Shown here: piece by piece, positions 1 to 64,000 of the stretch
How positions within the stretch are numbered: the first letter of the stretch is position 1
How the letters are laid out: each line of letters begins with the position of its first letter
Assembly: GCA_965204755.1 (NCBI GenBank)
Contig: OZ242011.1
Location: 2,336,001 to 2,400,000, forward strand
Reading direction: 5' to 3'
Length of the DNA stretch: 64,000 nucleotides
Source of the DNA: Candidatus Marinacidobacterium sp.
GTDB taxonomy: Bacteria > Acidobacteriota > Vicinamibacteria > Marinacidobacterales > Marinacidobacteraceae
Program-made: the position numbers and the translations under genes
The notes under the pieces: model-generated
What the model was told of the DNA's origin: nothing
What the model saw: the letters and a program-made list of their open reading frames with translations, nothing else
The model's database searches: none

Positions 1-1909
1 CGCCGGGTCGAAGAAGGCGCGATACCCGAACCGCCTGCTGGGGTTGATGGACGAACTCCGCGACCGCGCGGACGGCCTGCTCCTGTTGACCGCGACGCCG
101 ATGCAGGTGGACGCGGTGGAACTGTGGGACCTGCTGTCGCTGCTCGGCCTGCCCGACGAATGGAGCGCGGACGCCTTCGTCCGCTTCTTCGAGGACGCCG
201 CGCAGCCGAACCCGGACCGGGAGACGCTGGCGCGGATGGCGCGCCTCTTCCGCTCCGCCGAAGGGGAATGGGGCCGGGCCGACCGGAAGGAAGTCCAGCG
301 CCGCACCGGCCTCGGCGTCATCCGGGCGAAGAAAGTGCTCGACCGCCTGCGCGACGCCGAAGCCTCCGGCCCGCTCGGCGACCTGTCGCTCGACGAGCGG
401 CGCGCCGCGGTCCGCGTGATGATCGACGGCTCGCCCGCGCGCCGGCTCATCTCCCGCAACACGCGGGAACTGCTGCGCCGCTACGCGGCGGCCGGCGCGG
501 ACATCCGCATCGCCCGCCGCCGGGTGGACGACCGGTTCGTGACCCTGCCGCCGGAGCAGGACGAGGCGTACCGCGCGGTGGAGCGCTACATCTCCGAGAC
601 CTACGACCGCGCGAGGAAGGCCGATCGCGCCGCCGTCGGCTTCGTGATGACGATCTACCGCCGCCGGCTGGCCAGCAGTTTCCGCGCGCTCCGCGCCACC
701 CTGGAGCGGCGCGCGGCGGCCCTTCGCGGCGAAGCGGCGCCGGGGGGCGAGTCGTGGATAGAAGAAGACCTCCCCGACGACGATCTCGACCCGGAGGCGG
801 CCGACGCGGACGAGGCGGCGCGGCTGGCGAAACGGGCGCTCGACCGCGAGGAAGTCACCGCCATCGAGGAGTTGCTGTTGCGGGTTCGCTCGCTGCCGCG
901 CGACGCGAAGTTCGCGGAGTTGCTGCGCGCGCTCGAGGGGTTGCGGTCCGACGGGTATGCGCAGGTCATGGTGTTCACGCAGTTCACGGACACGATGGAC
1001 TTCCTGCGCGAGGAGTTGGCCGGCGAGGGCGGCGGCCTCCGGCTGATGTGCTTCTCCGGGCGCGGCGGCGAAGTCCCCGAAGCGGGCGGCGGGTGGCGCG
1101 CGGTTTCCCGCAGCGAGGTGAAGGAGCGGTTCCGCAAGGGGCAGGCGGAAGTCCTGCTCTGCACCGACGCCGCCGCCGAAGGGCTGAACTTCCAGTTCTG
1201 CGGGGCGGTGGTGAACTACGACCTGCCCTGGAACCCGATGCGCGTGGAACAGCGGATCGGGCGGCTGGATCGGGTGGGCCAGGAGAAGGAAGTGATCCGC
1301 ATCGAGAACCTCCACTACGAGGACACGGTGGAGACGGTGGTGTACCGCGTCCTGCGCCAACGCATCGGCCTGTTCGAGCACTTCGTGGGCAGCCTGCAGC
1401 CGATCCTGGCCCGGTTGCCGGGCCGGATCCGCGACGCCGCCTTCGCCCCCGGCGGCGGTGGCGCGAGCAGCGCCCGCGCCGCGCAGGTGGCGGCGGAACT
1501 GGAACAGGCCGCCGACGAGTCGAAGCGCGCGCCGGGCGGCGGCGCCGTGTCCGCCTCCGGCCGCCCCGACCTCGACGCCGCCGGCGAGGACGAACTCCGC
1601 CTGCCGGAGCGCCCCCCGTCCCCGGTGACCCTGGACGACCTCGACCGCATCCTCCGCTGGCCGGATCTCCTGCCGCCGGGCTGGGGGGTCCGCCGCCTGG
1701 GAGACCGCGAATACGCCCTCCTCGCCCCGGGCCGGGCAGGGGAAGTCCGCGTCACCACCGACCCGGCCTACTACGACGAGCACCCCGGCAGCGTCGAACT
1801 CTGGTCCCCCGGCGGCCTCCTCTTCCCCACCGGCCCGGACGCCCCACCCGGCGCCCCGACGGAGGAAGTCCGCCGCTACCCGACCCTGAAGTCAATCTTG
1901 GACGCCTGA
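1..1909 (+). CDS. SNF2/SWI2-family helicase, 5'-truncated by the window edge; probably defence-associated
   Basis: Motif III LLLTATPMQ. Helicase-C motifs VMVFTQFTDT, TDAAAEGLNFQ and NYDLPWNPMRVEQRIGRLDRVGQ. The frame is open towards the window start. Confidence 0.9.
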   Translation, partial: AGSKKARYPNRLLGLMDELRDRADGLLLLTATPMQVDAVELWDLLSLLGLPDEWSADAFVRFFEDAAQPNPDRETLARMARLFRSAEGEWGRADRKEVQRRTGLGVIRAKKVLDRLRDAEASGPLGDLSLDERRAAVRVMIDGSPARRLISRNTRELLRRYAAAGADIRIARRRVDDRFVTLPPEQDEAYRAVERYISETYDRARKADRAAVGFVMTIYRRRLASSFRALRATLERRAAALRGEAAPGGESWIEEDLPDDDLDPEAADADEAARLAKRALDREEVTAIEELLLRVRSLPRDAKFAELLRALEGLRSDGYAQVMVFTQFTDTMDFLREELAGEGGGLRLMCFSGRGGEVPEAGGGWRAVSRSEVKERFRKGQAEVLLCTDAAAEGLNFQFCGAVVNYDLPWNPMRVEQRIGRLDRVGQEKEVIRIENLHYEDTVETVVYRVLRQRIGLFEHFVGSLQPILARLPGRIRDAAFAPGGGGASSARAAQVAAELEQAADESKRAPGGGAVSASGRPDLDAAGEDELRLPERPPSPVTLDDLDRILRWPDLLPPGWGVRRLGDREYALLAPGRAGEVRVTTDPAYYDEHPGSVELWSPGGLLFPTGPDAPPGAPTEEVRRYPTLKSILDA

Positions 1910-1969
1910 CCACGGTCGGGCGCCCCTCCGAAGTCGGCTTGGTCGACGAGCGGCGCCCGAACCTATCCC

Positions 1970-2995
1970 GTGTCGTTCGCGACGGTTCTCTGGGAGTGCT
2001 CGGTAGTCTTCGGTGCCGCGAGACTCGTGAGTTCGGCGACTGGTGCGGCGTTCGAGGTCCGGTCCATGGGCGAACGGTTCCCGTGGCAGCCGTATCACGC
2101 CCGAGAGGACCTGCTGTGGGTGCGTTGGAGCCCCGGGACGACCGCAAGACCGCCGCGACGAGCGCGACCAGATCCACTTACGCGACGGCCGGAGGAGCGG
2201 AGTCGGAAGTCTCGGAGGCGATTGCATACCGGCTCCTTCAAGTTCCGGCCATCAGCCATGCTTGGACTTCTCGCCAGGGTGGCCGCGGCGCCGCTCTCGG
2301 ATGCCGAGGCCATGGAGACGGTGGGCGCAACCTCGGAGCGGACATACGCCGAGTACTATCGCTTCCTGTTGGCCGGTGATCTCGTTTCTCGGTCCGGGGC
2401 GAGGGTTCAGGCTACTGATGCACTGATGTCGTTGACCACGGCGCTTCGAGACTCGGACTTCGACGGTATTCGAAGTTGCCTGGCGATGGTTCCGTCGTTC
2501 GGCGAATTCCTGCAGACGCTGGACGAGCGGCGCGGCCTGGAGAGAACGGAGTCCGGGATCCGAGCGTTTCCGGCGTACAGTGCGTTTGCAGAAATGTGCT
2601 GCGCCGGCATTCGCCTGGAGAGCGCGGTGATTCTCGCTACGCCGGAGAATCCGGTTCCTGAAGTGTTTGCGGAGATCGCGATCGCTGCCTATGACTCCGT
2701 ACGTCGTGGGGAGGCCCTCGTCCTCACCGGTTCTTGGTTGGAACACCTGGTGCGCGAGTTCCGCATCCACCCGGTGCGCGCGAGACAACGGCTTGCAGAG
2801 GCGAAGCAGGGTGGGCTACTCCGTCGCTACTTCGAGGGATCGACCCCGGAGACACGGTTTCCTGACCGGAAAGTCCATGTCCTGGAGAATCGCGAGGGGC
2901 ATCCGACTCTGCGAGAGGTCAATCTGTACCACGGCGATTTTCTGCATCCGGGACATTCCTCGGCTAGCATTCGCCTGGTGAGGACGACCGCATGA
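1970..2995 (+). CDS. Hypothetical protein; start uncertain, possibly N-terminally truncated
   Basis: 341-aa ORF with lower GC and a globular-looking C-terminal two-thirds. ATGA overlap with the downstream ATPase. Confidence 0.6.
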   Translation: MSFATVLWECSVVFGAARLVSSATGAAFEVRSMGERFPWQPYHAREDLLWVRWSPGTTARPPRRARPDPLTRRPEERSRKSRRRLHTGSFKFRPSAMLGLLARVAAAPLSDAEAMETVGATSERTYAEYYRFLLAGDLVSRSGARVQATDALMSLTTALRDSDFDGIRSCLAMVPSFGEFLQTLDERRGLERTESGIRAFPAYSAFAEMCCAGIRLESAVILATPENPVPEVFAEIAIAAYDSVRRGEALVLTGSWLEHLVREFRIHPVRARQRLAEAKQGGLLRRYFEGSTPETRFPDRKVHVLENREGHPTLREVNLYHGDFLHPGHSSASIRLVRTTA

Positions 2996-4146
2996 GCCTG
3001 CGCGAGCGCATGGGCGGGGCTGACCCGGAGTCGGTGCGCCGTGCCAGGTTCCGGCGATGGGGAGTCTTGGAGAACCCATTTCCTTCTGCCAACCAAACGA
3101 CCGGACATCCGCGTCTCGAAGACGCAGCGGATGAGCGGGTTGCGGACACCTTTCGGAGTTTTTCCGAAGGTGAGCGACAGTCGCAGGTACTGCTTGTCGA
3201 GGGTACCCAGGGGACCGGGAAGACCAACCTCCTGAAGTACTACGAAGATCAGTTCCGGGACTACCACCGGGATGACGAGGGGTACTACATCATCCGGTAC
3301 TACCCGGATCCGGAACCAACTCTCGACTCGGTAATTCGACAGACCTTTCTCGGCCTGGACCATGACCACTTCGCGAAGATCGGCAAGGAATTGAACGCAG
3401 CCGACACGGTGAGGAGGAACTCGGTAAAGGAGATCGCACGAGGTCACGAAGTGCGACTCGTGCTCAACAGTTTGCAGGATGGCGCCGTCAACGGCGACTT
3501 GGAGGACCGGAGTCGCTTGGCGGTCGAATGGTTCACCGGTATGCGCGTGTTGCGTCGGCATCGAGATGCGCTCGGCGTCAGTTTTCATCTCGACACCAAG
3601 GAGTCTCGTGTTCAAGCCCTCCGGGACATCGTCTATGTGAGTGAACGGTTGGACTTGCTTCGCGGCGTCTTCCTGCTCATGGATGAATTGGAGAAGCGGG
3701 ATCAGTCCTTCAGCACGACCCCGGTGCTGCGCTTCCTGCTCGCCGTACGGGCGCTCATCGACGCGCTGCCTCGCTGCCTGTTCTTGATGCTGGCGATGAC
3801 GGCCGAGGCGCGGCGCCGGTATTTCTCCATGCTTCCAGCCCTGGCCGGCAGACTGGAGAACAAGGTGACTCTGTCGCCGATCCAGGATCCCGAGGAAGCG
3901 GTGAAGTTGGCCAGGTTCTACTTGGACGAGGCACGGTCGGCGGCTATTGGAGACTTGCTGTCGCGTGGAGGTACCGAGGCTGCGGGGACCGCAGACCCGC
4001 TCGGCGCGGACGCCGTGCGCACGCTGTATCTCGGTCTGCTGGAGGAGGCGGAGAACCAAGGGACACAGGGAGTGCTCCAGCGAAAATTGCTGCATCGCCT
4101 GCGCGAGGCGTGGGCCGCGCGGACGGGTTCCGGGTCCGCCGGCTGA
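2992..4146 (+). CDS. P-loop (AAA+-like) ATPase
   Basis: Walker A GTQGTGKT, Walker B FLLMDELE, N-terminal GVLENPFP and an Arg-finger-like ALAGRL. Confidence 0.85.
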   Translation: MSLRERMGGADPESVRRARFRRWGVLENPFPSANQTTGHPRLEDAADERVADTFRSFSEGERQSQVLLVEGTQGTGKTNLLKYYEDQFRDYHRDDEGYYIIRYYPDPEPTLDSVIRQTFLGLDHDHFAKIGKELNAADTVRRNSVKEIARGHEVRLVLNSLQDGAVNGDLEDRSRLAVEWFTGMRVLRRHRDALGVSFHLDTKESRVQALRDIVYVSERLDLLRGVFLLMDELEKRDQSFSTTPVLRFLLAVRALIDALPRCLFLMLAMTAEARRRYFSMLPALAGRLENKVTLSPIQDPEEAVKLARFYLDEARSAAIGDLLSRGGTEAAGTADPLGADAVRTLYLGLLEEAENQGTQGVLQRKLLHRLREAWAARTGSGSAG

Positions 4147-4273
4147 CTCGTTCGCTGATCCTGAGCGGACGCGCCCTACACGGCCGAACCGGGCGGCCGG
4201 CGTTGCGACGGGCAGGTGGGCGGTAGAAGACCTCCGCGGAATCCGGCGACTGTCGGAAGGGGACTTGGCCTTC

Positions 4274-4443
4274 AGGTCACATCGCCTGGGATGTCGCGGT
4301 TCATCTGGTCGCGCCGTTCCTCCATGGACGCCACATAGGTCAATTCGCCGCGGCGCGTCTCCCCGATCGGGGAGATCGTCTCTACATTCGGCGCCAAGGG
4401 GAAGGGCGAAGGGCAATCGCTTCTCGGCGGCGATGCGCGCCAT
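4274..4443 (-). pseudogene. Degenerate partial copy of the RelB/DinJ antitoxin 3' half (boundaries approximate)
   Basis: Encodes MARIAAEKRLPFA and, after a frameshift, GELTYVASMEE. These match ARVAAEKRLPFA...GELTYVASVEE of the intact gene at 6646-6939. Confidence 0.7.
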
Positions 4444-4534
4444 CGGGGTCGCGGGCGCCCACGATCCGGCCGCTCGGCGCCCGAACCGGCGCTTCGTCCC
4501 TACGGCGCCGACGGCGGTCGGCGCTCTCCCCGTT
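4335..4534. repeat. Left copy of a 200-bp direct repeat (long target-site duplication) flanking the IS
   Basis: ATAGGTCAATTCGCC...GCTCTCCCCGTT reads identically at 6447-6646. Confidence 0.95.
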
Positions 4535-6446
4535 CTTGACTTCGACGGTTTGGCTTTGTAAGTGGTTGACAGTTGGGGATTTGGTTTCGTAGGCACACTA
4601 CAACCGGGGGGAGTCCGGCGGTGGGGTGTCGGAGGTCAGGCGACTTCGCGGAGTCGCCTCGGGGGTGGAACCGGCGTGGCCCGCCGGGGCAGTCGCAGGC
4701 CCACCAGCCGGTAGATCCGCTCCGCCTCCGGGGTGGCCTTCGAGGGCAGGAAGAACCACTCGTTCGTGCCCCGGTCGCAGCCGTGGGAGACCTCCACCCG
4801 GAGCAGTTCCCGCAGTAGCCGCTCCTCGCTCAGCGGCGCCTCCGGGTAGGCCCGGGCGTAACGCCAGCGCAGCAACCGGAGCAGCGCGAAGGCGGCGTAG
4901 CAGATCGCCAGGTGCGCCCGCACCCGCCGCTCCGTCCAGTGGAACACCGGGCGCACTTCCAGCGTGCCCTTCAGCACCCGGAACCCCTGCTCGATCCGCC
5001 ACAACCCCCCGTAGTGCGCCCGGATCTCCGCCGGCGGGTCCGCCAGGCTGGTGAACACCCCGTGGAGCCCGTCGAACCGCGCGTCCCGTTCCACCAGATC
5101 CGGGTCGAACCGCACCGCGTCCCGCCGCACCCGCAGGTAGCGCGCGGCCCGCCCCTTCCCCTTCACCCCCGACGCCTCCCGCTTCTTCGCCTGCTTCACC
5201 GCCTTCGCCCGGAGCCCCGCGTCCCGCTCCGCCTTCTTCGGGCAGTAACGCACCACCAGCCGAAGCCCCCGCAGCGCCCCCTCCTCCGCCCGGTGCTCCC
5301 GCAGCCGCTGCCCCGCCTCCCCCGAAGCCGCCCAAGACTCCGGCTCCGCCAGCGCCGCCAGGTCCTTCCCCCGCAACTGGCGGAGCTTCGCCGCCACCAC
5401 CCACTCGAAACCGGCCGCCGTCAACGCCTCCAGGTTCTTCGTCCCCAGCATCGCCGCGTCCGCCACCACCACCACCCGGCCGATCCGGTACCGCTCCCGC
5501 AACTCCCCCACCAACGGAAGCAGCGTCTTCACCTCCGCCGTGTTCCCCGGGAACACCCGATACCCCAGCGGCAAACCCTCCCGCGTCTGCAACAGCGCCA
5601 GCACCACCTGCACCCGGTGCGGCTTCTGGTCCTTGCTGTACCCCTTCGCCCGCAACCCGTCCTCCTGCTCCGAGGCGAACGAAAGGGTGGTCACATCCAT
5701 GAACACCACCTCCACCTCGCCCCCCAGCAGCCGCCGAACCTGCGTCCCCACCCGGGCGGTGAGCCGCGCGATCCGCTCCCCGTCCAGCCGGTCCATCATC
5801 CGGTAGAACTTCTCCACCGGGATCTCCAGCCCGTAGTTCCGCTGCGGGTCCTGCGCGTGGCCCCGCTTGCTCCGGCCCGGCTCCGCCAGCCGCAGCATCA
5901 CCGCATGCCGGAACACCCGACCGGACACCGGGTGCCCCGCACCCCACACCCCGTCCAGTCCGGCCTCGCTCCAGAGCGCGCCGAACACCTCGTGCACCCC
6001 CAGGGTCAGGCGGGCCTCCTCCTGCAGTTGGCTCACCTCCGACAACCGCGCCCGGCGCGTCCGCCGGTCCTGGCGGGCCTCCAGCGCCTGGCGCAGCAGC
6101 AGGTCGGTGGGGAACAGGGTGGGCCGACGGGCCAGCCGGAGTTCGGCCACCTTCCTCTCGGCCACTTCGACCAGGGCGTCGAGGGCCGGGCCTTCCGGGG
6201 CGGAGCCGATGGAGACCATCAGTTCCTGCCGGGGCCGGCCGCGGGCGTCGCGGAAGGACCGGACGATCTGGACGCCGACGCCGGGCCGGTTCTTCCGGCG
6301 GAACTTGCGGACGAACACGCGGGAATGATAGCAGTAAGTTACTCATCACCAAATACCACGGCACACTACAAACCGGATCCAAGCTGCCGCCCCAAGGGCA
6401 CCAAGGACTTCCCGGTCTCAGACCGGGCTAAACCGTCGAAGTCGAG
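4535..6446 (-). mobile_element. IS1634-family insertion sequence, 1,912 bp
   Basis: Terminal IRs CTTGACTTCGACGGTTTGGC (4535) and GCTAAACCGTCGAAGTCGAG (ends 6446) match 18/20. Single DDE transposase and long flanking direct repeats. Confidence 0.92.
4636..6318 (-). CDS. IS1634-family DDE transposase
   Basis: VFMDVTT (D), GYSKD, VVADAAM (D), YGGLWRIEQGFRVLK (E) and RPVFHW..RVRAHL; 560 aa. Confidence 0.92.
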   Translation of the reverse strand: MFVRKFRRKNRPGVGVQIVRSFRDARGRPRQELMVSIGSAPEGPALDALVEVAERKVAELRLARRPTLFPTDLLLRQALEARQDRRTRRARLSEVSQLQEEARLTLGVHEVFGALWSEAGLDGVWGAGHPVSGRVFRHAVMLRLAEPGRSKRGHAQDPQRNYGLEIPVEKFYRMMDRLDGERIARLTARVGTQVRRLLGGEVEVVFMDVTTLSFASEQEDGLRAKGYSKDQKPHRVQVVLALLQTREGLPLGYRVFPGNTAEVKTLLPLVGELRERYRIGRVVVVADAAMLGTKNLEALTAAGFEWVVAAKLRQLRGKDLAALAEPESWAASGEAGQRLREHRAEEGALRGLRLVVRYCPKKAERDAGLRAKAVKQAKKREASGVKGKGRAARYLRVRRDAVRFDPDLVERDARFDGLHGVFTSLADPPAEIRAHYGGLWRIEQGFRVLKGTLEVRPVFHWTERRVRAHLAICYAAFALLRLLRWRYARAYPEAPLSEERLLRELLRVEVSHGCDRGTNEWFFLPSKATPEAERIYRLVGLRLPRRATPVPPPRRLREVA

Positions 6447-6646
6447 ATAGGTCAATTCGCCGCGGCGCGTCTCCCCGATCGGGGAGATCGTCTCTACATT
6501 CGGCGCCAAGGGGAAGGGCGAAGGGCAATCGCTTCTCGGCGGCGATGCGCGCCATCGGGGTCGCGGGCGCCCACGATCCGGCCGCTCGGCGCCCGAACCG
6601 GCGCTTCGTCCCTACGGCGCCGACGGCGGTCGGCGCTCTCCCCGTT
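6447..6646. repeat. Right copy of the 200-bp direct repeat
   Basis: Identical by eye to 4335-4534 and begins immediately after the right IR. Confidence 0.95.
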
Positions 6647-6939
6647 CAGGCCCGGCGGTCGGCGCCGCCGCGATGCAGGCGGTCCCGCAACTCCTCGACG
6701 GACGCCACATAGGTCAGTTCGCCCCGCCGCGCCTCCTCGATCGCCTCGATCGTCTCCGCGTTCGGCGCGACGGGAGCGAAGGGCAACCGCTTCTCGGCGG
6801 CGACGCGCGCCAAAAACAGCCGAACCGCTTCGGACACCGTGAGCCCCATGGCGTCCAGCACGGCCGCAGCCTCTTCCAGAGTGTCCCGGTCGATCCGGGC
6901 GCGAACGACGGTGGCGGCGGTCCGGTCGGTAATCGTCAT
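6646..6939 (-). CDS. Type II TA antitoxin, RelB/DinJ family (alternative start 6948)
   Basis: VVRARIDRDTLEEAAAVLDAMGLTVSEAVRLFLARVAAEKRLPF..PNAETIEAIEEARRGE is a typical DinJ/RelB ribbon-helix-helix sequence. Confidence 0.88.
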   Translation of the reverse strand: MTITDRTAATVVRARIDRDTLEEAAAVLDAMGLTVSEAVRLFLARVAAEKRLPFAPVAPNAETIEAIEEARRGELTYVASVEELRDRLHRGGADRRA

Positions 6940-7293
6940 GCGTGGCATTGTGGCTTGAGGGAGCCCCGATGGAGCGCGGCCCGGCTCCCGACAGGCCGAG
7001 AAGCGAACTCGTGGACGGCGATTTTCGAGCGCCGACGCGGTATCCGGACCCGGCGAGCCGCGCGCCGGACGCTTCCCGTCACCCGAACCTCGGCGACTCC
7101 GGGCGAGAGGAACGGAGGGCGCCCGAGCGTCAGCCACCGCCGGCGCCCCCGATGGCGCTCGACCGCCTCCCGAGTCCTTCGGGCGCGGCCCCCCGGAGTG
7201 AGGAGTCCGTCCGTTCCGGCCCCGCCGGCCAGCGGGATTCGGAACTTCGGGGCTGTCTCCCTCGGCCGCGCGCGAGTGCCTACACTCCCACTC

Positions 7294-8547
7294 GTGATCC
7301 GTCGGATCGAGGCGCTCCGCTACCGGCGCCTCCGCCATGTGGAGGTCGAACTGGACGACTTCCAAGTGCTCGTGGGTCCCAACGCCGGCGGGAAGAGCAC
7401 GCTCCTCGATGCCGTCGTGTTCCTCGGGGAATTGGTCAACTTGGGCCCCCGTGAAGCCGTCAAGAGACGCACGAGCAATTTCCGGGACTTGGTGTGGAAT
7501 CGTCCCGACGACGACTTGGCGTTCGAGATCGCGGTCGAAGTCCAACTGCCGGACGAAGTACGGTCAGGGCTTCCCGATGGTTCGGACTACGACCGTGTTC
7601 GGTATGAAGTGGCCGTTCGGGAGGATCCGGCCGCCGGGGTAGGAATAGACCGCGAGCAGTGGTTTCCGCTGATTTCGACGGCGCCGGAGGATCGCCATGT
7701 GGAGCGGTTTCCGAATCCGCGGACACCGCCCGCAACGATCTTCACGCCGTTCGGGCAGGCGCCGGGGAACTCCGGACCGAGCGATCTGCCCTTGGGAGGC
7801 GACCGCTCGACTCTGCCGAGCCGACCCGGCGCCGCCGGCCACGACTCGAACTGGCGGGACCGATCGGCATTGGGCCATCTCCTCATCAGCCCCGATCGCG
7901 TGGCGAACGCTCTCTGGTTGGAGCGGGACCTCTGGAATGTCGCCTTCGTCGCATTGAACAACGGGGTTCTGCGCCACGCCAGCCCGCGGCAAGGGAGTTT
8001 CGAACACCTGAACTCCGACGGCTCCAACCTGCCGTGGATGGTGCAACGCCTGAAGACCGAAGATCCTGAGTCCTATCGCGAGTGGATCGAGCATGTTCGT
8101 ACGGTCATTCCAGAGTTGGTGTCCGTGGACGCGGTCGAGCGCCCGGACGACCGCCATGCCTACCTCGTGGTGAACTACGGAGGCGGTCTGCCGGCGCCGT
8201 CTTGGACAGTTTCCGACGGCACTCTACGGTTTCTCACACTCACGCTGTTGGCGTATCTGCCCAACCAGCCCGGACGCTGCGTCGTGGAGGAGCCGGAAAA
8301 CGGAATCCACCCCCTGGCGATGGACGCGGTGTACGACTCGTTGCGATCCATGTACGACTCACAGGTCTTCGTGGTGACCCACTCTCCGACTCTGGTGCAG
8401 CGCGCCGAGGCCGACGAGATCCTCTGTTTCGCCAAGGACGAGGACGGAGCGACGGACATCGTCCGCGGAGATCGGCACCCGAGACTGAGGAACTGGCTCG
8501 ACAGCGCGGACACTGCGCTTCTGTTGTCCACCGGTGTATTCGGATGA
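7294..8547 (+). CDS. ABC/AAA_21-type ATPase (Mad3/AriA-like)
   Basis: GTG start giving IRRIEALRYRRL. Walker A GPNAGGKS, signature VSDGTLR, Walker B VVEEPENGIHP and H-loop VTHSP. Confidence 0.88.
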   Translation: MIRRIEALRYRRLRHVEVELDDFQVLVGPNAGGKSTLLDAVVFLGELVNLGPREAVKRRTSNFRDLVWNRPDDDLAFEIAVEVQLPDEVRSGLPDGSDYDRVRYEVAVREDPAAGVGIDREQWFPLISTAPEDRHVERFPNPRTPPATIFTPFGQAPGNSGPSDLPLGGDRSTLPSRPGAAGHDSNWRDRSALGHLLISPDRVANALWLERDLWNVAFVALNNGVLRHASPRQGSFEHLNSDGSNLPWMVQRLKTEDPESYREWIEHVRTVIPELVSVDAVERPDDRHAYLVVNYGGGLPAPSWTVSDGTLRFLTLTLLAYLPNQPGRCVVEEPENGIHPLAMDAVYDSLRSMYDSQVFVVTHSPTLVQRAEADEILCFAKDEDGATDIVRGDRHPRLRNWLDSADTALLLSTGVFG

Positions 8548-9200
8548 CTGCGGCGGAGACGCCGCGAGATCTGATGGTTCTGGTTGCCGACTCCGACACT
8601 CACCGAGTCATGGAATCGCTTCTATCGACTCCGGAGCGTCTGGGAATCCGTCAGATCACCTTCGCCATCGAAAGTCATGTCGGGCACGATCCGGGTTGCC
8701 GGAAGGGGTCGCCAGAGTTTCTTCGTTCTTACCTCGGAGATTTTCGCCACGCGCTGGTCCTTTTCGACCGGAAAGGTTGCGGCAGCACCAAAACGCGTCG
8801 AGAGATCCAGGAACAGGTTACGAGGGACCTTGCGGCCAACGGCTGGAATGATCGGGCGCGGGCGATCGTGATCGCGCCGGAATTGGAGGTCCTGGTCTGG
8901 GGGAGCGTGGAGAACTTGGCGCAAGTTCTCGGTTGGAGCGAAGGGGCCCTTCGCAGGTTCGTGACGAAGCGCGGTCTCCTTCCAGCCGACGGCCGAAAGC
9001 CGCTTCACCCGAAACACGCCTTCGGCGCCGTCGTCGGGCATTCCCCGCGCTCCGCCCGGCCGCGCAGAGTTTCCCCTCGCCCGTTCGGACAGTTGGCCGC
9101 GAACGCGCCCCTGGACGGATGCCGGGACCCGGCGTTCCGTGAGTTGCGGAAGACTCTCCGCACTTGGTTCCCGCCGGCCCCGCGCACCCACCGCAGGTAG
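8544..9200 (+). CDS. Mad4/DUF4276-like TOPRIM-fold partner protein
   Basis: ATGA overlap with the ATPase. DLMVLVAD, LGIR, HDPGC, ALVLFD, PELEVLVW and DPAF resemble the MADS Mad4 family. Confidence 0.7.
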   Translation: MTAAETPRDLMVLVADSDTHRVMESLLSTPERLGIRQITFAIESHVGHDPGCRKGSPEFLRSYLGDFRHALVLFDRKGCGSTKTRREIQEQVTRDLAANGWNDRARAIVIAPELEVLVWGSVENLAQVLGWSEGALRRFVTKRGLLPADGRKPLHPKHAFGAVVGHSPRSARPRRVSPRPFGQLAANAPLDGCRDPAFRELRKTLRTWFPPAPRTHRR

Positions 9201-9228
9201 CCGGCGTCGTCGCCGTCGCTTCCGCCCA

Positions 9229-10167
9229 TCAGCCCCCGTTGCGGGCCGACGACCAGGTGTCCACGCAGGCGCGGTAGTTGGCGGCGATCCGGGCCACCGC
9301 GTCCGACTCGTCCAGCGTTCCGGCGAGGAAGTCGCGGAGGGGCTCGCGGAAGTTGGTGCGGCCCACGGCGAAGCCGATGAACCCGGGGACCGGCGCGGCG
9401 ACCCGCAGCCACTCGTGGACCTGGGCGGCGTCGGAGCCCCGCCCGAGGACGATCAGGCCGACGCGCTCCCGGCCGCCGCCGGAGCGGGCGGCTTCGGCCA
9501 CCCGGACGGCGTCATCCCGGTCGTCCACGCCCTCGATCTTCCAGATATCCGGTTCGATGCCGAAGTCCTGGATCATGCGGATCGCCCGCACCATGTGGCC
9601 GGGGCGCAGGTCGCGGTCGTAGCGGTCGCCCGCCTCGCGGTCTCTGTCGGTGGTCGCCGGGACGAGCAACTCGAACATGAACAACCGCCGCTCGGCGCCG
9701 TGGAGGTAGTCGGAGACCAACTTCAGCCGGGTCAACTGCTCCGCCGTCGCCGCCGGGGCGTCGTCGGGGTGGAGCCGGACGAGCACCTTGACGATCTCCG
9801 GGTCGTGGAAGCGGAGGTGGGCCACCCAGCGGGGGCCGTACTCGAAGTCGAAGGTGGACCGGCCGCTCTTCTCGATGCAGATCGCCCGCGGGATCTCCCG
9901 GGCGGCGGCGTCGGCCAGGATCTGGCTCCCGAACTGGGCGTCCACCAGGATCCCCACCTGCTCGCGGGGCACGCCGCCTTCGATGGCGCGGAGGAGCCCG
10001 CGGTAGATGAGGCTCTTGGCCGTCGCCACCGGGCCGTGGCCGTCCTTCTCCGGCGCGATGGTCGGCGCCCCGGAGAAGCCGAAGAACGACTTGGTGAAAC
10101 TGCCCCGATGGTCGAAGGGCTGGACGAAGAGCGGCCGGTCGTAGCCGAGGTCGGGACGGTGGGTCAT
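9229..10167 (-). CDS. DUF2090 / IolC C-terminal-like class I aldolase
   Basis: [38 protein letters not shown] and GFAVGRT. Confidence 0.85.
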
Positions 10168-10381
10168 GGGTGCGGTGGCGCCTTTCTGGGACGCGAATTC
10201 TACGGGGCGGGCGCGGCGCTTCGCCTCCCCGGAGGCCGGGCCCCCCCGCGCCGGGACGGCAACCGGCCGGGGGAAGGGGGCGGACGCCGCGGGCTTCCCG
10301 CCCCGGCGGCGGCCGCGCCCGCCCGGTCCTCCCCGGCCGGAGGGCCGGCGGCGGCCGCCGATTAGACTCCCCGCCGCTCGA

Positions 10382-13231
10382 ATGGAACCCGACATCCTGG
10401 TGGTGCGGGGCGCTCGGCAGCACAATCTCAAGAACATCACCGTTCGCATCCCGAAGAAGAAACTCGTCGTCCTCAGCGGCGTTTCGGGTTCGGGAAAGTC
10501 GTCGCTGGCGCTCGACACCCTGTACGCGGAAGGACAGCGCCGCTATGTGGAGTCGTTGTCGAGTTACGCCCGCCAATTCCTGGGGCAGATGGACAAGCCC
10601 CTCTACGACACGATCACCGGCCTGTCGCCGACGATTTCCGTGGACCAGAAGTCCGCGAGCCACAACCCGAGATCCACCGTCGGCACGATTACCGAGATCT
10701 CGGACTACCTGCGCGTCCTGTTCGCGCGCATCGGCGAAGCGCACTGCGTGGATTGCGGCCGCCCGGTGACGCCGCGCAGCGCCGCCGAGATCGTGGAGGA
10801 ACTCGCGGAACTCCCCGAGGGCGCCCGTTTCCTCCTGCTCGCTCCCGTCTGGGTGAACCGGAAGGGCGAAGCGCGCGGCGCGCTCGAATCCATACTGCGC
10901 AGCGGCTTCTCCCGGGCGCGCATAGACGGCGAGATCCGGCTCGTCGAAGAAGTGCCGGCCCTCGACAAACGGCGGAAACACTCGATCGAGGTCGTGGTGG
11001 ACCGGTTACGGCAGAAGAGCGATCCGGACGACGACTGGCGCTCCCGGGTGACGGATTCGGTCGAGACCGCGCTCCGCGAGGGAAACGGCGTCCTGCTCGC
11101 GCGGGTGGAAACCGAAGACGCCGACCGCATCTACTCGGAGAAACACGGTTGCCCCCACTGCGGCATCGGCTTCCCGGAACTGGCGCCGCAACTGTTCTCG
11201 TTCAACAGCCCCCAGGGAATGTGCCAGGACTGCAACGGCCTCGGCGTCCGGTCGGAAGTGGACGAGGCCCTGGTCGTCCCGAACCACGACCTCGGCATCA
11301 ACGGCGGCGCGGTGGCGCCGTGGGGCCGGTTCCGCGACCGGGACGGCTGGGAGGCCTCCGTCGTTCGGGCCGTGGCGAAGCGGTACGGCGTGGACCTGAA
11401 CCGGCCTTGGGGGCGTCTCGCTGCGGCGAAGCGGAAGTTGATCCTGTACGGCTGCGGCGACGAACGGTTCCGCGTGCGTTGGCAGCACTACCGCAGCGAG
11501 GAACGGTGGGAGGGCGTGATGCGCCAACTCACCCGCCGGATGCGCGAAACCACTTCCGAGCGGGCGCGGCGCTGGTATTCCCGATTCGTGTCGAGCCGCG
11601 CCTGCCGCGCCTGCGACGGAACCCGGCTGCGGCCGGAGGCGCTCTCGGTGCGGATCGCCGAGCGGAACCTCGCCGAGTTGTCGCGCATGTCCATCGGCGA
11701 TGCGCTCTCGTTCATGAAGGGCCTGTCGCTCGAGGGCGAACGCGCGGTGATCGGCGCCGAGTTGCTGAAGGAGATCGGGGCGCGGCTCCGGTTCCTCGCC
11801 GATGTGGGGCTCGACTACCTGTCGCTCGACCGGCTGGCGCCGAGTCTTTCCGGCGGCGAGTCGCAGCGTATCCGGCTCGCGAGCCAGATCGGTTCCGAGT
11901 TGACCGGAGTCGTCTATATCCTGGACGAGCCCTCCATCGGACTCCACGCCCGGGACAACGGCCGGCTGCTGCAGGCGCTGCAGCGGCTGCGCGACATCGG
12001 GAACACGGTGGTCGTGGTCGAACACGACCGCGAGACCATCGAATCCTCCGACCATGTGCTCGACTTCGGCCCCGGCGCCGGGGTGTACGGGGGCGAAGTC
12101 GTCGCCGAAGGCTCCCCGGAGGAGATCCGCCGGGACTCCAGGTCGCTCACCGGGCAATACCTCTCCGGCGCGAAGGAGATCGCGGTGCCGCGCCGCCGGC
12201 GCCGGGCGCGGTCGGAAGTCACCATCTACGGGGCGCGCGAGAACAACCTGAAGAGCGTGGATGTGAAGATCCCGCTCGGAACCTTCGTCGGCGTGACCGG
12301 CGTGTCCGGCGCCGGAAAGAGCACCCTGGTGTACGAAGTGCTCTATCCGGCGCTGGCGCGGACGCTCCACCGTTCCGAGCGAGCGGTGGGCGCCCATACC
12401 CGGATCGAGGGCGTGAAGCGGGTGGACCGCATCGTGGACATCGACCAGTCGCCGATCGGCCGGACGCCGCGCTCGAACCCGGCGACCTACACCAAGGTGT
12501 TCGACGGGATCCGCTCACTGTTCGCCGCGCTTCCCGAGGCGCGGGCGCAGGGCTACAAGCCGGGGAGGTTCTCCTTCAATGTGACCGGCGGCCGGTGCGA
12601 GCACTGCCAGGGCGCCGGCGTGATCCGGGTGGAGATGCACTTCCTCGCCGATGTGTTCGTGCCCTGCCAGGTCTGCGGCGGCAAACGGTTCAACGACGGC
12701 ACGCTCACCGTGAGGTACCAGAACCTCACCATCGCCGAAGTGCTCGACCTGACGGTGAGCGAAGCGGTCGGCGTGTTCCGCTCGCAGCCGGCGATCTCGC
12801 ACATCCTGCGCACGCTGGAGGATGTGGGGCTCGGGTACATCCGCCTCGGCCAGCCGTCGCCGACGCTCTCCGGGGGCGAAGCCCAGCGCGTGAAACTCTC
12901 CCGCGAACTGGCGAAGCGCGCCACCGGCGGAACGCTCTACATCCTCGACGAGCCGACCACCGGGCTCCACTTCGAGGACATCGCGCGCCTGCTGCGCGTC
13001 CTCGACCGGCTGGTGGAGGCCGGGAACACGGTGGTGGTCATCGAACACAACCTCGATGTGATCAAGACCGCGGACTACCTGGTGGACCTGGGCCCGGAGG
13101 GCGGCGCCCGGGGCGGGGAACTCGTGGCCGCCGGGACTCCGGAGGAGGTCGCCGGCAGCGAGCGTTCGTGGACCGGCCGCTACCTGCGCGAAGTCCTGGC
13201 CCTGCCGGAAGCCCGGCGCCGCGCCTCGTGA
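10382..13231 (+). CDS. uvrA: Excinuclease ABC subunit A
   Basis: [20 protein letters not shown], two ABC cassettes ([12 protein letters not shown] and [11 protein letters not shown]) and CxxC zinc fingers. Confidence 0.98.
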
Positions 13232-13274
13232 CCGGCGTTCGCTGCTTCGCCGCGCTGCCGAGGAGGCGGCCGCG

Positions 13275-13982
13275 ATGATCGGAACCCTCACGCCCGCCGT
13301 CCGGCGGCTGGTGATCGCGAACGGCGTCGTCTTCCTCGCGCAACTTGTGGTTCCGCCCTTCGTGGCGGTCTTCGGCCTCTACCCGCCGGCGGTGCTGTCC
13401 TTACAGGTCTGGCGCCTGTTCACCTACATGTTCCTCCACGGCGGGCTCTTCCACCTCCTGCTGAACATGTTCGTGCTCGCCATGTTCGGCTCGCAACTCG
13501 AGCGCGCCTGGGGATCGCGCCGCTTCCTGCGCTACTACCTCCTCTGCGGCGTCGGCGCCGGCCTCTTCACCCTGATCCCGGTCTCGTCCTTCTTCGACGC
13601 GAACCACATCGGCGCCTCCGGCGCGGTGTACGGCGTCCTGCTGGCGTTCGGCCTGCTGTTCCCCGAAACCCGCATCTACCTCTACTTCCTGTTCCCGATC
13701 AAGGCGAGCCACCTGGTCCTGGTGCTGGGATTCATCTCCGTCGCCAGTTCGCTCTCCGCCACCCAGGACGGCGTCTCCCACATCGCCCACCTCGGCGGCC
13801 TGGCAGCCGGCTACTACCTCCTGAACCGCGACGGCCGCCTCCCCCCGAAGTTCCGCCTCGGCCGCTACCTGTCCTCGACCTGGCGCGACGCCACATCCCG
13901 CTGGACCCGCCGCCGAAACCGCGCCCGCTTCGACCGCTACGACCGCCGCCACCGCCCCGGCAACCGAGAAACCCTCCACTGA
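13275..13982 (+). CDS. Rhomboid-family intramembrane serine protease
   Basis: WRLFTYMFLH, HLLLNM, GASGAVYG and AHLGG. Confidence 0.93.
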   Translation: MIGTLTPAVRRLVIANGVVFLAQLVVPPFVAVFGLYPPAVLSLQVWRLFTYMFLHGGLFHLLLNMFVLAMFGSQLERAWGSRRFLRYYLLCGVGAGLFTLIPVSSFFDANHIGASGAVYGVLLAFGLLFPETRIYLYFLFPIKASHLVLVLGFISVASSLSATQDGVSHIAHLGGLAAGYYLLNRDGRLPPKFRLGRYLSSTWRDATSRWTRRRNRARFDRYDRRHRPGNRETLH

Positions 13983-14039
13983 CCCCACCGCGGTCGCGGG
14001 CTCTCTGGAAACGCGCCCGACACCGGCGCCGGAACCCCC

Positions 14040-14471
14040 GATCTCCGTGGGTCGCTCCTTCCAACGCGCCCGGCGCGCCAGTTCGCGCAACGCCTCGCGC
14101 AGGAATCGGTTCGGCAGGGCGGAGACATCGGCATACCGCTCCTGCCGGCCGCATCCATCCATGTTCACGAAGCAACCGATCTCTCCGGCCGATCGGCACA
14201 CGACGAGAACGGAGTCTCGGCCCGAGGAGATCGCCTCGATCACGATCTCGCCGTTGTAGAGCGGATAGACCGTGAACCGAGTCCGGCACATCCCGTACAT
14301 CTTCTCGATCAGACTCCGGGCATTCCGATGGGCGAGCGGGGACGGAACCGGAGCCTCGTCATCCCGCGCCTCATCGGCGACCTGCTCCAATTCACGGAGC
14401 GCCGACATCAACGAGGTCGGCGTCGGACTCCCCGACGGCGCGCCGTAATCGGAACGCCCCGTCGAAGCCAC
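14040..14471 (-). CDS. Hypothetical protein; the frame has no nearby stop and runs antisense into the rhomboid gene to 13401 (coding 3' end approximate)
   Basis: Starts 5 bp after the DUF4143 stop. The first ~135 aa look globular (VYPLYNGEIVIE...SVLVVC), and the rest is rhomboid antisense. Confidence 0.5.
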
Positions 14472-14476
14472 ACCGC

Positions 14477-15850
14477 CTACTCGATCGTCCGTCCGTTACC
14501 CTGAGTCGCCGGACTCTCGGCGTTGGTTCCCGGTGTGCCGTCCCGCGTTTCTTCCCGAAGGGCGAAGACTTCGCTCTCCGCGATCGCGGGAGCGTCCGCT
14601 TCGGCCGGGGTTCGCCAGAGGGTGGTGAGGGGGACGGCGGAGAGGCGGTCGCCGAAGGGCAGGGCGCGTTCGCCGTCGTAGAGGAGGACGCCGCGGACGA
14701 AGTCGTCGCCGAGAGCCCGCCGGAGTTGCTTCAACCCCCGAAAGTCCGAGGAGTGGATCGTGGCGCCGGCCTTGACCTCGATGCCGGCGACGCGGCGGCC
14801 CCGAACGACCAGCAGGTCGGTCTCCACGCCGTCCCGGTCGCGGCAGTGGAAGAAGCGGGTGGGCGCCGGCGAGCCGGAGGCCTGGCGGCGCAGTTCCTGA
14901 TAGACGAAGGTCTCCGTGAGGGCGCCGAGCAGCGTCCGTTCTCGAAGCAGGTCCGCGGCCTCGACTCCCAGGAGGGCCGCGGCGAGGCCGGTATCGCCCA
15001 AGTGGAGTTTCGGTGTCTTGACCAGGCGGGCGAGCCGGTTCGACGACCAGGGAGGAAGCCGCTCGACGAGGAACATGCGTTCCAGCAGTTGCGTGTACGC
15101 CTCGATGGTCTGGCGGCTTACCGAGAAGCGGGTCGCCAGGGCGCTGATGTTGGTGAGTTGGGCGGTGCGGGCCGCCGCTTCGGTCAGCAGGTTCGGGAGA
15201 GCCTCGCGCGCGGCGGGCCGGGCCAGATCGCTGATGGCTTGGGAGAGAACGGTTTCGGCCGTGTCGGCGTACCAGTCGCGACGCAAACTGCCGGACGGCA
15301 GGTCGTTCGCCGTCGGATATCCGCCGGCAGTCACCAGGTCGGCGAGACGGGGCCCGAGCCGGGGAACATCTTCGAAGGGGGGAAAGCCGTCGCCGAACAG
15401 CGCGTCGAGGAAACCGGGGGTCGAGCGTTCGATCTCGGCGCGCGAGAGGGGGTGGAGTCGCGCGACCCGCAGTCGTCCGGCGAGCGAATCTTCCAGACGG
15501 GGAACGCGCAGAGCCCGCGGAGAACCCGTCAACAGGAATCGACCGGCCGTTCGGCGCCGGTCGATCTCGCGTCTCAACGACCCGAAGAGTCCCGGCACGC
15601 GCTGCGCCTCGTCCAGGATCACGCGTTCGGGCAGCGACTCCGTGAAGCCGACGGTGTCTTCGGCGGCTGCCCTTCGCAGCCGGTCGTCGTCGAAGGTCAG
15701 GTAGCGGTAGCCGAGCCGCTCCCCCGCCATGCGCGCCAGCGTCGTCTTTCCGCACTGTCGGGGGCCGTGCAGGAGGACGGCCGGAGAATGTCCCAGCGCT
15801 TCGACCAGGCGCGCCTCGGCGAAACGCAGGTAGAGGGCGGAGGGAGCCAT
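14477..15850 (-). CDS. AAA_14 ATPase with DUF4143 domain and PD-(D/E)XK-like C-terminus
   Basis: GPRQCGKTT, ILDEAQR, LLTGS, SLAGR, KTPKLHLGDTGL and ETDLLV...IEVK. Confidence 0.93.
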   Translation of the reverse strand: MAPSALYLRFAEARLVEALGHSPAVLLHGPRQCGKTTLARMAGERLGYRYLTFDDDRLRRAAAEDTVGFTESLPERVILDEAQRVPGLFGSLRREIDRRRTAGRFLLTGSPRALRVPRLEDSLAGRLRVARLHPLSRAEIERSTPGFLDALFGDGFPPFEDVPRLGPRLADLVTAGGYPTANDLPSGSLRRDWYADTAETVLSQAISDLARPAAREALPNLLTEAAARTAQLTNISALATRFSVSRQTIEAYTQLLERMFLVERLPPWSSNRLARLVKTPKLHLGDTGLAAALLGVEAADLLRERTLLGALTETFVYQELRRQASGSPAPTRFFHCRDRDGVETDLLVVRGRRVAGIEVKAGATIHSSDFRGLKQLRRALGDDFVRGVLLYDGERALPFGDRLSAVPLTTLWRTPAEADAPAIAESEVFALREETRDGTPGTNAESPATQGNGRTIE

Positions 15851-15874
15851 TGTCGACTCGATTCTAATGAAATC

Positions 15875-16139
15875 CGGCTAATTGTCGAGAATGGATACGG
15901 CTATATGTCGAAATGATTGGCGGCCATTCGCCGGAGAATCGCTCGCCAGGGTGCGGCGGGACTCCGGCCTCGTCGGAGCGAAGAGTCTGCGCGCGAAGCG
16001 ACCCGAGGGATTCGGTCATCTGTCGAGGCCGGAGGCGGCCGAGTGTCGAAGTTCCGGCTGGCTGTCGGACCTTCGTACGGCAGATCATCGAACAAACTGT
16101 CCGGCCGATCGCCGACGCGCTGATCCCGCCGGTCGTCGA
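15875..16139. repeat. Degenerate array of CGGC-N5-GYCG(A) motifs with ~23-bp phasing upstream of the DUF4143 ATPase
   Basis: Copies at 15875, 15898, 15921, 16013, 16036, 16055, 16078, 16102 and 16126. Confidence 0.6.
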
Positions 16140-16332
16140 GCCCGGCGCGCCCCGGCGGTCTCCGGTGGAGTCGTCTCGACCGGGGGCCGGGAGCGTTCGG
16201 ACGGGGTGGCGCCGACGGCTCGGCGGCCCGGGCCGCGCCGCGAGCCGGCCGGCGGCCCGCGCGAGTCCGACCGGCCGAAGTCGGCTCGCGGAGGTTCGCC
16301 GCGCCGGCGAACGGACGGTTACGAGGTCGGCG

Positions 16333-16713
16333 CTACCGGCGGTCGATGGCCCACTTGCCGGAGCCGGCCATGGCGATGAAGAAGAAGAGGAAGCAGTAGA
16401 GCACCGCCAACTCGCCCCGGTTCATGATCGGCCAGAACCCGTCGCCGTTGAACTGGTGCACCATGAAGTGGGCGACCGCCATCTGGCCGCTGCAGAGGAA
16501 GGCGGCGATGCCGGTCATGAAGCCGAGGATGATCAGGAGGCCGCCGACGACCTCGATGAAGCCGGCGAACCAGATGAAGGAGAACAACTCGCGCTGCGTT
16601 CCCCCCATGACGCCGAACACCTTCTGCGCGCCGTGGCAGAAGAAGAGGAAGCCGGACACGATCCGCAGGAGCGCGTAGGCGGTGTCCTTGTGCTGGCTGA
16701 GAATGGTCTGCAT
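16333..16713 (-). CDS. DoxX-family membrane protein
   Basis: LLRIVSG..HGAQK, AGFIEVVGG, SGQMAVAHF and NRGELAVLYCF. Confidence 0.92.
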   Translation of the reverse strand: MQTILSQHKDTAYALLRIVSGFLFFCHGAQKVFGVMGGTQRELFSFIWFAGFIEVVGGLLIILGFMTGIAAFLCSGQMAVAHFMVHQFNGDGFWPIMNRGELAVLYCFLFFFIAMAGSGKWAIDRR

Positions 16714-16834
16714 GGTGGTCCCTACCTCCTGGAAAGGTGCGAGGGGTTGCGTTGGATCGGGGGGCGGCCGGCGGCGCGGGTTCCGCTGCCGCCGCCGCGG
16801 TCGGGAGCGCTCGCCTGCTGCGGCGGGAGTCGGG

Positions 16835-17287
16835 TCACGGGGCGAGCGCCCCCAGGAAACCGGAGATCGCCGCGCCGCCGACCAGCACGGAGGTCACCAC
16901 CGTGGCGACGACCAGCAGCGCCTGGACGCCGCTGAGCACGAAGAACACGCGGAGTTGCCGCAGGCCGGCGGCGAGCGCTTCCGGGTCCGAATCGTCGTGG
17001 GCGCGCCGGGCGTTTCCCGCGGCCTTGAGCAGGACCACGCCGGCCCAGATCGGAATCCAGGCGGCGAGCAGACCGAGCAGGGTGAGCGCGAGCCCGAGAC
17101 CGGAGACGATCTCCGCGAGGCCGACGAACCGCATCCATCCCCGCGCCCGGTGGAGCGGCGCCGCGATCTCGCGCGCGCCGACGGCCGCCGGCGGAGCGCT
17201 TTCGGCCGCTTCCCGGGGCGGCTCGGCGCCGCCTCCGTCGGTCGGCGGCGGGGGCGGCGCCGGCGGGGCGCCGGGGTCGGTGTCCAT
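16835..17287 (-). CDS. DUF5362-like membrane protein
   Basis: GWMRFVG...AWIPIWAGVVLLKAA...LRVFF with three hydrophobic segments. Confidence 0.75.
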   Translation of the reverse strand: MDTDPGAPPAPPPPPTDGGGAEPPREAAESAPPAAVGAREIAAPLHRARGWMRFVGLAEIVSGLGLALTLLGLLAAWIPIWAGVVLLKAAGNARRAHDDSDPEALAAGLRQLRVFFVLSGVQALLVVATVVTSVLVGGAAISGFLGALAP

Positions 17288-17373
17288 CTCCGTCGTTCGG
17301 ATCCTCCGGGGGATTCTCCCGTACTGCGGCGATCCGTCTCCGCGAGGGCGTCTGTTCGGCCCTTCCGACGGAC

Positions 17374-19749
17374 TCAGAAGTCCAGCAGGATCGTGTACTT
17401 GGCGGTCAGCGCCCGGTCGAGCCGGTTCCCCATCGGGTCGCGGCGGTCGTTCAGCACGATGAAGAAGTCGGACAGCGGCCGGTGGATGAGGTTGAACCGG
17501 ATGTTCGAACTCCAGTCCTCGTTCACGCTGTTGTACTGGATCAGCGCGTTCAGGAACATGTTCGTCGTGAAGGTGTAGGTCACCCGGGCGGTGAGCAGTT
17601 CGGTGGTGAACTCCCCCTCCGGGAGTGCGATGTCGTTCCGGGTCCAGCCCGCATACGCCGTGAGCCGGCTCCCCGCGCGAACGACCGTGCTGAGGTTGAG
17701 CGCCCTCCTGGCGCCCGAGTAGAACTCGCCGCGGTCGTACCTGCCGTTCAACGAGAGCGGACGACTCGGGTCGGAGAACAGCATCACGAACCACTCGTCG
17801 TAACGGTGTTCGCCGGCGGACACCATCGTCGTCGGGTGGATTTCGAACGCCTCCGGAGTGTTCTCGACGCTGTTGTCGTAGCCGAACTCCAGCAGGGCGC
17901 CGTTCTGGTGGCGAAACGCGAAGTGCATGTTCAGGTAGCGGCTCACCAACTCGCCGTCCGGGTCGGTGAACTCGTTGTACTCGAAGTGCGGGTTGAACTC
18001 GCGCAGGAAGTCGCTCCACCGCTCCGGGCGGAAGTAGTAGCCCAGGTACCCGAGCCACCGGGTGATGCCGACCCGGGGGGCGAAACCCATCTCCGGGTCG
18101 AAGTCCTCGCCGAGGCGCGACCAGGCGCCCCGTACCTGCCACTGCCGGCCGTCGTAAGCGGCGGCGACCCGTCCGGCGTCCCGGTCTCCGGAACGCCCCG
18201 GACTCATGGTGCGCGCCCAATAGGAGTTCACTTCCAGTTCCGGCGTCACCCGGATGTTCGCGTCGAGTCCCACGGAGCGGTGGTAGTGGTCGCTTCCGCC
18301 TCCGGCTTCCCGATTCAGGAAGATGGCGCCGACATCGGAGTTCTCGCCGAGGTTCCGCCGCACCCGCGCCGCGGAGAAGTTCTCGGCGTGGGGCGCGTCC
18401 TCGTTCGTCCCGGTCTGGATGCTCATGGCGCCGATCTCGTAGGCGCCGGCGCGTCCGGTGAGCCGGCCGCCGCCGAGCACCGGGATGGGCGAGCCGGTCG
18501 AGGAGAGCCCGATCCGGCGGCTGAAGAACAGGTAGAGGTCGTCCCCCCGGCTCTGGCTGCTGCGCAGCAGCGACGGGTTGAACGCCTGCCCGAAGTCGGC
18601 GCGGAACCGGGTGATCCGGGAGTCGGCGGGAACCCCGAACCGGAAGATGCCCGAATTCTCGATGAAGAAGTCGCGCTTCTCCGGAAAGAACAGGCTGTAC
18701 CGCGTCAGGTTGACCTGCTGGATGTCCGCTTCCACCTGGGAGAAATCGGTGTTCACCGTCAGGTCGAGGTTCAGCCCGGTGCCCAGCAGGACCTTGGCGT
18801 CCACCCCGAGGTCGCCCCCGGTGGCGATGTCGTCGCTCTCCCGGGTCTGCGAAGCGTCCGCTCCGAGATAGGGCGTGACCTTGAACCGGCCGCCGGACGC
18901 CAGGCCGGTCAGGCCTTCGAGCGTTCCGGAATAGGAGATGCGGGCGAAGTTGAAGAATCGGGGAATCGGCGCCCAGAAGGCGTCCTGGTTCAGTCGGCGG
19001 ACCCGGCGCAGGAAGTTGATTCCCCAAGTCTGCTCCGAACTCTCGCGGAAGCGGAGCGTGCGGAAGGGGATCTCCATCTCGATCGCCCAGCCGTCCTCCG
19101 CGCGGCGGGTGCGGACCTGCCAGACGCCGTCCCAGTCGCGGTTGAACTCCCGGCCTTCGTTGAAGATCTGTCCGTCGAACTTCGCGCCGCCCGGGTTCGT
19201 CTCGAACATGTACCCGTTGCGGCGGTCGTGGAAGGTGTCGAGCACGACGCCGAAGACATCGCCGGCCCGGGTGGAAAAGTCCCGCGAAAGGTCGTTCACG
19301 ATGATCCGGTCCGGCGAGTCGTCGAAGGCGAAGGCGCCGATGTAGAGCGACTCGTCGTCGTAGAGCACCCGCACTTCGGTTTCCAGCGTCGCCGGCATTC
19401 CCTCGTCCGGGTTGCCCTGGGTGAACCCGGACGCTACCGGAGCGCCGGCCCATTCCTCCTCGCCGAGGACGCCGTCCACCACGATCGGCCCGGCGGCCCT
19501 GACCGCCGGCAGCCGGCGGTCGAACCGGGCGGTCTCGAAGTCCACCGGCGCCGGGGGTTGCGCCGCCGGCTCGACTTGCCGGGGTGATCCGGCGGCGGTC
19601 GGCGCGCTCGAAACGGCGAGCAGGAACACGACTTCCGCCCCGCCGAAGCGCCCGGCGCCCCGCAGCATGGGCCGAAGCGCCGCGCGGCCGGCGGCGCGCC
19701 ACCGTCGGATGCGGGTCGGCGCCCCGCCGAGGAGCGGAGCCGCGGCCAT
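17374..19749 (-). CDS. CBM9-like plus DUF5916 outer-membrane protein (start uncertain)
   Basis: VDGVLGEEEW, EMEIPFRTLRF, NTDFSQVEAD, FFPEKRDFF and FFSRRIG; ends in an aromatic residue. Confidence 0.88.
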   Translation of the reverse strand: MAAAPLLGGAPTRIRRWRAAGRAALRPMLRGAGRFGGAEVVFLLAVSSAPTAAGSPRQVEPAAQPPAPVDFETARFDRRLPAVRAAGPIVVDGVLGEEEWAGAPVASGFTQGNPDEGMPATLETEVRVLYDDESLYIGAFAFDDSPDRIIVNDLSRDFSTRAGDVFGVVLDTFHDRRNGYMFETNPGGAKFDGQIFNEGREFNRDWDGVWQVRTRRAEDGWAIEMEIPFRTLRFRESSEQTWGINFLRRVRRLNQDAFWAPIPRFFNFARISYSGTLEGLTGLASGGRFKVTPYLGADASQTRESDDIATGGDLGVDAKVLLGTGLNLDLTVNTDFSQVEADIQQVNLTRYSLFFPEKRDFFIENSGIFRFGVPADSRITRFRADFGQAFNPSLLRSSQSRGDDLYLFFSRRIGLSSTGSPIPVLGGGRLTGRAGAYEIGAMSIQTGTNEDAPHAENFSAARVRRNLGENSDVGAIFLNREAGGGSDHYHRSVGLDANIRVTPELEVNSYWARTMSPGRSGDRDAGRVAAAYDGRQWQVRGAWSRLGEDFDPEMGFAPRVGITRWLGYLGYYFRPERWSDFLREFNPHFEYNEFTDPDGELVSRYLNMHFAFRHQNGALLEFGYDNSVENTPEAFEIHPTTMVSAGEHRYDEWFVMLFSDPSRPLSLNGRYDRGEFYSGARRALNLSTVVRAGSRLTAYAGWTRNDIALPEGEFTTELLTARVTYTFTTNMFLNALIQYNSVNEDWSSNIRFNLIHRPLSDFFIVLNDRRDPMGNRLDRALTAKYTILLDF

Positions 19750-19804
19750 GCAACCCGCGAATGTACCACCGGGCGGGCGCGCCGGCGGCGGGGCCGACGG
19801 CGCC

Positions 19805-20677
19805 CTATCCCGCGCTCCGCCCGATGATCCGGGCCACCGCGCGGCGGTAGCCGGCGAGGATGCGGAGCGTCACCGGCCCGGGACGGCCGGCCCCGATCGG
19901 GCCGCGGCAACCGTCCGGCGTAACCGTCCACGCGACCGGCAACACTTCCCGGGACGAACTGGTCAGGAACGCCTCGTCGGCGCGCGCCAACCGCGCCGGC
20001 GCCAGCGGGCGCTCGGCGAACTCGATCTCGAGGGCGGCCAGCGTTTCGATCACCAGTTCCCGGGTGATCCCCGGCAGGATGCCGCCGTCCCCCGGCGGCG
20101 TGCGCACCGCGCCGTCTTCCACCACGAAGAGGTTGGAAGTGGCCCCTTCCGCGAGGCCGCCGTCGGCGCCGCGCAGGATCGCCTCGTGGGCGCCGACCCG
20201 CTCCGCCTCCCGCACCGCCCGCCGGGCGAGCGCCAGCGCCGTGGTCTTGACCCCGGCGGGCATCCCGCCGGGGGCGGAGGCCCGCGTGAACCCGCTGAGG
20301 AGCACTCCCACTCCCTCGCGTTCCGGATCCACCGGCAGCGGCGGGAGCGGGCGCGCCAGCACCAGCAGCACCGGGCCCTCCGCTTCGGTTCCGGCGCTCA
20401 GGACTACGCGGACGGAGCGCTCCCCCGGGCCGGGGGCCGCCCGGCAGGTGCGGGCGATCCGGTCGGCGATCTCCTCGTCGGTCGCCGGAACCGGGATCTC
20501 CAGGAACGCCGCCGACCGCCGCAGGCGCTCCAGGTGGCGGTCGAGCAGCAACGGCGTCCCGCCGTAGGTCCGGAAGTTCTCGTACACCGCCTCCCCGTAG
20601 AGGAAACCCCGGTCGAGCGGGCTGATCCCGCCGCCCGCGCCCATCTCCCCGTTCCGGTTGACCGCCGCCGCCGCCAT
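19805..20677 (-). CDS. Aminotransferase class IV (D-amino-acid/branched-chain transaminase or ADC lyase)
   Basis: DRGFLYGEAVYE, HLERL, EGATSNLF, ILPGITR and EAFLTSS. Confidence 0.92.
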   Translation of the reverse strand: MAAAAVNRNGEMGAGGGISPLDRGFLYGEAVYENFRTYGGTPLLLDRHLERLRRSAAFLEIPVPATDEEIADRIARTCRAAPGPGERSVRVVLSAGTEAEGPVLLVLARPLPPLPVDPEREGVGVLLSGFTRASAPGGMPAGVKTTALALARRAVREAERVGAHEAILRGADGGLAEGATSNLFVVEDGAVRTPPGDGGILPGITRELVIETLAALEIEFAERPLAPARLARADEAFLTSSSREVLPVAWTVTPDGCRGPIGAGRPGPVTLRILAGYRRAVARIIGRSAG

Positions 20678-21031
20678 CGCGCCCCGGAATGTACCGGTCT
20701 CGGCCCCGCGACCCCTCCTTGCGCTCGCCGCCGCTCGGCAGCGGGCAGCAGCGTCGGAGGAGCGGGGGAAGGCGCGCGGGGAGGGCGGGGCGCCTTCTTC
20801 CGAGGGCAGATAGACTCGCCGGGCCTGCGGCTCCCCTTCGGCCGTGGCCAGGTGGCGTGCGGCGACCTGGGTGGGCCGAAACGAACCTGCCGAAGCGCCT
20901 CGGTATTTCTCCTGTGCCGGGCGCGTCCGCACACCCCGTTTGAGCCCCCACCCACAGCCCGTTGGCGACCACGAGCCTGGTCCCTGTTCGCGCCCGGCAC
21001 TTGTGCTACTTTCCGGGGCTGGGTACACGCT

Positions 21032-21937
21032 GTGGGGCTGCCTCCGACCCGGGTTGAGATCCACGCCGGGGACAATTTGGCCGTCGTTGGGGATTTCCCC
21101 AATGAGTCCTTCGATCTCATCTACATCGACCCGCCCTTCAACACCGGTCGGGAGCAGGCGAGGACTCGTCTGCGAACCGTGGCGGACGCGAGCGGCGACC
21201 GCATCGGTTTCGGCGGGCGCCGGTACCGCACGGCCGTCATCGGTCGCTCCGCTTTCGACGACACTTTCGCCGATTACCAAGCGTTTCTGGAGCCGCGTTT
21301 GGTCGAGGGTTACCGCTTGCTCTCCCCAACGGGTTCGTTCTTCCTGCACCTAGACTACCGCGAAGTCCACTACTTGAAGGTCGTGATGGACGGGATCTTC
21401 GGGCGGGATTCCTTCCTCAACGAAATCATCTGGGCCTACGACTACGGTGCCCGATCCAAGAAGCGTTGGTCACCCAAGCACGACAACATTCTCTGGTACG
21501 CCAAGGACCCGAAGCGGTACACCTTCCGCCACGAAGACAGCGACCGCATCCCGTACCTGGCGCCGGCGCTCGTCGGGGCGGAGAAAGCGGCGCGCGGCAA
21601 GACCCCGACCGACACTTGGTGGAACACCATCGTGAGCCCCACCGGGAAGGAGAAGACTGGTTACCCCACACAGAAGCCGCTCGCCATCCTGAACCGGATC
21701 ATTCAGGTTCACTCCAACCCCGGGGATAGAGTGCTGGACTACTTTGCGGGCAGCGGGACGACGGGCGAGGCTGCGTTCCGATCGGGACGGAATGTCGTCC
21801 TAGTGGACCACAATCCCGAGGCGATCGCCGTGATGGCGAGACGGTTGGCGTTCACTCGCCCCGTCCTGAGCGACTCCAGAGCACCGATACCGATGCCGGA
21901 AGGTGGTCGGAGAAGTCTGTTTGCGCCAGGGGCGTGA
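21032..21937 (+). CDS. Site-specific amino (N6/N4) DNA methyltransferase, beta class (start approximate)
   Basis: Motif IV YIDPPFN precedes YPTQKP and motif I DYFAGSGTTG. Confidence 0.92.
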   Translation: MGLPPTRVEIHAGDNLAVVGDFPNESFDLIYIDPPFNTGREQARTRLRTVADASGDRIGFGGRRYRTAVIGRSAFDDTFADYQAFLEPRLVEGYRLLSPTGSFFLHLDYREVHYLKVVMDGIFGRDSFLNEIIWAYDYGARSKKRWSPKHDNILWYAKDPKRYTFRHEDSDRIPYLAPALVGAEKAARGKTPTDTWWNTIVSPTGKEKTGYPTQKPLAILNRIIQVHSNPGDRVLDYFAGSGTTGEAAFRSGRNVVLVDHNPEAIAVMARRLAFTRPVLSDSRAPIPMPEGGRRSLFAPGA

Positions 21938-21938
21938 C

Positions 21939-22499
21939 ATGAAGGTCGTTGATCCGGAGGTCAGTCTCCTCGCTCGTCTGTTGGATGAGGTTCAAGCCAC
22001 TTACGAGTCCGGGAACTCGGCGTGGGACGACAGTCCCTTCGCTGGGATCCGAACACTGGCATCTCGGCAGAAGGGTGCTGTCGCAGAGCGCCTAGTTTCC
22101 GCCTACATGGCAGACAAGGGATTCCGTGTGGAGTCACCTCCGGATAGTGAGTGCGATCGACTGATCAACGGCGTACGCACTGAGATCAAAATGAGTACCC
22201 TGTGGCAGAGTGGCCTCTACCGGTTTCAGCAGTTTCGAGACCAGAACTACGACTTGGCCATCTGTCTCGGAATTAGTCCGGCATCCGCTCACTGCTGGGC
22301 CATTCCCAAGTCTGTCATTCACGACCAACGACAGAAGGGTGGCATCCCCTCCCAACATGCCGGGAGTGCCGGCCGTGACACTGCATGGCTTCATGTCAAC
22401 CCGGAGGCGCCTCCGGCTTGGTTGCGCGACTGGGGTGGCAGCCTTTCGGACGCGGTCTCCGTGGTCGCTCGCCTCGTAGCTACCAACTCTCGCGCTTGA
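21939..22499 (+). CDS. Putative type II restriction endonuclease, PD-(D/E)XK fold
   Basis: KGAVAE...ECDRLING..TEIK. Starts 1 bp after the MTase stop and has lower GC. Confidence 0.7.
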   Translation: MKVVDPEVSLLARLLDEVQATYESGNSAWDDSPFAGIRTLASRQKGAVAERLVSAYMADKGFRVESPPDSECDRLINGVRTEIKMSTLWQSGLYRFQQFRDQNYDLAICLGISPASAHCWAIPKSVIHDQRQKGGIPSQHAGSAGRDTAWLHVNPEAPPAWLRDWGGSLSDAVSVVARLVATNSRA

Positions 22500-22504
22500 T
22501 CAAG

Positions 22505-23791
22505 ATGCGAGAGTTCAGCCGTCGGGTTGTCCGTGGGCTAACGGGCGCGGGGCTCGCGACCGCCGCGCTCGCCGCCGCCTGCGCCCCGTCGGCGCCCGAG
22601 CCGGGAGTCGTCGCCATCGTCGGCGGCATCGTGTATCCGGTCACTTCGCCCCCCATCGAGGGCGGCGCGGTGCTCATCCGGGACGGCCGGATCGAAGCCG
22701 TCGGCGCCGACCTCGACCTCCCCTCCGGGGCGCGGATCGTGGACGCTTCCGGCGGCAGCGTCATTCCCGGCATCATCGAGACCCATTCCCACATGGGTTT
22801 CAAGATGCTGAACCTCCCGGCGACCGGGTCGAACAACAACGAACTCTCTTCACCGATCAACGCCCATGTCCGGGCGATGGACGGGCTCGACTCCTCCGAT
22901 CCGGCTTTCTCCCTCGCGGTCGCCGGGGGCATCACCACCCAGAACATCACCACCGGCAGCCGCAGCCCGAACAGCGGGCAGGCGGTGCTGGTCAAGATGC
23001 GCGGCGGCACCGTGGAAGACATGTTCTTCGCGCACGGCGGCATGAAGTTCGCCATCCGCGCCACCACCCCCTATCCGAACTTTCCGCAGGACGAAGCCGG
23101 CGTCTTCGAGTTGTTGAACGGGGAACTCGAAGAGTCCCGGGAGTACCTCGCGGCCATCGCCGCGCACGAAGCCGATCCCGACAACCACCCGCGCCCGCCC
23201 CGCGACCTCACGAAGGAAGCGTTCGGCAAACTCCTTACGCGCGAATGGCCGGTGGGCGTCCACTCCCACACGGCGGAACAGATGGGCTACGCGATCGAAC
23301 TGAAGCGCCGCTTCGACCTCGACCTCTACATCCACCACGGGGACCGCACGGATGTGCACGCCGAAGCGATGGCCGAACTCGGCGTGCCGGTGAGTTTCGG
23401 CCCCATCCTGCCGTTCGACAGCCCGGAGAGCGAGGACCTGCTCGGCCCCATCCGCCTCGCCGAGTCGGGAGGCCTCGTGGCGTTCCACCAGGACCATCCC
23501 GACGGCCACCAGTACTTCCTCCGCCATACCGGCGCGATGTTCGTCCGGCGGGGTATGCCGCCCGACGAAGCGTTGAAGGCCCTCACGATCAACGGGGCGC
23601 GGATCTTCGGCGTGGACGACCGGATCGGCAGTCTGGAGCCGGGGAAGGACGCCGACCTGGTGGTCCTGGGCGGCGAGGACCCGCTGGCTTTCGATAGTTT
23701 GGTGATGCGCGTGTTCGTGGACGGCGTGGAGGTCTTCGACCGCGAGACCGGGTTCGATGTCTTCGGCGGGCGCGTCCCGGAGGGCTGGTGA
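22505..23791 (+). CDS. Amidohydrolase-family protein, probable lipoprotein
   Basis: PGIIETHSH metal site, GSLEPGKDADLVV and an LAAAC lipobox-like sequence. Confidence 0.9.
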   Translation: MREFSRRVVRGLTGAGLATAALAAACAPSAPEPGVVAIVGGIVYPVTSPPIEGGAVLIRDGRIEAVGADLDLPSGARIVDASGGSVIPGIIETHSHMGFKMLNLPATGSNNNELSSPINAHVRAMDGLDSSDPAFSLAVAGGITTQNITTGSRSPNSGQAVLVKMRGGTVEDMFFAHGGMKFAIRATTPYPNFPQDEAGVFELLNGELEESREYLAAIAAHEADPDNHPRPPRDLTKEAFGKLLTREWPVGVHSHTAEQMGYAIELKRRFDLDLYIHHGDRTDVHAEAMAELGVPVSFGPILPFDSPESEDLLGPIRLAESGGLVAFHQDHPDGHQYFLRHTGAMFVRRGMPPDEALKALTINGARIFGVDDRIGSLEPGKDADLVVLGGEDPLAFDSLVMRVFVDGVEVFDRETGFDVFGGRVPEGW

Positions 23792-25020
23792 TGCCCGAAC
23801 ACCGGCGGGCGGTCGGCGTCCCGGCGGCGCGGGCGGCCGGGCGCGTCCTCGCGGCGCTGCTGCTCCCGGCGCTGTTCCTGCCGGCCGTTTCCGTCGGCCA
23901 GTCGGTCGCCATCGTCGGCGGCGAAGTGCATACCGGTCGGGGCGAGGTCCTGTCCGGCGCTTCGGTGCTCATCGAGGACGGCAAGATCGCTGCCGTCGGC
24001 GCCGGCGTCGAAGTCCCGGAGGGCGTCGAGACCCTCTCCGCCGAGGGGATGGTGGTGACCCCGGGGTTCCTGGACGCCCAGACCCTGCTCGGAACCGAGC
24101 CGGCGGGCGGAGCCCTGGTCGCGATCGCCGGCGAAACCGGGCCCGGCATCACCCCGGCGGCGCGCGCCGCCGACCGCTTCGCGGAAGGTCTCGCGCCGCT
24201 CTGGCTGCGCGAAGGGGTGACCACCGTGTACCTGGCGCCCGACCCCCGGCGGCTCATCGGCGGGCTGGGCGCGGTGGCCAAATTGGCCGGCCCGCGGGAG
24301 ACCGCGCTCCTCCGGGAGGATGCGGCGGTCTCGGCCTCGTTCGGGGAATCCGCCGTCGGCGACACGCCGCCGGGCCGCGACCGTCCGACCGGCCCGACGA
24401 CCCGGCAGGGGATGATCTACGCCCTCCGCCGGACGCTCGTCGAGGCGCAGGAAGACACCCTCGGCGGCGAGGCCGGGCGGGCGCTGGGCCGTCTGCTGGC
24501 CGGGGAAACGCCGCTCCGCGCGCTCGTCAACAAGCCGGACGACATCGAGACCGCGCTGCGGGTGGCGGGCGAATTCGACCTGCGCCTCGTGCTCGACCAG
24601 GCGGCGGGGGCGGCTGCGGTCGCCTCCCGGCTCGCCGAAGCGGACATCCCGGTGGTGGTCGGCCCGGCGATCCTCGCCATCGGCGACGGCGGCCCGATGG
24701 AACTCGCGAGCCACTCCCCGGCGACCGCCGCCGCCCTCCACCGCGCCGGCGTCCGCATCGCGCTCTCCACCTTCGGCAGCCGGGGGCGTTCGGTGGCGAT
24801 GGAAGCGGCCATCGCCTGGGCGCACGGCCTCCCGCGCGACGCCGCGCTCACCGCGGTGACCGGCGGCGCCGCGGAGATCCTCGGCGTCGCCGACCGGGTG
24901 GGCTCGCTAGAGCCCGGCCTCGACGGGGACCTGGTGGTCTGGAGCGAACACCCGATCGGCACTTACGCCCGCGCCTTGGCGGTCGTCGTGGACGGCCGCG
25001 TGGTCTTCCGCCGGGACTGA
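23788..25020 (+). CDS. Amidohydrolase-family protein lacking the HxH motif
   Basis: PGFLDAQT and GSLEPGLDGDLVVW; overlaps the preceding gene. Confidence 0.85.
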   Translation: MMPEHRRAVGVPAARAAGRVLAALLLPALFLPAVSVGQSVAIVGGEVHTGRGEVLSGASVLIEDGKIAAVGAGVEVPEGVETLSAEGMVVTPGFLDAQTLLGTEPAGGALVAIAGETGPGITPAARAADRFAEGLAPLWLREGVTTVYLAPDPRRLIGGLGAVAKLAGPRETALLREDAAVSASFGESAVGDTPPGRDRPTGPTTRQGMIYALRRTLVEAQEDTLGGEAGRALGRLLAGETPLRALVNKPDDIETALRVAGEFDLRLVLDQAAGAAAVASRLAEADIPVVVGPAILAIGDGGPMELASHSPATAAALHRAGVRIALSTFGSRGRSVAMEAAIAWAHGLPRDAALTAVTGGAAEILGVADRVGSLEPGLDGDLVVWSEHPIGTYARALAVVVDGRVVFRRD

Positions 25021-25174
25021 GCCGGGGGCGATGTTCCCGCCCTTCTCGGGGCGCCGCGGACTGCGGCTCCGGCCCCGCATCGAGCGCCGAGCGCTTCGGC
25101 CGCCGCGCCGACCCACTCGTTCGAGGCCTTCTCGAAGAAGACCCGTCCCGCCTCGCGGCAGGAGTAGCACTCCC

Positions 25175-26659
25175 ATGGTTTCCCGACAACGCGTCGTCCT
25201 TTCGTTCTTCGTTCTCGCGATCGCCGCCGGCGCTTCGTCGTCCTCGGCGGCGCCGGCCTTCGGCGGGAGCGAGTCCCGCGCCGCCGACCCCGAGGTGCGG
25301 GCGGGCCTCACGCTGCTCGACGAGTGGATTCGCGCCCGCATCGAGTACGAAGGGTTGCCGGGCTTGGTCATCGGGATCACCCACGACCAGGAGGTCGTCT
25401 GGACGAAGGCTTACGGACACGCCTCGCTCGACCCCGAAACCCCCATGACCGTGGACTCGATCTTCCGGATCGCGTCGCATTCCAAACTGTTCACCGCGAT
25501 CGCCGTGTTGCGCGAACGGGACGCGGGCACGCTGCGGCTCGACGACGAGGTCCGGAAGCACCTGCCCTGGTTCGACTTGGAAAACCGCCACCCGGAGGCG
25601 CGGGCGCTCACCGTGCGGCACCTGCTCACCCACACCGGAGGCCTGCCGCGCGAGTCGGTGCACCCGGCGTGGACCGAGTTCGTATTCCCCGACGCCGAAG
25701 CGGTGCAGGCGACGGTTTCCGAACAGGAAACCACTTACGCCACCGAGACCAAGTGGAAGTACTCGAACCTCGGCTTCACGCTCGCGGGCATGGTGGCCGA
25801 GGCGGCCGGCGGCGAGTCGTTCGGCGAGTTGGTCACCGCCGGGATCCTGCAACCGCTGGGAATGGACTCGACCAGCGTCGGCCCGGTTCCCGAGTCGCAG
25901 CGCGCCCGGCTGGCCACCGGCTACGGGCGGCGGATGCCCGACGGGAACCGGGAGGCGTATCCCTTCGTGGACGCCCGCGCCTTCGACCCGGCGACCGGAG
26001 TCTCCTCGACCGTCCCCGACCTGCTGCGTTTCCTCCAGTGGCAGATGCGCGTCCGCGACCGCGAGAGCGAGGAGGTGCTGGCCGCGAACACGCTGCTGGA
26101 GATGCAGCGCGTCCACTGGCTGCAGCCCGACTGGAAGAGCGGGTGGGGCCTCGGTTTCTCCGTGCGCCACACCGAAGACCGCGACCTGATCGGCCACGGG
26201 GGTTCCTATCCCGGCTACCGCACGCAGACCCTCCTGAGCCCGAAGGAGAAGGTCGGCGTGGTCGTCTTCACGAACGGCGGCGACGGCAACCCCGGCCGCT
26301 TCGTCGAGAAGGCATTCGAGTGGGTGGCCCCGCCCCTCGTCGAAGCCGCGAAGGAATCGGAGGAGAAGGAGACAGCCGTCTTCGAGCCGGTGTGGGAGAT
26401 CTACCTCGGCGCCTACCGCAGCCGCTGGGGCGACACTACGGTGGCGCGTCTCGCCGACGAGTTGGTGCTGTTCTCACCGCTCTCCGAGAACCCGGAAAGA
26501 TCGAAGGGTGTCCTCCGCCCCACCGACGAAGAACATGTCTTCCGCCTGGAGAGCGACGGCTACGGCCCCCACGGCGAGTTGGTCCGCTTCGCCGTGGACG
26601 AAACCGGCGCCGTAACCCGCGTCTACACGGGCGTCAACTACTCCGATCGCCTCCGGTAA
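25175..26659 (+). CDS. Serine hydrolase (beta-lactamase/PBP-like)
   Basis: SxxK (IASHSK), LLTHTGG, YSN and GHGG. Confidence 0.92.
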   Translation: MVSRQRVVLSFFVLAIAAGASSSSAAPAFGGSESRAADPEVRAGLTLLDEWIRARIEYEGLPGLVIGITHDQEVVWTKAYGHASLDPETPMTVDSIFRIASHSKLFTAIAVLRERDAGTLRLDDEVRKHLPWFDLENRHPEARALTVRHLLTHTGGLPRESVHPAWTEFVFPDAEAVQATVSEQETTYATETKWKYSNLGFTLAGMVAEAAGGESFGELVTAGILQPLGMDSTSVGPVPESQRARLATGYGRRMPDGNREAYPFVDARAFDPATGVSSTVPDLLRFLQWQMRVRDRESEEVLAANTLLEMQRVHWLQPDWKSGWGLGFSVRHTEDRDLIGHGGSYPGYRTQTLLSPKEKVGVVVFTNGGDGNPGRFVEKAFEWVAPPLVEAAKESEEKETAVFEPVWEIYLGAYRSRWGDTTVARLADELVLFSPLSENPERSKGVLRPTDEEHVFRLESDGYGPHGELVRFAVDETGAVTRVYTGVNYSDRLR

Positions 26660-26670
26660 GCGCCCATCCT

Positions 26671-27879
26671 TCAGGCGGCGCGTTCGGCCGCCGCTCCGAG
26701 GCGCAGCGCCCGGACCGCCTCGGCGATTTCCTCCACCCGGTGGAGTACTTCGTCGAGCGAGCCCGAAAGATCAAGCGCCAAGATGCGGAGACACTTGCCG
26801 GCGTGGCGCACGGTGTAGGCGCGTCCCTCCGCTTCGCCCTTCGCATAGATGAGCAGGCCTCCGGGAAGGCCGGCGGCGGTCGAATAGGCAAGGAGTTGGT
26901 AGATGTCGGCGTTCCGAATTCCGAAGTCGGCGCGCTTGTATTTCGCGTCGCCGACGAAGACGGTTCGTCCCTCCTCGGTCCATACGAGGTCGGGTCGCAG
27001 ACGCACGCGCCCTCTCTCATCGAGTGACTCGATTCGCCGTTCGCAGAACGCTCGTGCGGGCAGTTTCAGTCTTTCGCGGAGCGCCACGGTGAGGAACTCC
27101 TGAAAGACGGCGTTCATGTCCATCAGGAATCCGGACACTCGGACCTCGCCTCGCTCGGCTTCGTAGGAGGCCTGGCGCAAGACGAGTCGTGCGAGGGCGA
27201 CTACCCCTCGGTAGTGCGCATTCAGCCGGTCGAATGCGACGCGCGGTACCGCGTTTCGCGGATATTCGCGGAGCGACACACCTTCAAGTTGCGTCCGGAC
27301 ATGGGAGAGTCGGCGTCGCGCCGCAGTGGACCGGAGTCGCAATCCTCCCAGCCGGCGGACAGCCGCGGCGACCAAGCGGTTGGGAAGAATGTCTGCGGTG
27401 AACTCGTCGTAGCGCACTTCCGCGGGCAGGGGGAACCCGTAGCGGCGGCGAATCTGCTCGTCGAAGCGGACGCGCCCGCGCACCGTGGTGAGCGCGTCCT
27501 CCCGGCCGAGATATCCGTGGAACAGACCGCCGGAGAAGGCTTGCCGCGCCGCCGCCGAGAGTGCGAGCGCCACCGCATCGGGCAGCGCCTCTTCCTCGGG
27601 AAAGTCGAAGTCGTCTTCCCGGAAACGCACCCGACCGATGGCGTAGCAGGCGAGGGACAGCAGTTGCGGAATCCCGATCTTGGGCTCGATGCGCACCGAA
27701 AGATCGCCAACTTCGAGTGCGCCCACGGTCGCGGCGGGCGTGAGGCAGTACTGTTCCAACTTGCCGGGAATCGGCGCGATCGTAAGATCGCGGACCGCGC
27801 TCTTCAGTGCGTCGCGTACGGCCACGGTGAGCGAGATGGGGTCGCTCGTCGCATACTCTTGGATGTCCAACTGCGACAT
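26671..27879 (-). CDS. mcrC: McrC-family nuclease subunit
   Basis: IEPKI, VRGRV, YDEFTADILPN, LMDMNAVFQEF, RPDLV...DAKYK and DIYQLLAY. Confidence 0.9.
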   Translation of the reverse strand: MSQLDIQEYATSDPISLTVAVRDALKSAVRDLTIAPIPGKLEQYCLTPAATVGALEVGDLSVRIEPKIGIPQLLSLACYAIGRVRFREDDFDFPEEEALPDAVALALSAAARQAFSGGLFHGYLGREDALTTVRGRVRFDEQIRRRYGFPLPAEVRYDEFTADILPNRLVAAAVRRLGGLRLRSTAARRRLSHVRTQLEGVSLREYPRNAVPRVAFDRLNAHYRGVVALARLVLRQASYEAERGEVRVSGFLMDMNAVFQEFLTVALRERLKLPARAFCERRIESLDERGRVRLRPDLVWTEEGRTVFVGDAKYKRADFGIRNADIYQLLAYSTAAGLPGGLLIYAKGEAEGRAYTVRHAGKCLRILALDLSGSLDEVLHRVEEIAEAVRALRLGAAAERAA

Positions 27880-27907
27880 CAGTTCACACCCCTCAGAAAG
27901 TCCTTCG

Positions 27908-29374
27908 TCAGCCTTCGTCGCCGTCCCCGCGCTGGGAGAGATCCCTGTTCTCCCGAGACGATCCGTCCCCGGCGTCGCCTGGCGATACAACCCGGCGATT
28001 CCAAAGTTCGTCGAACTCGCGCAGTGCGTCCGGCTCGCCGAACAGCCTCTCCCCGACATAGGGCCGCACCGCGTGCCGCCAAACCCGCTCTGCCATGGCG
28101 TCGTCGAGGCCCTTCTTCATGAAATAACTCGGCCCGATGGCGGCGTCCCCGGCGCTCCGAACCTTCAGGAGACTGTTCGCACCTTTCACGAAGTCTGCGA
28201 TCCAAGTCATTCTCGGCGCCTCGTCCCGGACGAAGCGGCGCAACACTCCCCGGACTGGGTCCTCGTGCGGATCGAATCCCACGAAGTAGAACCGCCGTCG
28301 CAGCGCGAGGTCCACGAGAGCGATGGAGCGGTCGGCCGTGTTCATCGTCCCGATGATGTGGAGATTCTCCGGCAGGGAGAATGACTCGCCGCCGTACTGC
28401 AGGCAAATCGCCTCCTCGCGGTACTCGAGGAGGAAGTACAACTCCCCGAACACCTTGGAGAGGTTGCCCCGGTTGATCTCGTCGATGATAAGGAAGTGCT
28501 TGGCGTCCGGCTCGCCACGCGCCCGATCGGCGGCCTCGACCAGTGGACCGTTTCGCAGGTCGAACCCCGCCGTCCCCTCAGATAGCCGGGGTCGGAATCC
28601 CTGCACGAAGTCCTCATAGGTGAACGACGGATGGAACTGCACCAGCGTGACGCGAGCTTTCGCTCCACTCAACTGACGCGCCAAGGCGCGGGCGATGTGG
28701 GTCTTGCCCGTGCCTGGTGGGCCGAAGAAGATGACCTGCTTCTTTTCTCCGATGAGCGTCTCGATCTCCCGAAGGAAGTTGTCGTCCTCAAGGTAGAGGT
28801 CCTTCGCGAGGGCGTACAAAGTGCTGGGTGGCTCGTCATCCGTCCCTTGATCAGGATCAAACCACCCCCTGATGAACCGGTCGTAGTCTTGTTTCTCACC
28901 CTCAAAGGCGAACGCGATGAGTTGTTTCGCTGCCCACGGCACCGCCCCCTTTCCAGGCGCGACCTGCCAGATGGTGTTCATGCTCGTGTAGAAGTACCAG
29001 TCTCGTGGTTCGCCAAACGAGTCCCAAGCCACTGCGACTCGCTGCCCGTTCTCCGGTTGGCCCGCAATCCTTCCGACAGCTTTGATCCGCATTACCGACA
29101 TGGTGCGCCCCCGTGCGTTGAACGGAAGGTCGTGCTTCTTGGTGAAGGAAGCCTTGATGGCGATGCGATCCCCCGGCTGCATTGCGTTGACCTGCCGCCG
29201 AACATCTTTGCGATCCTCACCGAAGCCGTGCTCCCAGATACCGTCACGGAGGAAGCGTTCCGTCTGGTCGTGCCTGCCGTATGTCGCGCCGACGAACCAG
29301 CAGGGGCGGTCCTCAACGGGCGTCGGAAGGTGGGCGGCGGAATCGAGCGCGGCGTCGACGACACGGGATGCCAT
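27908..29374 (-). CDS. mcrB: McrB-family GTPase with an N-terminal EVE/PUA-like domain
   Basis: GPPGTGKT, QFHPSFTYEDF, IIDEINRGN and signature MNTADRS. GGAGG lies upstream. Confidence 0.93.
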   Translation of the reverse strand: MASRVVDAALDSAAHLPTPVEDRPCWFVGATYGRHDQTERFLRDGIWEHGFGEDRKDVRRQVNAMQPGDRIAIKASFTKKHDLPFNARGRTMSVMRIKAVGRIAGQPENGQRVAVAWDSFGEPRDWYFYTSMNTIWQVAPGKGAVPWAAKQLIAFAFEGEKQDYDRFIRGWFDPDQGTDDEPPSTLYALAKDLYLEDDNFLREIETLIGEKKQVIFFGPPGTGKTHIARALARQLSGAKARVTLVQFHPSFTYEDFVQGFRPRLSEGTAGFDLRNGPLVEAADRARGEPDAKHFLIIDEINRGNLSKVFGELYFLLEYREEAICLQYGGESFSLPENLHIIGTMNTADRSIALVDLALRRRFYFVGFDPHEDPVRGVLRRFVRDEAPRMTWIADFVKGANSLLKVRSAGDAAIGPSYFMKKGLDDAMAERVWRHAVRPYVGERLFGEPDALREFDELWNRRVVSPGDAGDGSSRENRDLSQRGDGDEG

Positions 29375-29454
29375 CAGGTTCGGAACTCCTCCTTCGGTGA
29401 GATCTCGCGGAGTGTGTCTGGCACTATAGTGGAGAAGCGACGAGAATCTCTGAT

Positions 29455-29862
29455 CTAGCCGGACGCGGTCGGATCAGGTTGCTTCGGAGCGCCTTCCGAG
29501 ATCCCGACCGAGTCGGTGCGCTGCCTGGTATCGAGCGGAAGGTCGTGGCCGTCGACCAAGACTACATGCCGGCGCCGGATGTTCTCTCGAAAACTCCGGG
29601 GAATGGCGTCCCAAGCGAACAAGTCCACGCGAAACGGCAGGCTGCTCTCCTCGAAGGCGTCGCGAAGATCCCCGACCTGCCGCATCTCGTCCGGCGCAGC
29701 GAAGACGACCAAGTCGAGGTCGGAACTGGGCCGAGCGGTCCCTCCCACGCGGGACCCATACACCCAAGCCGTGGTGTTCGGGAGATGTCGCCGGAGGATA
29801 TCAAGGACGGCTTGCCGTTCGGCCGCCGTCAGCGCGAGGTCCGACTCGCCACCGAGACTCAT
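29455..29862 (-). CDS. Minimal nucleotidyltransferase (MntA-type antitoxin)
   Basis: GS-X10-DxD motif GSRVGGTARPSSDLD and LPFRVDL. Confidence 0.9.
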   Translation of the reverse strand: MSLGGESDLALTAAERQAVLDILRRHLPNTTAWVYGSRVGGTARPSSDLDLVVFAAPDEMRQVGDLRDAFEESSLPFRVDLFAWDAIPRSFRENIRRRHVVLVDGHDLPLDTRQRTDSVGISEGAPKQPDPTASG

Positions 29863-30275
29863 TCCCAGGACTCGCCGGTCAGGGTCTCGTAGAGACGCAC
29901 GGCGTCGCCGAGGAACTCCGGAACGAGTTCGACGCACGCTTCGGCCTTCGCGCCGTCGTAGTCGTGCGCGGTGGCCACGCGGGCATCCGCATAGCGGAAC
30001 CACTGCGGCACGGGAGCGTCCAGCAGGTCGTTCTCCGCGGCGATGCGGAGGATCGGTTTGGGACTGCTCGGCGCATCGGAGATACCGAGTTCGTGGACCA
30101 GGTGCCGCTTCAGCACTTTCCAAAGACAGTCGTAGCAGGTCTCGAAGCGCTGAATGACCGACTCCCTGATCGCCTCCTGATCGAGTCGCGTGCGTTCGGC
30201 CCCCGAGTTGTCCCAGTTCTCGTACTGCTCCTCCAGTCGCCGCAACGACAGTTGGAACTTGCCGTAGTCGATCAT
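29859..30275 (-). CDS. HEPN protein (HI0074/HepT-type toxin)
   Basis: VIQRFETCY..WKVLK and R-X4-H-x-Y motif RVATAHDY; 4-bp overlap with the MNT gene. Confidence 0.9.
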   Translation of the reverse strand: MIDYGKFQLSLRRLEEQYENWDNSGAERTRLDQEAIRESVIQRFETCYDCLWKVLKRHLVHELGISDAPSSPKPILRIAAENDLLDAPVPQWFRYADARVATAHDYDGAKAEACVELVPEFLGDAVRLYETLTGESWE

Positions 30276-30547
30276 CGTCCGGCTCGGCGACGCCTGCCGA
30301 TACTCAGCCGGCGCTTCCGCATAACTCGACGGTGGCGATGCGTCCGTTCGGTAAGCCCGACGCCGGGACTTACACGACTCGGCGAGCAGAGGAGAGTCGG
30401 CATGGAGGTCGGCAGCGGCGCTGATGGTAGCGGGATAGTGGCATTGGGGCGGCCCCCGGCACTCATCGAGTGCCCCGGCCGCCCCGGCCGGGAGAGCGGA
30501 GAGAGGTGGGGCGGGGTGTGCGTTTGGCGGCGCAACGAACGGGCGAG

Positions 30548-31870
30548 TCAGCGCCCGATGGCGTAGGGGGTGAGTGGGATGCCGGGTTCGGAACCTTCGG
30601 CCAATTCGGCGACCAGGCGGCCCGTTCCCAGGGACTGGGTGAAGCCGAGCATTCCGTGGCCGGTGGCGACGAGCAGGCCGGACAGCCCCGGAGGCCGGCC
30701 GATGAAGGGGAGGCTGTCCGGGGTCAGCGGGCGGAAGCCGAACCAGGGGACTTCGTCCTCCAACGGCGCCTCGGCCCGGAGCGCCGCGCGGGCGCCTTCG
30801 ATGACGGCCCGGTACCGGCGGAGGTCGAGGCGGCGCTCGAAACCGGCCAGTTCGAGGGTTCCGGCGAACCGCACCTGATGCTGCAGCGGCGTGACGATGG
30901 CCTTCCGCTCCGCGACCGTTGCGGCGAGGGAGGGAGTTCCGGGGAAGCGTCGGATCGTCGCGGAGTAGCCCTTCGCCGGGATGACCGGCAGCCGCAGGCC
31001 GACCGTACGGCCGACTCGCGGGCTCCAGGCGCCGAGCGCCAGCACCGTTTCGTCGGCGGGCCGTTCTTCCGCTTCGCCCTCGGTCTCGTCCGGTCCGTCG
31101 GCGACGCCGGCGGTTTCCGGCGTGGGGGGCGCGCTCACGGCCACTCGGCGGGTCAGCGCCCCGACGACGGCGCCGCGCCGCCGGAGGAGGCCGGCGACCC
31201 GCGCCCCCGTCTCGATGCGCACGCCCATCCGCCGCAGCGTCGCCACCATGGATTCGGCGAAGCCGAGGCTCAGGCCGTGGGCGTCCCCCGCGAGGAACAG
31301 CGCCCCGAGCACCGCGCCGCTGAACGCCGGCTCGCGCTCGCGGGCGGCGTCGCCGTCCAGCACTTCCACCGGGAAACCGGCGCCGCGCAGTTGTTCCGCC
31401 TCGCGCCGGCCCTGCGCGAACCCCGCCTCGGTCAGGTACAGGAGCCACCCGCCCCGCCGCTCGTAGTAGAAGTCCACTTCGCCCTGTTCCAGCAACTCCT
31501 CGAACAGGGTCAGGCTCAGGCCCGACAGCGCGGCGAGCGCCGTGAACCCCGCCTCGGAGCGGGCGCGGGTGCAGGCGCGGGCGAAACCGAGCAGCCAGCC
31601 GAGGAGCGCCGGGTCGGCGCGCCAGCGGATGCGGAACGGGCTGTCGCCCCTGAGCGACCACCGCAGCGCCTTGCCGAGAACGCCGGGCGCCGGCAGCGGG
31701 TGGGAGTGGGCGGCGCAGAGCAGCCCGGCAGTGCCGCAGGTGGCGCCGTGACCCGGAGCGCCGGAGTCGAGGACCTCGACCTCCCAACCGGCGCGCCGGA
31801 GGAAGTAGGCGCAGGAGAGCCCGACCGCCCCCGCACCCAACACCAGCGCCCGGCGGCGGCCGGTCGCCAC
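30548..31870 (-). CDS. FAD-dependent D-amino-acid dehydrogenase (DadA family)
   Basis: GAGAVG, PAKGYS, GFRPLTPDSLPFIG and ATGHGMLG. Confidence 0.9.
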   Translation of the reverse strand: MATGRRRALVLGAGAVGLSCAYFLRRAGWEVEVLDSGAPGHGATCGTAGLLCAAHSHPLPAPGVLGKALRWSLRGDSPFRIRWRADPALLGWLLGFARACTRARSEAGFTALAALSGLSLTLFEELLEQGEVDFYYERRGGWLLYLTEAGFAQGRREAEQLRGAGFPVEVLDGDAAREREPAFSGAVLGALFLAGDAHGLSLGFAESMVATLRRMGVRIETGARVAGLLRRRGAVVGALTRRVAVSAPPTPETAGVADGPDETEGEAEERPADETVLALGAWSPRVGRTVGLRLPVIPAKGYSATIRRFPGTPSLAATVAERKAIVTPLQHQVRFAGTLELAGFERRLDLRRYRAVIEGARAALRAEAPLEDEVPWFGFRPLTPDSLPFIGRPPGLSGLLVATGHGMLGFTQSLGTGRLVAELAEGSEPGIPLTPYAIGR

Positions 31871-31938
31871 GGCTCTACCTCCGCTCCTCGAGCGCGCCGA
31901 CCGGGCGAGCCGGAGCGCGCCCCGCGAGCGCGCCGCGA

Positions 31939-32469
31939 CTAAGCGTTCGGTTCGCCGCCGCCGGCCGCTGTCGGGTCGGCGTCGTCGGCGGACGGCCCGT
32001 AGGCGCCGGGCACCGGGATGCCCAGGAGCCGGTAGTACACGCTCAACTGGCCCCGGTGGTGGATCAGGTGGCTGATGATGAAACCGCGGAGCGCGGCGAC
32101 CCGCGGCCCCTCGAAGATCACCTTCTCGCCCATGAGCAGCCGCCAGTCGGCGACGAAGGCCCCGTCGGGAGTCGCCCGCAGTTCCTTCAGGAAGTCGGCG
32201 ATGACCCGCTCGTGGTTCTCCGTCAACTCGGCTGCCGTCCGCCAGTCGGGCGACTTGTAGTCGGAGGTCGCGAAGTCGAACGAGTCGGCGCGGAGGATGC
32301 TGAGCGCCCAGATCGGCGTCTCGACGATGTGGCTCGCGAGTTTCGCGGCGGTCATCGACTTCTCGTGGGGCCGGAAGTCTGCGCGGGAGTCGTCGAACCG
32401 CTCCAGGAAGCGGGCGGTGGTCTTGGCCTCGATTTCGACTTCGGTAGCGATGCCTTCGGCGATGGTCAT
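31939..32469 (-). CDS. DinB/YfiT-family protein
   Basis: RPHEKSM...LASHI and HLIHHRGQLSVY..LLG.PVPG.YGPSAD. Confidence 0.92.
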   Translation of the reverse strand: MTIAEGIATEVEIEAKTTARFLERFDDSRADFRPHEKSMTAAKLASHIVETPIWALSILRADSFDFATSDYKSPDWRTAAELTENHERVIADFLKELRATPDGAFVADWRLLMGEKVIFEGPRVAALRGFIISHLIHHRGQLSVYYRLLGIPVPGAYGPSADDADPTAAGGGEPNA

Positions 32470-32596
32470 GCGGATGCTCTCCTTCTCCGGCGGAGGTTTC
32501 GGGTTTCGGGGGCGGTGGGGGGAGGATGCTAACGGCGCGGACACCTTCGACGGCTAGCATCCCCGGCCCCTGCGCCTCGCCCTTTTTCTGCTCGTC

Positions 32597-33505
32597 TTGA
32601 CTGCCGCCGACCTTCGGGGCGCCCGCCTCGCGGCGGCCGCCGACTCCCTCCCGGCTTCGCCGCCGGTCGCGCCCGTCGAGAGGGTGATTCCCGAGGCGGC
32701 GCGGCGCGGCGAAGCCGAAACCGGCGCCGAGAGCCCGGAGAACGGCCGGGCGCCCGAAGTCGCCGCCGAAGACGGGCGGTTCGAGTTCCGGACCACTGAG
32801 ATCCAAGGCCGCTCCTACCGCTGGCAAGTGTTCGTTCCCGGGGCCGTGGCCGCCGGCGAGGACCCGAACCCGGCGGTCATCCTGTTCCTCCACGGCGCCG
32901 GCCAGCGCGGGAGCGACGGCGAGCGGCAGACCGAGATCGGGTTGCCGGCGGTGCTCCGCGAACGCCCCGACTTCCCGGCGGTGGTGGTGATGCCGCAGTC
33001 GCCGCGCAGCGCCTGGTGGGGCAATCCGCGGATTGAGGCGCTGGCCCTCGCCGCGCTCGACAGCGCGGTCGCCGAGTTCGGCGGCGACCCCGACCGCATC
33101 TACCTGACCGGGCTCTCTCTCGGCGGCTACGGAACCTGGGCCTTCGCCTACCGCTACCCGGACCGGTTCGCCGCGCTCATCCCGGTCTGCGGCGGGGTCA
33201 CGCCGAGGAATTCGCGGCTGCCGACGCCGGACTGGCATCCCGGCGCGGTGCGGCCGGAAGACCCGTTCGGCGAGACCGCCGGCGCCATCGCCGGAATCCC
33301 GGTCTGGATCTTCCACGGCGAACGGGACCGCCGCATTCCGGTCACGGAATCGCGCCGGATGGCGAAGGCGCTGCGGGCGGCCGGCGGCTCGCCCCGCTAC
33401 ACGGAGTACCCGGGAGTCGGCCACGACTCGTGGACCCCGGCGTACCGGGAGGAGGGCCTCTACGAGTGGCTCTTCGCCCAACGCCTCTCCGACCGCTCGC
33501 CGTAG
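32597..33505 (+). CDS. Secreted alpha/beta hydrolase (phospholipase/carboxylesterase or peptidase-like; start uncertain)
   Basis: FLHGAG, GLSLGG nucleophile elbow, FHGERD and GHDSW. Confidence 0.88.
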   Translation: MTAADLRGARLAAAADSLPASPPVAPVERVIPEAARRGEAETGAESPENGRAPEVAAEDGRFEFRTTEIQGRSYRWQVFVPGAVAAGEDPNPAVILFLHGAGQRGSDGERQTEIGLPAVLRERPDFPAVVVMPQSPRSAWWGNPRIEALALAALDSAVAEFGGDPDRIYLTGLSLGGYGTWAFAYRYPDRFAALIPVCGGVTPRNSRLPTPDWHPGAVRPEDPFGETAGAIAGIPVWIFHGERDRRIPVTESRRMAKALRAAGGSPRYTEYPGVGHDSWTPAYREEGLYEWLFAQRLSDRSP

Positions 33506-33514
33506 TCCGCCGCC

Positions 33515-34183
33515 ATGGCGCGGGGGCACCTGCGGCGCCGGCCCGATGCCCGTCCGGACGGGTTCGGTCTCGAACTGGACGACCTGGAGCAGCCGCTCGA
33601 TCCGGGACGGTTGTTCGGCGAGGCGGGGGAACCCGCCCGCCGACTGGAAGTCGAGATCGGCTCCGGCCGGGGTTCCTTCCTGATCGCCGAAGGAGAGGCG
33701 CGCCCGGAGACCCGGTTCCTGGGGGTCGAGCGGGCGCGGCGGTATTGGCGCTTCGCCGCCGACCGGCTGCGGCGGCGCGAGCGAACGAACGCCCGGATAC
33801 TCCGCGCCGACGCCCTCGAAGTCTTCCGGGCGCTGCCGGCGGGCTCGGTCGCCGCGGTCTGGGCGTTCTTCCCGGACCCGTGGCCGAAGCGCCGCCACGC
33901 GCACCGGCGCCTGCTGGCGCAGGACGCCTTCTACGAGGCCGCGGAGCCCGCGCTGGCCCCCGGCGCGGCGATCCGGGTGGTCACCGACGCCGAGTCGTAC
34001 TTCGCGGAGATCGAGTCCGCCGTGGCGCGACGCACCGCTCTCGTTCGTTGCCCGTACGAACCGCCGACCTCCGCCGAGCCCGGTGAGTTCGCCGGCACGA
34101 ATTTCGAGCGCAAGTACCGCCGGGAAGGACGCCCGATCCACGCGGCCGCCGCGCGCCGCGCCGACGAAGCCGGACCGCCGTAG
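33515..34183 (+). CDS. trmB: tRNA (guanine-N7)-methyltransferase
   Basis: EIGSGRG, FPDPWPKRRH, VTD and TNFERKY. Confidence 0.93.
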   Translation: MARGHLRRRPDARPDGFGLELDDLEQPLDPGRLFGEAGEPARRLEVEIGSGRGSFLIAEGEARPETRFLGVERARRYWRFAADRLRRRERTNARILRADALEVFRALPAGSVAAVWAFFPDPWPKRRHAHRRLLAQDAFYEAAEPALAPGAAIRVVTDAESYFAEIESAVARRTALVRCPYEPPTSAEPGEFAGTNFERKYRREGRPIHAAAARRADEAGPP

Positions 34184-34210
34184 CGCCCGGCGGCGCCGGC
34201 GAATCGCGGG

Positions 34211-35374
34211 CTACCGGACGAAGACGACGCTTTCCCGGACGAAGAGCCGGGAGCCGAAGCGCAGCAGCCCGTAGGCGCCGAGCAGCGCGATCGCCCCGGC
34301 GAGGGCGATCTGCCAGATGGCCGCGGGTTCGCCGGCGACGATGTCCAGGATCATCAGGTGCTGGCCCAGGATGGGCAGGAACGAAGTCCAGGTCCCCGAC
34401 TCCACCCAGTTGAAGGTCACCGCGAAGAAGGGAACCATCGGGGCGAACGAGAGATACCCGAAGTAGGTCTGGGCTTCCTTGTAGGACTTCGCGTAGGTCG
34501 CCACCACGACCTGCAGCGCCGAGCAGAAGAGCGCGAGCGGCAGCGCGGTGGCCGCCACCAGCGCCCAGTCGCCGGCCGTCGGCGTGATGTTCATCGCGCC
34601 GGGCATGAACCGGAGGACGGCGACGATCGTGACCAATCCCAGCGCGGTCAGGAAACAGGCGAACACCGCGGCGGCGGCCCACTTCCCCACCACCAGCCGC
34701 GCCGCCGGCACCGCGTTCAGCAGGAGCGCTTCGATGGAGCCGCGCTCGCGTTCTCCGGCCACCGCGTCGGCGGAGATCTGCATTCCCCCGAAGAAGGCGT
34801 TCATCAGCAGGAACATGGGAATGAACCCGAGTACGGAGAACACCCGCCGCCGCCGCTCGCTGAACACCTCGCGCCGGCTCACTTCGACCGGCCGCACCAC
34901 CAGCGGGCTGATCCCCCGGGCGACCAGGCGCAGCGACGCCACTTCCTGTCCGTACTGCTCGAGCAGCGCGGAGGCGCGCCGCGCCTTCGCCGAGGCGGCC
35001 GCGCGGGTGCTGTCGGCGACGACCTCCACTCCCGCCGGCCGCGCTTCCCGGAACTCGCTGCGGTAGTCCTCCGGGATGCGGAGCACCAGGTCCGCTTCGC
35101 GGTCACGCACCGCGGCCTCCGGTTCTTCCGGGCCGGCGACGACTTCCACGCCCGGCTGACGGGACAGCCAGTCGGTCAGGTCGGGGGCGTGCTCCCCGCC
35201 GACCACCGGGATCTCCATCTGCCGGACTTCGTCGCGAACGCCCTCGGCGAACCGGCCCATGAACAGCACCAGGATCGGGAAGATGCTGATCGAGATGAAC
35301 ACCGCCACCAGCGCCCGGCGGTCGCGCGCGCCCTCGAGCAGTTCCTTGCGGAAGACGACTCCGGCGGCGCCCAT
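34211..35374 (-). CDS. ABC-2 permease, NatB-like
   Basis: KELLEGARDRR, AGERERGSIEALL and AKSYKEAQTY. Confidence 0.9.
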   Translation of the reverse strand: MGAAGVVFRKELLEGARDRRALVAVFISISIFPILVLFMGRFAEGVRDEVRQMEIPVVGGEHAPDLTDWLSRQPGVEVVAGPEEPEAAVRDREADLVLRIPEDYRSEFREARPAGVEVVADSTRAAASAKARRASALLEQYGQEVASLRLVARGISPLVVRPVEVSRREVFSERRRRVFSVLGFIPMFLLMNAFFGGMQISADAVAGERERGSIEALLLNAVPAARLVVGKWAAAAVFACFLTALGLVTIVAVLRFMPGAMNITPTAGDWALVAATALPLALFCSALQVVVATYAKSYKEAQTYFGYLSFAPMVPFFAVTFNWVESGTWTSFLPILGQHLMILDIVAGEPAAIWQIALAGAIALLGAYGLLRFGSRLFVRESVVFVR

Positions 35375-35390
35375 GCGAAGCGGTCCCCGT

Positions 35391-36155
35391 TCAGGCCGCC
35401 GGCGCCGCCGCGCCGCTTCCGCCGGCCGCGGCTTCCGAGTCCGGGCCGGTGAGCGCGACGAAGGCGTCTTCGAGGCTCCCGGTTCCGGCGGCTTCGCGGA
35501 TGCGGTCCGGGGTTCCGTCGGCGGCCACCCGCCCGGCGGCGATGATCACGATCCGGTCGCAGAGCAGCGAGACCTCGTTCATCGCGTGGCTGGAGAACAG
35601 CACCGCGCATCCGCGGTCGCGGAGTTCCCGGATCATCTCCCGCATCCGCCGCGTGCTCATCACATCCAGCCCGTTGGTCGGCTCGTCGAGCAGCACATTC
35701 TGCGGACGGTGGACCAGCGCCCGGGCGAGCAGCACGCGCGAGCGCTCGCCGTGGGAATACCCCTTCGCCCGCCGCTCCACGAACTCCTCCATGTCGAGAA
35801 GCCGGATGAACTCGTCCAGCCGCGCGTCCGCCTCCGCCTCGGGCACCGCCCGCAGCCGGGCGAAGTAGCGGATGTTCTCGCGCCCGGTGAGCCGGGGATA
35901 GAGCGCGTGGGTGTCCGGCAGCGCGCCGATCCGCGCCTGCGCCGCCACGGTCTCCTCGCGGACATCGTGACCGTCCACCCGCACCCGCCCCGCTTCCGGG
36001 GCCATGAGCCCGTACATCATCCGGAGCGCGGTGGACTTGCCGGCGCCGTTGGGCCCGAGCAGGCCGGTGATCTGCCCGTCCTCGGCGGTGAAACTCACTT
36101 CGTCCACGGCGACCACCTGCCCGAAGGTCTTGCGGAGGCCGGTGACTTCGATCAC
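35391..36155 (-). CDS. ABC transporter ATP-binding protein, NatA-like
   Basis: GPNGAGKS, YSHGE, LLDEPTNGLD and SSH. Confidence 0.93.
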   Translation of the reverse strand: MIEVTGLRKTFGQVVAVDEVSFTAEDGQITGLLGPNGAGKSTALRMMYGLMAPEAGRVRVDGHDVREETVAAQARIGALPDTHALYPRLTGRENIRYFARLRAVPEAEADARLDEFIRLLDMEEFVERRAKGYSHGERSRVLLARALVHRPQNVLLDEPTNGLDVMSTRRMREMIRELRDRGCAVLFSSHAMNEVSLLCDRIVIIAAGRVAADGTPDRIREAAGTGSLEDAFVALTGPDSEAAAGGSGAAAPAA

Positions 36156-37747
36156 TCGGCGCCCCCGTCCTCTTCGCGGTCCCGCCCGCCCTCTTCGCCG
36201 GTCGGCGGCAGGTCGGGCCCGGTGGCGGACCTCCAGAACGCCGGCCGGTCGAGGTCCGCGAGACACGACGCGTCCAGCGCGTCCGGGTCGGCGGTGTCGA
36301 AGAACTCGGCGACCAGCCGGGGCGCGCATCCCGAGCCGAGGGTCCCGTGGGCCGCACCGGGTACCACCAGGTGGCGCGAGCGGCTCAGCGTCTTCGCGGC
36401 GTGTTCTCCCCAGCGGGGGGGCGTCACCGGGTCGAGTTCGCCGGACAGGATGAGCACCGGCGCGTCGGAGACCACCGGCTCCCGGTAGCCGGGCGGCAGT
36501 TCGCCCCGCGGCCAGACGCGGCAGGCCTCGCGCATTCCTTCCACCATGAAGGCGCCGAAGACGGTTTCCTCCGCGGCGGCTTCGGCTTCGTCCTCGCCGA
36601 CGAAGGGGAGGTCCTCGGCGCAGAGCACGGAGAGGAACATGCCGGGCGCGATCCGCGGGCCGCTCGCCGGGTCGGCGAAGACCAGCAGCGGGCCGAAGTC
36701 CCCGTCGAGCGCGCTCTCCACGATCAACGGGGTGAGCGACGCGGTGGAGGGGTTGTAGAGCAGCGCCCGGAGGATGCCGGCCACTTCCTCCCGGCGGAGC
36801 GGCCGCTCCTCCCACTCGCCGGTGCGGGCGTGGCGGACCCGGAACCGGCGCGGCGGATCGCGGTCGAGGCTGGCGAGCAACTCGTCCACCATCTCCGGCA
36901 GCCGGGGGAATCGCGCTGCGCAGTCGGCGTCCTCGGCGCAGCCGGCGAGGAGCAGGTTCAGCGCCCGCTGTCCGTCCGCGGCGAAGGAGAGCGGGATGCG
37001 CATGTCCACCGGGGCGACGCCGTCGAGGACCACCGCGCGCACGCTTTCCGGGTGGCGCCGCAGGTACACCAGCGCGGCGCGGGTGCCGTAGGAGCCGCCC
37101 CAGAGGTTGATCCGGCCGTAGCCGAGGGCTCGGCGCACGGTCTCCAGGTCGTCCATGGCCACCGGGGTGGTGTAGTGCTCGGGCGCGGCGTCGAGTTCGG
37201 CCAAGCACTCCCGCCAGTCCGCTTCCGGGATTTCCGGCAGCCCGGTCTCCGAGGAGATCGAGGGTTCCTCTTCGAACAGGCTGCAGGTCAACTGGTTGGA
37301 GGCGCCCGTGCCGCGCTGGTCCACCAGCACGATGTCGCGGGTCCGGACCACCTCCGGGAGCCGGGCGCCCACCGGCATCGCCAGGTCGGTCGCCGCCTGC
37401 CCGGGGCCGCCGGCGAGGATGAAGACCGGGTCGTCCGCCGCGCCTTCCTCATCCGCGGGAAGCACCATCACCCGGAGCGGGATCGTCCGGCCCTCGGGGT
37501 CGTCCGGGTCCTCCGGGACTTCCACCACGCGGCAAAGCGCCCCTTCGGGCCCGTCACCGGCTGGACAGGGGGCGAGACCGGCGCCCGGGGTCTCGTCCGC
37601 CTCGCCGCCCGCGCTCTCCCCGGCGGCGGCGGAATCGGCCTCCAGGCGCGGCGCCTCCTCCGGGCCGCCGCCGAAGAAGCGGAAGAGCGCCAGCGCCGCC
37701 GCGGCAGCCAGGCCGGCGAGCCACCGGCCGCGGCGCGAAGTCCCCAC
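36152..37747 (-). CDS. Alpha/beta hydrolase, TAP-like peptidase
   Basis: GGPG, DQRGTG, GGSYG, DPVTPP and AHG. Confidence 0.9.
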   Translation of the reverse strand: MGTSRRGRWLAGLAAAAALALFRFFGGGPEEAPRLEADSAAAGESAGGEADETPGAGLAPCPAGDGPEGALCRVVEVPEDPDDPEGRTIPLRVMVLPADEEGAADDPVFILAGGPGQAATDLAMPVGARLPEVVRTRDIVLVDQRGTGASNQLTCSLFEEEPSISSETGLPEIPEADWRECLAELDAAPEHYTTPVAMDDLETVRRALGYGRINLWGGSYGTRAALVYLRRHPESVRAVVLDGVAPVDMRIPLSFAADGQRALNLLLAGCAEDADCAARFPRLPEMVDELLASLDRDPPRRFRVRHARTGEWEERPLRREEVAGILRALLYNPSTASLTPLIVESALDGDFGPLLVFADPASGPRIAPGMFLSVLCAEDLPFVGEDEAEAAAEETVFGAFMVEGMREACRVWPRGELPPGYREPVVSDAPVLILSGELDPVTPPRWGEHAAKTLSRSRHLVVPGAAHGTLGSGCAPRLVAEFFDTADPDALDASCLADLDRPAFWRSATGPDLPPTGEEGGRDREEDGGAE

Positions 37748-38020
37748 GACCGGAAGGATAGAGGCCGCCGGCGCGCTTGCCCGCCGCGGCGGCGGGAACG
37801 GCCGGGCGGTTATCGCATTCCGCCGGAACGCGCCCGAATCAGGCGAGGAGCGCCTTGTGGACGGCCGTTCTCGGGCGGTACGCGGGGGGTCGGTCGCAGG
37901 CGCCCCGGGAACCCGGCCGCCCCGCAGCGGTTCCGGCGCCGGCGCGAAGAGGCCGCCCGTGAAGTCCGGCGACCGGCGCGGTCAGCCCCTGGATCCGACG
38001 GCCGCGCGGCTACCCCGGCG

Positions 38021-38068
38021 GCGCGACAGGGGTTCAGCGCGACCGGGGTTCAGCGCGACGGGGGTTCA
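38021..38068. repeat. Three 16-bp tandem repeats, GCGCGACNGGGGTTCA
   Basis: Units at 38021, 38037 and 38053 differ only at position 8 (A/C/G). Confidence 0.9.
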
Positions 38069-38656
38069 CTCGGGCGGGGCGCACACCGGGTCGTCGAACA
38101 CCGCGCTCCCGACTGCCCCGTCGTCGGTCAGCGCGATGCTCCACGATCCGTCCCCTCGCGACGCCAGGAGGGAACGGGCCGCATCCGGGAGGAGGTACGG
38201 CTCCCCCTCCGCGCCGACGGACATCCGGAAGGGGTAAACGGTCGCGCCCGCCGGACGGAGCGCCACCTGGAGGTCCCCCGGATTTCGCAATACCGGTTCG
38301 AGTTCCGAGCCGCGGCGGATTCGTTCTCCGTCCCGGACCGCGCCGAACCGGGTCGCCGCCTGGTCGGGCTTCCACACGACCGAGTTCCAGGTGGGCGTTC
38401 CTCCGTCGAGGCTTTCCGTGGTGAACAGGGACGCCGGAAGCGTCCTCGCTTCCACCGCGAGGGTCAGGTAGGTCCTGAGGAACCGGACCCCGTTCGGGTT
38501 CCGGGTCGGGGTGATGTCGGTGACGCACCCGAACACCCGGGCCGGGGGCGGAGGCGGCGGAGGCGCCGCCGGCGCCGCCGGGGCCGGTGTGGTGGAGGTT
38601 CCGCTCCCGCCGCACGAAGCGAGCAGCAGGAGGGCGATCAACAGGAGCAGCGGCAT
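38066..38656 (-). CDS. Hypothetical lipoprotein
   Basis: Hydrophobic signal with lipobox LLAS-C, a Pro-rich linker and a globular domain. Confidence 0.75.
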   Translation of the reverse strand: MPLLLLIALLLLASCGGSGTSTTPAPAAPAAPPPPPPPARVFGCVTDITPTRNPNGVRFLRTYLTLAVEARTLPASLFTTESLDGGTPTWNSVVWKPDQAATRFGAVRDGERIRRGSELEPVLRNPGDLQVALRPAGATVYPFRMSVGAEGEPYLLPDAARSLLASRGDGSWSIALTDDGAVGSAVFDDPVCAPPE

Positions 38657-38988
38657 GGAACGAATCCGGTTTCCGGGACGGGGGATCGCCGGTGGCGCGG
38701 AGGCCGCCGGAGACGCGGCCGTCCCATCGGCGATACGGGGCGGGTGGCGGGTCGCGAAGCGCCGCGGGAGAAATCGAAAGGCGATGGCGCCTTCCGCAGT
38801 CGCCCGCGGGAAACCCTTCGCCGAAGGGTAGCCGTATCGAGAGGACGCCGGACGGTCGGGGCGTCGACCGGCGCTCCGCGCCCCGGCCGCCGCGGTGCTG
38901 GCGCCGTGAAGTCCGCCGGTGAAGCCCGTTCGGCCCCGCTCCGGTCCGGGAGAGCGGCGGCCGGCTCACCCGCGTCGCGGGTGTCGGA

Positions 38989-41463
38989 TCAGGTGCGGAG
39001 CGCCTCGCGGATGTCCAGGCGCGAAGCCTGCGCCGCGGGCTGCAAACTCGCCGCGAACACCGCCGCGAGCAGGCCGATCGGCGCGAGCGCGAACACCGCA
39101 GGGTCGAACGGCTCGACGGCGAAGAGGAACGGGCTGAGGTCGCTTCCCGCCACGCGGGTGAGCAGCCAGGACAGGAACAACCCCGGCAGGAGCCCGAAGA
39201 GCGCGATCCGCGCTCCGTCCCGCAACACCAGCGACCGGATGTCCGCCGGCCGGGCGCCGAAGGCCATCCGCACCCCGTGCGCCGGAACCGCGGCGTTCGC
39301 CCGCCAGCCGACGACGCCGAACACGCCGAACGCGGCCAGCAGGGCCGCGGCGCCGGAGAAGCCGCCGAGCAGCAGCGCGTAGAGCCGGGGCTGGGCCACC
39401 GACTCGCCGACGCGGGCCTCCAGGGTCGTCAGGTCGAGCGCCCGGAGTTCGGGGTCCACCTCCCGGACGCGCGCCGCCGCCGCTTCCGCCACCGCAGCGC
39501 CGGGGGCGTGCCGGGCCACCACGCTCAGGTTGGGGAACGCCCCGCCGCCGCCCGGCCGCGGCGCCGGAATCCCCGACTCCCGGATCAACAGGTAGAGGAT
39601 CGGCTCCGTCGGCGTGTCCACGCCCTCTTCGTGGACATCGCCCACGACCCCGACGATTCGTCCCAGGCCCGCGAGTTCCAGTCCGACCGGCTCGTCCTCG
39701 AGGTAGCGGCTCACCAAACTGGCGTTCACGATCGCGATCGGGTCGGCGCTCGTCCGGTCGGTCTCCTCGTACGCCCGGCCGGCCTGCAGCGGGATGCCCA
39801 TCGCCCGGAAGTAACCGGGCGAGACTCGTCTCAGCAGCGCCCGGGGCACTTCGTTCGGGTCGGTGGACGGTTCGTCGCCGATCCGCCGGAACCCGATGAC
39901 CGCCCGTTCGCCGGTCAGCGGGAGCGTGTCCACGATCCCGACTTCGAGGACTCCGGGCACGGCCGCGACCGATTCCCGGATCCGTTCCAGCGCCGCGATC
40001 TGAGAGGCGGTCTCCGGGTAGCGCGCCTCCGGCAGGCGGACATCGAAGACGACGGTGTTCTCCGGCTGGTAACCCGGGGGCGCGGCGACCTGCGCCAGGA
40101 AACTGCGGACGAAGAGCCCGGCGCCGACGAGGAGCGGCAAGCAGAGGGCGACCTGCACCGAAGCGAAGAGTCCCCGGTGTCCGGCGCTGCGCGAGCCGCC
40201 GCCGAGGGCGGTGGCGTCGCCGCGTTCCGAAGCGCCGAGGGCGCTCGCCGGAGTGCGGGAGGCCGCCCCGAGCGACGGGACTGCTCCGAAGACCACGGAA
40301 GCGAGGGCCGCGGCCCCGAAACAGAAGACCAGCACCGGCCACTCGACGCGGGCCTCGGCGAGTTGCGGCAGGTCGAGCGCGGTCAGCGAGCGCAGCAGTC
40401 CGGCGCCCTGGACGGAGAGCAGCGCGCCGACCGCGCCGGCGGCGAGCGCGAGAACCACGCTCTCCGCGAACAGCCGTCGGAAGAGACGCCCCCGACCCGC
40501 GCCGAGCGCGCTTCGCACCGCGAGTTCGCGCTCGCGCCCGGCGGCGCGGGTGAGCAGCAGGTTCGCCACATTGCCGCAGGCGATCAGCAGCACCAGGACC
40601 GCGACGCCGAGAAGTGCGAGGAGCGGTTCCCGGATGCGCCGCGTCGAACGCTCGACGAACGAAGCGAGGTGCACGCTGACACCTTCGTTCAGCATTCGTT
40701 CGATCTCGCTCTGCGCGCTCAGCCGTTCGAGGAGCGCGGTGGCTTCCGCTTCGGCCTGTTCATAGGAGGCCTCCGGGCGAAGTCGGGCGACGACCTGCGC
40801 CAACTCGAGCCGCACCTGGCCGGGCTGGAGGGATTCGTCGGCGGCTCGGGGGTAAGGGAGGTAGAGGTCGATTCGGGGGTTGGGGAAGCCGAAACCGTCG
40901 GGCATGACCCCGATCACCTCATAGGGGCGCTCGTCGAGCAGCAGCGAACGCCCGACCACGCCGGGGTCGCCGCCGAACTCGCGGTTCCAGAAGGCGTGGC
41001 TCAGGACGACGACGCCGTCCCGCCCGGGAATCTCTTCCTCCGGGCGGAACCCGCGGCCGAGCGCCGGTCGGGTTCCGAGAACCTCGAACAGGTTGGGCGA
41101 GACCTGCTCGGCGAACACCTGCCGGGGCTCTCCCGGTGCGTTCGCGAGCCCGGCGTAGGAGGCCGCCCGGTCGCCGTACATCGCCATGCCCTCGAATACG
41201 GTGTTCGCGTCGCGCCACTGGCGGAAGTGGTCGGTCGAGAGCGCGGCCACCTCGTCCGGCATCGGGAGGCGGGGGCGGCGCTCCCAGACCTGGGCGAGCC
41301 GATCCGGCTCGGCGTAGGGCGGGGGCTTCAGCAGGACCCCGTACACGCCGGAGAAGGCGGTGGTTACCGCGCCGATTCCGAACCCGAGCGGCAGGCAGAC
41401 GAGAAGGGCGAACCCCGGCCGCTTGGCGACGGTGCGCAGCGCTTCGACGATTTCCTGGATCAC
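38989..41463 (-). CDS. ADOP-type duplicated MacB/FtsX ABC permease
   Basis: KRPGF...GIGA, LLIACGNVANLLL, ELAVRSALGA and a second half ending RMAFGA; 824 aa. Confidence 0.92.
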   Translation of the reverse strand: MIQEIVEALRTVAKRPGFALLVCLPLGFGIGAVTTAFSGVYGVLLKPPPYAEPDRLAQVWERRPRLPMPDEVAALSTDHFRQWRDANTVFEGMAMYGDRAASYAGLANAPGEPRQVFAEQVSPNLFEVLGTRPALGRGFRPEEEIPGRDGVVVLSHAFWNREFGGDPGVVGRSLLLDERPYEVIGVMPDGFGFPNPRIDLYLPYPRAADESLQPGQVRLELAQVVARLRPEASYEQAEAEATALLERLSAQSEIERMLNEGVSVHLASFVERSTRRIREPLLALLGVAVLVLLIACGNVANLLLTRAAGRERELAVRSALGAGRGRLFRRLFAESVVLALAAGAVGALLSVQGAGLLRSLTALDLPQLAEARVEWPVLVFCFGAAALASVVFGAVPSLGAASRTPASALGASERGDATALGGGSRSAGHRGLFASVQVALCLPLLVGAGLFVRSFLAQVAAPPGYQPENTVVFDVRLPEARYPETASQIAALERIRESVAAVPGVLEVGIVDTLPLTGERAVIGFRRIGDEPSTDPNEVPRALLRRVSPGYFRAMGIPLQAGRAYEETDRTSADPIAIVNASLVSRYLEDEPVGLELAGLGRIVGVVGDVHEEGVDTPTEPILYLLIRESGIPAPRPGGGGAFPNLSVVARHAPGAAVAEAAAARVREVDPELRALDLTTLEARVGESVAQPRLYALLLGGFSGAAALLAAFGVFGVVGWRANAAVPAHGVRMAFGARPADIRSLVLRDGARIALFGLLPGLFLSWLLTRVAGSDLSPFLFAVEPFDPAVFALAPIGLLAAVFAASLQPAAQASRLDIREALRT

Positions 41464-41589
41464 TGGACTGCTCTCCCCGGTGCGGCGCTCTCGAGGCGTT
41501 CCCCTCGTTCCTCGCGGACGCCGGCAACGAACCTCCGCGCGGCGTTTTCGTTCCCGGCGGGCGCCGGGTCTCTGCCGGAACCGGGCAGC

Positions 41590-43143
41590 CTATCGCCGAT
41601 CCGCCACCGGGGGCCTCGCCGCGTCCCCTCGGGAAGGGGCGGGCGGGGGCTGTCGTTCCGATTCCGGGCTCGGGTAGCGGTCGAGGATCCCCTCTTCGCT
41701 CATGAGCGCTTCGATGTCGTCCGGCTCCAGAGGGACGAAGTCCGAGAGGTTCTCCGCGCCGTCCTCGGTGATCAGGATCACATCTTCCAGGCGGATGTAG
41801 ATGCGCTCCTCCGGCACCCGGAACTGCGGCTCGATGGTGAACACCATTCCGGGAGCGAGCGTTCCGTCCGCATCCCCCACATCGTGGACCGCCATACCCA
41901 CGCCGTGCCCCATCGAGTTCGGCCGGCCGGCGGCGCGCCGCGCGTAGGCGCCGACGAAGGCCTCCGCGGCGGTTCGGTAATGCGGCTTGGTGAACGGCCA
42001 CTCCGCGGCGATCCGTTCCATCCGGCGCGCCGCTTCCCCCATCACGCGGGCAGTGTCTCCGGGGCGGATCGCGTCCAGGATGGCGCGGTAGCAGGCGAGG
42101 TAGAAGCCGTAGAGGTCGCGCTGCCATTCGTTCCAGGTCCCGTTCACCGGCCACATCCGGGTGACATCGCTGGTGTAGTAGCCGAGGTCCGGCGCGTAGT
42201 CCATGAGGACCAGGTCGCCGTCCTCCAGCCGGCTGGCTCCCCGGTGGTAGTGCGGATACCAGGCGTTCGTCCCGGCGGCGACCAGCGAGTAGTAGCCGTC
42301 GGACTGCGCGCCGTCGCGGAAGAACAGGAACTTGCCCACGGCGTCGAGTTCGCGTTCGTAGAGGCCGGGCCGCGTGGACCGCATCGCTTCCATCAGCGCG
42401 AGCCCGGACAGTCCGGTGGCCCGGCGGATGAGCGCGATCTCGCGTTCGCTCTTGATCAACCGGAGGCGGTCCAGCACCGGGGAGAGATCTTCGATCGCCA
42501 GACGCGGGAATCGGTCGCGCAACCGGGCCACGAAGTTCGCTTCGCGCGAAACCCGTCCGTCCCAAGGATCGTTGGCGATGTCCGAGTTGCCGCGGGTGGC
42601 CAAGTCCCGGCTCATCGCCGCGAGTTCGGCCGGCGCGAACGGCGTATGGACGACCGGGGGCCGGTTGCTCCCGGCGAGCCGCGCCAGGTCGCCGCCCAAC
42701 GCGTCCGTTCCCCGCGCGGCGTCCACCCCGGTGAGTTCCCGGGCGAGGGCCGCGTCGTCCGCGGTGAGCAGCCGCCCTTCCGAAGCCTCGCGCCGCGGGT
42801 TCCGATGCGGCAGGTAGAGCGTGGACCGGAGAGTCGCGGCCTCCAGCAGCAGGTAGGCGTGCGGCGTCTCCACCCCGGTCAGGTAGTAGAACGAGTTCGT
42901 CTGCCGAAACCGCACATACCCGAGCGGCGACGCCGCGCCCTGCAGCACGGCGACTCCGTCCGGCCCGATCGCCTCCATCACCCGCTCTCGCCGCTCGTGG
43001 AACTCCGCCGCCGGAAAGTCTGCGGTGAAGATCGGCCCGTCCTGCCCCGCCGCCGCCCCCGGTGCGAGCGCAGCCGCCAGACAGAGGCCGAGAAGGCCCC
43101 GCGGAGCCGACGAGGCGAGAACTCGAGATCGTTCGTGGTTCAT
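41590..43143 (-). CDS. Xaa-Pro aminopeptidase (M24), probably secreted
   Basis: FRQ..FYYLTG, LRLIKS, YTSDVTR, GHGVGMAVHD, IEP and RLED. Confidence 0.93.
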   Translation of the reverse strand: MNHERSRVLASSAPRGLLGLCLAAALAPGAAAGQDGPIFTADFPAAEFHERRERVMEAIGPDGVAVLQGAASPLGYVRFRQTNSFYYLTGVETPHAYLLLEAATLRSTLYLPHRNPRREASEGRLLTADDAALARELTGVDAARGTDALGGDLARLAGSNRPPVVHTPFAPAELAAMSRDLATRGNSDIANDPWDGRVSREANFVARLRDRFPRLAIEDLSPVLDRLRLIKSEREIALIRRATGLSGLALMEAMRSTRPGLYERELDAVGKFLFFRDGAQSDGYYSLVAAGTNAWYPHYHRGASRLEDGDLVLMDYAPDLGYYTSDVTRMWPVNGTWNEWQRDLYGFYLACYRAILDAIRPGDTARVMGEAARRMERIAAEWPFTKPHYRTAAEAFVGAYARRAAGRPNSMGHGVGMAVHDVGDADGTLAPGMVFTIEPQFRVPEERIYIRLEDVILITEDGAENLSDFVPLEPDDIEALMSEEGILDRYPSPESERQPPPAPSRGDAARPPVADRR

Positions 43144-43805
43144 CCGTCGCGCTCCCCGGCGTGAACTGTTCGCCGGAACTTCTCACGGAGACCGGGAACC
43201 GAGAAACTGGCCCAGCAACTCCGGGAGAGGCCGGCGGCCTTCGGGGGAAAGGCAGCGTGCACGATCTTGCGGTTCTGTGCGTTGAGCGCCTCGGCCATCG
43301 GCACGAAGTCCCCGTCCGAGGAAACGAGCACCGCGATGTCGTACTGGCCGGACCAAGCGAGGCCGATCAGGTCGGTCGCGATGCGAACATCCACGCCCTT
43401 CTCCTTGAACCCGGCGAGTCGGTGCCCGCAGTGGGGGCACGCTTCGACCTTGCGCCGGCAACGCGAGCAGGTGACGCTGATCGGACCGGCCCTCCTGGGC
43501 AGCGTTCGCACGGAAACGCCGGGGAATCCGCTGATCGTCTCGAACCAGCGGCGGAGCGCCGCGTCGTTCTCTCCGTCTTGGTACGAACCGTAAACGGTCA
43601 TGCCCTCGTAGTCGAGACGTGCGCCGGCGTGGACGGTCGCAAGGGCGGCGCGGGCGAGAACCGCGCCGAGTTGCCGGTAGTCCGTCTCGAATCCGCGGTC
43701 CACGCCCTTCATCGAGAGCGTGAAGTTCCAGAAGTCCAGGAAGACCTTGACGCGAAGGCCCCCGCTCGGCGACGGAGATCCGTTCCCGGGAAGGAAGTTG
43801 CTCAA
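43140..43805 (-). CDS. NYN-domain (PIN-like) nuclease with an inserted Zn ribbon
   Basis: VFLDFWN, CSRC...CPHC, EKGVD and SSDGDF. CAGGAGG lies 7 nt before the TTG start. Confidence 0.9.
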   Translation of the reverse strand: MSNFLPGNGSPSPSGGLRVKVFLDFWNFTLSMKGVDRGFETDYRQLGAVLARAALATVHAGARLDYEGMTVYGSYQDGENDAALRRWFETISGFPGVSVRTLPRRAGPISVTCSRCRRKVEACPHCGHRLAGFKEKGVDVRIATDLIGLAWSGQYDIAVLVSSDGDFVPMAEALNAQNRKIVHAAFPPKAAGLSRSCWASFSVPGLREKFRRTVHAGERDG

Positions 43806-43934
43806 CGCGAGACCTCCTGAGGATGGCGATGAGGATCCGGAGAGAACTACCGGAAGAGGGGTTCGTAGAGAGGGAGTGAGGATGTGCCGTGAGGCGAAGA
43901 GACACCGGTGGCCGAGAGGCGCAAGGTGAATTAG

Positions 43935-43958
43935 CAGGGGCGCCGGGAGGCGCCCCTG
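43935..43958. promoter_or_regulatory. 10-bp-stem hairpin in the NYN upstream region
   Basis: CAGGGGCGCC-GGGA-GGCGCCCCTG. Confidence 0.5.
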
Positions 43959-44287
43959 GCGTTCTCATGGCCGGGCGCCACTCGCCCCCTTGTTGGGGAT
44001 TGGAGCGGGAAGCCAGTTGGGCGCCCGGGGGTCGTCTTGGTGGGAAGAATAGCACGACCATCGAGGCCACTGCGGAGGGGCTTTGCTGCGGGCGGAGGCC
44101 GATCGTTGCGGGGCGCGCCGGTCCTCTCGGGCGCATGGACTCCCGCGGGCGGGTCCGCCGAAGGAGTGGCAGCAGTTCTCGCCGCGTGCGCGATGCGCGG
44201 CGCCCACGAACGGCCGGGCGCGCGGCGCGCGGCCCGCAGGGCGCATCCCGCTGCCGCCGCCGCACTAGGCTTCCGCCGCCCCCCGTA

Positions 44288-45178
44288 ATGGCCGACGACG
44301 CCCAGCCGCAGCCCGGGATCCTCGCCGAGATCCCGGCGCACGCCCGCTTCCTGACCTTCCGGCGGCGTCCCTCCGGGCCGATGCCGCGGGAGCCGCTCGC
44401 GCGGCTCGGCGACGCGGCCGCCGACCTCGGCGCTGTCGTGGGGATCGGCCTCTCGCTCGTTCGGGAATGCGGCGCCGAGATCCCGGGGCTCCGGACCCTG
44501 CCCGCAGTGGACGGCCCGGGGTTCTCCGTCCCCTCGACTCCGGCGGCGCTCTGGGTGTGGCTCCGGGCGGACGAGCCGGGGCCGCTCGTCCACCGGACCG
44601 GAGAAACGACCGGATTGCTGGGAGAGGCATTCCGGTTGGAGTCGGCTGTCTCCGCTTTCCGCTACGGGACAGGCCTCGACCTCACCGGCTACGAGGACGG
44701 CACGGAGAACCCGGTCGGTGACGCGGCGAAGGCGGCGGCGGTGGTGTCCGGCGCCGGGCCGGGTCTCGACGGCTCCTCCTTCGTCGCCGCGCAGCAGTGG
44801 GTCCACGACCTCGACCGGTTCTCCGCGTTCCCTCCCGAGGTGCAGGATCGGATCATCGGCCGTCGGAGGAGCGACAACGAGGAACTGCGCGACGGCCCGG
44901 ACGCGGCCCATGTGAAGCGGACGGAACAGGAGGCGCCCGACCCGCCGGCGTTCCTGCTCCGCCGCTCCATGCCGTGGGCCGACGGCGAGCGCGCCGGACT
45001 GGTCTTCGTCGCCTTCGGGAGCAGCCTCGCGCCGTTCTCCTACCATCTCGACCGCATGACCGGCGCGGAGGACGGGATCGTGGACCACCTGTTCCGCTTC
45101 ACCCGCCCGTCCACCGGCGCCTTCTTCTGGTGCCCGCCGCTCGCGGACGGACGCCTCGACTTCTCCCGCCTCCGCTGA
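44288..45178 (+). CDS. Dyp-type peroxidase
   Basis: DLTGYEDGTENP, GSSF, AHVKR, LRRSMP and DHLFRF. Confidence 0.93.
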   Translation: MADDAQPQPGILAEIPAHARFLTFRRRPSGPMPREPLARLGDAAADLGAVVGIGLSLVRECGAEIPGLRTLPAVDGPGFSVPSTPAALWVWLRADEPGPLVHRTGETTGLLGEAFRLESAVSAFRYGTGLDLTGYEDGTENPVGDAAKAAAVVSGAGPGLDGSSFVAAQQWVHDLDRFSAFPPEVQDRIIGRRRSDNEELRDGPDAAHVKRTEQEAPDPPAFLLRRSMPWADGERAGLVFVAFGSSLAPFSYHLDRMTGAEDGIVDHLFRFTRPSTGAFFWCPPLADGRLDFSRLR

Positions 45179-45197
45179 ACGAGCGCCCCCTCGCAGA

Positions 45198-45689
45198 GTG
45201 CCCGCAGCCAGGAGGCTGACCGCCGCCGCCGTCTTCGCCGGCGCCCTCTTCGCGCTCCCCGAACCGGCTGCCGCCCAGACCGGCTGCGAACTGCTCTACC
45301 TGCAGTGGGAGGGCTGCGCGACCGAGTGCGAGTCCTACTACGAAAACCGCGTGGCGCGGGCGGTCTGCCGCGCCTGGTGCCTGGTCGAGTATGTCCGCGA
45401 CTATTGGACCTGCGAGTCCAATGTGGAGGCTTCCGAGGAGTCGGAAGCAGCGCCCGCGGAGGAGGGCGCCCGGGAGCCGGACGAGGAGCGCGGCGCGTCC
45501 CGGATCGGCCGGCCGGGTGACCGGGGCGGCGGCCCATCGTCCGGGGCGGCCCCCGGCGTGGTCAGCCGCCGGCCGGTCGGCGCCGGCCGCGCCGCCTTCC
45601 GTCGAGCGCCGGGGAAGGCCCCGCGCTGCGGAAGGTTGACCAGGTCCCTCATCTCGAGCGCCACATCCCGGTCCGCCGGCGGCGCCTGA
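45198..45689 (+). CDS. Hypothetical secreted cysteine-rich protein
   Basis: Signal peptide ending PAAA|Q, six Cys within ~45 aa and a low-complexity tail. Confidence 0.65.
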   Translation: MPAARRLTAAAVFAGALFALPEPAAAQTGCELLYLQWEGCATECESYYENRVARAVCRAWCLVEYVRDYWTCESNVEASEESEAAPAEEGAREPDEERGASRIGRPGDRGGGPSSGAAPGVVSRRPVGAGRAAFRRAPGKAPRCGRLTRSLISSATSRSAGGA

Positions 45690-45754
45690 GCGGCGTCCCG
45701 GCCGTCTCCCGACCCTCTCGACACACCCGGGCGAACGCCTCGGCCGCGCGCCTC

Positions 45755-46453
45755 GTGAGCGAATCCCGCGCCCGCCGGCTGGCGGCGGAGTTCCTCGGAA
45801 CCGCCGGCCTCCTCGCCGCGATCATCGGCTCCGGCATCATGGCCGAGACGCTCTCCGGCGGCAACGACGGCGTGGCGCTCATCGGCTGCACCGCCGCCAT
45901 CGGCGCCGCCTTGGTCGTCCTGATCTGGCTGTTCCTCCCGGTATCCGGCTGCCACATCAACCCGGCGGTCACGCTGGCCCTGCTGCTCCGCCGCCGCATC
46001 GCCCCGGCGGACGCCGCCGCCTATGTGGCGGTCCAAGCCGCCGGCGCCGTCGCCGGGATGCTGGCCACCCACGCCATGTTCGACCTGCCGCTGCTGCAGG
46101 CAGCCACCACCGTCCGCACCGGCCCGGGCCAGTGGTTTTCCGAGTTCGTTGCCACCGTCGGCCTCCTCGCCACCATCTTCGGCGCCGCCCGCTTCCGTCC
46201 CCAAGCCCTCGCCCCGGCGGTCGGCCTCTACATCTTCGCCGCCTGCTGGTTCACCGCTTCCACTTCCTTCGCCAACCCGGCGGTCACCCTCGCCCGCAGT
46301 TTCACGGACACTTTCTGCGGCATCCGCCCCGCCGACGCCCCGCCGTTCGTCCTGATGCAGATCTTCGGCGCGACCGCCGCCGCCCCCCTCTCCGCCTGGT
46401 TGTGGCCGGACGCAGCGGCTACTCTCCGTTCTTCCCCGGCCCGCGCCGACTGA
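45755..46453 (+). CDS. MIP/aquaporin family channel (AqpS-like)
   Basis: AEFLGT, HINPAVT and WFTASTSFANPAVT. Confidence 0.92.
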   Translation: MSESRARRLAAEFLGTAGLLAAIIGSGIMAETLSGGNDGVALIGCTAAIGAALVVLIWLFLPVSGCHINPAVTLALLLRRRIAPADAAAYVAVQAAGAVAGMLATHAMFDLPLLQAATTVRTGPGQWFSEFVATVGLLATIFGAARFRPQALAPAVGLYIFAACWFTASTSFANPAVTLARSFTDTFCGIRPADAPPFVLMQIFGATAAAPLSAWLWPDAAATLRSSPARAD

Positions 46454-46467
46454 CCCGCGACACCAGC

Positions 46468-49400
46468 ATGGCATCCCCTTCGGCCTCGACACTCGCTGCC
46501 GTCGCTCTTTCTCATCCTCTCGTCCTTCGAGCCGCCTGGATGAGAATCGACAGGTGGTACCGCGCCGGCAACATCGCACCGGAGCCGGAACTTTCCCGCT
46601 GGCGGCTCCATCCGGAGGCGGAACTTCGGTCACTTGGCGAGGCCCTGCGCAACGGAATTTGGGCGCCATCCGCATGGCAGCAACTGCCGTACCCGAAGAA
46701 GGGCAAGCGTCTCCGCCATTTCGTCTGGCCAACGGTGAGAGATCAAGTCGCGTTCATGGCGCATATGGTGTTGCTCGGCCCACTGATCGATAGCCGGCTC
46801 AATCCGTTCGTCTTCGGAAATCGGTGGTATCGGTCGATCATTTGGGACCGGTCCCAATCGTCTCGCTCCAGATGGACACCCCTCGGGTACCCGCTGCTTA
46901 CCTCTCGTAGTTACTTGCCGTACGCCCGTGATCACGGCTTGTACCGACGAGTCGCGCACTGGACGGTTTCTCGCATGACTGGCGCACCGGTCGAAGAGAA
47001 CGACTACGGCGGACGCGTTCACCATCCGGATGACTACAATGAGGACTTCCTTCCCGAATGGACCCGCCGAGAGTGGTGGGCGGGGGGGTTGGAGGGCAAA
47101 CACCGTGCGTACTGGGCGGCCCTCGATATCGAGATGGCGTACCCGTCCGTCAATCTAGATTACCTCCGCAACTGTCTTCTTCAGGCGCTGGCCGCGGATC
47201 CTCTCGACGAAAACATCTTCAGGGGATATCCGGATGTCACACTTGCCGCTCTTCGGGATGAAGAGTCTCCTCGATCGATCGCCCGGCGACTCATCGTCGC
47301 ACTTCAGAAAGTGCGCGTGCGGCACGGGGACATCCTCAACGCTTCGTGGAAACCCTCCCACATCCGAGCAAGGCTGCCGTCGCTTGATGAGGATATAGGT
47401 ATTCCTACGGGTCTGGCGATTTCTGGTGTTCTTCTGAATGTGGCACTTGCCCCTACGGACAAGAGCATCTACCGCTATTTGAAGACGACGACGGGTGCCT
47501 ACCGTGGTGCGGTTCTGCGATTCGCCGACGACACGTACGTCTTCTCACGATCGCTTGACGGTCTCTTGACATTGATGGAGGTTGTAGCACGGGACACGGC
47601 TCATCCCAAAGAAGCGTCGTGGCTTCCTGATCGGCCGGACGGGCGTGGCGATTCCGAAAGCGCACTCTTGCGTTCGCGGTCAACATTGGGGACGAATCTC
47701 TATCTCAACTTGGAGAAGATCCGGCCCGATGCCGTGAAGCGCCTCGTCGAAAGAGTGTGTCGGAGCGAAGGTTGGTCCAAGTGCGACGACTGTGAGGCGT
47801 TGAAACCTGATGATTCAATGACGAAGACGACTCCAGTGGATCGGTGGTGGCGCACAAACGAGGACAGCGTCGACCGTCAACTGCGGAATGCGCTTTTCCG
47901 CGCGAGTGTCGGACCGGAATCCGCAGGGCCATTCGTCACGGCGCTCGTTGAGAGAATGAGCGAGATCGGATGGGGAGGCCTTCGTGAGCGCTTCGGGGAG
48001 GGGGCGCGGGAGCGGCTTGGTCGGCTCCACGAGTTGGCGCGCTTCGACATCGCGGACGAGCAGGTGCGTGCCGATACTCGAAGAGTGTTCGCAGCAAATC
48101 GGTTGGTGGCGGCATGGCTGTCGGACGAAGGCGGCACCGCCGTCGCAGAGATCCGCCACATTCGAGACTCGCTGGCGCACGTGCTGGATCGCACGCCGTG
48201 GAAGTTCGCGCTCTGGACAGCCGTAGTTCGAGCCGCCGCGCGACTGTCCTATGTCGGCGCTGAACGAACGGAAAATGCCAAGGAAGATGACCGCAACGGG
48301 GGCGTTTGGCTCGAATCTCAGCTGCGGCGCATTGCGCGACCGCCCTCTGCAGACGACCATCTGTCGTGGGCCAAGCGGTGGCCTGAGGATCTCCATGACT
48401 CCCACGATCGAGGTGAGGGTTGGGCGGATCTCTATCTCTCATTCCATCGCGCAGCCTTCTGGCAAGGATTGCGGACCGTTCTCATCGAACTCTGGGAGCA
48501 TTTGCGACGGACCGGCGGCGGAGAGGCTGAGGCGGCCCACGAGTCGGGGCCATCGCCGGATTCGTGGTGTTTCAGGGCCATCCCGGAGGGTCGCCATCGG
48601 GAAACACTTGACCTTCTGGGTACGACAGACAGATGGGCCCGCGTGCTGTACGGAGCGGACGCAGAGGCGAGTGATCGATTGGCGCACCGATGGGAGATGG
48701 ATCAGTTCGTGGCGGCTGTTCTATCGACGGTGCCTCGATCCCGAGCGGCGGTGGCATGGCTCAGGTGCCAGCCGCCGGGAGAGATCTTGCGCGTTCCGTC
48801 AGCCCATCCAGGACTCGGGACTCTAACGGAGAGAATCCTCCGGCGTGCGAATCGATTGAGCGTCCGAGGTGGTCAGGTCGCGGGCCTCTCTGCTGGCGCT
48901 CTCGCTCATCTTGGTCTTGCGGGCACGGATCGCAAGACGGGGAGAGTTCTCTATCGGAAGGGTGTGCCACGAATCCACGACTGGAGTCGTGATCGAGACA
49001 GGATTGTCCGGATGAGCCAAGTACTGGGCTGCTCCGATGCCATCAGTGCTGCGCAGATGGAATTGGAGGTTGACACTCCGTCGGAGTTGATCCAGAAGAT
49101 CGGCGACGCGCCGTTTCGACTTGATGCCTATGGTGCGGTGCGTCGGACCCTACTTGGAGGTGAGAGCAAGTCGACTCAGGCTGTCGAGTCGCTACATCGG
49201 CTCTTGTGGGGCAGGCCAGGAGATTCGAGGGACTTGTCGTCTTGGCCGCTCTGTCCGTGGGACATGCCCGCTGTCGGTCTTCCCTATCAGATCGCCGTTG
49301 GTCTTTTCCTCAATGCGCCGAATCCGACTCCAGAATGGCGACCGGTCCACGGGCCGCTATCGTGGTTCTTCCACAAGGGCAGTGCGATCCTCGCGGCTGG

Positions 49401-50979
49401 ACGACAACTGCAGTTTCGTTCAGTGTCGGAGGCACCGCCATCAGTCGCTTCCCCCTCAACGAATCGCGACAGCAGAGTCGGTGTGGGCAAGACTCGTACA
49501 TGGGACGTGCCCCCGCACGCCGCCTTTTTTCGCCCCTTCCTTCATGACGCTCCGACCGAAATTGACTCGATTGGGTACGACACGTACTGTGACGTTCTCC
49601 TTCTTCTGACGGCCCTGGATGGTAGCGAAGGAATTCTGGACGTGATCCAAGAGAGTGGCACCGGAAGTCTTCCTTTCAGGGAACGCTGGGCATGGCGGTC
49701 GCGCATTCATCTGAGTAACTGCGCATGGAACGCGATAGAGAGTGCGATTCGGTGGTCAGAGAAACCGGCAGCGGAACCGGTGGACAAGGAAGGAGGATCA
49801 CTCGATGTCAAGGGCGCCCTGCGGAACTCGATACCCGATGGCGTTGCTACTCTGTCGTCGGATGCCTTCGCCGTGGAACGCGTAGACCTGCATGTTGATT
49901 CGGGCGCGGGAGTTGAGATCTCAAGGGCGATACGGACGGGGTCGTGGCCGGACCAGACGCTACCAGACGAGTTGAGAATCGCCACATCGCCCGACTCTGA
50001 CAAGGTGCGAGTGAGACTCGGGCAAGTCATCGCTAAGGTTGAGAAGCAGGCACGCAACTCGCTTAGCGTAACGACGGCGACCCGGAACGCGACCATGGAG
50101 CAAGTCTTTAGGGCCTTCTTGGCGCCAAGTTACGGAGGAGCATCTTCATCGCCGGACTTGGTTGTATTGCCGGAACTCACGGTACCGAACGAGGAAGTTC
50201 GGTCTCTGCGCAGCTGTGTCATGGAGACCGGGATGGCCGCATTGACCGGGCTCTACTGGCGTACCTTGGCACCGGTGTATCCGGCGAGTGGAAGCGTACG
50301 GAGTCAGAGACACTGGATCGTGAATGAGGCGGAACTTGCCGTGCCGGTCGGCTACCACGATCGCGGGCCGACGAGTATCCGTTGGTACCGCGTACGAAAA
50401 CCCCTCCCCTCACACATGGAAGACGGTCGGGCTCAGGCGTTGCAGGCGGAGTACGGAGGCGCTTGGAAGATGTTGCCCGGTCGACGTTGGTATCGTTTCG
50501 TGCATTCTCAGTGGGGCGATTTCGCCGTCGCCATCTGTTCCGACCTCATCGACGCGTCGCCATGGCGGACGTTGCGAGGTGAGATCCTCCATCTGTTCGT
50601 CGTTGCGTACAATCGGGATGTGAACCTCTACGAAGTACTGACTTGGGCTCGCGCGTACGAGAATTACGCCAATCTGGTGGCTGTCAACAGCGGGGACTAC
50701 GGTGGCTCAGTGGCGTGGACTCCACGGCGTCGGCTCGGTCGCGAGTTGGCGCAACTAAGGGGTCGAAAGATGAGTGTGCTGGCCGATGTGTCGCTTCCGG
50801 TGACGGAGCTCCTGATGGAACAGTTGCGCGGTGTCAGGAAGGCAGTTTGTCGGACCGCAGCGGAGTGGGAGACGGGAGAGACGACCGAGGCGGGAGGATA
50901 CAAATCGCCGCCGCCCGGTTTCAAGCGCCGCGCCGTTCAAACGAGCGACAGTCTGAAAGACGAGTCCCCAGACGAGTGA
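46468..50979 (+). CDS. Reverse transcriptase fused to a C-terminal nitrilase (C-N hydrolase) domain; UG/DRT-like, 1,503 aa
   Basis: RT motifs PYPKK, VRDQ, FGNR, LDIEMAYPSV, GIPTGLAISGVLLN, RFADD and NLEK. Nitrilase triad LVVLPE / RVRK / AICSD. Confidence 0.9.
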   Translation: MASPSASTLAAVALSHPLVLRAAWMRIDRWYRAGNIAPEPELSRWRLHPEAELRSLGEALRNGIWAPSAWQQLPYPKKGKRLRHFVWPTVRDQVAFMAHMVLLGPLIDSRLNPFVFGNRWYRSIIWDRSQSSRSRWTPLGYPLLTSRSYLPYARDHGLYRRVAHWTVSRMTGAPVEENDYGGRVHHPDDYNEDFLPEWTRREWWAGGLEGKHRAYWAALDIEMAYPSVNLDYLRNCLLQALAADPLDENIFRGYPDVTLAALRDEESPRSIARRLIVALQKVRVRHGDILNASWKPSHIRARLPSLDEDIGIPTGLAISGVLLNVALAPTDKSIYRYLKTTTGAYRGAVLRFADDTYVFSRSLDGLLTLMEVVARDTAHPKEASWLPDRPDGRGDSESALLRSRSTLGTNLYLNLEKIRPDAVKRLVERVCRSEGWSKCDDCEALKPDDSMTKTTPVDRWWRTNEDSVDRQLRNALFRASVGPESAGPFVTALVERMSEIGWGGLRERFGEGARERLGRLHELARFDIADEQVRADTRRVFAANRLVAAWLSDEGGTAVAEIRHIRDSLAHVLDRTPWKFALWTAVVRAAARLSYVGAERTENAKEDDRNGGVWLESQLRRIARPPSADDHLSWAKRWPEDLHDSHDRGEGWADLYLSFHRAAFWQGLRTVLIELWEHLRRTGGGEAEAAHESGPSPDSWCFRAIPEGRHRETLDLLGTTDRWARVLYGADAEASDRLAHRWEMDQFVAAVLSTVPRSRAAVAWLRCQPPGEILRVPSAHPGLGTLTERILRRANRLSVRGGQVAGLSAGALAHLGLAGTDRKTGRVLYRKGVPRIHDWSRDRDRIVRMSQVLGCSDAISAAQMELEVDTPSELIQKIGDAPFRLDAYGAVRRTLLGGESKSTQAVESLHRLLWGRPGDSRDLSSWPLCPWDMPAVGLPYQIAVGLFLNAPNPTPEWRPVHGPLSWFFHKGSAILAAGRQLQFRSVSEAPPSVASPSTNRDSRVGVGKTRTWDVPPHAAFFRPFLHDAPTEIDSIGYDTYCDVLLLLTALDGSEGILDVIQESGTGSLPFRERWAWRSRIHLSNCAWNAIESAIRWSEKPAAEPVDKEGGSLDVKGALRNSIPDGVATLSSDAFAVERVDLHVDSGAGVEISRAIRTGSWPDQTLPDELRIATSPDSDKVRVRLGQVIAKVEKQARNSLSVTTATRNATMEQVFRAFLAPSYGGASSSPDLVVLPELTVPNEEVRSLRSCVMETGMAALTGLYWRTLAPVYPASGSVRSQRHWIVNEAELAVPVGYHDRGPTSIRWYRVRKPLPSHMEDGRAQALQAEYGGAWKMLPGRRWYRFVHSQWGDFAVAICSDLIDASPWRTLRGEILHLFVVAYNRDVNLYEVLTWARAYENYANLVAVNSGDYGGSVAWTPRRRLGRELAQLRGRKMSVLADVSLPVTELLMEQLRGVRKAVCRTAAEWETGETTEAGGYKSPPPGFKRRAVQTSDSLKDESPDE

Positions 50980-51036
50980 GGAGAGGTGCCTTCTCGGCCC
51001 AGACTCTGCCGCTGGTGCTTCGCTTTGGCCCGTGGC

Positions 51037-52464
51037 TCAGCCGGCCGAGGCGGCGGGAACGCGCTGAGCCCGGTCCTCCACCAAGTGGCGGATGGTGTTG
51101 GCGTAGTAGTCCACGAAGTCGCGGCGGGGGGCGAGGACGCGGAGGCGGCCGTCTTCGCTGGCGACCATCTTCCGTTGGACGAGTAACGCCAGGCCCTGCT
51201 CCACGGCGGTCTTCCAGTCCGGGCGGGCGATGTCCGGTTCGCCGGGGCGCCGCGCCACGGACTCCAGGATCCGGAAGGCGCGGGCTTCGGCTTCGGGGGG
51301 CGTGATCCCGTCGGGATCGTGTTCGCGGATGACCGCGGCCATGAGCGGCACCGGGAGGATCGGCATGATCGCGGCGATTCGTTCCATGAGCGCGCCCGCC
51401 AACTCTTCGACCGCGGTGAAACGCGCCTCGCGACTCGCCGTCCGCGGATCGAGGGCGGCGGCGGCGAGCCAATCGCGCAGCGAAACCGGGGCGCCCACGC
51501 TGATCGTCGCCCGCCCGAACGGGCGCCAGCGGCGGCGCAGGTAGAGCCACGACTGCTGGAGGAAGAAGCCGAGGCTCGCCCGCCAGGTGCGGATGCGGGT
51601 GGGAGACCGCCCTTTCACTTTCAGCAGGTGGAGGTTCTTGTCCTCCATGACGCGGTCGTAGTTGACGGCCACCGGGACGAGCGCCACATCGCGTTCGGCG
51701 TCGGGATCGAAGGCGCGCACCGTGTAGTCGAGCAAGCCGAGGCGCGGCCGGCGCAGCGCGCCGTCTTCGCTGAACCGGCCTTCGATGAAGAACGCCTGCG
51801 GGACGCCGCCGCGGGCGGCGTGTTTGACATGGGCGGCCAGCACCGCGCGGTAGAGCGGGTTTCCCGAGCCGCGCCGCACGAAGAACCCGCCGAGGCCGCG
51901 CAGCATCGGCTCGAGCGGCCAGTAGCGCGCCCATTCCCCGACCGCGAACGAGAGGACCGCGCGGTCGGCGAGCGAAGTGGCGGCGATCAGGTAATCCAAG
52001 TTGCTCCGGTGGTTGAGCACGAACACCGGGGTCGAGTCCTTCGCCGCCCGGGAGAGCGCCGCTTCGTCGGCGTAACGGACCCGCACCGAGAACACGCGGC
52101 TCAGCGCGCGCCGCACCGGGCCGTGGAGGAAACGGAAGACGAAACCGGAACTCAGCGAGGGGACGATTTCGCGGGCGTAACCGCGGGCTTCGTGGAGCAC
52201 CTCGCACTGCTCGATGCCGGTCTCCTTCGCCCTTCGGACGACCGCCGCCTGCACTTCGGGCTCCACCATGAGCAGGTCCGCCGCGGCGACCGGCGAGATC
52301 AACTGGAACGCCGAGGGTTGGATCGCCGACCGCGCCCGGTGGAACCCGTGGGGGTTCTGCCGTTCCAGCCTCCGCCTCAGCAGCGGCCGGAGGACCAGTC
52401 CGTAGGCGCAGCCCAAGACGAGCAGCGCCAGCACGAAGGCCGGAACCGGAACGGTCTGGAACAT
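51037..52464 (-). CDS. Glycerol-3-phosphate acyltransferase (PlsB/PlsC family)
   Basis: H-X4-D motif NHRSNLDY, FFVRR, FIEG and VPVAVNYD. Confidence 0.9.
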   Translation of the reverse strand: MFQTVPVPAFVLALLVLGCAYGLVLRPLLRRRLERQNPHGFHRARSAIQPSAFQLISPVAAADLLMVEPEVQAAVVRRAKETGIEQCEVLHEARGYAREIVPSLSSGFVFRFLHGPVRRALSRVFSVRVRYADEAALSRAAKDSTPVFVLNHRSNLDYLIAATSLADRAVLSFAVGEWARYWPLEPMLRGLGGFFVRRGSGNPLYRAVLAAHVKHAARGGVPQAFFIEGRFSEDGALRRPRLGLLDYTVRAFDPDAERDVALVPVAVNYDRVMEDKNLHLLKVKGRSPTRIRTWRASLGFFLQQSWLYLRRRWRPFGRATISVGAPVSLRDWLAAAALDPRTASREARFTAVEELAGALMERIAAIMPILPVPLMAAVIREHDPDGITPPEAEARAFRILESVARRPGEPDIARPDWKTAVEQGLALLVQRKMVASEDGRLRVLAPRRDFVDYYANTIRHLVEDRAQRVPAASAG

Positions 52465-52496
52465 CGGGGCGCCGCGCGCTCAGGCCCGGGTCGGGG

Positions 52497-54266
52497 TCAG
52501 CGGAACTCCGGGACCCGCACCTCCGCCTCGATCCCGGCGAGCAGTCGCGAACGGCGCTCCCCGAGCGACTCCGACAAACGCTCTGCGGGAACGATCTCGT
52601 CGGCGTCTTCCCCGCGGATGCGAACTTCCACGCCGCCCCGTTCCAGCGCCCGACGGGACACCACGACCCGCAGCGGAATGCCGATCAGGTCGGCGTCCGA
52701 GAACTTGACGCCGGCGCGGTCGCCGCGGTCGTCGTAGAGCACCTCCAGACCGTCCGCCCGAAGCCGCTCGTAGATCCGGTCCGCTTCGCGCGCGGCGTCG
52801 TCGTCCGCCGCCGACTTCCCGCCCAGCGCGATCAGGTGCACCTCGAAGGGAGCGACGCTCATCGGCCAGACCAGGCCGCGCTCGTCGTGGTGCTCTTCGG
52901 CGACGCAGGCCAGCAGCCGACCGGAGCCGATCCCGTAGGACCCCATCCAGATCGGCCGCTGCTCCCCGTCCTCGGCGATGTAGCGGGCGCCGGCGGCGTC
53001 GCCGTAACGCGTGCCCAACTGGAAGATGTTCCCGACTTCCACGCCGCGCGAAGTCCGGAGCGGCTCGCCGCACCGGGCGCAGGCATCCCCGTCCCCGGCC
53101 GCGGCGATGTCGCCGGTGTGCTGCGGCCGGTAGTCGCGTCCGGCGTTGACCCCGCGGAGGTGGAAGCCGGCTTCGTTCGCGCCGCTGACCAGGTTCGGGG
53201 AGGACACCGCCGACTCGTCGCAGACCACGATCCCGGCGGTCATCCCCACCGGCGAGGCATACCCCGGAACCGCGCCGGCCGCCCGGATCGCTTCGTCTTC
53301 GGCGGGTCGCAGCCAAGCCGCGCCGACCGTGTTCGCCACCTTGGTCTCGTTCACTTCCAGGTCGCCGCGCACGACGGCGACCACCAACTCTTCGCGTTTC
53401 CCGCCGTCGAGTCCGGCGGTGAAGAAGACCGCCTTCGCGGTCCGGCTCTCCGGGACTTCCAGCAACTTCGCGAGCGCCGCGATCGTGGAAGCGCCGGGCG
53501 TTTCGACCCGCTCCATCGGGAGCGGTTCTTCCGACTCCGCCGGCGGCCGGGCGAACTCCGCCACCTGGCGGTTCGCCGCGTAACCGCAGCAGTCGCAGAG
53601 CACCAGGGTGTCTTCGCCCACCGGCGTCAGGTACATGAACTCGTGCGCCCGGCTGCCGCCCATCATTCCCACATCGGAACCGACTGCCACGGTGGGGACG
53701 CCGCAGCGCCCGAAGATGCGGAAGTAGGCCTCGTAGTGCGCCCGGTACTGGCGCTCCAAACCCTCGGCGTCCCGGTCGAGCGTGTACGAGTCCTTCATCG
53801 TGAACTCGCGGACGCGGATCAGCCCGGCGCGCGGGCGGGCGTCGTCCCGGAACTTGGTCTGGATGTGATAGACGAGTTGCGGCAGTTGCCGCCAGGAACG
53901 GATCTCCGTCCGGCAGAGGTCGCCGACGACCTCTTCGTGCGTCATGGCGAGCACCAGGTCGCTCGCCTTCCGATCCCGGAACCGGGCCATCTCCGGGCCG
54001 ACCGCGTCGTACCGGCCGGACCGCTTCCAGATCTCGGCCGGGTGCACCACCGGCATGGTCATCTCCTGACCGCCGATCCGGTTCATCTCCTCGCGCAGGA
54101 TGTTTTCGATCTTGGTGATCGAGCGGTGCGCGAGCGGCAAGTAGGAATAGAGCCCCTGTCCGAGTTGGCGGATGAACCCGGCGCGGGTCAGCAGCGCGTG
54201 ACTGGCCGCCTGGGCACCGGCCGGGGCTTCGCGCAGGGTGCCGCCGAAATGGGTGGAATAGCGCAT
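52497..54266 (-). CDS. proS: Proline--tRNA ligase with editing domain
   Basis: THEE, KFRDDARPRAGLIRVREF.MKD.Y, GNIFQLG, GSYGIG and DADLIGIP. Confidence 0.97.
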   Translation of the reverse strand: MRYSTHFGGTLREAPAGAQAASHALLTRAGFIRQLGQGLYSYLPLAHRSITKIENILREEMNRIGGQEMTMPVVHPAEIWKRSGRYDAVGPEMARFRDRKASDLVLAMTHEEVVGDLCRTEIRSWRQLPQLVYHIQTKFRDDARPRAGLIRVREFTMKDSYTLDRDAEGLERQYRAHYEAYFRIFGRCGVPTVAVGSDVGMMGGSRAHEFMYLTPVGEDTLVLCDCCGYAANRQVAEFARPPAESEEPLPMERVETPGASTIAALAKLLEVPESRTAKAVFFTAGLDGGKREELVVAVVRGDLEVNETKVANTVGAAWLRPAEDEAIRAAGAVPGYASPVGMTAGIVVCDESAVSSPNLVSGANEAGFHLRGVNAGRDYRPQHTGDIAAAGDGDACARCGEPLRTSRGVEVGNIFQLGTRYGDAAGARYIAEDGEQRPIWMGSYGIGSGRLLACVAEEHHDERGLVWPMSVAPFEVHLIALGGKSAADDDAAREADRIYERLRADGLEVLYDDRGDRAGVKFSDADLIGIPLRVVVSRRALERGGVEVRIRGEDADEIVPAERLSESLGERRSRLLAGIEAEVRVPEFR

Positions 54267-54387
54267 GGGTCGGGACTCCGGCGGGCGGCGGGGCGCGGAG
54301 TCTATCCACCGATCCCGGCGATTCCCGCCGGGCCGGAGGCGCCGGTTCTTCGCCGACGCCGGTGGCGGGCCGGCCCCCGGCGGTCGG

Positions 54388-55821
54388 CTACGCGGCGGGG
54401 CTTCGGCGCGCCGGTTCGCGATGTTCGCCGCCGATCCGAGCCGGCTCTCCGTGGACGGGCGCGGTCCGGTCGGCAGGGATCGGCCACTCGGCGTCTGCGC
54501 CGTTCGTGTCCACCGGGGCCAGGCGTTGCCGGCTGCGGAGCACTTCCCCGAGCAGGAAGATGGATCCGGCGACGACGACCTCTCCCCCGGGGCCCGCCCA
54601 CCGCTCCGCCCCTTCGACCGCCGCCTCCGCGCCCGGCGCGGTCTCCACGGCGGCGCCGTCGAGCGCCGGCGCCGCGGCCGCGGCGAGTTCCTCGGCGGAC
54701 AGCGCCCGCCGGCTCTCCGCCGCGGTGAGGACGATGCGGTCGCAATGCGGCCGGAGCGAGGAGAGCATCTCGTCCACGCGCTTGTCGCGCATCGCGCCGA
54801 ACACCAGCGCCCGCCGCCGCGCCGGGCGGAGCGAGTCGAGGAACTCCGCCAGCCGGGCCGCGCCGCTCGGGTTGTGCGCCGCGTCGAGCAGCAGGGGCGG
54901 CCCCCCGTTCCTCGGGGGCAGCCACTCCAGTCGCCCCGGCCAGCGCGCGGCGGCCACGCCCTCCCGAACGCGGGCCGGATCGAGCGCGCCGAGTGCGGAG
55001 AGCGCCAGGAACCGCTCCGCGCCGAGCAGCGCCAGCGCCAGGTTGTCGTGCTGGTGGGGGCCGGGGAGCGGCAGCGTCAGCCCTTCATAGACGCGGGCGC
55101 CGACGGACAGCGAGCCGCGCGACCCGGCGCGGAAGGAGTCGAGCCGAACCTCGGTCTCGTCCTCGGCGCTGCGGAAGACGGCACCGGCCTCGGCGGCGCG
55201 CGCCTCGAGTGATTTCCGCGCCTCCGGCTGCTGGCGGGCGACGATGAGTTCCCGCCGGGAACGGGCGATGGCGCCCTTCTCGGCGGCGATGGCGGAGACG
55301 GTGTCTCCCAGGAACCGTTCGTGGTCGAGCGCGATCCGGCTCACCAGCCCCACCGGCCCCTCCGCGATGGTGGAGGCGTCCCACCGTCCGCCCATCCCCA
55401 CCTCGAACACCGCGGCGTCCACCGGGCGGCTCTCGAAGGCGAGGAAGGCGGCGGCGGTGATCGTCTCGAAGAAGGAGGGCTGGTATTCCCGGGCGAAGCC
55501 GGCCGAAGCGGCGGCCACTTCGCCGACGAACCCCGCGAAGTCGTCCGGCGGCAGGGGCTCACCGTCGAGGACGATCCGCTCCTCCACCGAGACAAGGTGC
55601 GGCGAAGTGAACCGCCCCACCCGCAGGCCGTGCGCCCGGAGCACGGAGTCCAGGATCGCGACCGTGGAGCCCTTGCCGTTCGTCCCCGCGACCACCACCG
55701 CCGGGATCCGCCGCTGGGGATTCCCCAGGCGCTCCGCCAAGTGGCGGATGTTCCGCAGCCCGACCTTGACCCGAAACTGCTCGCGGCCCCTCAGGAAATC
55801 CAGCGCTTCCCGGTAACGCAT
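54388..55821 (-). CDS. folC: Folylpolyglutamate synthase / dihydrofolate synthase
   Basis: AGTNGKGS, TSPHL, EVGMGGRWD, WPGR and DAAHN. Confidence 0.95.
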   Translation of the reverse strand: MRYREALDFLRGREQFRVKVGLRNIRHLAERLGNPQRRIPAVVVAGTNGKGSTVAILDSVLRAHGLRVGRFTSPHLVSVEERIVLDGEPLPPDDFAGFVGEVAAASAGFAREYQPSFFETITAAAFLAFESRPVDAAVFEVGMGGRWDASTIAEGPVGLVSRIALDHERFLGDTVSAIAAEKGAIARSRRELIVARQQPEARKSLEARAAEAGAVFRSAEDETEVRLDSFRAGSRGSLSVGARVYEGLTLPLPGPHQHDNLALALLGAERFLALSALGALDPARVREGVAAARWPGRLEWLPPRNGGPPLLLDAAHNPSGAARLAEFLDSLRPARRRALVFGAMRDKRVDEMLSSLRPHCDRIVLTAAESRRALSAEELAAAAAPALDGAAVETAPGAEAAVEGAERWAGPGGEVVVAGSIFLLGEVLRSRQRLAPVDTNGADAEWPIPADRTAPVHGEPARIGGEHREPARRSPAA

Positions 55822-55911
55822 GGAGCCGGGAGCGCGCTGGCCGGATCGCGTTCGGGTGCTTCCAGCCGAGCGGAACCGACCGGAGCGGGAACCGCGCGGC
55901 GAGCCGGGGCG

Positions 55912-56841
<930 letters not shown>

Positions 56842-57064
56842 GAAGCGCGGGATCGTAACAGAGCCCCGCCGAGGCTCCGGCTCGAATTCGGTAGCGGCGC
56901 CCGCCTTGGTTGGTTAGAATCAGACCCTAGATGTGGGTGTCTGGTGTGCGTCCCGTGGGTGCTTGGTGGTCGTGTTCCGAGCCGGGTTCGCCCCGCTCCG
57001 CGCCGCACCCCTCGGGCACTGCGCACGAGGCCAGCCACGCGCCGATTCAGGTGAGGAAGCCGCG

Positions 57065-58102
57065 ATGATCAAGGCCATCGATTTCTTCTGCGGAGCGGGA
57101 GGCCTGACGCGGGGGCTTCTCGACGCGAAAGTCTCCGTGGTGGCGGGAGTCGACAACGACCCACGCCTCCGCTTGACCTATGAGCGCAATAACCGACCGA
57201 GCCGTTTCGTCTGTGAGGACATCGCAGAGGTCGACATCGCCGCCCTCCGAGCGGACTTGGCCATCGAGCGTGGTGACGCGACACTCTACGCCGCCTGCAC
57301 GCCGTGCCAGCCGTTCTCATCCCTGAACATATCCAAACGCCCCGATGGCAGGAAATCACTCTTGCTGGAGTTCGCCCGGGTCGTAGCGAACAGCCCTCCC
57401 GACTTCGTCATCGTGGAGAATGTCCCGGGGCTTCACAGCGCTGTCGGGCGCGAAATCTACGCTCAATTCATGAGTGTCCTGTCGAAATACGGCTTCCGGG
57501 AGTCCTCCGATCTGCTGGATGCGAAGGACTACCGCGTACCGCAGACCCGCAAGCGTTTCATCTTGGTGGCATCGCGACACGGTCGCCCGGATTTGCCCGC
57601 GCCGACGACAAGAACCTGTCCGGAGACCGTCGCCCGCCATATCGGGCGTTACCCGCGGATCGCTGACGGCGAACGATCTACGGTGGTCCCCAACCACCAC
57701 GCGAGACGATTGCCTCCGCACCACAAGCGGATCGTGGAGGCCGTTCCACTCGATGGGGGAAGCCGTCGCGATGTGACAGACACCTCGATTCTGCTCAAAT
57801 GCCACCGGCGTCGACCAGCCGCCCACAAGGATGTTTTCGGCCGGATGGCGTGGCAGGCGCCGGCCCCGACATTGACCTGTCGATGCACCGATGTCTATTG
57901 TGGCCGCTTCATCCACCCGGAGCAGCACCGGGGAATCTCTCATCGCGAAGCGGCCGCGCTTCAGACTTTCCGTGACGACTACGAGTTCTACGGCGAGTCG
58001 TTTCACGAGAGGTCGCGACAGATCGGAAACGCTGTGCCGGTCAGACTCGCCGCAGCCTTGGGTGCGGTATCTCTACAGTTCTTGGACGGATGTCGCCACT
58101 GA
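57065..58102 (+). CDS. C5-cytosine DNA methyltransferase
   Basis: FFCGAGG (I), PCQPFS (IV), ENV (VI), QTRKR (VIII) and QIGNAVP (X). Confidence 0.95.
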   Translation: MIKAIDFFCGAGGLTRGLLDAKVSVVAGVDNDPRLRLTYERNNRPSRFVCEDIAEVDIAALRADLAIERGDATLYAACTPCQPFSSLNISKRPDGRKSLLLEFARVVANSPPDFVIVENVPGLHSAVGREIYAQFMSVLSKYGFRESSDLLDAKDYRVPQTRKRFILVASRHGRPDLPAPTTRTCPETVARHIGRYPRIADGERSTVVPNHHARRLPPHHKRIVEAVPLDGGSRRDVTDTSILLKCHRRRPAAHKDVFGRMAWQAPAPTLTCRCTDVYCGRFIHPEQHRGISHREAAALQTFRDDYEFYGESFHERSRQIGNAVPVRLAAALGAVSLQFLDGCRH

Positions 58103-60051
58103 CCCGTGACCCGAGCGCCATGAGCAGCAGGAAGCCCTTCGAGATGGAATTCGACATCTCGACGATCAAGCATCTGGGTCTCCAGATGTATTCCACGCTC
58201 CCACCCGTTATCGGCGAACTGATCGCCAACGCTTGGGACGCGAACGCCAAGAGGGTCGAGATCACGATTCCGGAGACCGCCATCGGCGACGACGACACGG
58301 AGATCGTCCTCTCGGACGACGGTTTGGGGATGTCGGACAGTGACATACGCGACAAATACCTCATCGTCGGACGAGATCGACGTGAGGCCGAGAGTTGCGA
58401 AGCATCGCCATCTCCGTTCTGCCGGAAAATCATGGGCAGAAAGGGCATCGGCAAGTTCTCTGCGTTCGGAATAGCGCGCGAAATCGAGATCGAGAGCATC
58501 CGAGACGGCGATCACAGCCGGTTCGTAATGGACTACGACAAGATGCTTGAAGCCGTCAACGACCGGCGGGCCAGTTTCGAGCCTTTGCCCCCGACTGACC
58601 AGGTACGGACCGGCACCCGGATCGCACTCCGGAAACTGACGAAGTTCCGAAAGCGCGGCATCGCAGTGGATGCGTTGCGTCGCGGCATCGCCAGGCGCTT
58701 TTCGGTCGTCGCGGCCAAGAACGACTTCGAAGTCGTAGTAAATGAGCAAGCGATCACTGTGGAGGAACGTGACCTGAAGCGACTCCTGGATGTCGACATG
58801 GCGGGAAAGCAGTTCCTGTGGTCGTATGACAACGAGGAGATCGAACCAGAGACAGGGTGGACGGTATCGGGGTGGATTGGCGCCTTGAAGGGTACGACTC
58901 GTTCTGGCGACAGTGTTGACCGTGGAGTCTCCGTCATGGCGAGGGGTAAACTCGTTCAAGAGCCGTTCTGGTTCAAGGCGGAAGTAGGCCAACAGTTCGC
59001 ACTGTCCTATCTCGTCGGCGAACTTCACGCGGAGTTCGTCGACGGCGACGATGACACGATTGGCACGAGCAGGAACACGCTGGTGTGGGACGCCGAGCCC
59101 AACCAGAGACTGATGGAGTGGGGTCAGAAGGAAATGAAGAAGATCGCCCGCGAGTGGTCCGATCGGCGCAGCCGAGACCAAGAGCAACGGCTTGAAGACA
59201 ACGAGCACTACCGGCAGTTCAAGAATCGCGCCACCGACATGACCAACCGGAGGGGTTTCAAGTTGGCGGATAAACTCGTACGCGAAGCGATCCGAAGGAA
59301 TCCGACAGCGGAAGTCAAGGAGGTGGAACCCGTCATCAAGATGGCGGTGGACTTCGTGGAGTTCGACTCATTCTTGGCGATCGCCCATGACTTGGTTGAT
59401 TCCGACTTGTCGGACATCGGGAGGTTGGTCGAACTGTTTCGGGAGTGGGAAGTTGTGGAGGCACTGGAAATGGCGCGCGTGACGGAAGGTCGAATCAGCA
59501 CGATCGGCCTTCTGGATCGTATGATCGAGGAGAACGCCCTTGAAACGCCGAGACTACACAAGTTCCTGAAGAGGTTCCCTTGGGTCATCGATCCCAAATG
59601 GACCTTGGTGGCCGACGAAGTGTCGTACACGAAACTTCTTCGTGACAAGTTTCCTGACAATGCCGAAATTGACAGGAATAGACGGATTGACTTCCTCTGT
59701 GTTCATGAGGGTACGAACTTGGTCGTCGTTGAAATCAAGCGTCCCGCCTCCAAGGTGTCGAACAAGGAGTTGGAACAGATTGAGGAGTACGTGAACTTCG
59801 CGCGTAGCCGAACGGAAGAGACGACCGACCCGGACAGTCGCTACGAAGATGTCGTTGGCTATCTCCTCTGTGGAGGTGTAGCGGACACGTGGAATGCGCG
59901 GCAGAAGGTGAAGAATCTTCGATCAGCGCGTATCTATGTGCGGAAGTACGGGGAACTTCTGGACATGGTGAAGGAATTGCATTCCGATTTCCTCAAGAAA
60001 TATAAGGACCTGAGGGGCGAACGCGGAGGGGAGCAGAGTGCGAGGAGTTGA
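58090..60051 (+). CDS. GHKL (MORC-like) ATPase with a C-terminal PD-(D/E)XK nuclease (alternative start 58120)
   Basis: ELIANAWDANA, DDGLGM, GRKGIGK, GTRI and C-terminal RIDFL...VEIKRP. Confidence 0.9.
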   Translation: MSPLTRDPSAMSSRKPFEMEFDISTIKHLGLQMYSTLPPVIGELIANAWDANAKRVEITIPETAIGDDDTEIVLSDDGLGMSDSDIRDKYLIVGRDRREAESCEASPSPFCRKIMGRKGIGKFSAFGIAREIEIESIRDGDHSRFVMDYDKMLEAVNDRRASFEPLPPTDQVRTGTRIALRKLTKFRKRGIAVDALRRGIARRFSVVAAKNDFEVVVNEQAITVEERDLKRLLDVDMAGKQFLWSYDNEEIEPETGWTVSGWIGALKGTTRSGDSVDRGVSVMARGKLVQEPFWFKAEVGQQFALSYLVGELHAEFVDGDDDTIGTSRNTLVWDAEPNQRLMEWGQKEMKKIAREWSDRRSRDQEQRLEDNEHYRQFKNRATDMTNRRGFKLADKLVREAIRRNPTAEVKEVEPVIKMAVDFVEFDSFLAIAHDLVDSDLSDIGRLVELFREWEVVEALEMARVTEGRISTIGLLDRMIEENALETPRLHKFLKRFPWVIDPKWTLVADEVSYTKLLRDKFPDNAEIDRNRRIDFLCVHEGTNLVVVEIKRPASKVSNKELEQIEEYVNFARSRTEETTDPDSRYEDVVGYLLCGGVADTWNARQKVKNLRSARIYVRKYGELLDMVKELHSDFLKKYKDLRGERGGEQSARS

Positions 60052-60102
60052 GAGACCGGCGCGCGGCTCAGTCTTCTGGGCGGAGTTGCATCTAGGAGAG
60101 CC

Positions 60103-61809
60103 TCAGCGCCAGTCGGCGTGGTCCGGGCCCTTCCAGATTCCGAGGGCCTCGTCCGCGAGTCTTGTTCCGCGATCCGCGATCTCCTTCGGGCCCCAGGTGG
60201 CGTAGCGGTTGAAGTCCTCGTTGAGGCAGATCTTTGCCTTCGTGAGGAGTTTCTTCTTTTCCTCGTACGGGGCGTTGCCGAGGGCAGCGTTCACTTTGCC
60301 GGCGAGGAGCGCGAGGTTGCCGGGAGTGTTCACCCACTGACGGTGGAGAGCCTCCCAGTTGTCTCCGAGCACCTTCTGCCAAGCGAAGCACCTGGGGTTC
60401 TTCGCATCGGAGATGGACTTTGGCATCACATGCTCGACATGGATTCCCGGGGGTCCGTCTTGGACGGTGTAGCCGGCGGCTGTTTGGCGTGCACGCTCCA
60501 AGCCGCGCACAACGGCGTCCATGAAACTCGCCTTGGCGAACGAGTGCTCGACGAAGCGGTCACGAAACTCGTCATCCTCGGGCCAGTCTTCGGTGGCCAA
60601 ACGGCCTCGCAGCCAGCCGACGACCTGCGCATCTACCTTGAAGCCGAGATCGCAGAGTCCCGGGAGAGTGCGCCATTGGCGCCTGGAGTCGTGGTTACAG
60701 AGGTGCCCTCGAACCAAGTAACTGGCCAGCATGTCCAGGGCTCGGTCACGGTCGCTCTCAGAGATGAGGCCGGTTCCCTCCGCGTAGGCGTCCAAGACCG
60801 CCAGGGCGACGGGGAAGACGGCAGAAACGCCCGGTCGCCGGACGCGATCCAGCACATCGCGAAGCGATGGGTCCGCGGTCGTTCGACGCCCGCGGACCAA
60901 GAGATACCGCTCCTTGCGGGGTCGGAGGAGATCGGTAACTTCGGTGCCGGAGCGCTCGTCCATGGCCTTCTTGAATCGGCGATAGACCTTGGTCTTCGGG
61001 ATGTTTTTCTGTTCGTCGCAGGTCAGAAGATGCTGGAAGAAGGAATCGAACAGTGGCATGTCGAGAGTATTCGATCCCTTCTTCTCGAAGCCGCTCTCGA
61101 TGATCTGCCAATGGTCTTGATGGAACTGGTCTTGCGATTCCGGGCGCTCCTTCGCAAAGACATGGCTTCGGATCAGATCGGACTGACTCAACTGGACGCG
61201 CTTGGCGTTCAGATCTTCGAAGGCCTGAGTGATGGCGTCCGGAGTGTCGAGGACGACCCAGACGACCTGCAGCCTACGGAGAACCGCGCGGCCGATTTCG
61301 GTCGGCGAGAGAGTGTCGAGTCCCTTCAACTGTCGCAAGAAGTAGCGGTAGGCGCGGAGCATGTTGCTCGTGGTTCCGCGCACGCGCTCTCTGCGGGCGA
61401 TGTCCCGGTAGATGTGCGCATCGGTGTACCGCGGCACAAGTCGAGGCACATTGAACTCGGTGTTCCACACATTGGGGTGGAACTCTCGGCAGGCCTCCTC
61501 GTCCTCCTTGGCGATCGTGTCCCGTACGGCGCAGAGCAGGAGCGACAGGGTTGTCAAGCGCTGCTGGCCGTCCACGATCAGATAGGTGGGCAGTCCGGGG
61601 CGCAGGCTCTTGATCAGCGTGATGACGCCGATGAAGTGGAGGTCCCGATGATCGCGCTCGCAGGCTTTGACGACATCCTCCCAGATGCCTTCCCAATGCC
61701 CAGGCGTCCAGACGTACTCCCGCTGGTGCGGCGGAGTCTCGAAGTGCGCGTTCGTGGTCAACAAGCCGTCCACGGGCGTCGTGTGGGCATAGGTACCGAA
61801 GCCAGTCAT
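60103..61809 (-). CDS. GmrSD-family (DUF262 + DUF1524/HNH) nuclease
   Basis: HQREYVW, DGQQRLTT, FEDLN and EHVMP...GNLALL...N. Confidence 0.92.
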   Translation of the reverse strand: MTGFGTYAHTTPVDGLLTTNAHFETPPHQREYVWTPGHWEGIWEDVVKACERDHRDLHFIGVITLIKSLRPGLPTYLIVDGQQRLTTLSLLLCAVRDTIAKEDEEACREFHPNVWNTEFNVPRLVPRYTDAHIYRDIARRERVRGTTSNMLRAYRYFLRQLKGLDTLSPTEIGRAVLRRLQVVWVVLDTPDAITQAFEDLNAKRVQLSQSDLIRSHVFAKERPESQDQFHQDHWQIIESGFEKKGSNTLDMPLFDSFFQHLLTCDEQKNIPKTKVYRRFKKAMDERSGTEVTDLLRPRKERYLLVRGRRTTADPSLRDVLDRVRRPGVSAVFPVALAVLDAYAEGTGLISESDRDRALDMLASYLVRGHLCNHDSRRQWRTLPGLCDLGFKVDAQVVGWLRGRLATEDWPEDDEFRDRFVEHSFAKASFMDAVVRGLERARQTAAGYTVQDGPPGIHVEHVMPKSISDAKNPRCFAWQKVLGDNWEALHRQWVNTPGNLALLAGKVNAALGNAPYEEKKKLLTKAKICLNEDFNRYATWGPKEIADRGTRLADEALGIWKGPDHADWR

Positions 61810-61818
61810 GTGTGTTCC

Positions 61819-62853
61819 TTACGATGTGTTGTCTGATCGGAGGGGTTCTGAGAAGAGCGCTGCCGGGCGCCGAATGTCGGCTAGCCGCCGACCGGCGAAG
61901 GCGCAGTAGTCGGAGTGCTGCTCGATGCCGACCGACAGGCGGCCAGCGGACAAGGCCGCGGCGAGCGTCGTGCCGGATCCGGCGAAGGGATCGAGCACGA
62001 TGTCGCCGGGGAGCGAGAAGAGGTGGATGAACCAAGTCGGAAGGGCGAGTGGAAATGCGGCGGGATGTCCGGTGTTGGAGCACTCCGAGGCCAAGTGGAG
62101 GACATTCGTCGGATTGACTTGGCGCTTGCCCTGCCAGTTCTGGACACGGACGCCGGTTCCGCTCCCCGTGTTGGAGGTGCGGCGGGTCCGATCGTTCGTT
62201 CCGAGTTTCTCGAGGCGACTCGACGCCCATTCACCTATCGGTTGCTGCACGGCCTCCTGATACATCGAAAACGTGGGGCGGCAGTTGAATTGGAGGAGGC
62301 GTTCCCAACTATCGCGGAAGCGGTTCGGCCAGTGGCCCGGAGTGGAGTTCTTCTTGTGCCAGATGAATTCCTCCGTCCAGCACCAGCCGTCCTCCTGCAG
62401 GGCGAGGATGAGCCGGAGAACATAGGTGTGCCGCTGACGAGCGACGACACGCTCCTTGATGTTGAGGATGAAGGTGCCGTCGTTCCTCAGGACGCGCCGC
62501 AGATGGCGCGCCACCGGTACGAACCACTCCACATAGTCGTCCGGGTGCAGTCCGCCGTACTGCCGCCTCCGCGCGTCCGCGTAGGGCGGCGAGGTGACGA
62601 TCAACTGGACCGACCCGTCCGGGAGGTGCGGAAGCACCTCCTCACATTTACCCTCGATCAGCCACCAGCGGGTGGCTGCGAGGGCGTCCCTCAGGTCATC
62701 GTGGGAGACGGCGGTCGCGCGGCCATTCCACCGGCGCGTTCCGGCACGCGATCTGCTGGGGGGGGGGGGGGGGGGGGGGGGGGCACTTCGGGAGGCTGCG
62801 AGGGGGTTGGGACCATACACCCGCGACGCGCCGAAGGAGCAGAAGTCATCCAA
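61819..62853 (-). CDS. N4-C/N6-A DNA methyltransferase (beta class); start uncertain, and the frame crosses a C26 tract
   Basis: TSPPY, HPAAFP and DPFAGSGTT. Confidence 0.9.
   Translation of the reverse strand: MDDFCSFGASRVYGPNPLAASRSAPPPPPPPPSRSRAGTRRWNGRATAVSHDDLRDALAATRWWLIEGKCEEVLPHLPDGSVQLIVTSPPYADARRRQYGGLHPDDYVEWFVPVARHLRRVLRNDGTFILNIKERVVARQRHTYVLRLILALQEDGWCWTEEFIWHKKNSTPGHWPNRFRDSWERLLQFNCRPTFSMYQEAVQQPIGEWASSRLEKLGTNDRTRRTSNTGSGTGVRVQNWQGKRQVNPTNVLHLASECSNTGHPAAFPLALPTWFIHLFSLPGDIVLDPFAGSGTTLAAALSAGRLSVGIEQHSDYCAFAGRRLADIRRPAALFSEPLRSDNTS
62758..62783. repeat. G26 homopolymer
   Basis: 26 consecutive G residues in the 5' part of the MTase frame. Confidence 0.9.
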
Positions 62854-63036
62854 GCGGAGGAGCGGGTGCTGCCGCGCTGTCCGCCGAAGCCGTCGGGCGC
62901 GCCCGCAATATGGGTCAGAGCGAGCCCCTGGCTACACCCCTGGAGGGCGGCGTCGCATTGGGGAGCCGGCGAAAGGCTGGCTAGCGTTTTTCGGCGGGTC
63001 CTGTGAGAATGGACCGCATCGCGAGGAGGCCCGCCA

Positions 63037-63480
63037 ATGTGGGAGTTCGGTAATGGAAAGTGCGACGGGATCGGCCGGTTCGCCCCGAGGGCCGAGGGGG
63101 AACGGCCGACCGGCCCTCCCTACGGGTGGCGTTGCTATGAGTCCCCGGTTCGGGAATGGTGCGGGCGCCGCCTGTGCCAGGCGCACTGGGAGCGGGTGAC
63201 CGTTGACCTGCTCTACGCGGCCTATCTCGCGCTTCACTGGGCGTCGAGAGCACTGCAGGACGGCGCTGCCGACGCGGCTCAGCATGTCTACGACTCCTTG
63301 GACGACGATCCGGAGTACCAACTGCTCATGACGGAGGGAACCGCCGCCACCGACGCCGTGGCCCATGTCAACTACGAGTTGCGCCGGATCGAGCGTGAGC
63401 GGGAGGGCGAACCCCGGGCGACGAGCGACTCTCTCGGTGGATCGGAGCGGCCGGCCGGCGACGGAGACCGCGACCCGTAG
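63037..63480 (+). CDS. Hypothetical protein with a Cys/His cluster
   Basis: GAGGAGG 7 nt before the ATG; 147 aa; C...C-x4-C-x2-H cluster. Confidence 0.6.
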   Translation: MWEFGNGKCDGIGRFAPRAEGERPTGPPYGWRCYESPVREWCGRRLCQAHWERVTVDLLYAAYLALHWASRALQDGAADAAQHVYDSLDDDPEYQLLMTEGTAATDAVAHVNYELRRIEREREGEPRATSDSLGGSERPAGDGDRDP

Positions 63481-63541
63481 GAGGCGCAAGGTCCCGCCGC
63501 CCTATGGCGCGAGCGAGGATGCGGGCCGACATCCCCCTTCC

Positions 63542-64000
63542 ATGACCCTCACCGACGGTGTGCTCACCGCCTACTTCGTCGTCCTCCTGCTGCTCGCCGG
63601 GTACGGCTCGCACCGGTTCCGGCTGCTGTTCGCCCTCCGCCGGCGGGCGCAGGCGGCGGCCGAGGCCGTGCGCCAGGCCGGCGAACGCGGCCTCCCGGAG
63701 TTCGAGGCGGATCCCCCGACCGTCCTCGTCCAACTCCCCGTCTTCAACGAGCGGCATGTGGTGGCGCGGCTGGTCCGGGCGGCGGCGGCGCTGGACTACC
63801 CGCGGGACCGGCTCTCCATCCAGGTCCTCGACGACTCCACCGACGACACCGGAGAAATCGCCGAAGCGGCCCTCCGCGAAGCGGCCGCCGCCGGGGTCGC
63901 CATCGAGCGGGTCCACCGCGACCGGCGCGACGGGTTCAAGGCGGGGGCGCTGGCCGCCGGGCTCGACGCCTCGCCCGCCGCCGCCAATGCCCGTTTCGTC
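63542..64000 (+). CDS. Glycosyltransferase family 2 (cellulose-synthase-like), 3'-truncated by the window edge
   Basis: My translation gives an N-terminal TM segment, then VQLPVFNE, LDYP, IQVLDDSTD and GFKAGAL. Confidence 0.9.
   Translation, partial: MTLTDGVLTAYFVVLLLLAGYGSHRFRLLFALRRRAQAAAEAVRQAGERGLPEFEADPPTVLVQLPVFNERHVVARLVRAAAALDYPRDRLSIQVLDDSTDDTGEIAEAALREAAAAGVAIERVHRDRRDGFKAGALAAGLDASPAAANARFV

Follow-up and report, generated by a model that had tools for sequence, protein, structure and literature searches.

The window analyzed here, a stretch of 64,000 nucleotides from Candidatus Marinacidobacterium sp., carries a stand-alone gene that joins a reverse transcriptase (RT) to a C-N hydrolase of the nitrilase type. 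Genes with housekeeping roles surround it, namely those for a MIP channel, an acyltransferase and ProRS. Its presence raises the questions of where such a fusion belongs among the RTs and whether it might act alone in defense against phages. The protein falls in class 3 of the UG/Abi RTs, as an RT-nitrilase from an unnamed group whose nearest relative is UG6.

The gene and its flanks

One open frame translates into 1,503 residues (Table 1), in agreement with the initial annotation, and it is present as a single copy in the 3.98 Mb host genome. The public gene call (P0002, 1,479 aa) begins at M25 of this frame; since residues 14-24 ahead of it (LSHPLVLRAAW) are conserved in homologs, the ATG at 46468 is preferred as the start. 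The adjoining MIP-family channel gene (stop at 46453) and convergent acyltransferase gene (end at 51037) leave spacers with no space for a flanking ncRNA or membrane partner, as originally noted. Promoter-like sites in the 14-bp upstream spacer are not above chance, and an Rfam scan of positions 45000-52000 returned nothing beyond two chance-level hits. The absence of an ncRNA or TM partner is described as normal for class 3 in the available portions of PMC13275509 and PMC13436386.

Table 1. Features of the RT-nitrilase gene and its surroundings, in window coordinates
Feature	Position	Strand	Basis
Whole gene, 1,503-aa RT / alpha-helical repeat / kinase-like / nitrilase fusion	46468..50979 (including stop codon)	+	ORF and translation
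Reverse transcriptase domain (fingers, palm, post-palm segment), aa 1 to about 490	46468..47937	+	PADLOC RT_UG6, hhalign to UG6, AF2, VIA
Catalytic motif F352-A353-D354-D355 (FADD)	47521..47532	+	Family alignments
Predicted alpha-helical repeat (HEAT/alpha-solenoid-like) domain, aa about 490-880	47935..49107	+	AF2 (all-helical), VIA
Protein-kinase C-lobe-like domain, tentative, aa about 900-1136	49165..49875	+	AF2 model of C-module, VIA-wide
C-N hydrolase (nitrilase) domain, aa about 1176-1490	49993..50937	+	PADLOC, VIA, hhalign
Nitrilase catalytic residues	E1236 50173-50175; K1311 50398-50400; C1357 50536-50538	+	Family alignment
C-terminal tail motif Y1478-K-S-P-P-P-G-F1485	50899..50922	+	Family conservation
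Spacer, 14-bp	46454..46467		Between MIP-family channel gene (45755-46453) and RT-nitrilase gene
Spacer, 57-bp	50980..51036		Between RT-nitrilase gene and convergent acyltransferase gene (51037-52464, minus strand)

The reverse transcriptase domain

The RT motifs first noted are all present in the translation (VRDQ 90-93, FGNR 116-119, LDIEMAYPSV 219-228, GIPTG 311-315 and RFADD 351-355). The domain matches the PADLOC model RT_UG6 (E 6.8e-16, 55.9 bits), and Pfam RVT_1 scores 21.9 bits, under its cut-off of 29.6. F352, D354 and D355 are invariant in all 31 aligned full-length homologs, and F352 and D354 in 48/48 N-modules. Across 264 family proteins and fragments the motif reads FADD in 155 and FVDD in 22, while 76, most of them fragments, are unmatched by the regex and 11 give other or chance matches. 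FADD had been taken for an exceptional form of the catalytic motif; FxDD is instead the family norm, and because UG6 carries FVDD (110/120), with phenylalanine likewise at the Y-x-DD position, it is not exceptional in the wider lineage either. T491 and S498 are invariant in the family and align to the invariant T418 and S425 of UG6.

The middle region

The middle region was initially described as Trp/Arg-rich, but each third of the protein has a similar composition (W 3.3-3.8%, R 9.9-11.0%). Structure prediction, which the initial annotation had recommended, divides this region into a helical repeat domain and a tentative kinase-like domain. In the AF2 model of the N-module (pLDDT 88.5), residues 490-800 align by VIA to HEAT and designed repeat proteins with Z values of 7.3-9.6, a range that VIA calls common for helical repeats, and the assignment of the first half as a probable alpha-helical repeat domain like that of AbiK and DRT4 is thus one by architecture. 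AbiK, Abi-P2 and DRT4 are protein-primed, template-independent UG/Abi polymerases. Residues 17-820 of the N-module align as a whole to AbiK, Abi-P2, DRT4, DRT6 and AbiA (Z 9.3-10.1, likewise in the range common for helical repeats; 379-436 residues aligned, of which 412-436 in the first three), with the alpha-helical repeat domain of AbiK, Abi-P2 and DRT4 likewise following the RT, and this alignment suggests the architecture of a protein-priming polymerase. In contrast to the present protein, those three lack a nitrilase and a kinase-like domain, belong to other UG/Abi classes and show weak or no sequence similarity to it.

The same defense protein might instead copy an RNA template (its own mRNA, or host or phage RNA), as do DRT2, DRT9 and DRT10, with the cDNA controlling the nitrilase. 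This appears unlikely, even though the best structural alignments of the RT core are to enzymes that use a template (DGR RT, Z 13.5, rmsd 2.8, 257 residues aligned; group II intron RT, 11.9; DRT2, 11.8), has a group II intron RT/maturase model as its top NCBIfam match (E 5.8e-10), and belongs beside UG6, whose DnaG-like primase hints that the lineage once used a nucleic-acid rather than a protein primer. A candidate ncRNA is absent from the short spacers and the Rfam scan, and blastn, at its sensitivity, found no non-coding flank common to 30 loci beyond related contexts; together these argue that there is no template partner. The succession of RT and alpha-repeat domain also weighs against RNA templating, as do the three class 3 enzymes with published tests (DRT1, DRT5S and DRT5L), which, in the accessible text of PMC13275509, carry out protein-primed DNA synthesis without a template and lose defense when RT or nitrilase is mutated.

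The C-module, which split forms of the family encode as a gene of its own, begins with the kinase-like domain and was modeled with a pLDDT of 81.3 and a pTM of 0.88. In the VIA-wide comparison all 26 rows at ranks 25-50 are protein kinases (Z 7.7-8.8, rmsd 3.2-4.7, 143-166 residues aligned over model range 1-253), which the tool's own note classes as borderline. A kinase-like fold for aa about 900-1136 is accordingly offered tentatively. A kinase-like domain is also reported for UG6 in the available part of Mestre et al. 2022, and no sequence similarity was found between this region and the UG6 C-terminal region.

The nitrilase domain and its tail

The top PADLOC match of the protein is RTasNitrilase (E 1.3e-38). 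VIA aligns the domain to CN-hydrolases (Z 16.8, rmsd 3.0, 225 residues aligned), hhalign relates it most closely to the UG6-linked nitrilase (E 3.2e-19, 30% identity), and the nearest solved chain by sequence is that of DRT1 (9yfd, E 1.4e-18). The E-K-C triad is indeed intact, being invariant in 31/31 aligned full-length homologs. In the tail, K1479 and P1481-1483 are nearly invariant, the pattern [FYW]KxPPxx[FYL] occurs in 204/242 family C-termini, and related tails are present in the UG6-linked nitrilase and in UG1 and UG5-large references. In DRT1, the available part of PMC13275509 describes a conserved C-terminal loop that shuts the neighboring nitrilase site, with K1219A or A1223F abolishing defense. 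The distribution of the K-x-P-P tail suggests a lid of the DRT1 type; the matching of K1479 with DRT1 K1219 was made through a DRT1 homolog (L043) rather than through the solved protein, as the hmmsearch alignment to 9yfd ends before the tail.

Phylogenetic affinities

PADLOC, hhalign and the RT tree agree with the first identification of the protein as a fusion of a UG/Abi-type RT with a C-N hydrolase. None of the RT models of PADLOC v2.0.0 scores the gene at member level: RT_UG5-nitrilase (3.3e-28, 96.6 bits) and Drt1a (4.1e-15, 52.7 bits) match the nitrilase part alone, and true members score 1,141 bits for RT_UG6, 1,289 for Drt1a and 1,034 for RT_UG5-nitrilase. The family profile aligns to the UG6 profile over about 450 columns (columns 9-534; E 1.1e-31, 23% identity), and no sequence similarity to UG6 is detectable past residue 547. 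A quick maximum-likelihood tree of 51 RT domains gathers the family into a single clade (SH-aLRT 100, 32 rows), sister to UG6 with respect to UG1 and UG5-large (92), beside the UG6 clade and outside it. The family and DRT1 are separated by stem branches of 2.4 and 2.0 substitutions per site; the UG5-large stem measures 4.8. Nesting within a known DRT1, UG5 or UG6 clade is disfavored by this tree and by the sub-member PADLOC scores. The suspicion of an undescribed clade thus gains support, and the literature searched yielded no name for the family. It comprises 133 clusters at E<=1e-30, with 171 homologs at E<=1e-3 among near-length proteins, scattered patchily over at least six phyla.

Gene neighborhoods and horizontal transfer

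Among 38 loci, the gene is fused in 15 and split into two genes in 15; the notion of a single-gene system therefore holds for the window copy and fails for the family, half of whose intact loci are two-gene splits. Nine of the 38 loci lie inside BREX operons of two types, in several phyla and with the gene on the operon strand, a count that overstates independent associations because the loci include related genomes. BrxC scores 1,240-1,243 bits and PglX 1,458-1,490 bits in L001 and L021; PglXI (1,294-1,333), BrxH helicase (1,430) and PglZ (822-899) mark L012 and L024; the remaining five were assigned via clustering. Intact loci outside BREX number 21, and further neighbors include HEC-01A/AAA_21 ATPases, Fic and RhuM. 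The proposed defense association is supported by this context, in BREX and beside defense-type ATPases.

That the window copy is non-autonomous, relying on a primase or other protein in trans as in UG6, or serving as accessory to a BREX-like system lacking in the stretch, seems quite unlikely. Such dependence would fit the three-gene systems of UG6, the loci embedded in BREX, and the TM partner that some UG5-large and UG1 systems require according to the accessible part of Mestre et al. 2022. However, a DnaG-like primase gene is absent from the 38 loci and the window (tblastn E>3, with a positive control at E=0). Three host genomes do give DnaG-model matches, at sites distant from the RT locus; these represent the housekeeping primase, as the model also responds in 10/14 control genomes. 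The commonest shared neighbor occurs in no more than 6/38 loci, and the loci outside BREX likewise speak for autonomy.

The gene has evidently reached its housekeeping stretch by horizontal transfer, with turnover, to judge from its GC content and from what occupies the same site in other genomes. Its GC content (0.607) is below that of the MIP (0.727) and acyltransferase (0.707) genes, as first noted; a same-genus genome (G704) has at the same site a split allele only 46-48% identical, between flanking proteins 86-88% identical; and three genomes of other genera have a DUF418 gene there. A domesticated RT-nitrilase with a non-immune cellular role, for instance in stress-linked nucleotide or small-molecule metabolism, that travels in restriction-type islands by chance would suit the housekeeping neighbors. 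It would also suit the outcome of searches of plasmid, phage and IMG/VR collections, which returned no family member, so that the mobile-element signal of many defense genes is lacking, and the 'inconclusive' rating of UG6, with no clear defense enrichment, in the available part of Mestre et al. 2022. We regard this as distinctly improbable given the position within BREX operons, the foreign GC and allele replacement, the interruption of one copy (L029) by an IS and the patchy phyletic pattern, which are dynamics of accessory defense genes and not of core metabolism.

Comparison with known systems

UG6, which had been cited as a nitrilase fusion, has a DnaG-like primase and a CL285 nitrilase as separate genes (Mestre et al. 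2022), an arrangement also seen in a true UG6 locus identified in this analysis, whereas the nitrilase is fused here and the primase gene is missing from the family loci. Split family members break before the kinase-like domain and UG6 after it, and the family proteins are about 1,470-1,500 aa long in total, while the three UG6 genes encode about 1,080 + 307 + 348 aa.

DRT1/UG1 (cryo-EM 9YFD; Neville et al. 2026) shares the intact catalytic residues and the K-x-P-P tail with the present gene and is its nearest solved structure, but its RT falls in a separate clade and has YVDD, and its protein is about 270 aa shorter. The DRT1 priming serine has no mappable position here, and the available part of PMC13275509 reports that the remaining class 3 groups do not conserve it.

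UG5-large/DRT11, and UG5-small with its CL249 nitrilase, likewise combine an RT and a nitrilase and have no ncRNA. UG5 is known in fused and split versions (available parts of Mestre et al. 2022 and PMC13436386), and for DRT11 the accessible text of PMC13436386 reports that RT and nitrilase suffice, with activity in the absence of a TM partner. UG5-large differs in having YVDD, in being the most distant of UG6, UG1 and UG5-large in the tree, and in its size of about 1,000 aa with a small DUF4136 linker (PMC13436386, in part), as against about 700 aa of extra domains in the present gene.

Proposed mechanism

We consider it fairly probable that the gene works on its own as an abortive-infection module, much as DRT1 does, in which template-free, protein-primed DNA gates a nitrilase effector that phage infection releases. 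The large RT distance from DRT1, FADD as against YVDD, the priming serine that other class 3 groups do not conserve, the housekeeping neighbors, the rating of UG6 in Mestre et al. 2022, the missing mobile-element signal and the additional domain stand against this reading. By analogy with DRT1, short DNA would be synthesized by the RT with no template, starting from a hydroxyl residue of the protein itself. The covalent DNA adduct would promote oligomerization via the nitrilase domains, and in the resulting dormant complex the conserved C-terminal tail of each subunit would shut the active site of a partner. Release of the nitrilase by a phage factor would follow, and the enzyme, whose presumed toxicity would lie in damage to an essential small molecule, would halt the infection. 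As the kinase-like domain (about 240 aa) has no counterpart in DRT1, the control logic of this family could differ from that of DRT1.

Domain architecture of the RT-nitrilase protein

The window gene is uninterrupted over 1,503 codons and occurs once in its own 3.98-Mb genome (coordinates of this and all other features are collected in the table below), and its translation contains each of the motifs quoted in the initial annotation, namely VRDQ, FGNR, LDIEMAYPSV, GIPTG and RFADD. As residues 14-24 are conserved among homologues, the ATG at 46468 is a better start than M25, where the public gene call (P0002) begins. The reduced GC content (0.607 against 0.727 and 0.707 in the flanking genes) and the tight flanks noted earlier are both borne out, with 14 bp between the stop of the MIP-family channel gene and the ATG and 57 bp between the stop and the end of the convergent acyltransferase gene. 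The description of the middle part as Trp/Arg-rich has to be withdrawn, because both residues are equally frequent throughout the protein. Matches to Rfam across window 45000-52000 were limited to two sub-gathering ones at chance level (E 0.31 and 0.48), and a promoter and terminator scan around the gene was likewise at chance level. A blastn search for conserved non-coding flanks among the loci, which an RNA conserved in structure only would escape, recovered only pairs with common neighbouring genes.

Structure models were obtained with AlphaFold2 for two segments cut at the natural module boundaries: residues 1-905, comprising the RT and a helical part (N-module; pLDDT 88.5, pTM 0.93), and residues 900-1503, comprising a kinase-like part and the nitrilase (C-module; pLDDT 81.3, pTM 0.88). 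The Pfam RVT_1 score of 21.9 bits lies under the cut-off of 29.6, yet the RT fold is clear from the structural match to a DGR RT (Z 13.5) and from Foldseek (E 1.4e-6), which matches the N-module to group II intron RTs. The initial annotation left a middle region of ~800 aa unassigned; for the approximately 690 residues that separate the RT from the nitrilase, structure prediction gives a helical repeat domain and, tentatively, a kinase-like domain. The first of these is the all-helical domain that follows the RT in the N-module model. Residues 17-820 align to AbiK, Abi-P2, DRT4, DRT6 and AbiA, described as protein-priming polymerases, with Z of 9.3-10.1 over 379-436 residues, and residues 490-800 resemble helical repeat proteins, both HEAT-type and designed. 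Since such Z values are unspecific for helical repeats, the predicted alpha-helical repeat domain is assigned by its architecture. For residues 900-1136, which make up the initial ~230 positions of the C-module, 26 consecutive rows of the structure search are all protein kinases matched through their C-lobes, at Z values (7.7-8.8, 143-166 aligned residues) that are borderline according to the guidance of the tool. This segment is tentatively predicted to be a kinase-like domain, in which catalytic motifs were not identified; an ESM Atlas search with residues 900-1200 returned a top score of 0.80 to an unnamed cluster and was uninformative.

Nearly all family members conserve a C-x-x-C pair (C439 and C442) along with W436 and W460; the pair is placed in a small hairpin past RT motif 6. 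The pair could form half of a metal site or a disulfide, and aligned cysteines are absent from UG6.

The end of the C-module adopts a CN-hydrolase fold (Z 16.8, rmsd 3.0 Å, 225 aligned residues), with 22 CN-hydrolase entries matching at Z 14.7-16.8. The Pfam CN_hydrolase model gave no match on the window protein at E<=1. The Glu-Lys-Cys triad, which had been read as intact, is invariant among homologues (E1236, K1311, C1357), and by its alpha-beta-beta-alpha fold and its triad the protein belongs to the C-N hydrolase (nitrilase) superfamily. Of 242 C-termini of the family, 204 carry the tail motif (F/Y)K(A/S)PPPG(F/Y), and the UG1, UG5-large and UG6-linked nitrilase references have related tails. 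The alignment to the solved DRT1 chain 9yfd stops at residue 1206, before the tail, while the window tail YKSPPPGF aligns to WKSPPAGL of a Drt1a homologue (L043). By way of this homologue rather than the solved chain, K1479 may be the equivalent of DRT1 K1219.

Coordinates of the window gene, its neighbours and the compared loci
Feature	Location	Strand	Remark
NYN-domain protein	window 43140-43805	minus	predicted RNase; between aminopeptidase P and Dyp-peroxidase genes
MIP-family channel gene	window 45755-46453		upstream neighbour
RT-nitrilase gene	window 46468-50979	plus	1,503 codons
C439-x-x-C442	window 47782-47793		aa 439-442
Acyltransferase gene	window 51037-52464	minus	convergent downstream neighbour
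Low-GC island	window 56918-62931		GC 0.55-0.66
Dcm-type C5 methylase	window 56918-58102		window island
GHKL-ATPase protein	window 57976-60051		window island; PADLOC REase_II match
GmrSD-type type IV restriction enzyme	window 60103-61818	minus	window island
N6/N4 methylase	window 61819-62931	minus	window island
Split family allele at window site (L067)	G704:C1:110500-119800		compared with window 45755-52464
RmrA-like HTH + M78-peptidase regulator	L001:6454-7962		flanks RT pair in BREX operon
HEC-01A/AAA_21 ATPase	L001:12405-13586		flanks RT pair in BREX operon
Insert in broken family copy	L029:10033-11073		insert encodes DDE_3 (IS630-type) transposase
Insert in broken family copy	L018:10203-11318		insert with 371-aa ORF without Pfam match

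Relationship to the known class 3 groups

Among the PADLOC models, the C-terminal nitrilase part matches RTasNitrilase (1.3e-38), RT_UG5-nitrilase (3.3e-28) and Drt1a (4.1e-15), and at the N-terminus RT_UG6 is the best RT model (6.8e-16, 55.9 bits, profile positions 2-225 of 925). Nine other members of the family score 42-87 bits on RT_UG6. These scores were calibrated with true UG6, Drt1a and UG5-large members taken from other genomes, the last being an E. coli plasmid copy (L044). A true UG6 RT, from a reference consisting of three genes (DnaG-like primase, RT and nitrilase), reaches 1,141 bits over positions 2-921 of RT_UG6, and its nitrilase reaches 386 bits. On the Drt1a model the window protein scores 52.7 bits, through the nitrilase only, against 1,289 bits over positions 2-1176 for a true Drt1a; on RT_UG5-nitrilase it scores 96.6 bits, with the best stretch again confined to the nitrilase, against 1,034 bits over positions 9-901. 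As these scores are far below those of true members, the window protein falls outside UG6, Drt1a and UG5-large as modelled in PADLOC v2.0.0. The suggestion of a possible undescribed clade accords with the absence of any member-level score among the RT models of that release and with the absence of a name for the family in the literature searched.

In a profile comparison by hhalign with 27 UG6 proteins, family columns 9-534 align to UG6 columns 8-469 (E 1.1e-31, 23% identity), and no similarity to UG6 was detected past residue 547. Sequence similarity of the middle part to the UG6 C-terminal region was considered and rejected, since direct profile comparison of that region with aa 548-1210 of the family and with the C-module revealed none (E 0.29 and 0.55). 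The nitrilase is 30% identical to the UG6-linked nitrilase (E 3.2e-19) and 23% identical to that of Drt1a (E 2e-9).

A quick maximum-likelihood tree with SH-aLRT support was computed from 51 RT domains (32 of the window family, 11 UG6, 5 UG1 and 3 UG5-large), without an outgroup and without UG5-small, UG24, UG29, class 1 or class 2 references; for UG5-small, none of 301 genomes searched gave a match, nor did the controls, so that none could be included. Each of the four groups forms one side of a branch (support 100, 99, 98 and 100), and in this tree the window family is separate from each of the UG1/DRT1, UG5-large and UG6 groups rather than nested inside one of them, in agreement with the novelty proposed earlier. 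The union of the window family with UG6 against UG1 and UG5-large receives a support of 92, which is below the star threshold of the tool, and the tree has long stems of 2.4 and 2.7 substitutions per site. Within this sampling, the window family appears to be nearest to UG6. As judged from sequence comparisons within the references used, the RT belongs to the UG/Abi lineage nearest the class 3 groups.

Of 264 window-family proteins and fragments, 155 have FADD as the catalytic box and 22 have FVDD; the box is FVDD in 110 of 120 UG6 sequences and YVDD in all 8 UG1 and UG5-large references. The initial annotation had treated FADD as an unusual feature of this gene; however, the Phe in place of Tyr in Y-x-DD is common to the window family and UG6, and FADD is hence a trait of the lineage.

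The two groups differ in their gene complement. UG6 RTs are adjacent to a DnaG-type primase gene (cluster 192), which is absent from the window family: a tblastn search with the UG6-linked primase against the 38 homologue loci and the window returned nothing below E 3, with a control locus at E 0. In UG6 the nitrilase (cluster 285) is a separate gene after the RT, whereas it is fused in the window gene; in the split relatives, unlike in UG6, the second gene (~580-600 aa) holds both the kinase-like domain and the nitrilase. According to Mestre et al. 2022, the C-terminal domain of the UG6 RT is remotely similar to kinases but without catalytic residues. If that domain is the same as residues 900-1136, both groups would share the order of RT, helical, kinase-like and nitrilase domains, with the difference confined to the gene boundaries.

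A UG6 relative of 1,423 aa (P0489) is a fusion of primase and RT within UG6, its precomputed Pfam matches comprising RVT_1 as well as domains of DnaG primase (Zn ribbon, DNAG_N, Toprim_2). It recalls the UG29 architecture that Mestre et al. describe.

Family size, phyletic spread and fusion state

When residues 1-1190 served as query in an exhaustive HMMER search, 413 clusters (50% identity) were recovered at E<=1e-3, of which 133 remained at E<=1e-30; fragments are numerous among them. The window protein is matched at near length by 171 proteins, mostly of 1,456-1,497 aa, and in a second population, of ~850-910 aa, coverage is confined to the initial 59-60% of the query. When shorter proteins were searched with residues 900-1503, 147 were recovered at E<=1e-10, mostly of 560-600 aa and covering ~97% of the query part. 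The existence of full-length, N-part and C-part populations indicates that the family occurs as one gene or as two. Accordingly, 38 loci drawn from one-genome-per-species contigs comprise 15 fused forms, 15 abutting or overlapping pairs (ORFs of 770-933 aa for the RT part and 563-680 aa for the C-part) and 8 partial, broken or divergent forms. The view of a single-gene system is correct for the window copy, which is fused, and does not extend to the 15 two-gene loci. In the tree, fused and split forms are intermixed, with 4-5 changes needed each, so that the fusion state has switched several times.

The hosts are MAGs labelled Acidobacteriota, Gammaproteobacteria, Longimicrobiales, Spirochaetia, Myxococcota, Planctomycetota and Opitutales. 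No relative was detected among 72,556 plasmid records, which gave two nitrilase-only matches, or among 50,697 phage records, and none of 12 IMG/VR candidates was confirmed as a member of the family. Two family copies (L029 and L018) are broken at approximately residue 620-650 by an insert of ~1.2-1.4 kb.

Genomic context and origin of the window copy

The immediate neighbours of the window gene itself are housekeeping genes. The association with defence proposed earlier finds its counterpart in the neighbourhoods of the 38 homologue loci, nine of which lie inside BREX operons of two kinds, a count that overstates independence as the genomes are partly related. In the first kind, which is BREX type 1-like, BrxC (1,240-1,243 bits) and PglX (1,458-1,490 bits) enclose the RT pair, as in L001 and L021, to which clustering adds L026 and L028. 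In the second, the pair has PglXI (1,294-1,333 bits) on one side and a BrxH-type helicase (1,430 bits) with PglZ (822-899 bits) on the other, as in L012 and L024, to which clustering adds L013, L022 and L025. The BREX-borne loci come from MAGs labelled Thermoanaerobaculia, Acidobacteria, Spirochaetia and Longimicrobiales and from two Candidatus genera. Further neighbours are HEC-01A/AAA_21-type ATPases, an RmrA-like HTH-peptidase, AAA-ATPase and PD-(D/E)XK proteins, Fic and RhuM. The most widely shared neighbour gene, with shadow ORFs inside the RT gene set aside, occurs in at most 6 of the 38 loci. Taken together, the context of the homologue loci points to defence.

An RmrA-like regulator and a HEC-01A/AAA_21 ATPase flank the RT pair of L001, and clustering places the same flanks in L028 and L026; several accessory genes are thus stacked between brxC and pglX. 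Elsewhere in the window, 6 kb from the RT gene, a second low-GC island looks like a restriction-modification island, and an NYN-domain protein is encoded between the aminopeptidase P and Dyp-peroxidase genes.

The origin of the window copy was approached by a synteny comparison among 30 relatives. A genome of the same genus (G704) carries the MIP gene, a split RT gene (887-aa ORF), the C-module gene (663-aa ORF) and the acyltransferase gene in the order of the window, the C-module ATG coming two bases after the TAG stop of the N-module. The flanking proteins of the two genomes are 86-88% identical, whereas the RT parts are only 46-48% identical; GC is ~0.6 in both alleles. A further locus (L010) with the same ORF lengths and flanks is probably from the same genome and was not counted twice. 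Members of three other genera of the same family (loci L068, L069 and L070 in G708, G714 and G721) have a gene for a DUF418 membrane protein between the MIP and acyltransferase genes. The different allele in the congener and the DUF418 gene at the site in other genera indicate that the window gene was acquired horizontally. Very different alleles at one site in two congeners are as expected for accessory immune genes. The notion that the site is a general defence hotspot is ruled out by the ordinary DUF418 gene that the three other genera carry there.

Mechanistic and evolutionary implications

The domains, the conserved catalytic residues, the absence of linked partners, whether RNA or protein, and the genomic context come from the present analysis, and the mechanistic considerations draw on published models. 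Neville et al. 2026 (PMC13275509) report that DRT1, DRT5S and DRT5L make DNA without a template in a protein-primed manner. In DRT1, according to the same study, adducts on Ser402 drive the assembly of dormant filaments with a nitrilase tetramer as their core, the neighbouring active site is closed by a conserved loop at the C-terminus, defence is lost with K1219A and A1223F, and activation needs the T4 Dda helicase; the priming serine is described there as not conserved in other class 3 groups. For a UG5-large system (DRT11), Sanchez-Nieto et al. 2026 (PMC13436386) report a need for only the RT and the nitrilase and no ncRNA found. The presence of an alpha-repeat domain after the RT, an intact nitrilase triad and a related tail motif makes a DRT1-like scheme plausible for the window family. 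T491 and S498, invariant in 31/31 and 48/48 window-family sequences, align to the invariant T418 and S425 of the 27 UG6 sequences and lie in a helix just after the RT core that is less confident in the model. They may be hypothesized, from the alignment, to be candidate priming residues.

Class 3 UG/Abi RT-nitrilases are already known as a kind of system. What sets the window family apart from UG6, its nearest relative within this sampling, is the lack of a primase, a different fusion and split pattern, ~650 aa without sequence similarity to UG6, and the recurrence inside BREX. A more far-reaching reading, which we consider rather unlikely, is that the family constitutes a new, four-domain type of defence RT with a pseudokinase-like sensor between a protein-priming RT and the nitrilase. 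Under that reading T491 or S498 would be a primer shared with UG6, self-priming would have replaced the UG6 primase, and the system would have been recruited repeatedly into two types of BREX operon as a second layer while flipping between one and two genes.

On the whole, the family is of moderate interest. Of the class 3 RT-nitrilases, only one member, DRT1 (2026), has been explained so far. Surveys of Acidobacteriota, Gemmatimonadota, marine Gammaproteobacteria and other groups would miss the window family, because the PADLOC models would not call it. It has the same RT and nitrilase lineages as UG6, no primase, and parts that are fused or split elsewhere; comparison of the two could reveal how priming is achieved, and the window family could clarify the contribution of the kinase-like domain. 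Its position within BREX in several phyla makes it a candidate accessory module for BREX.
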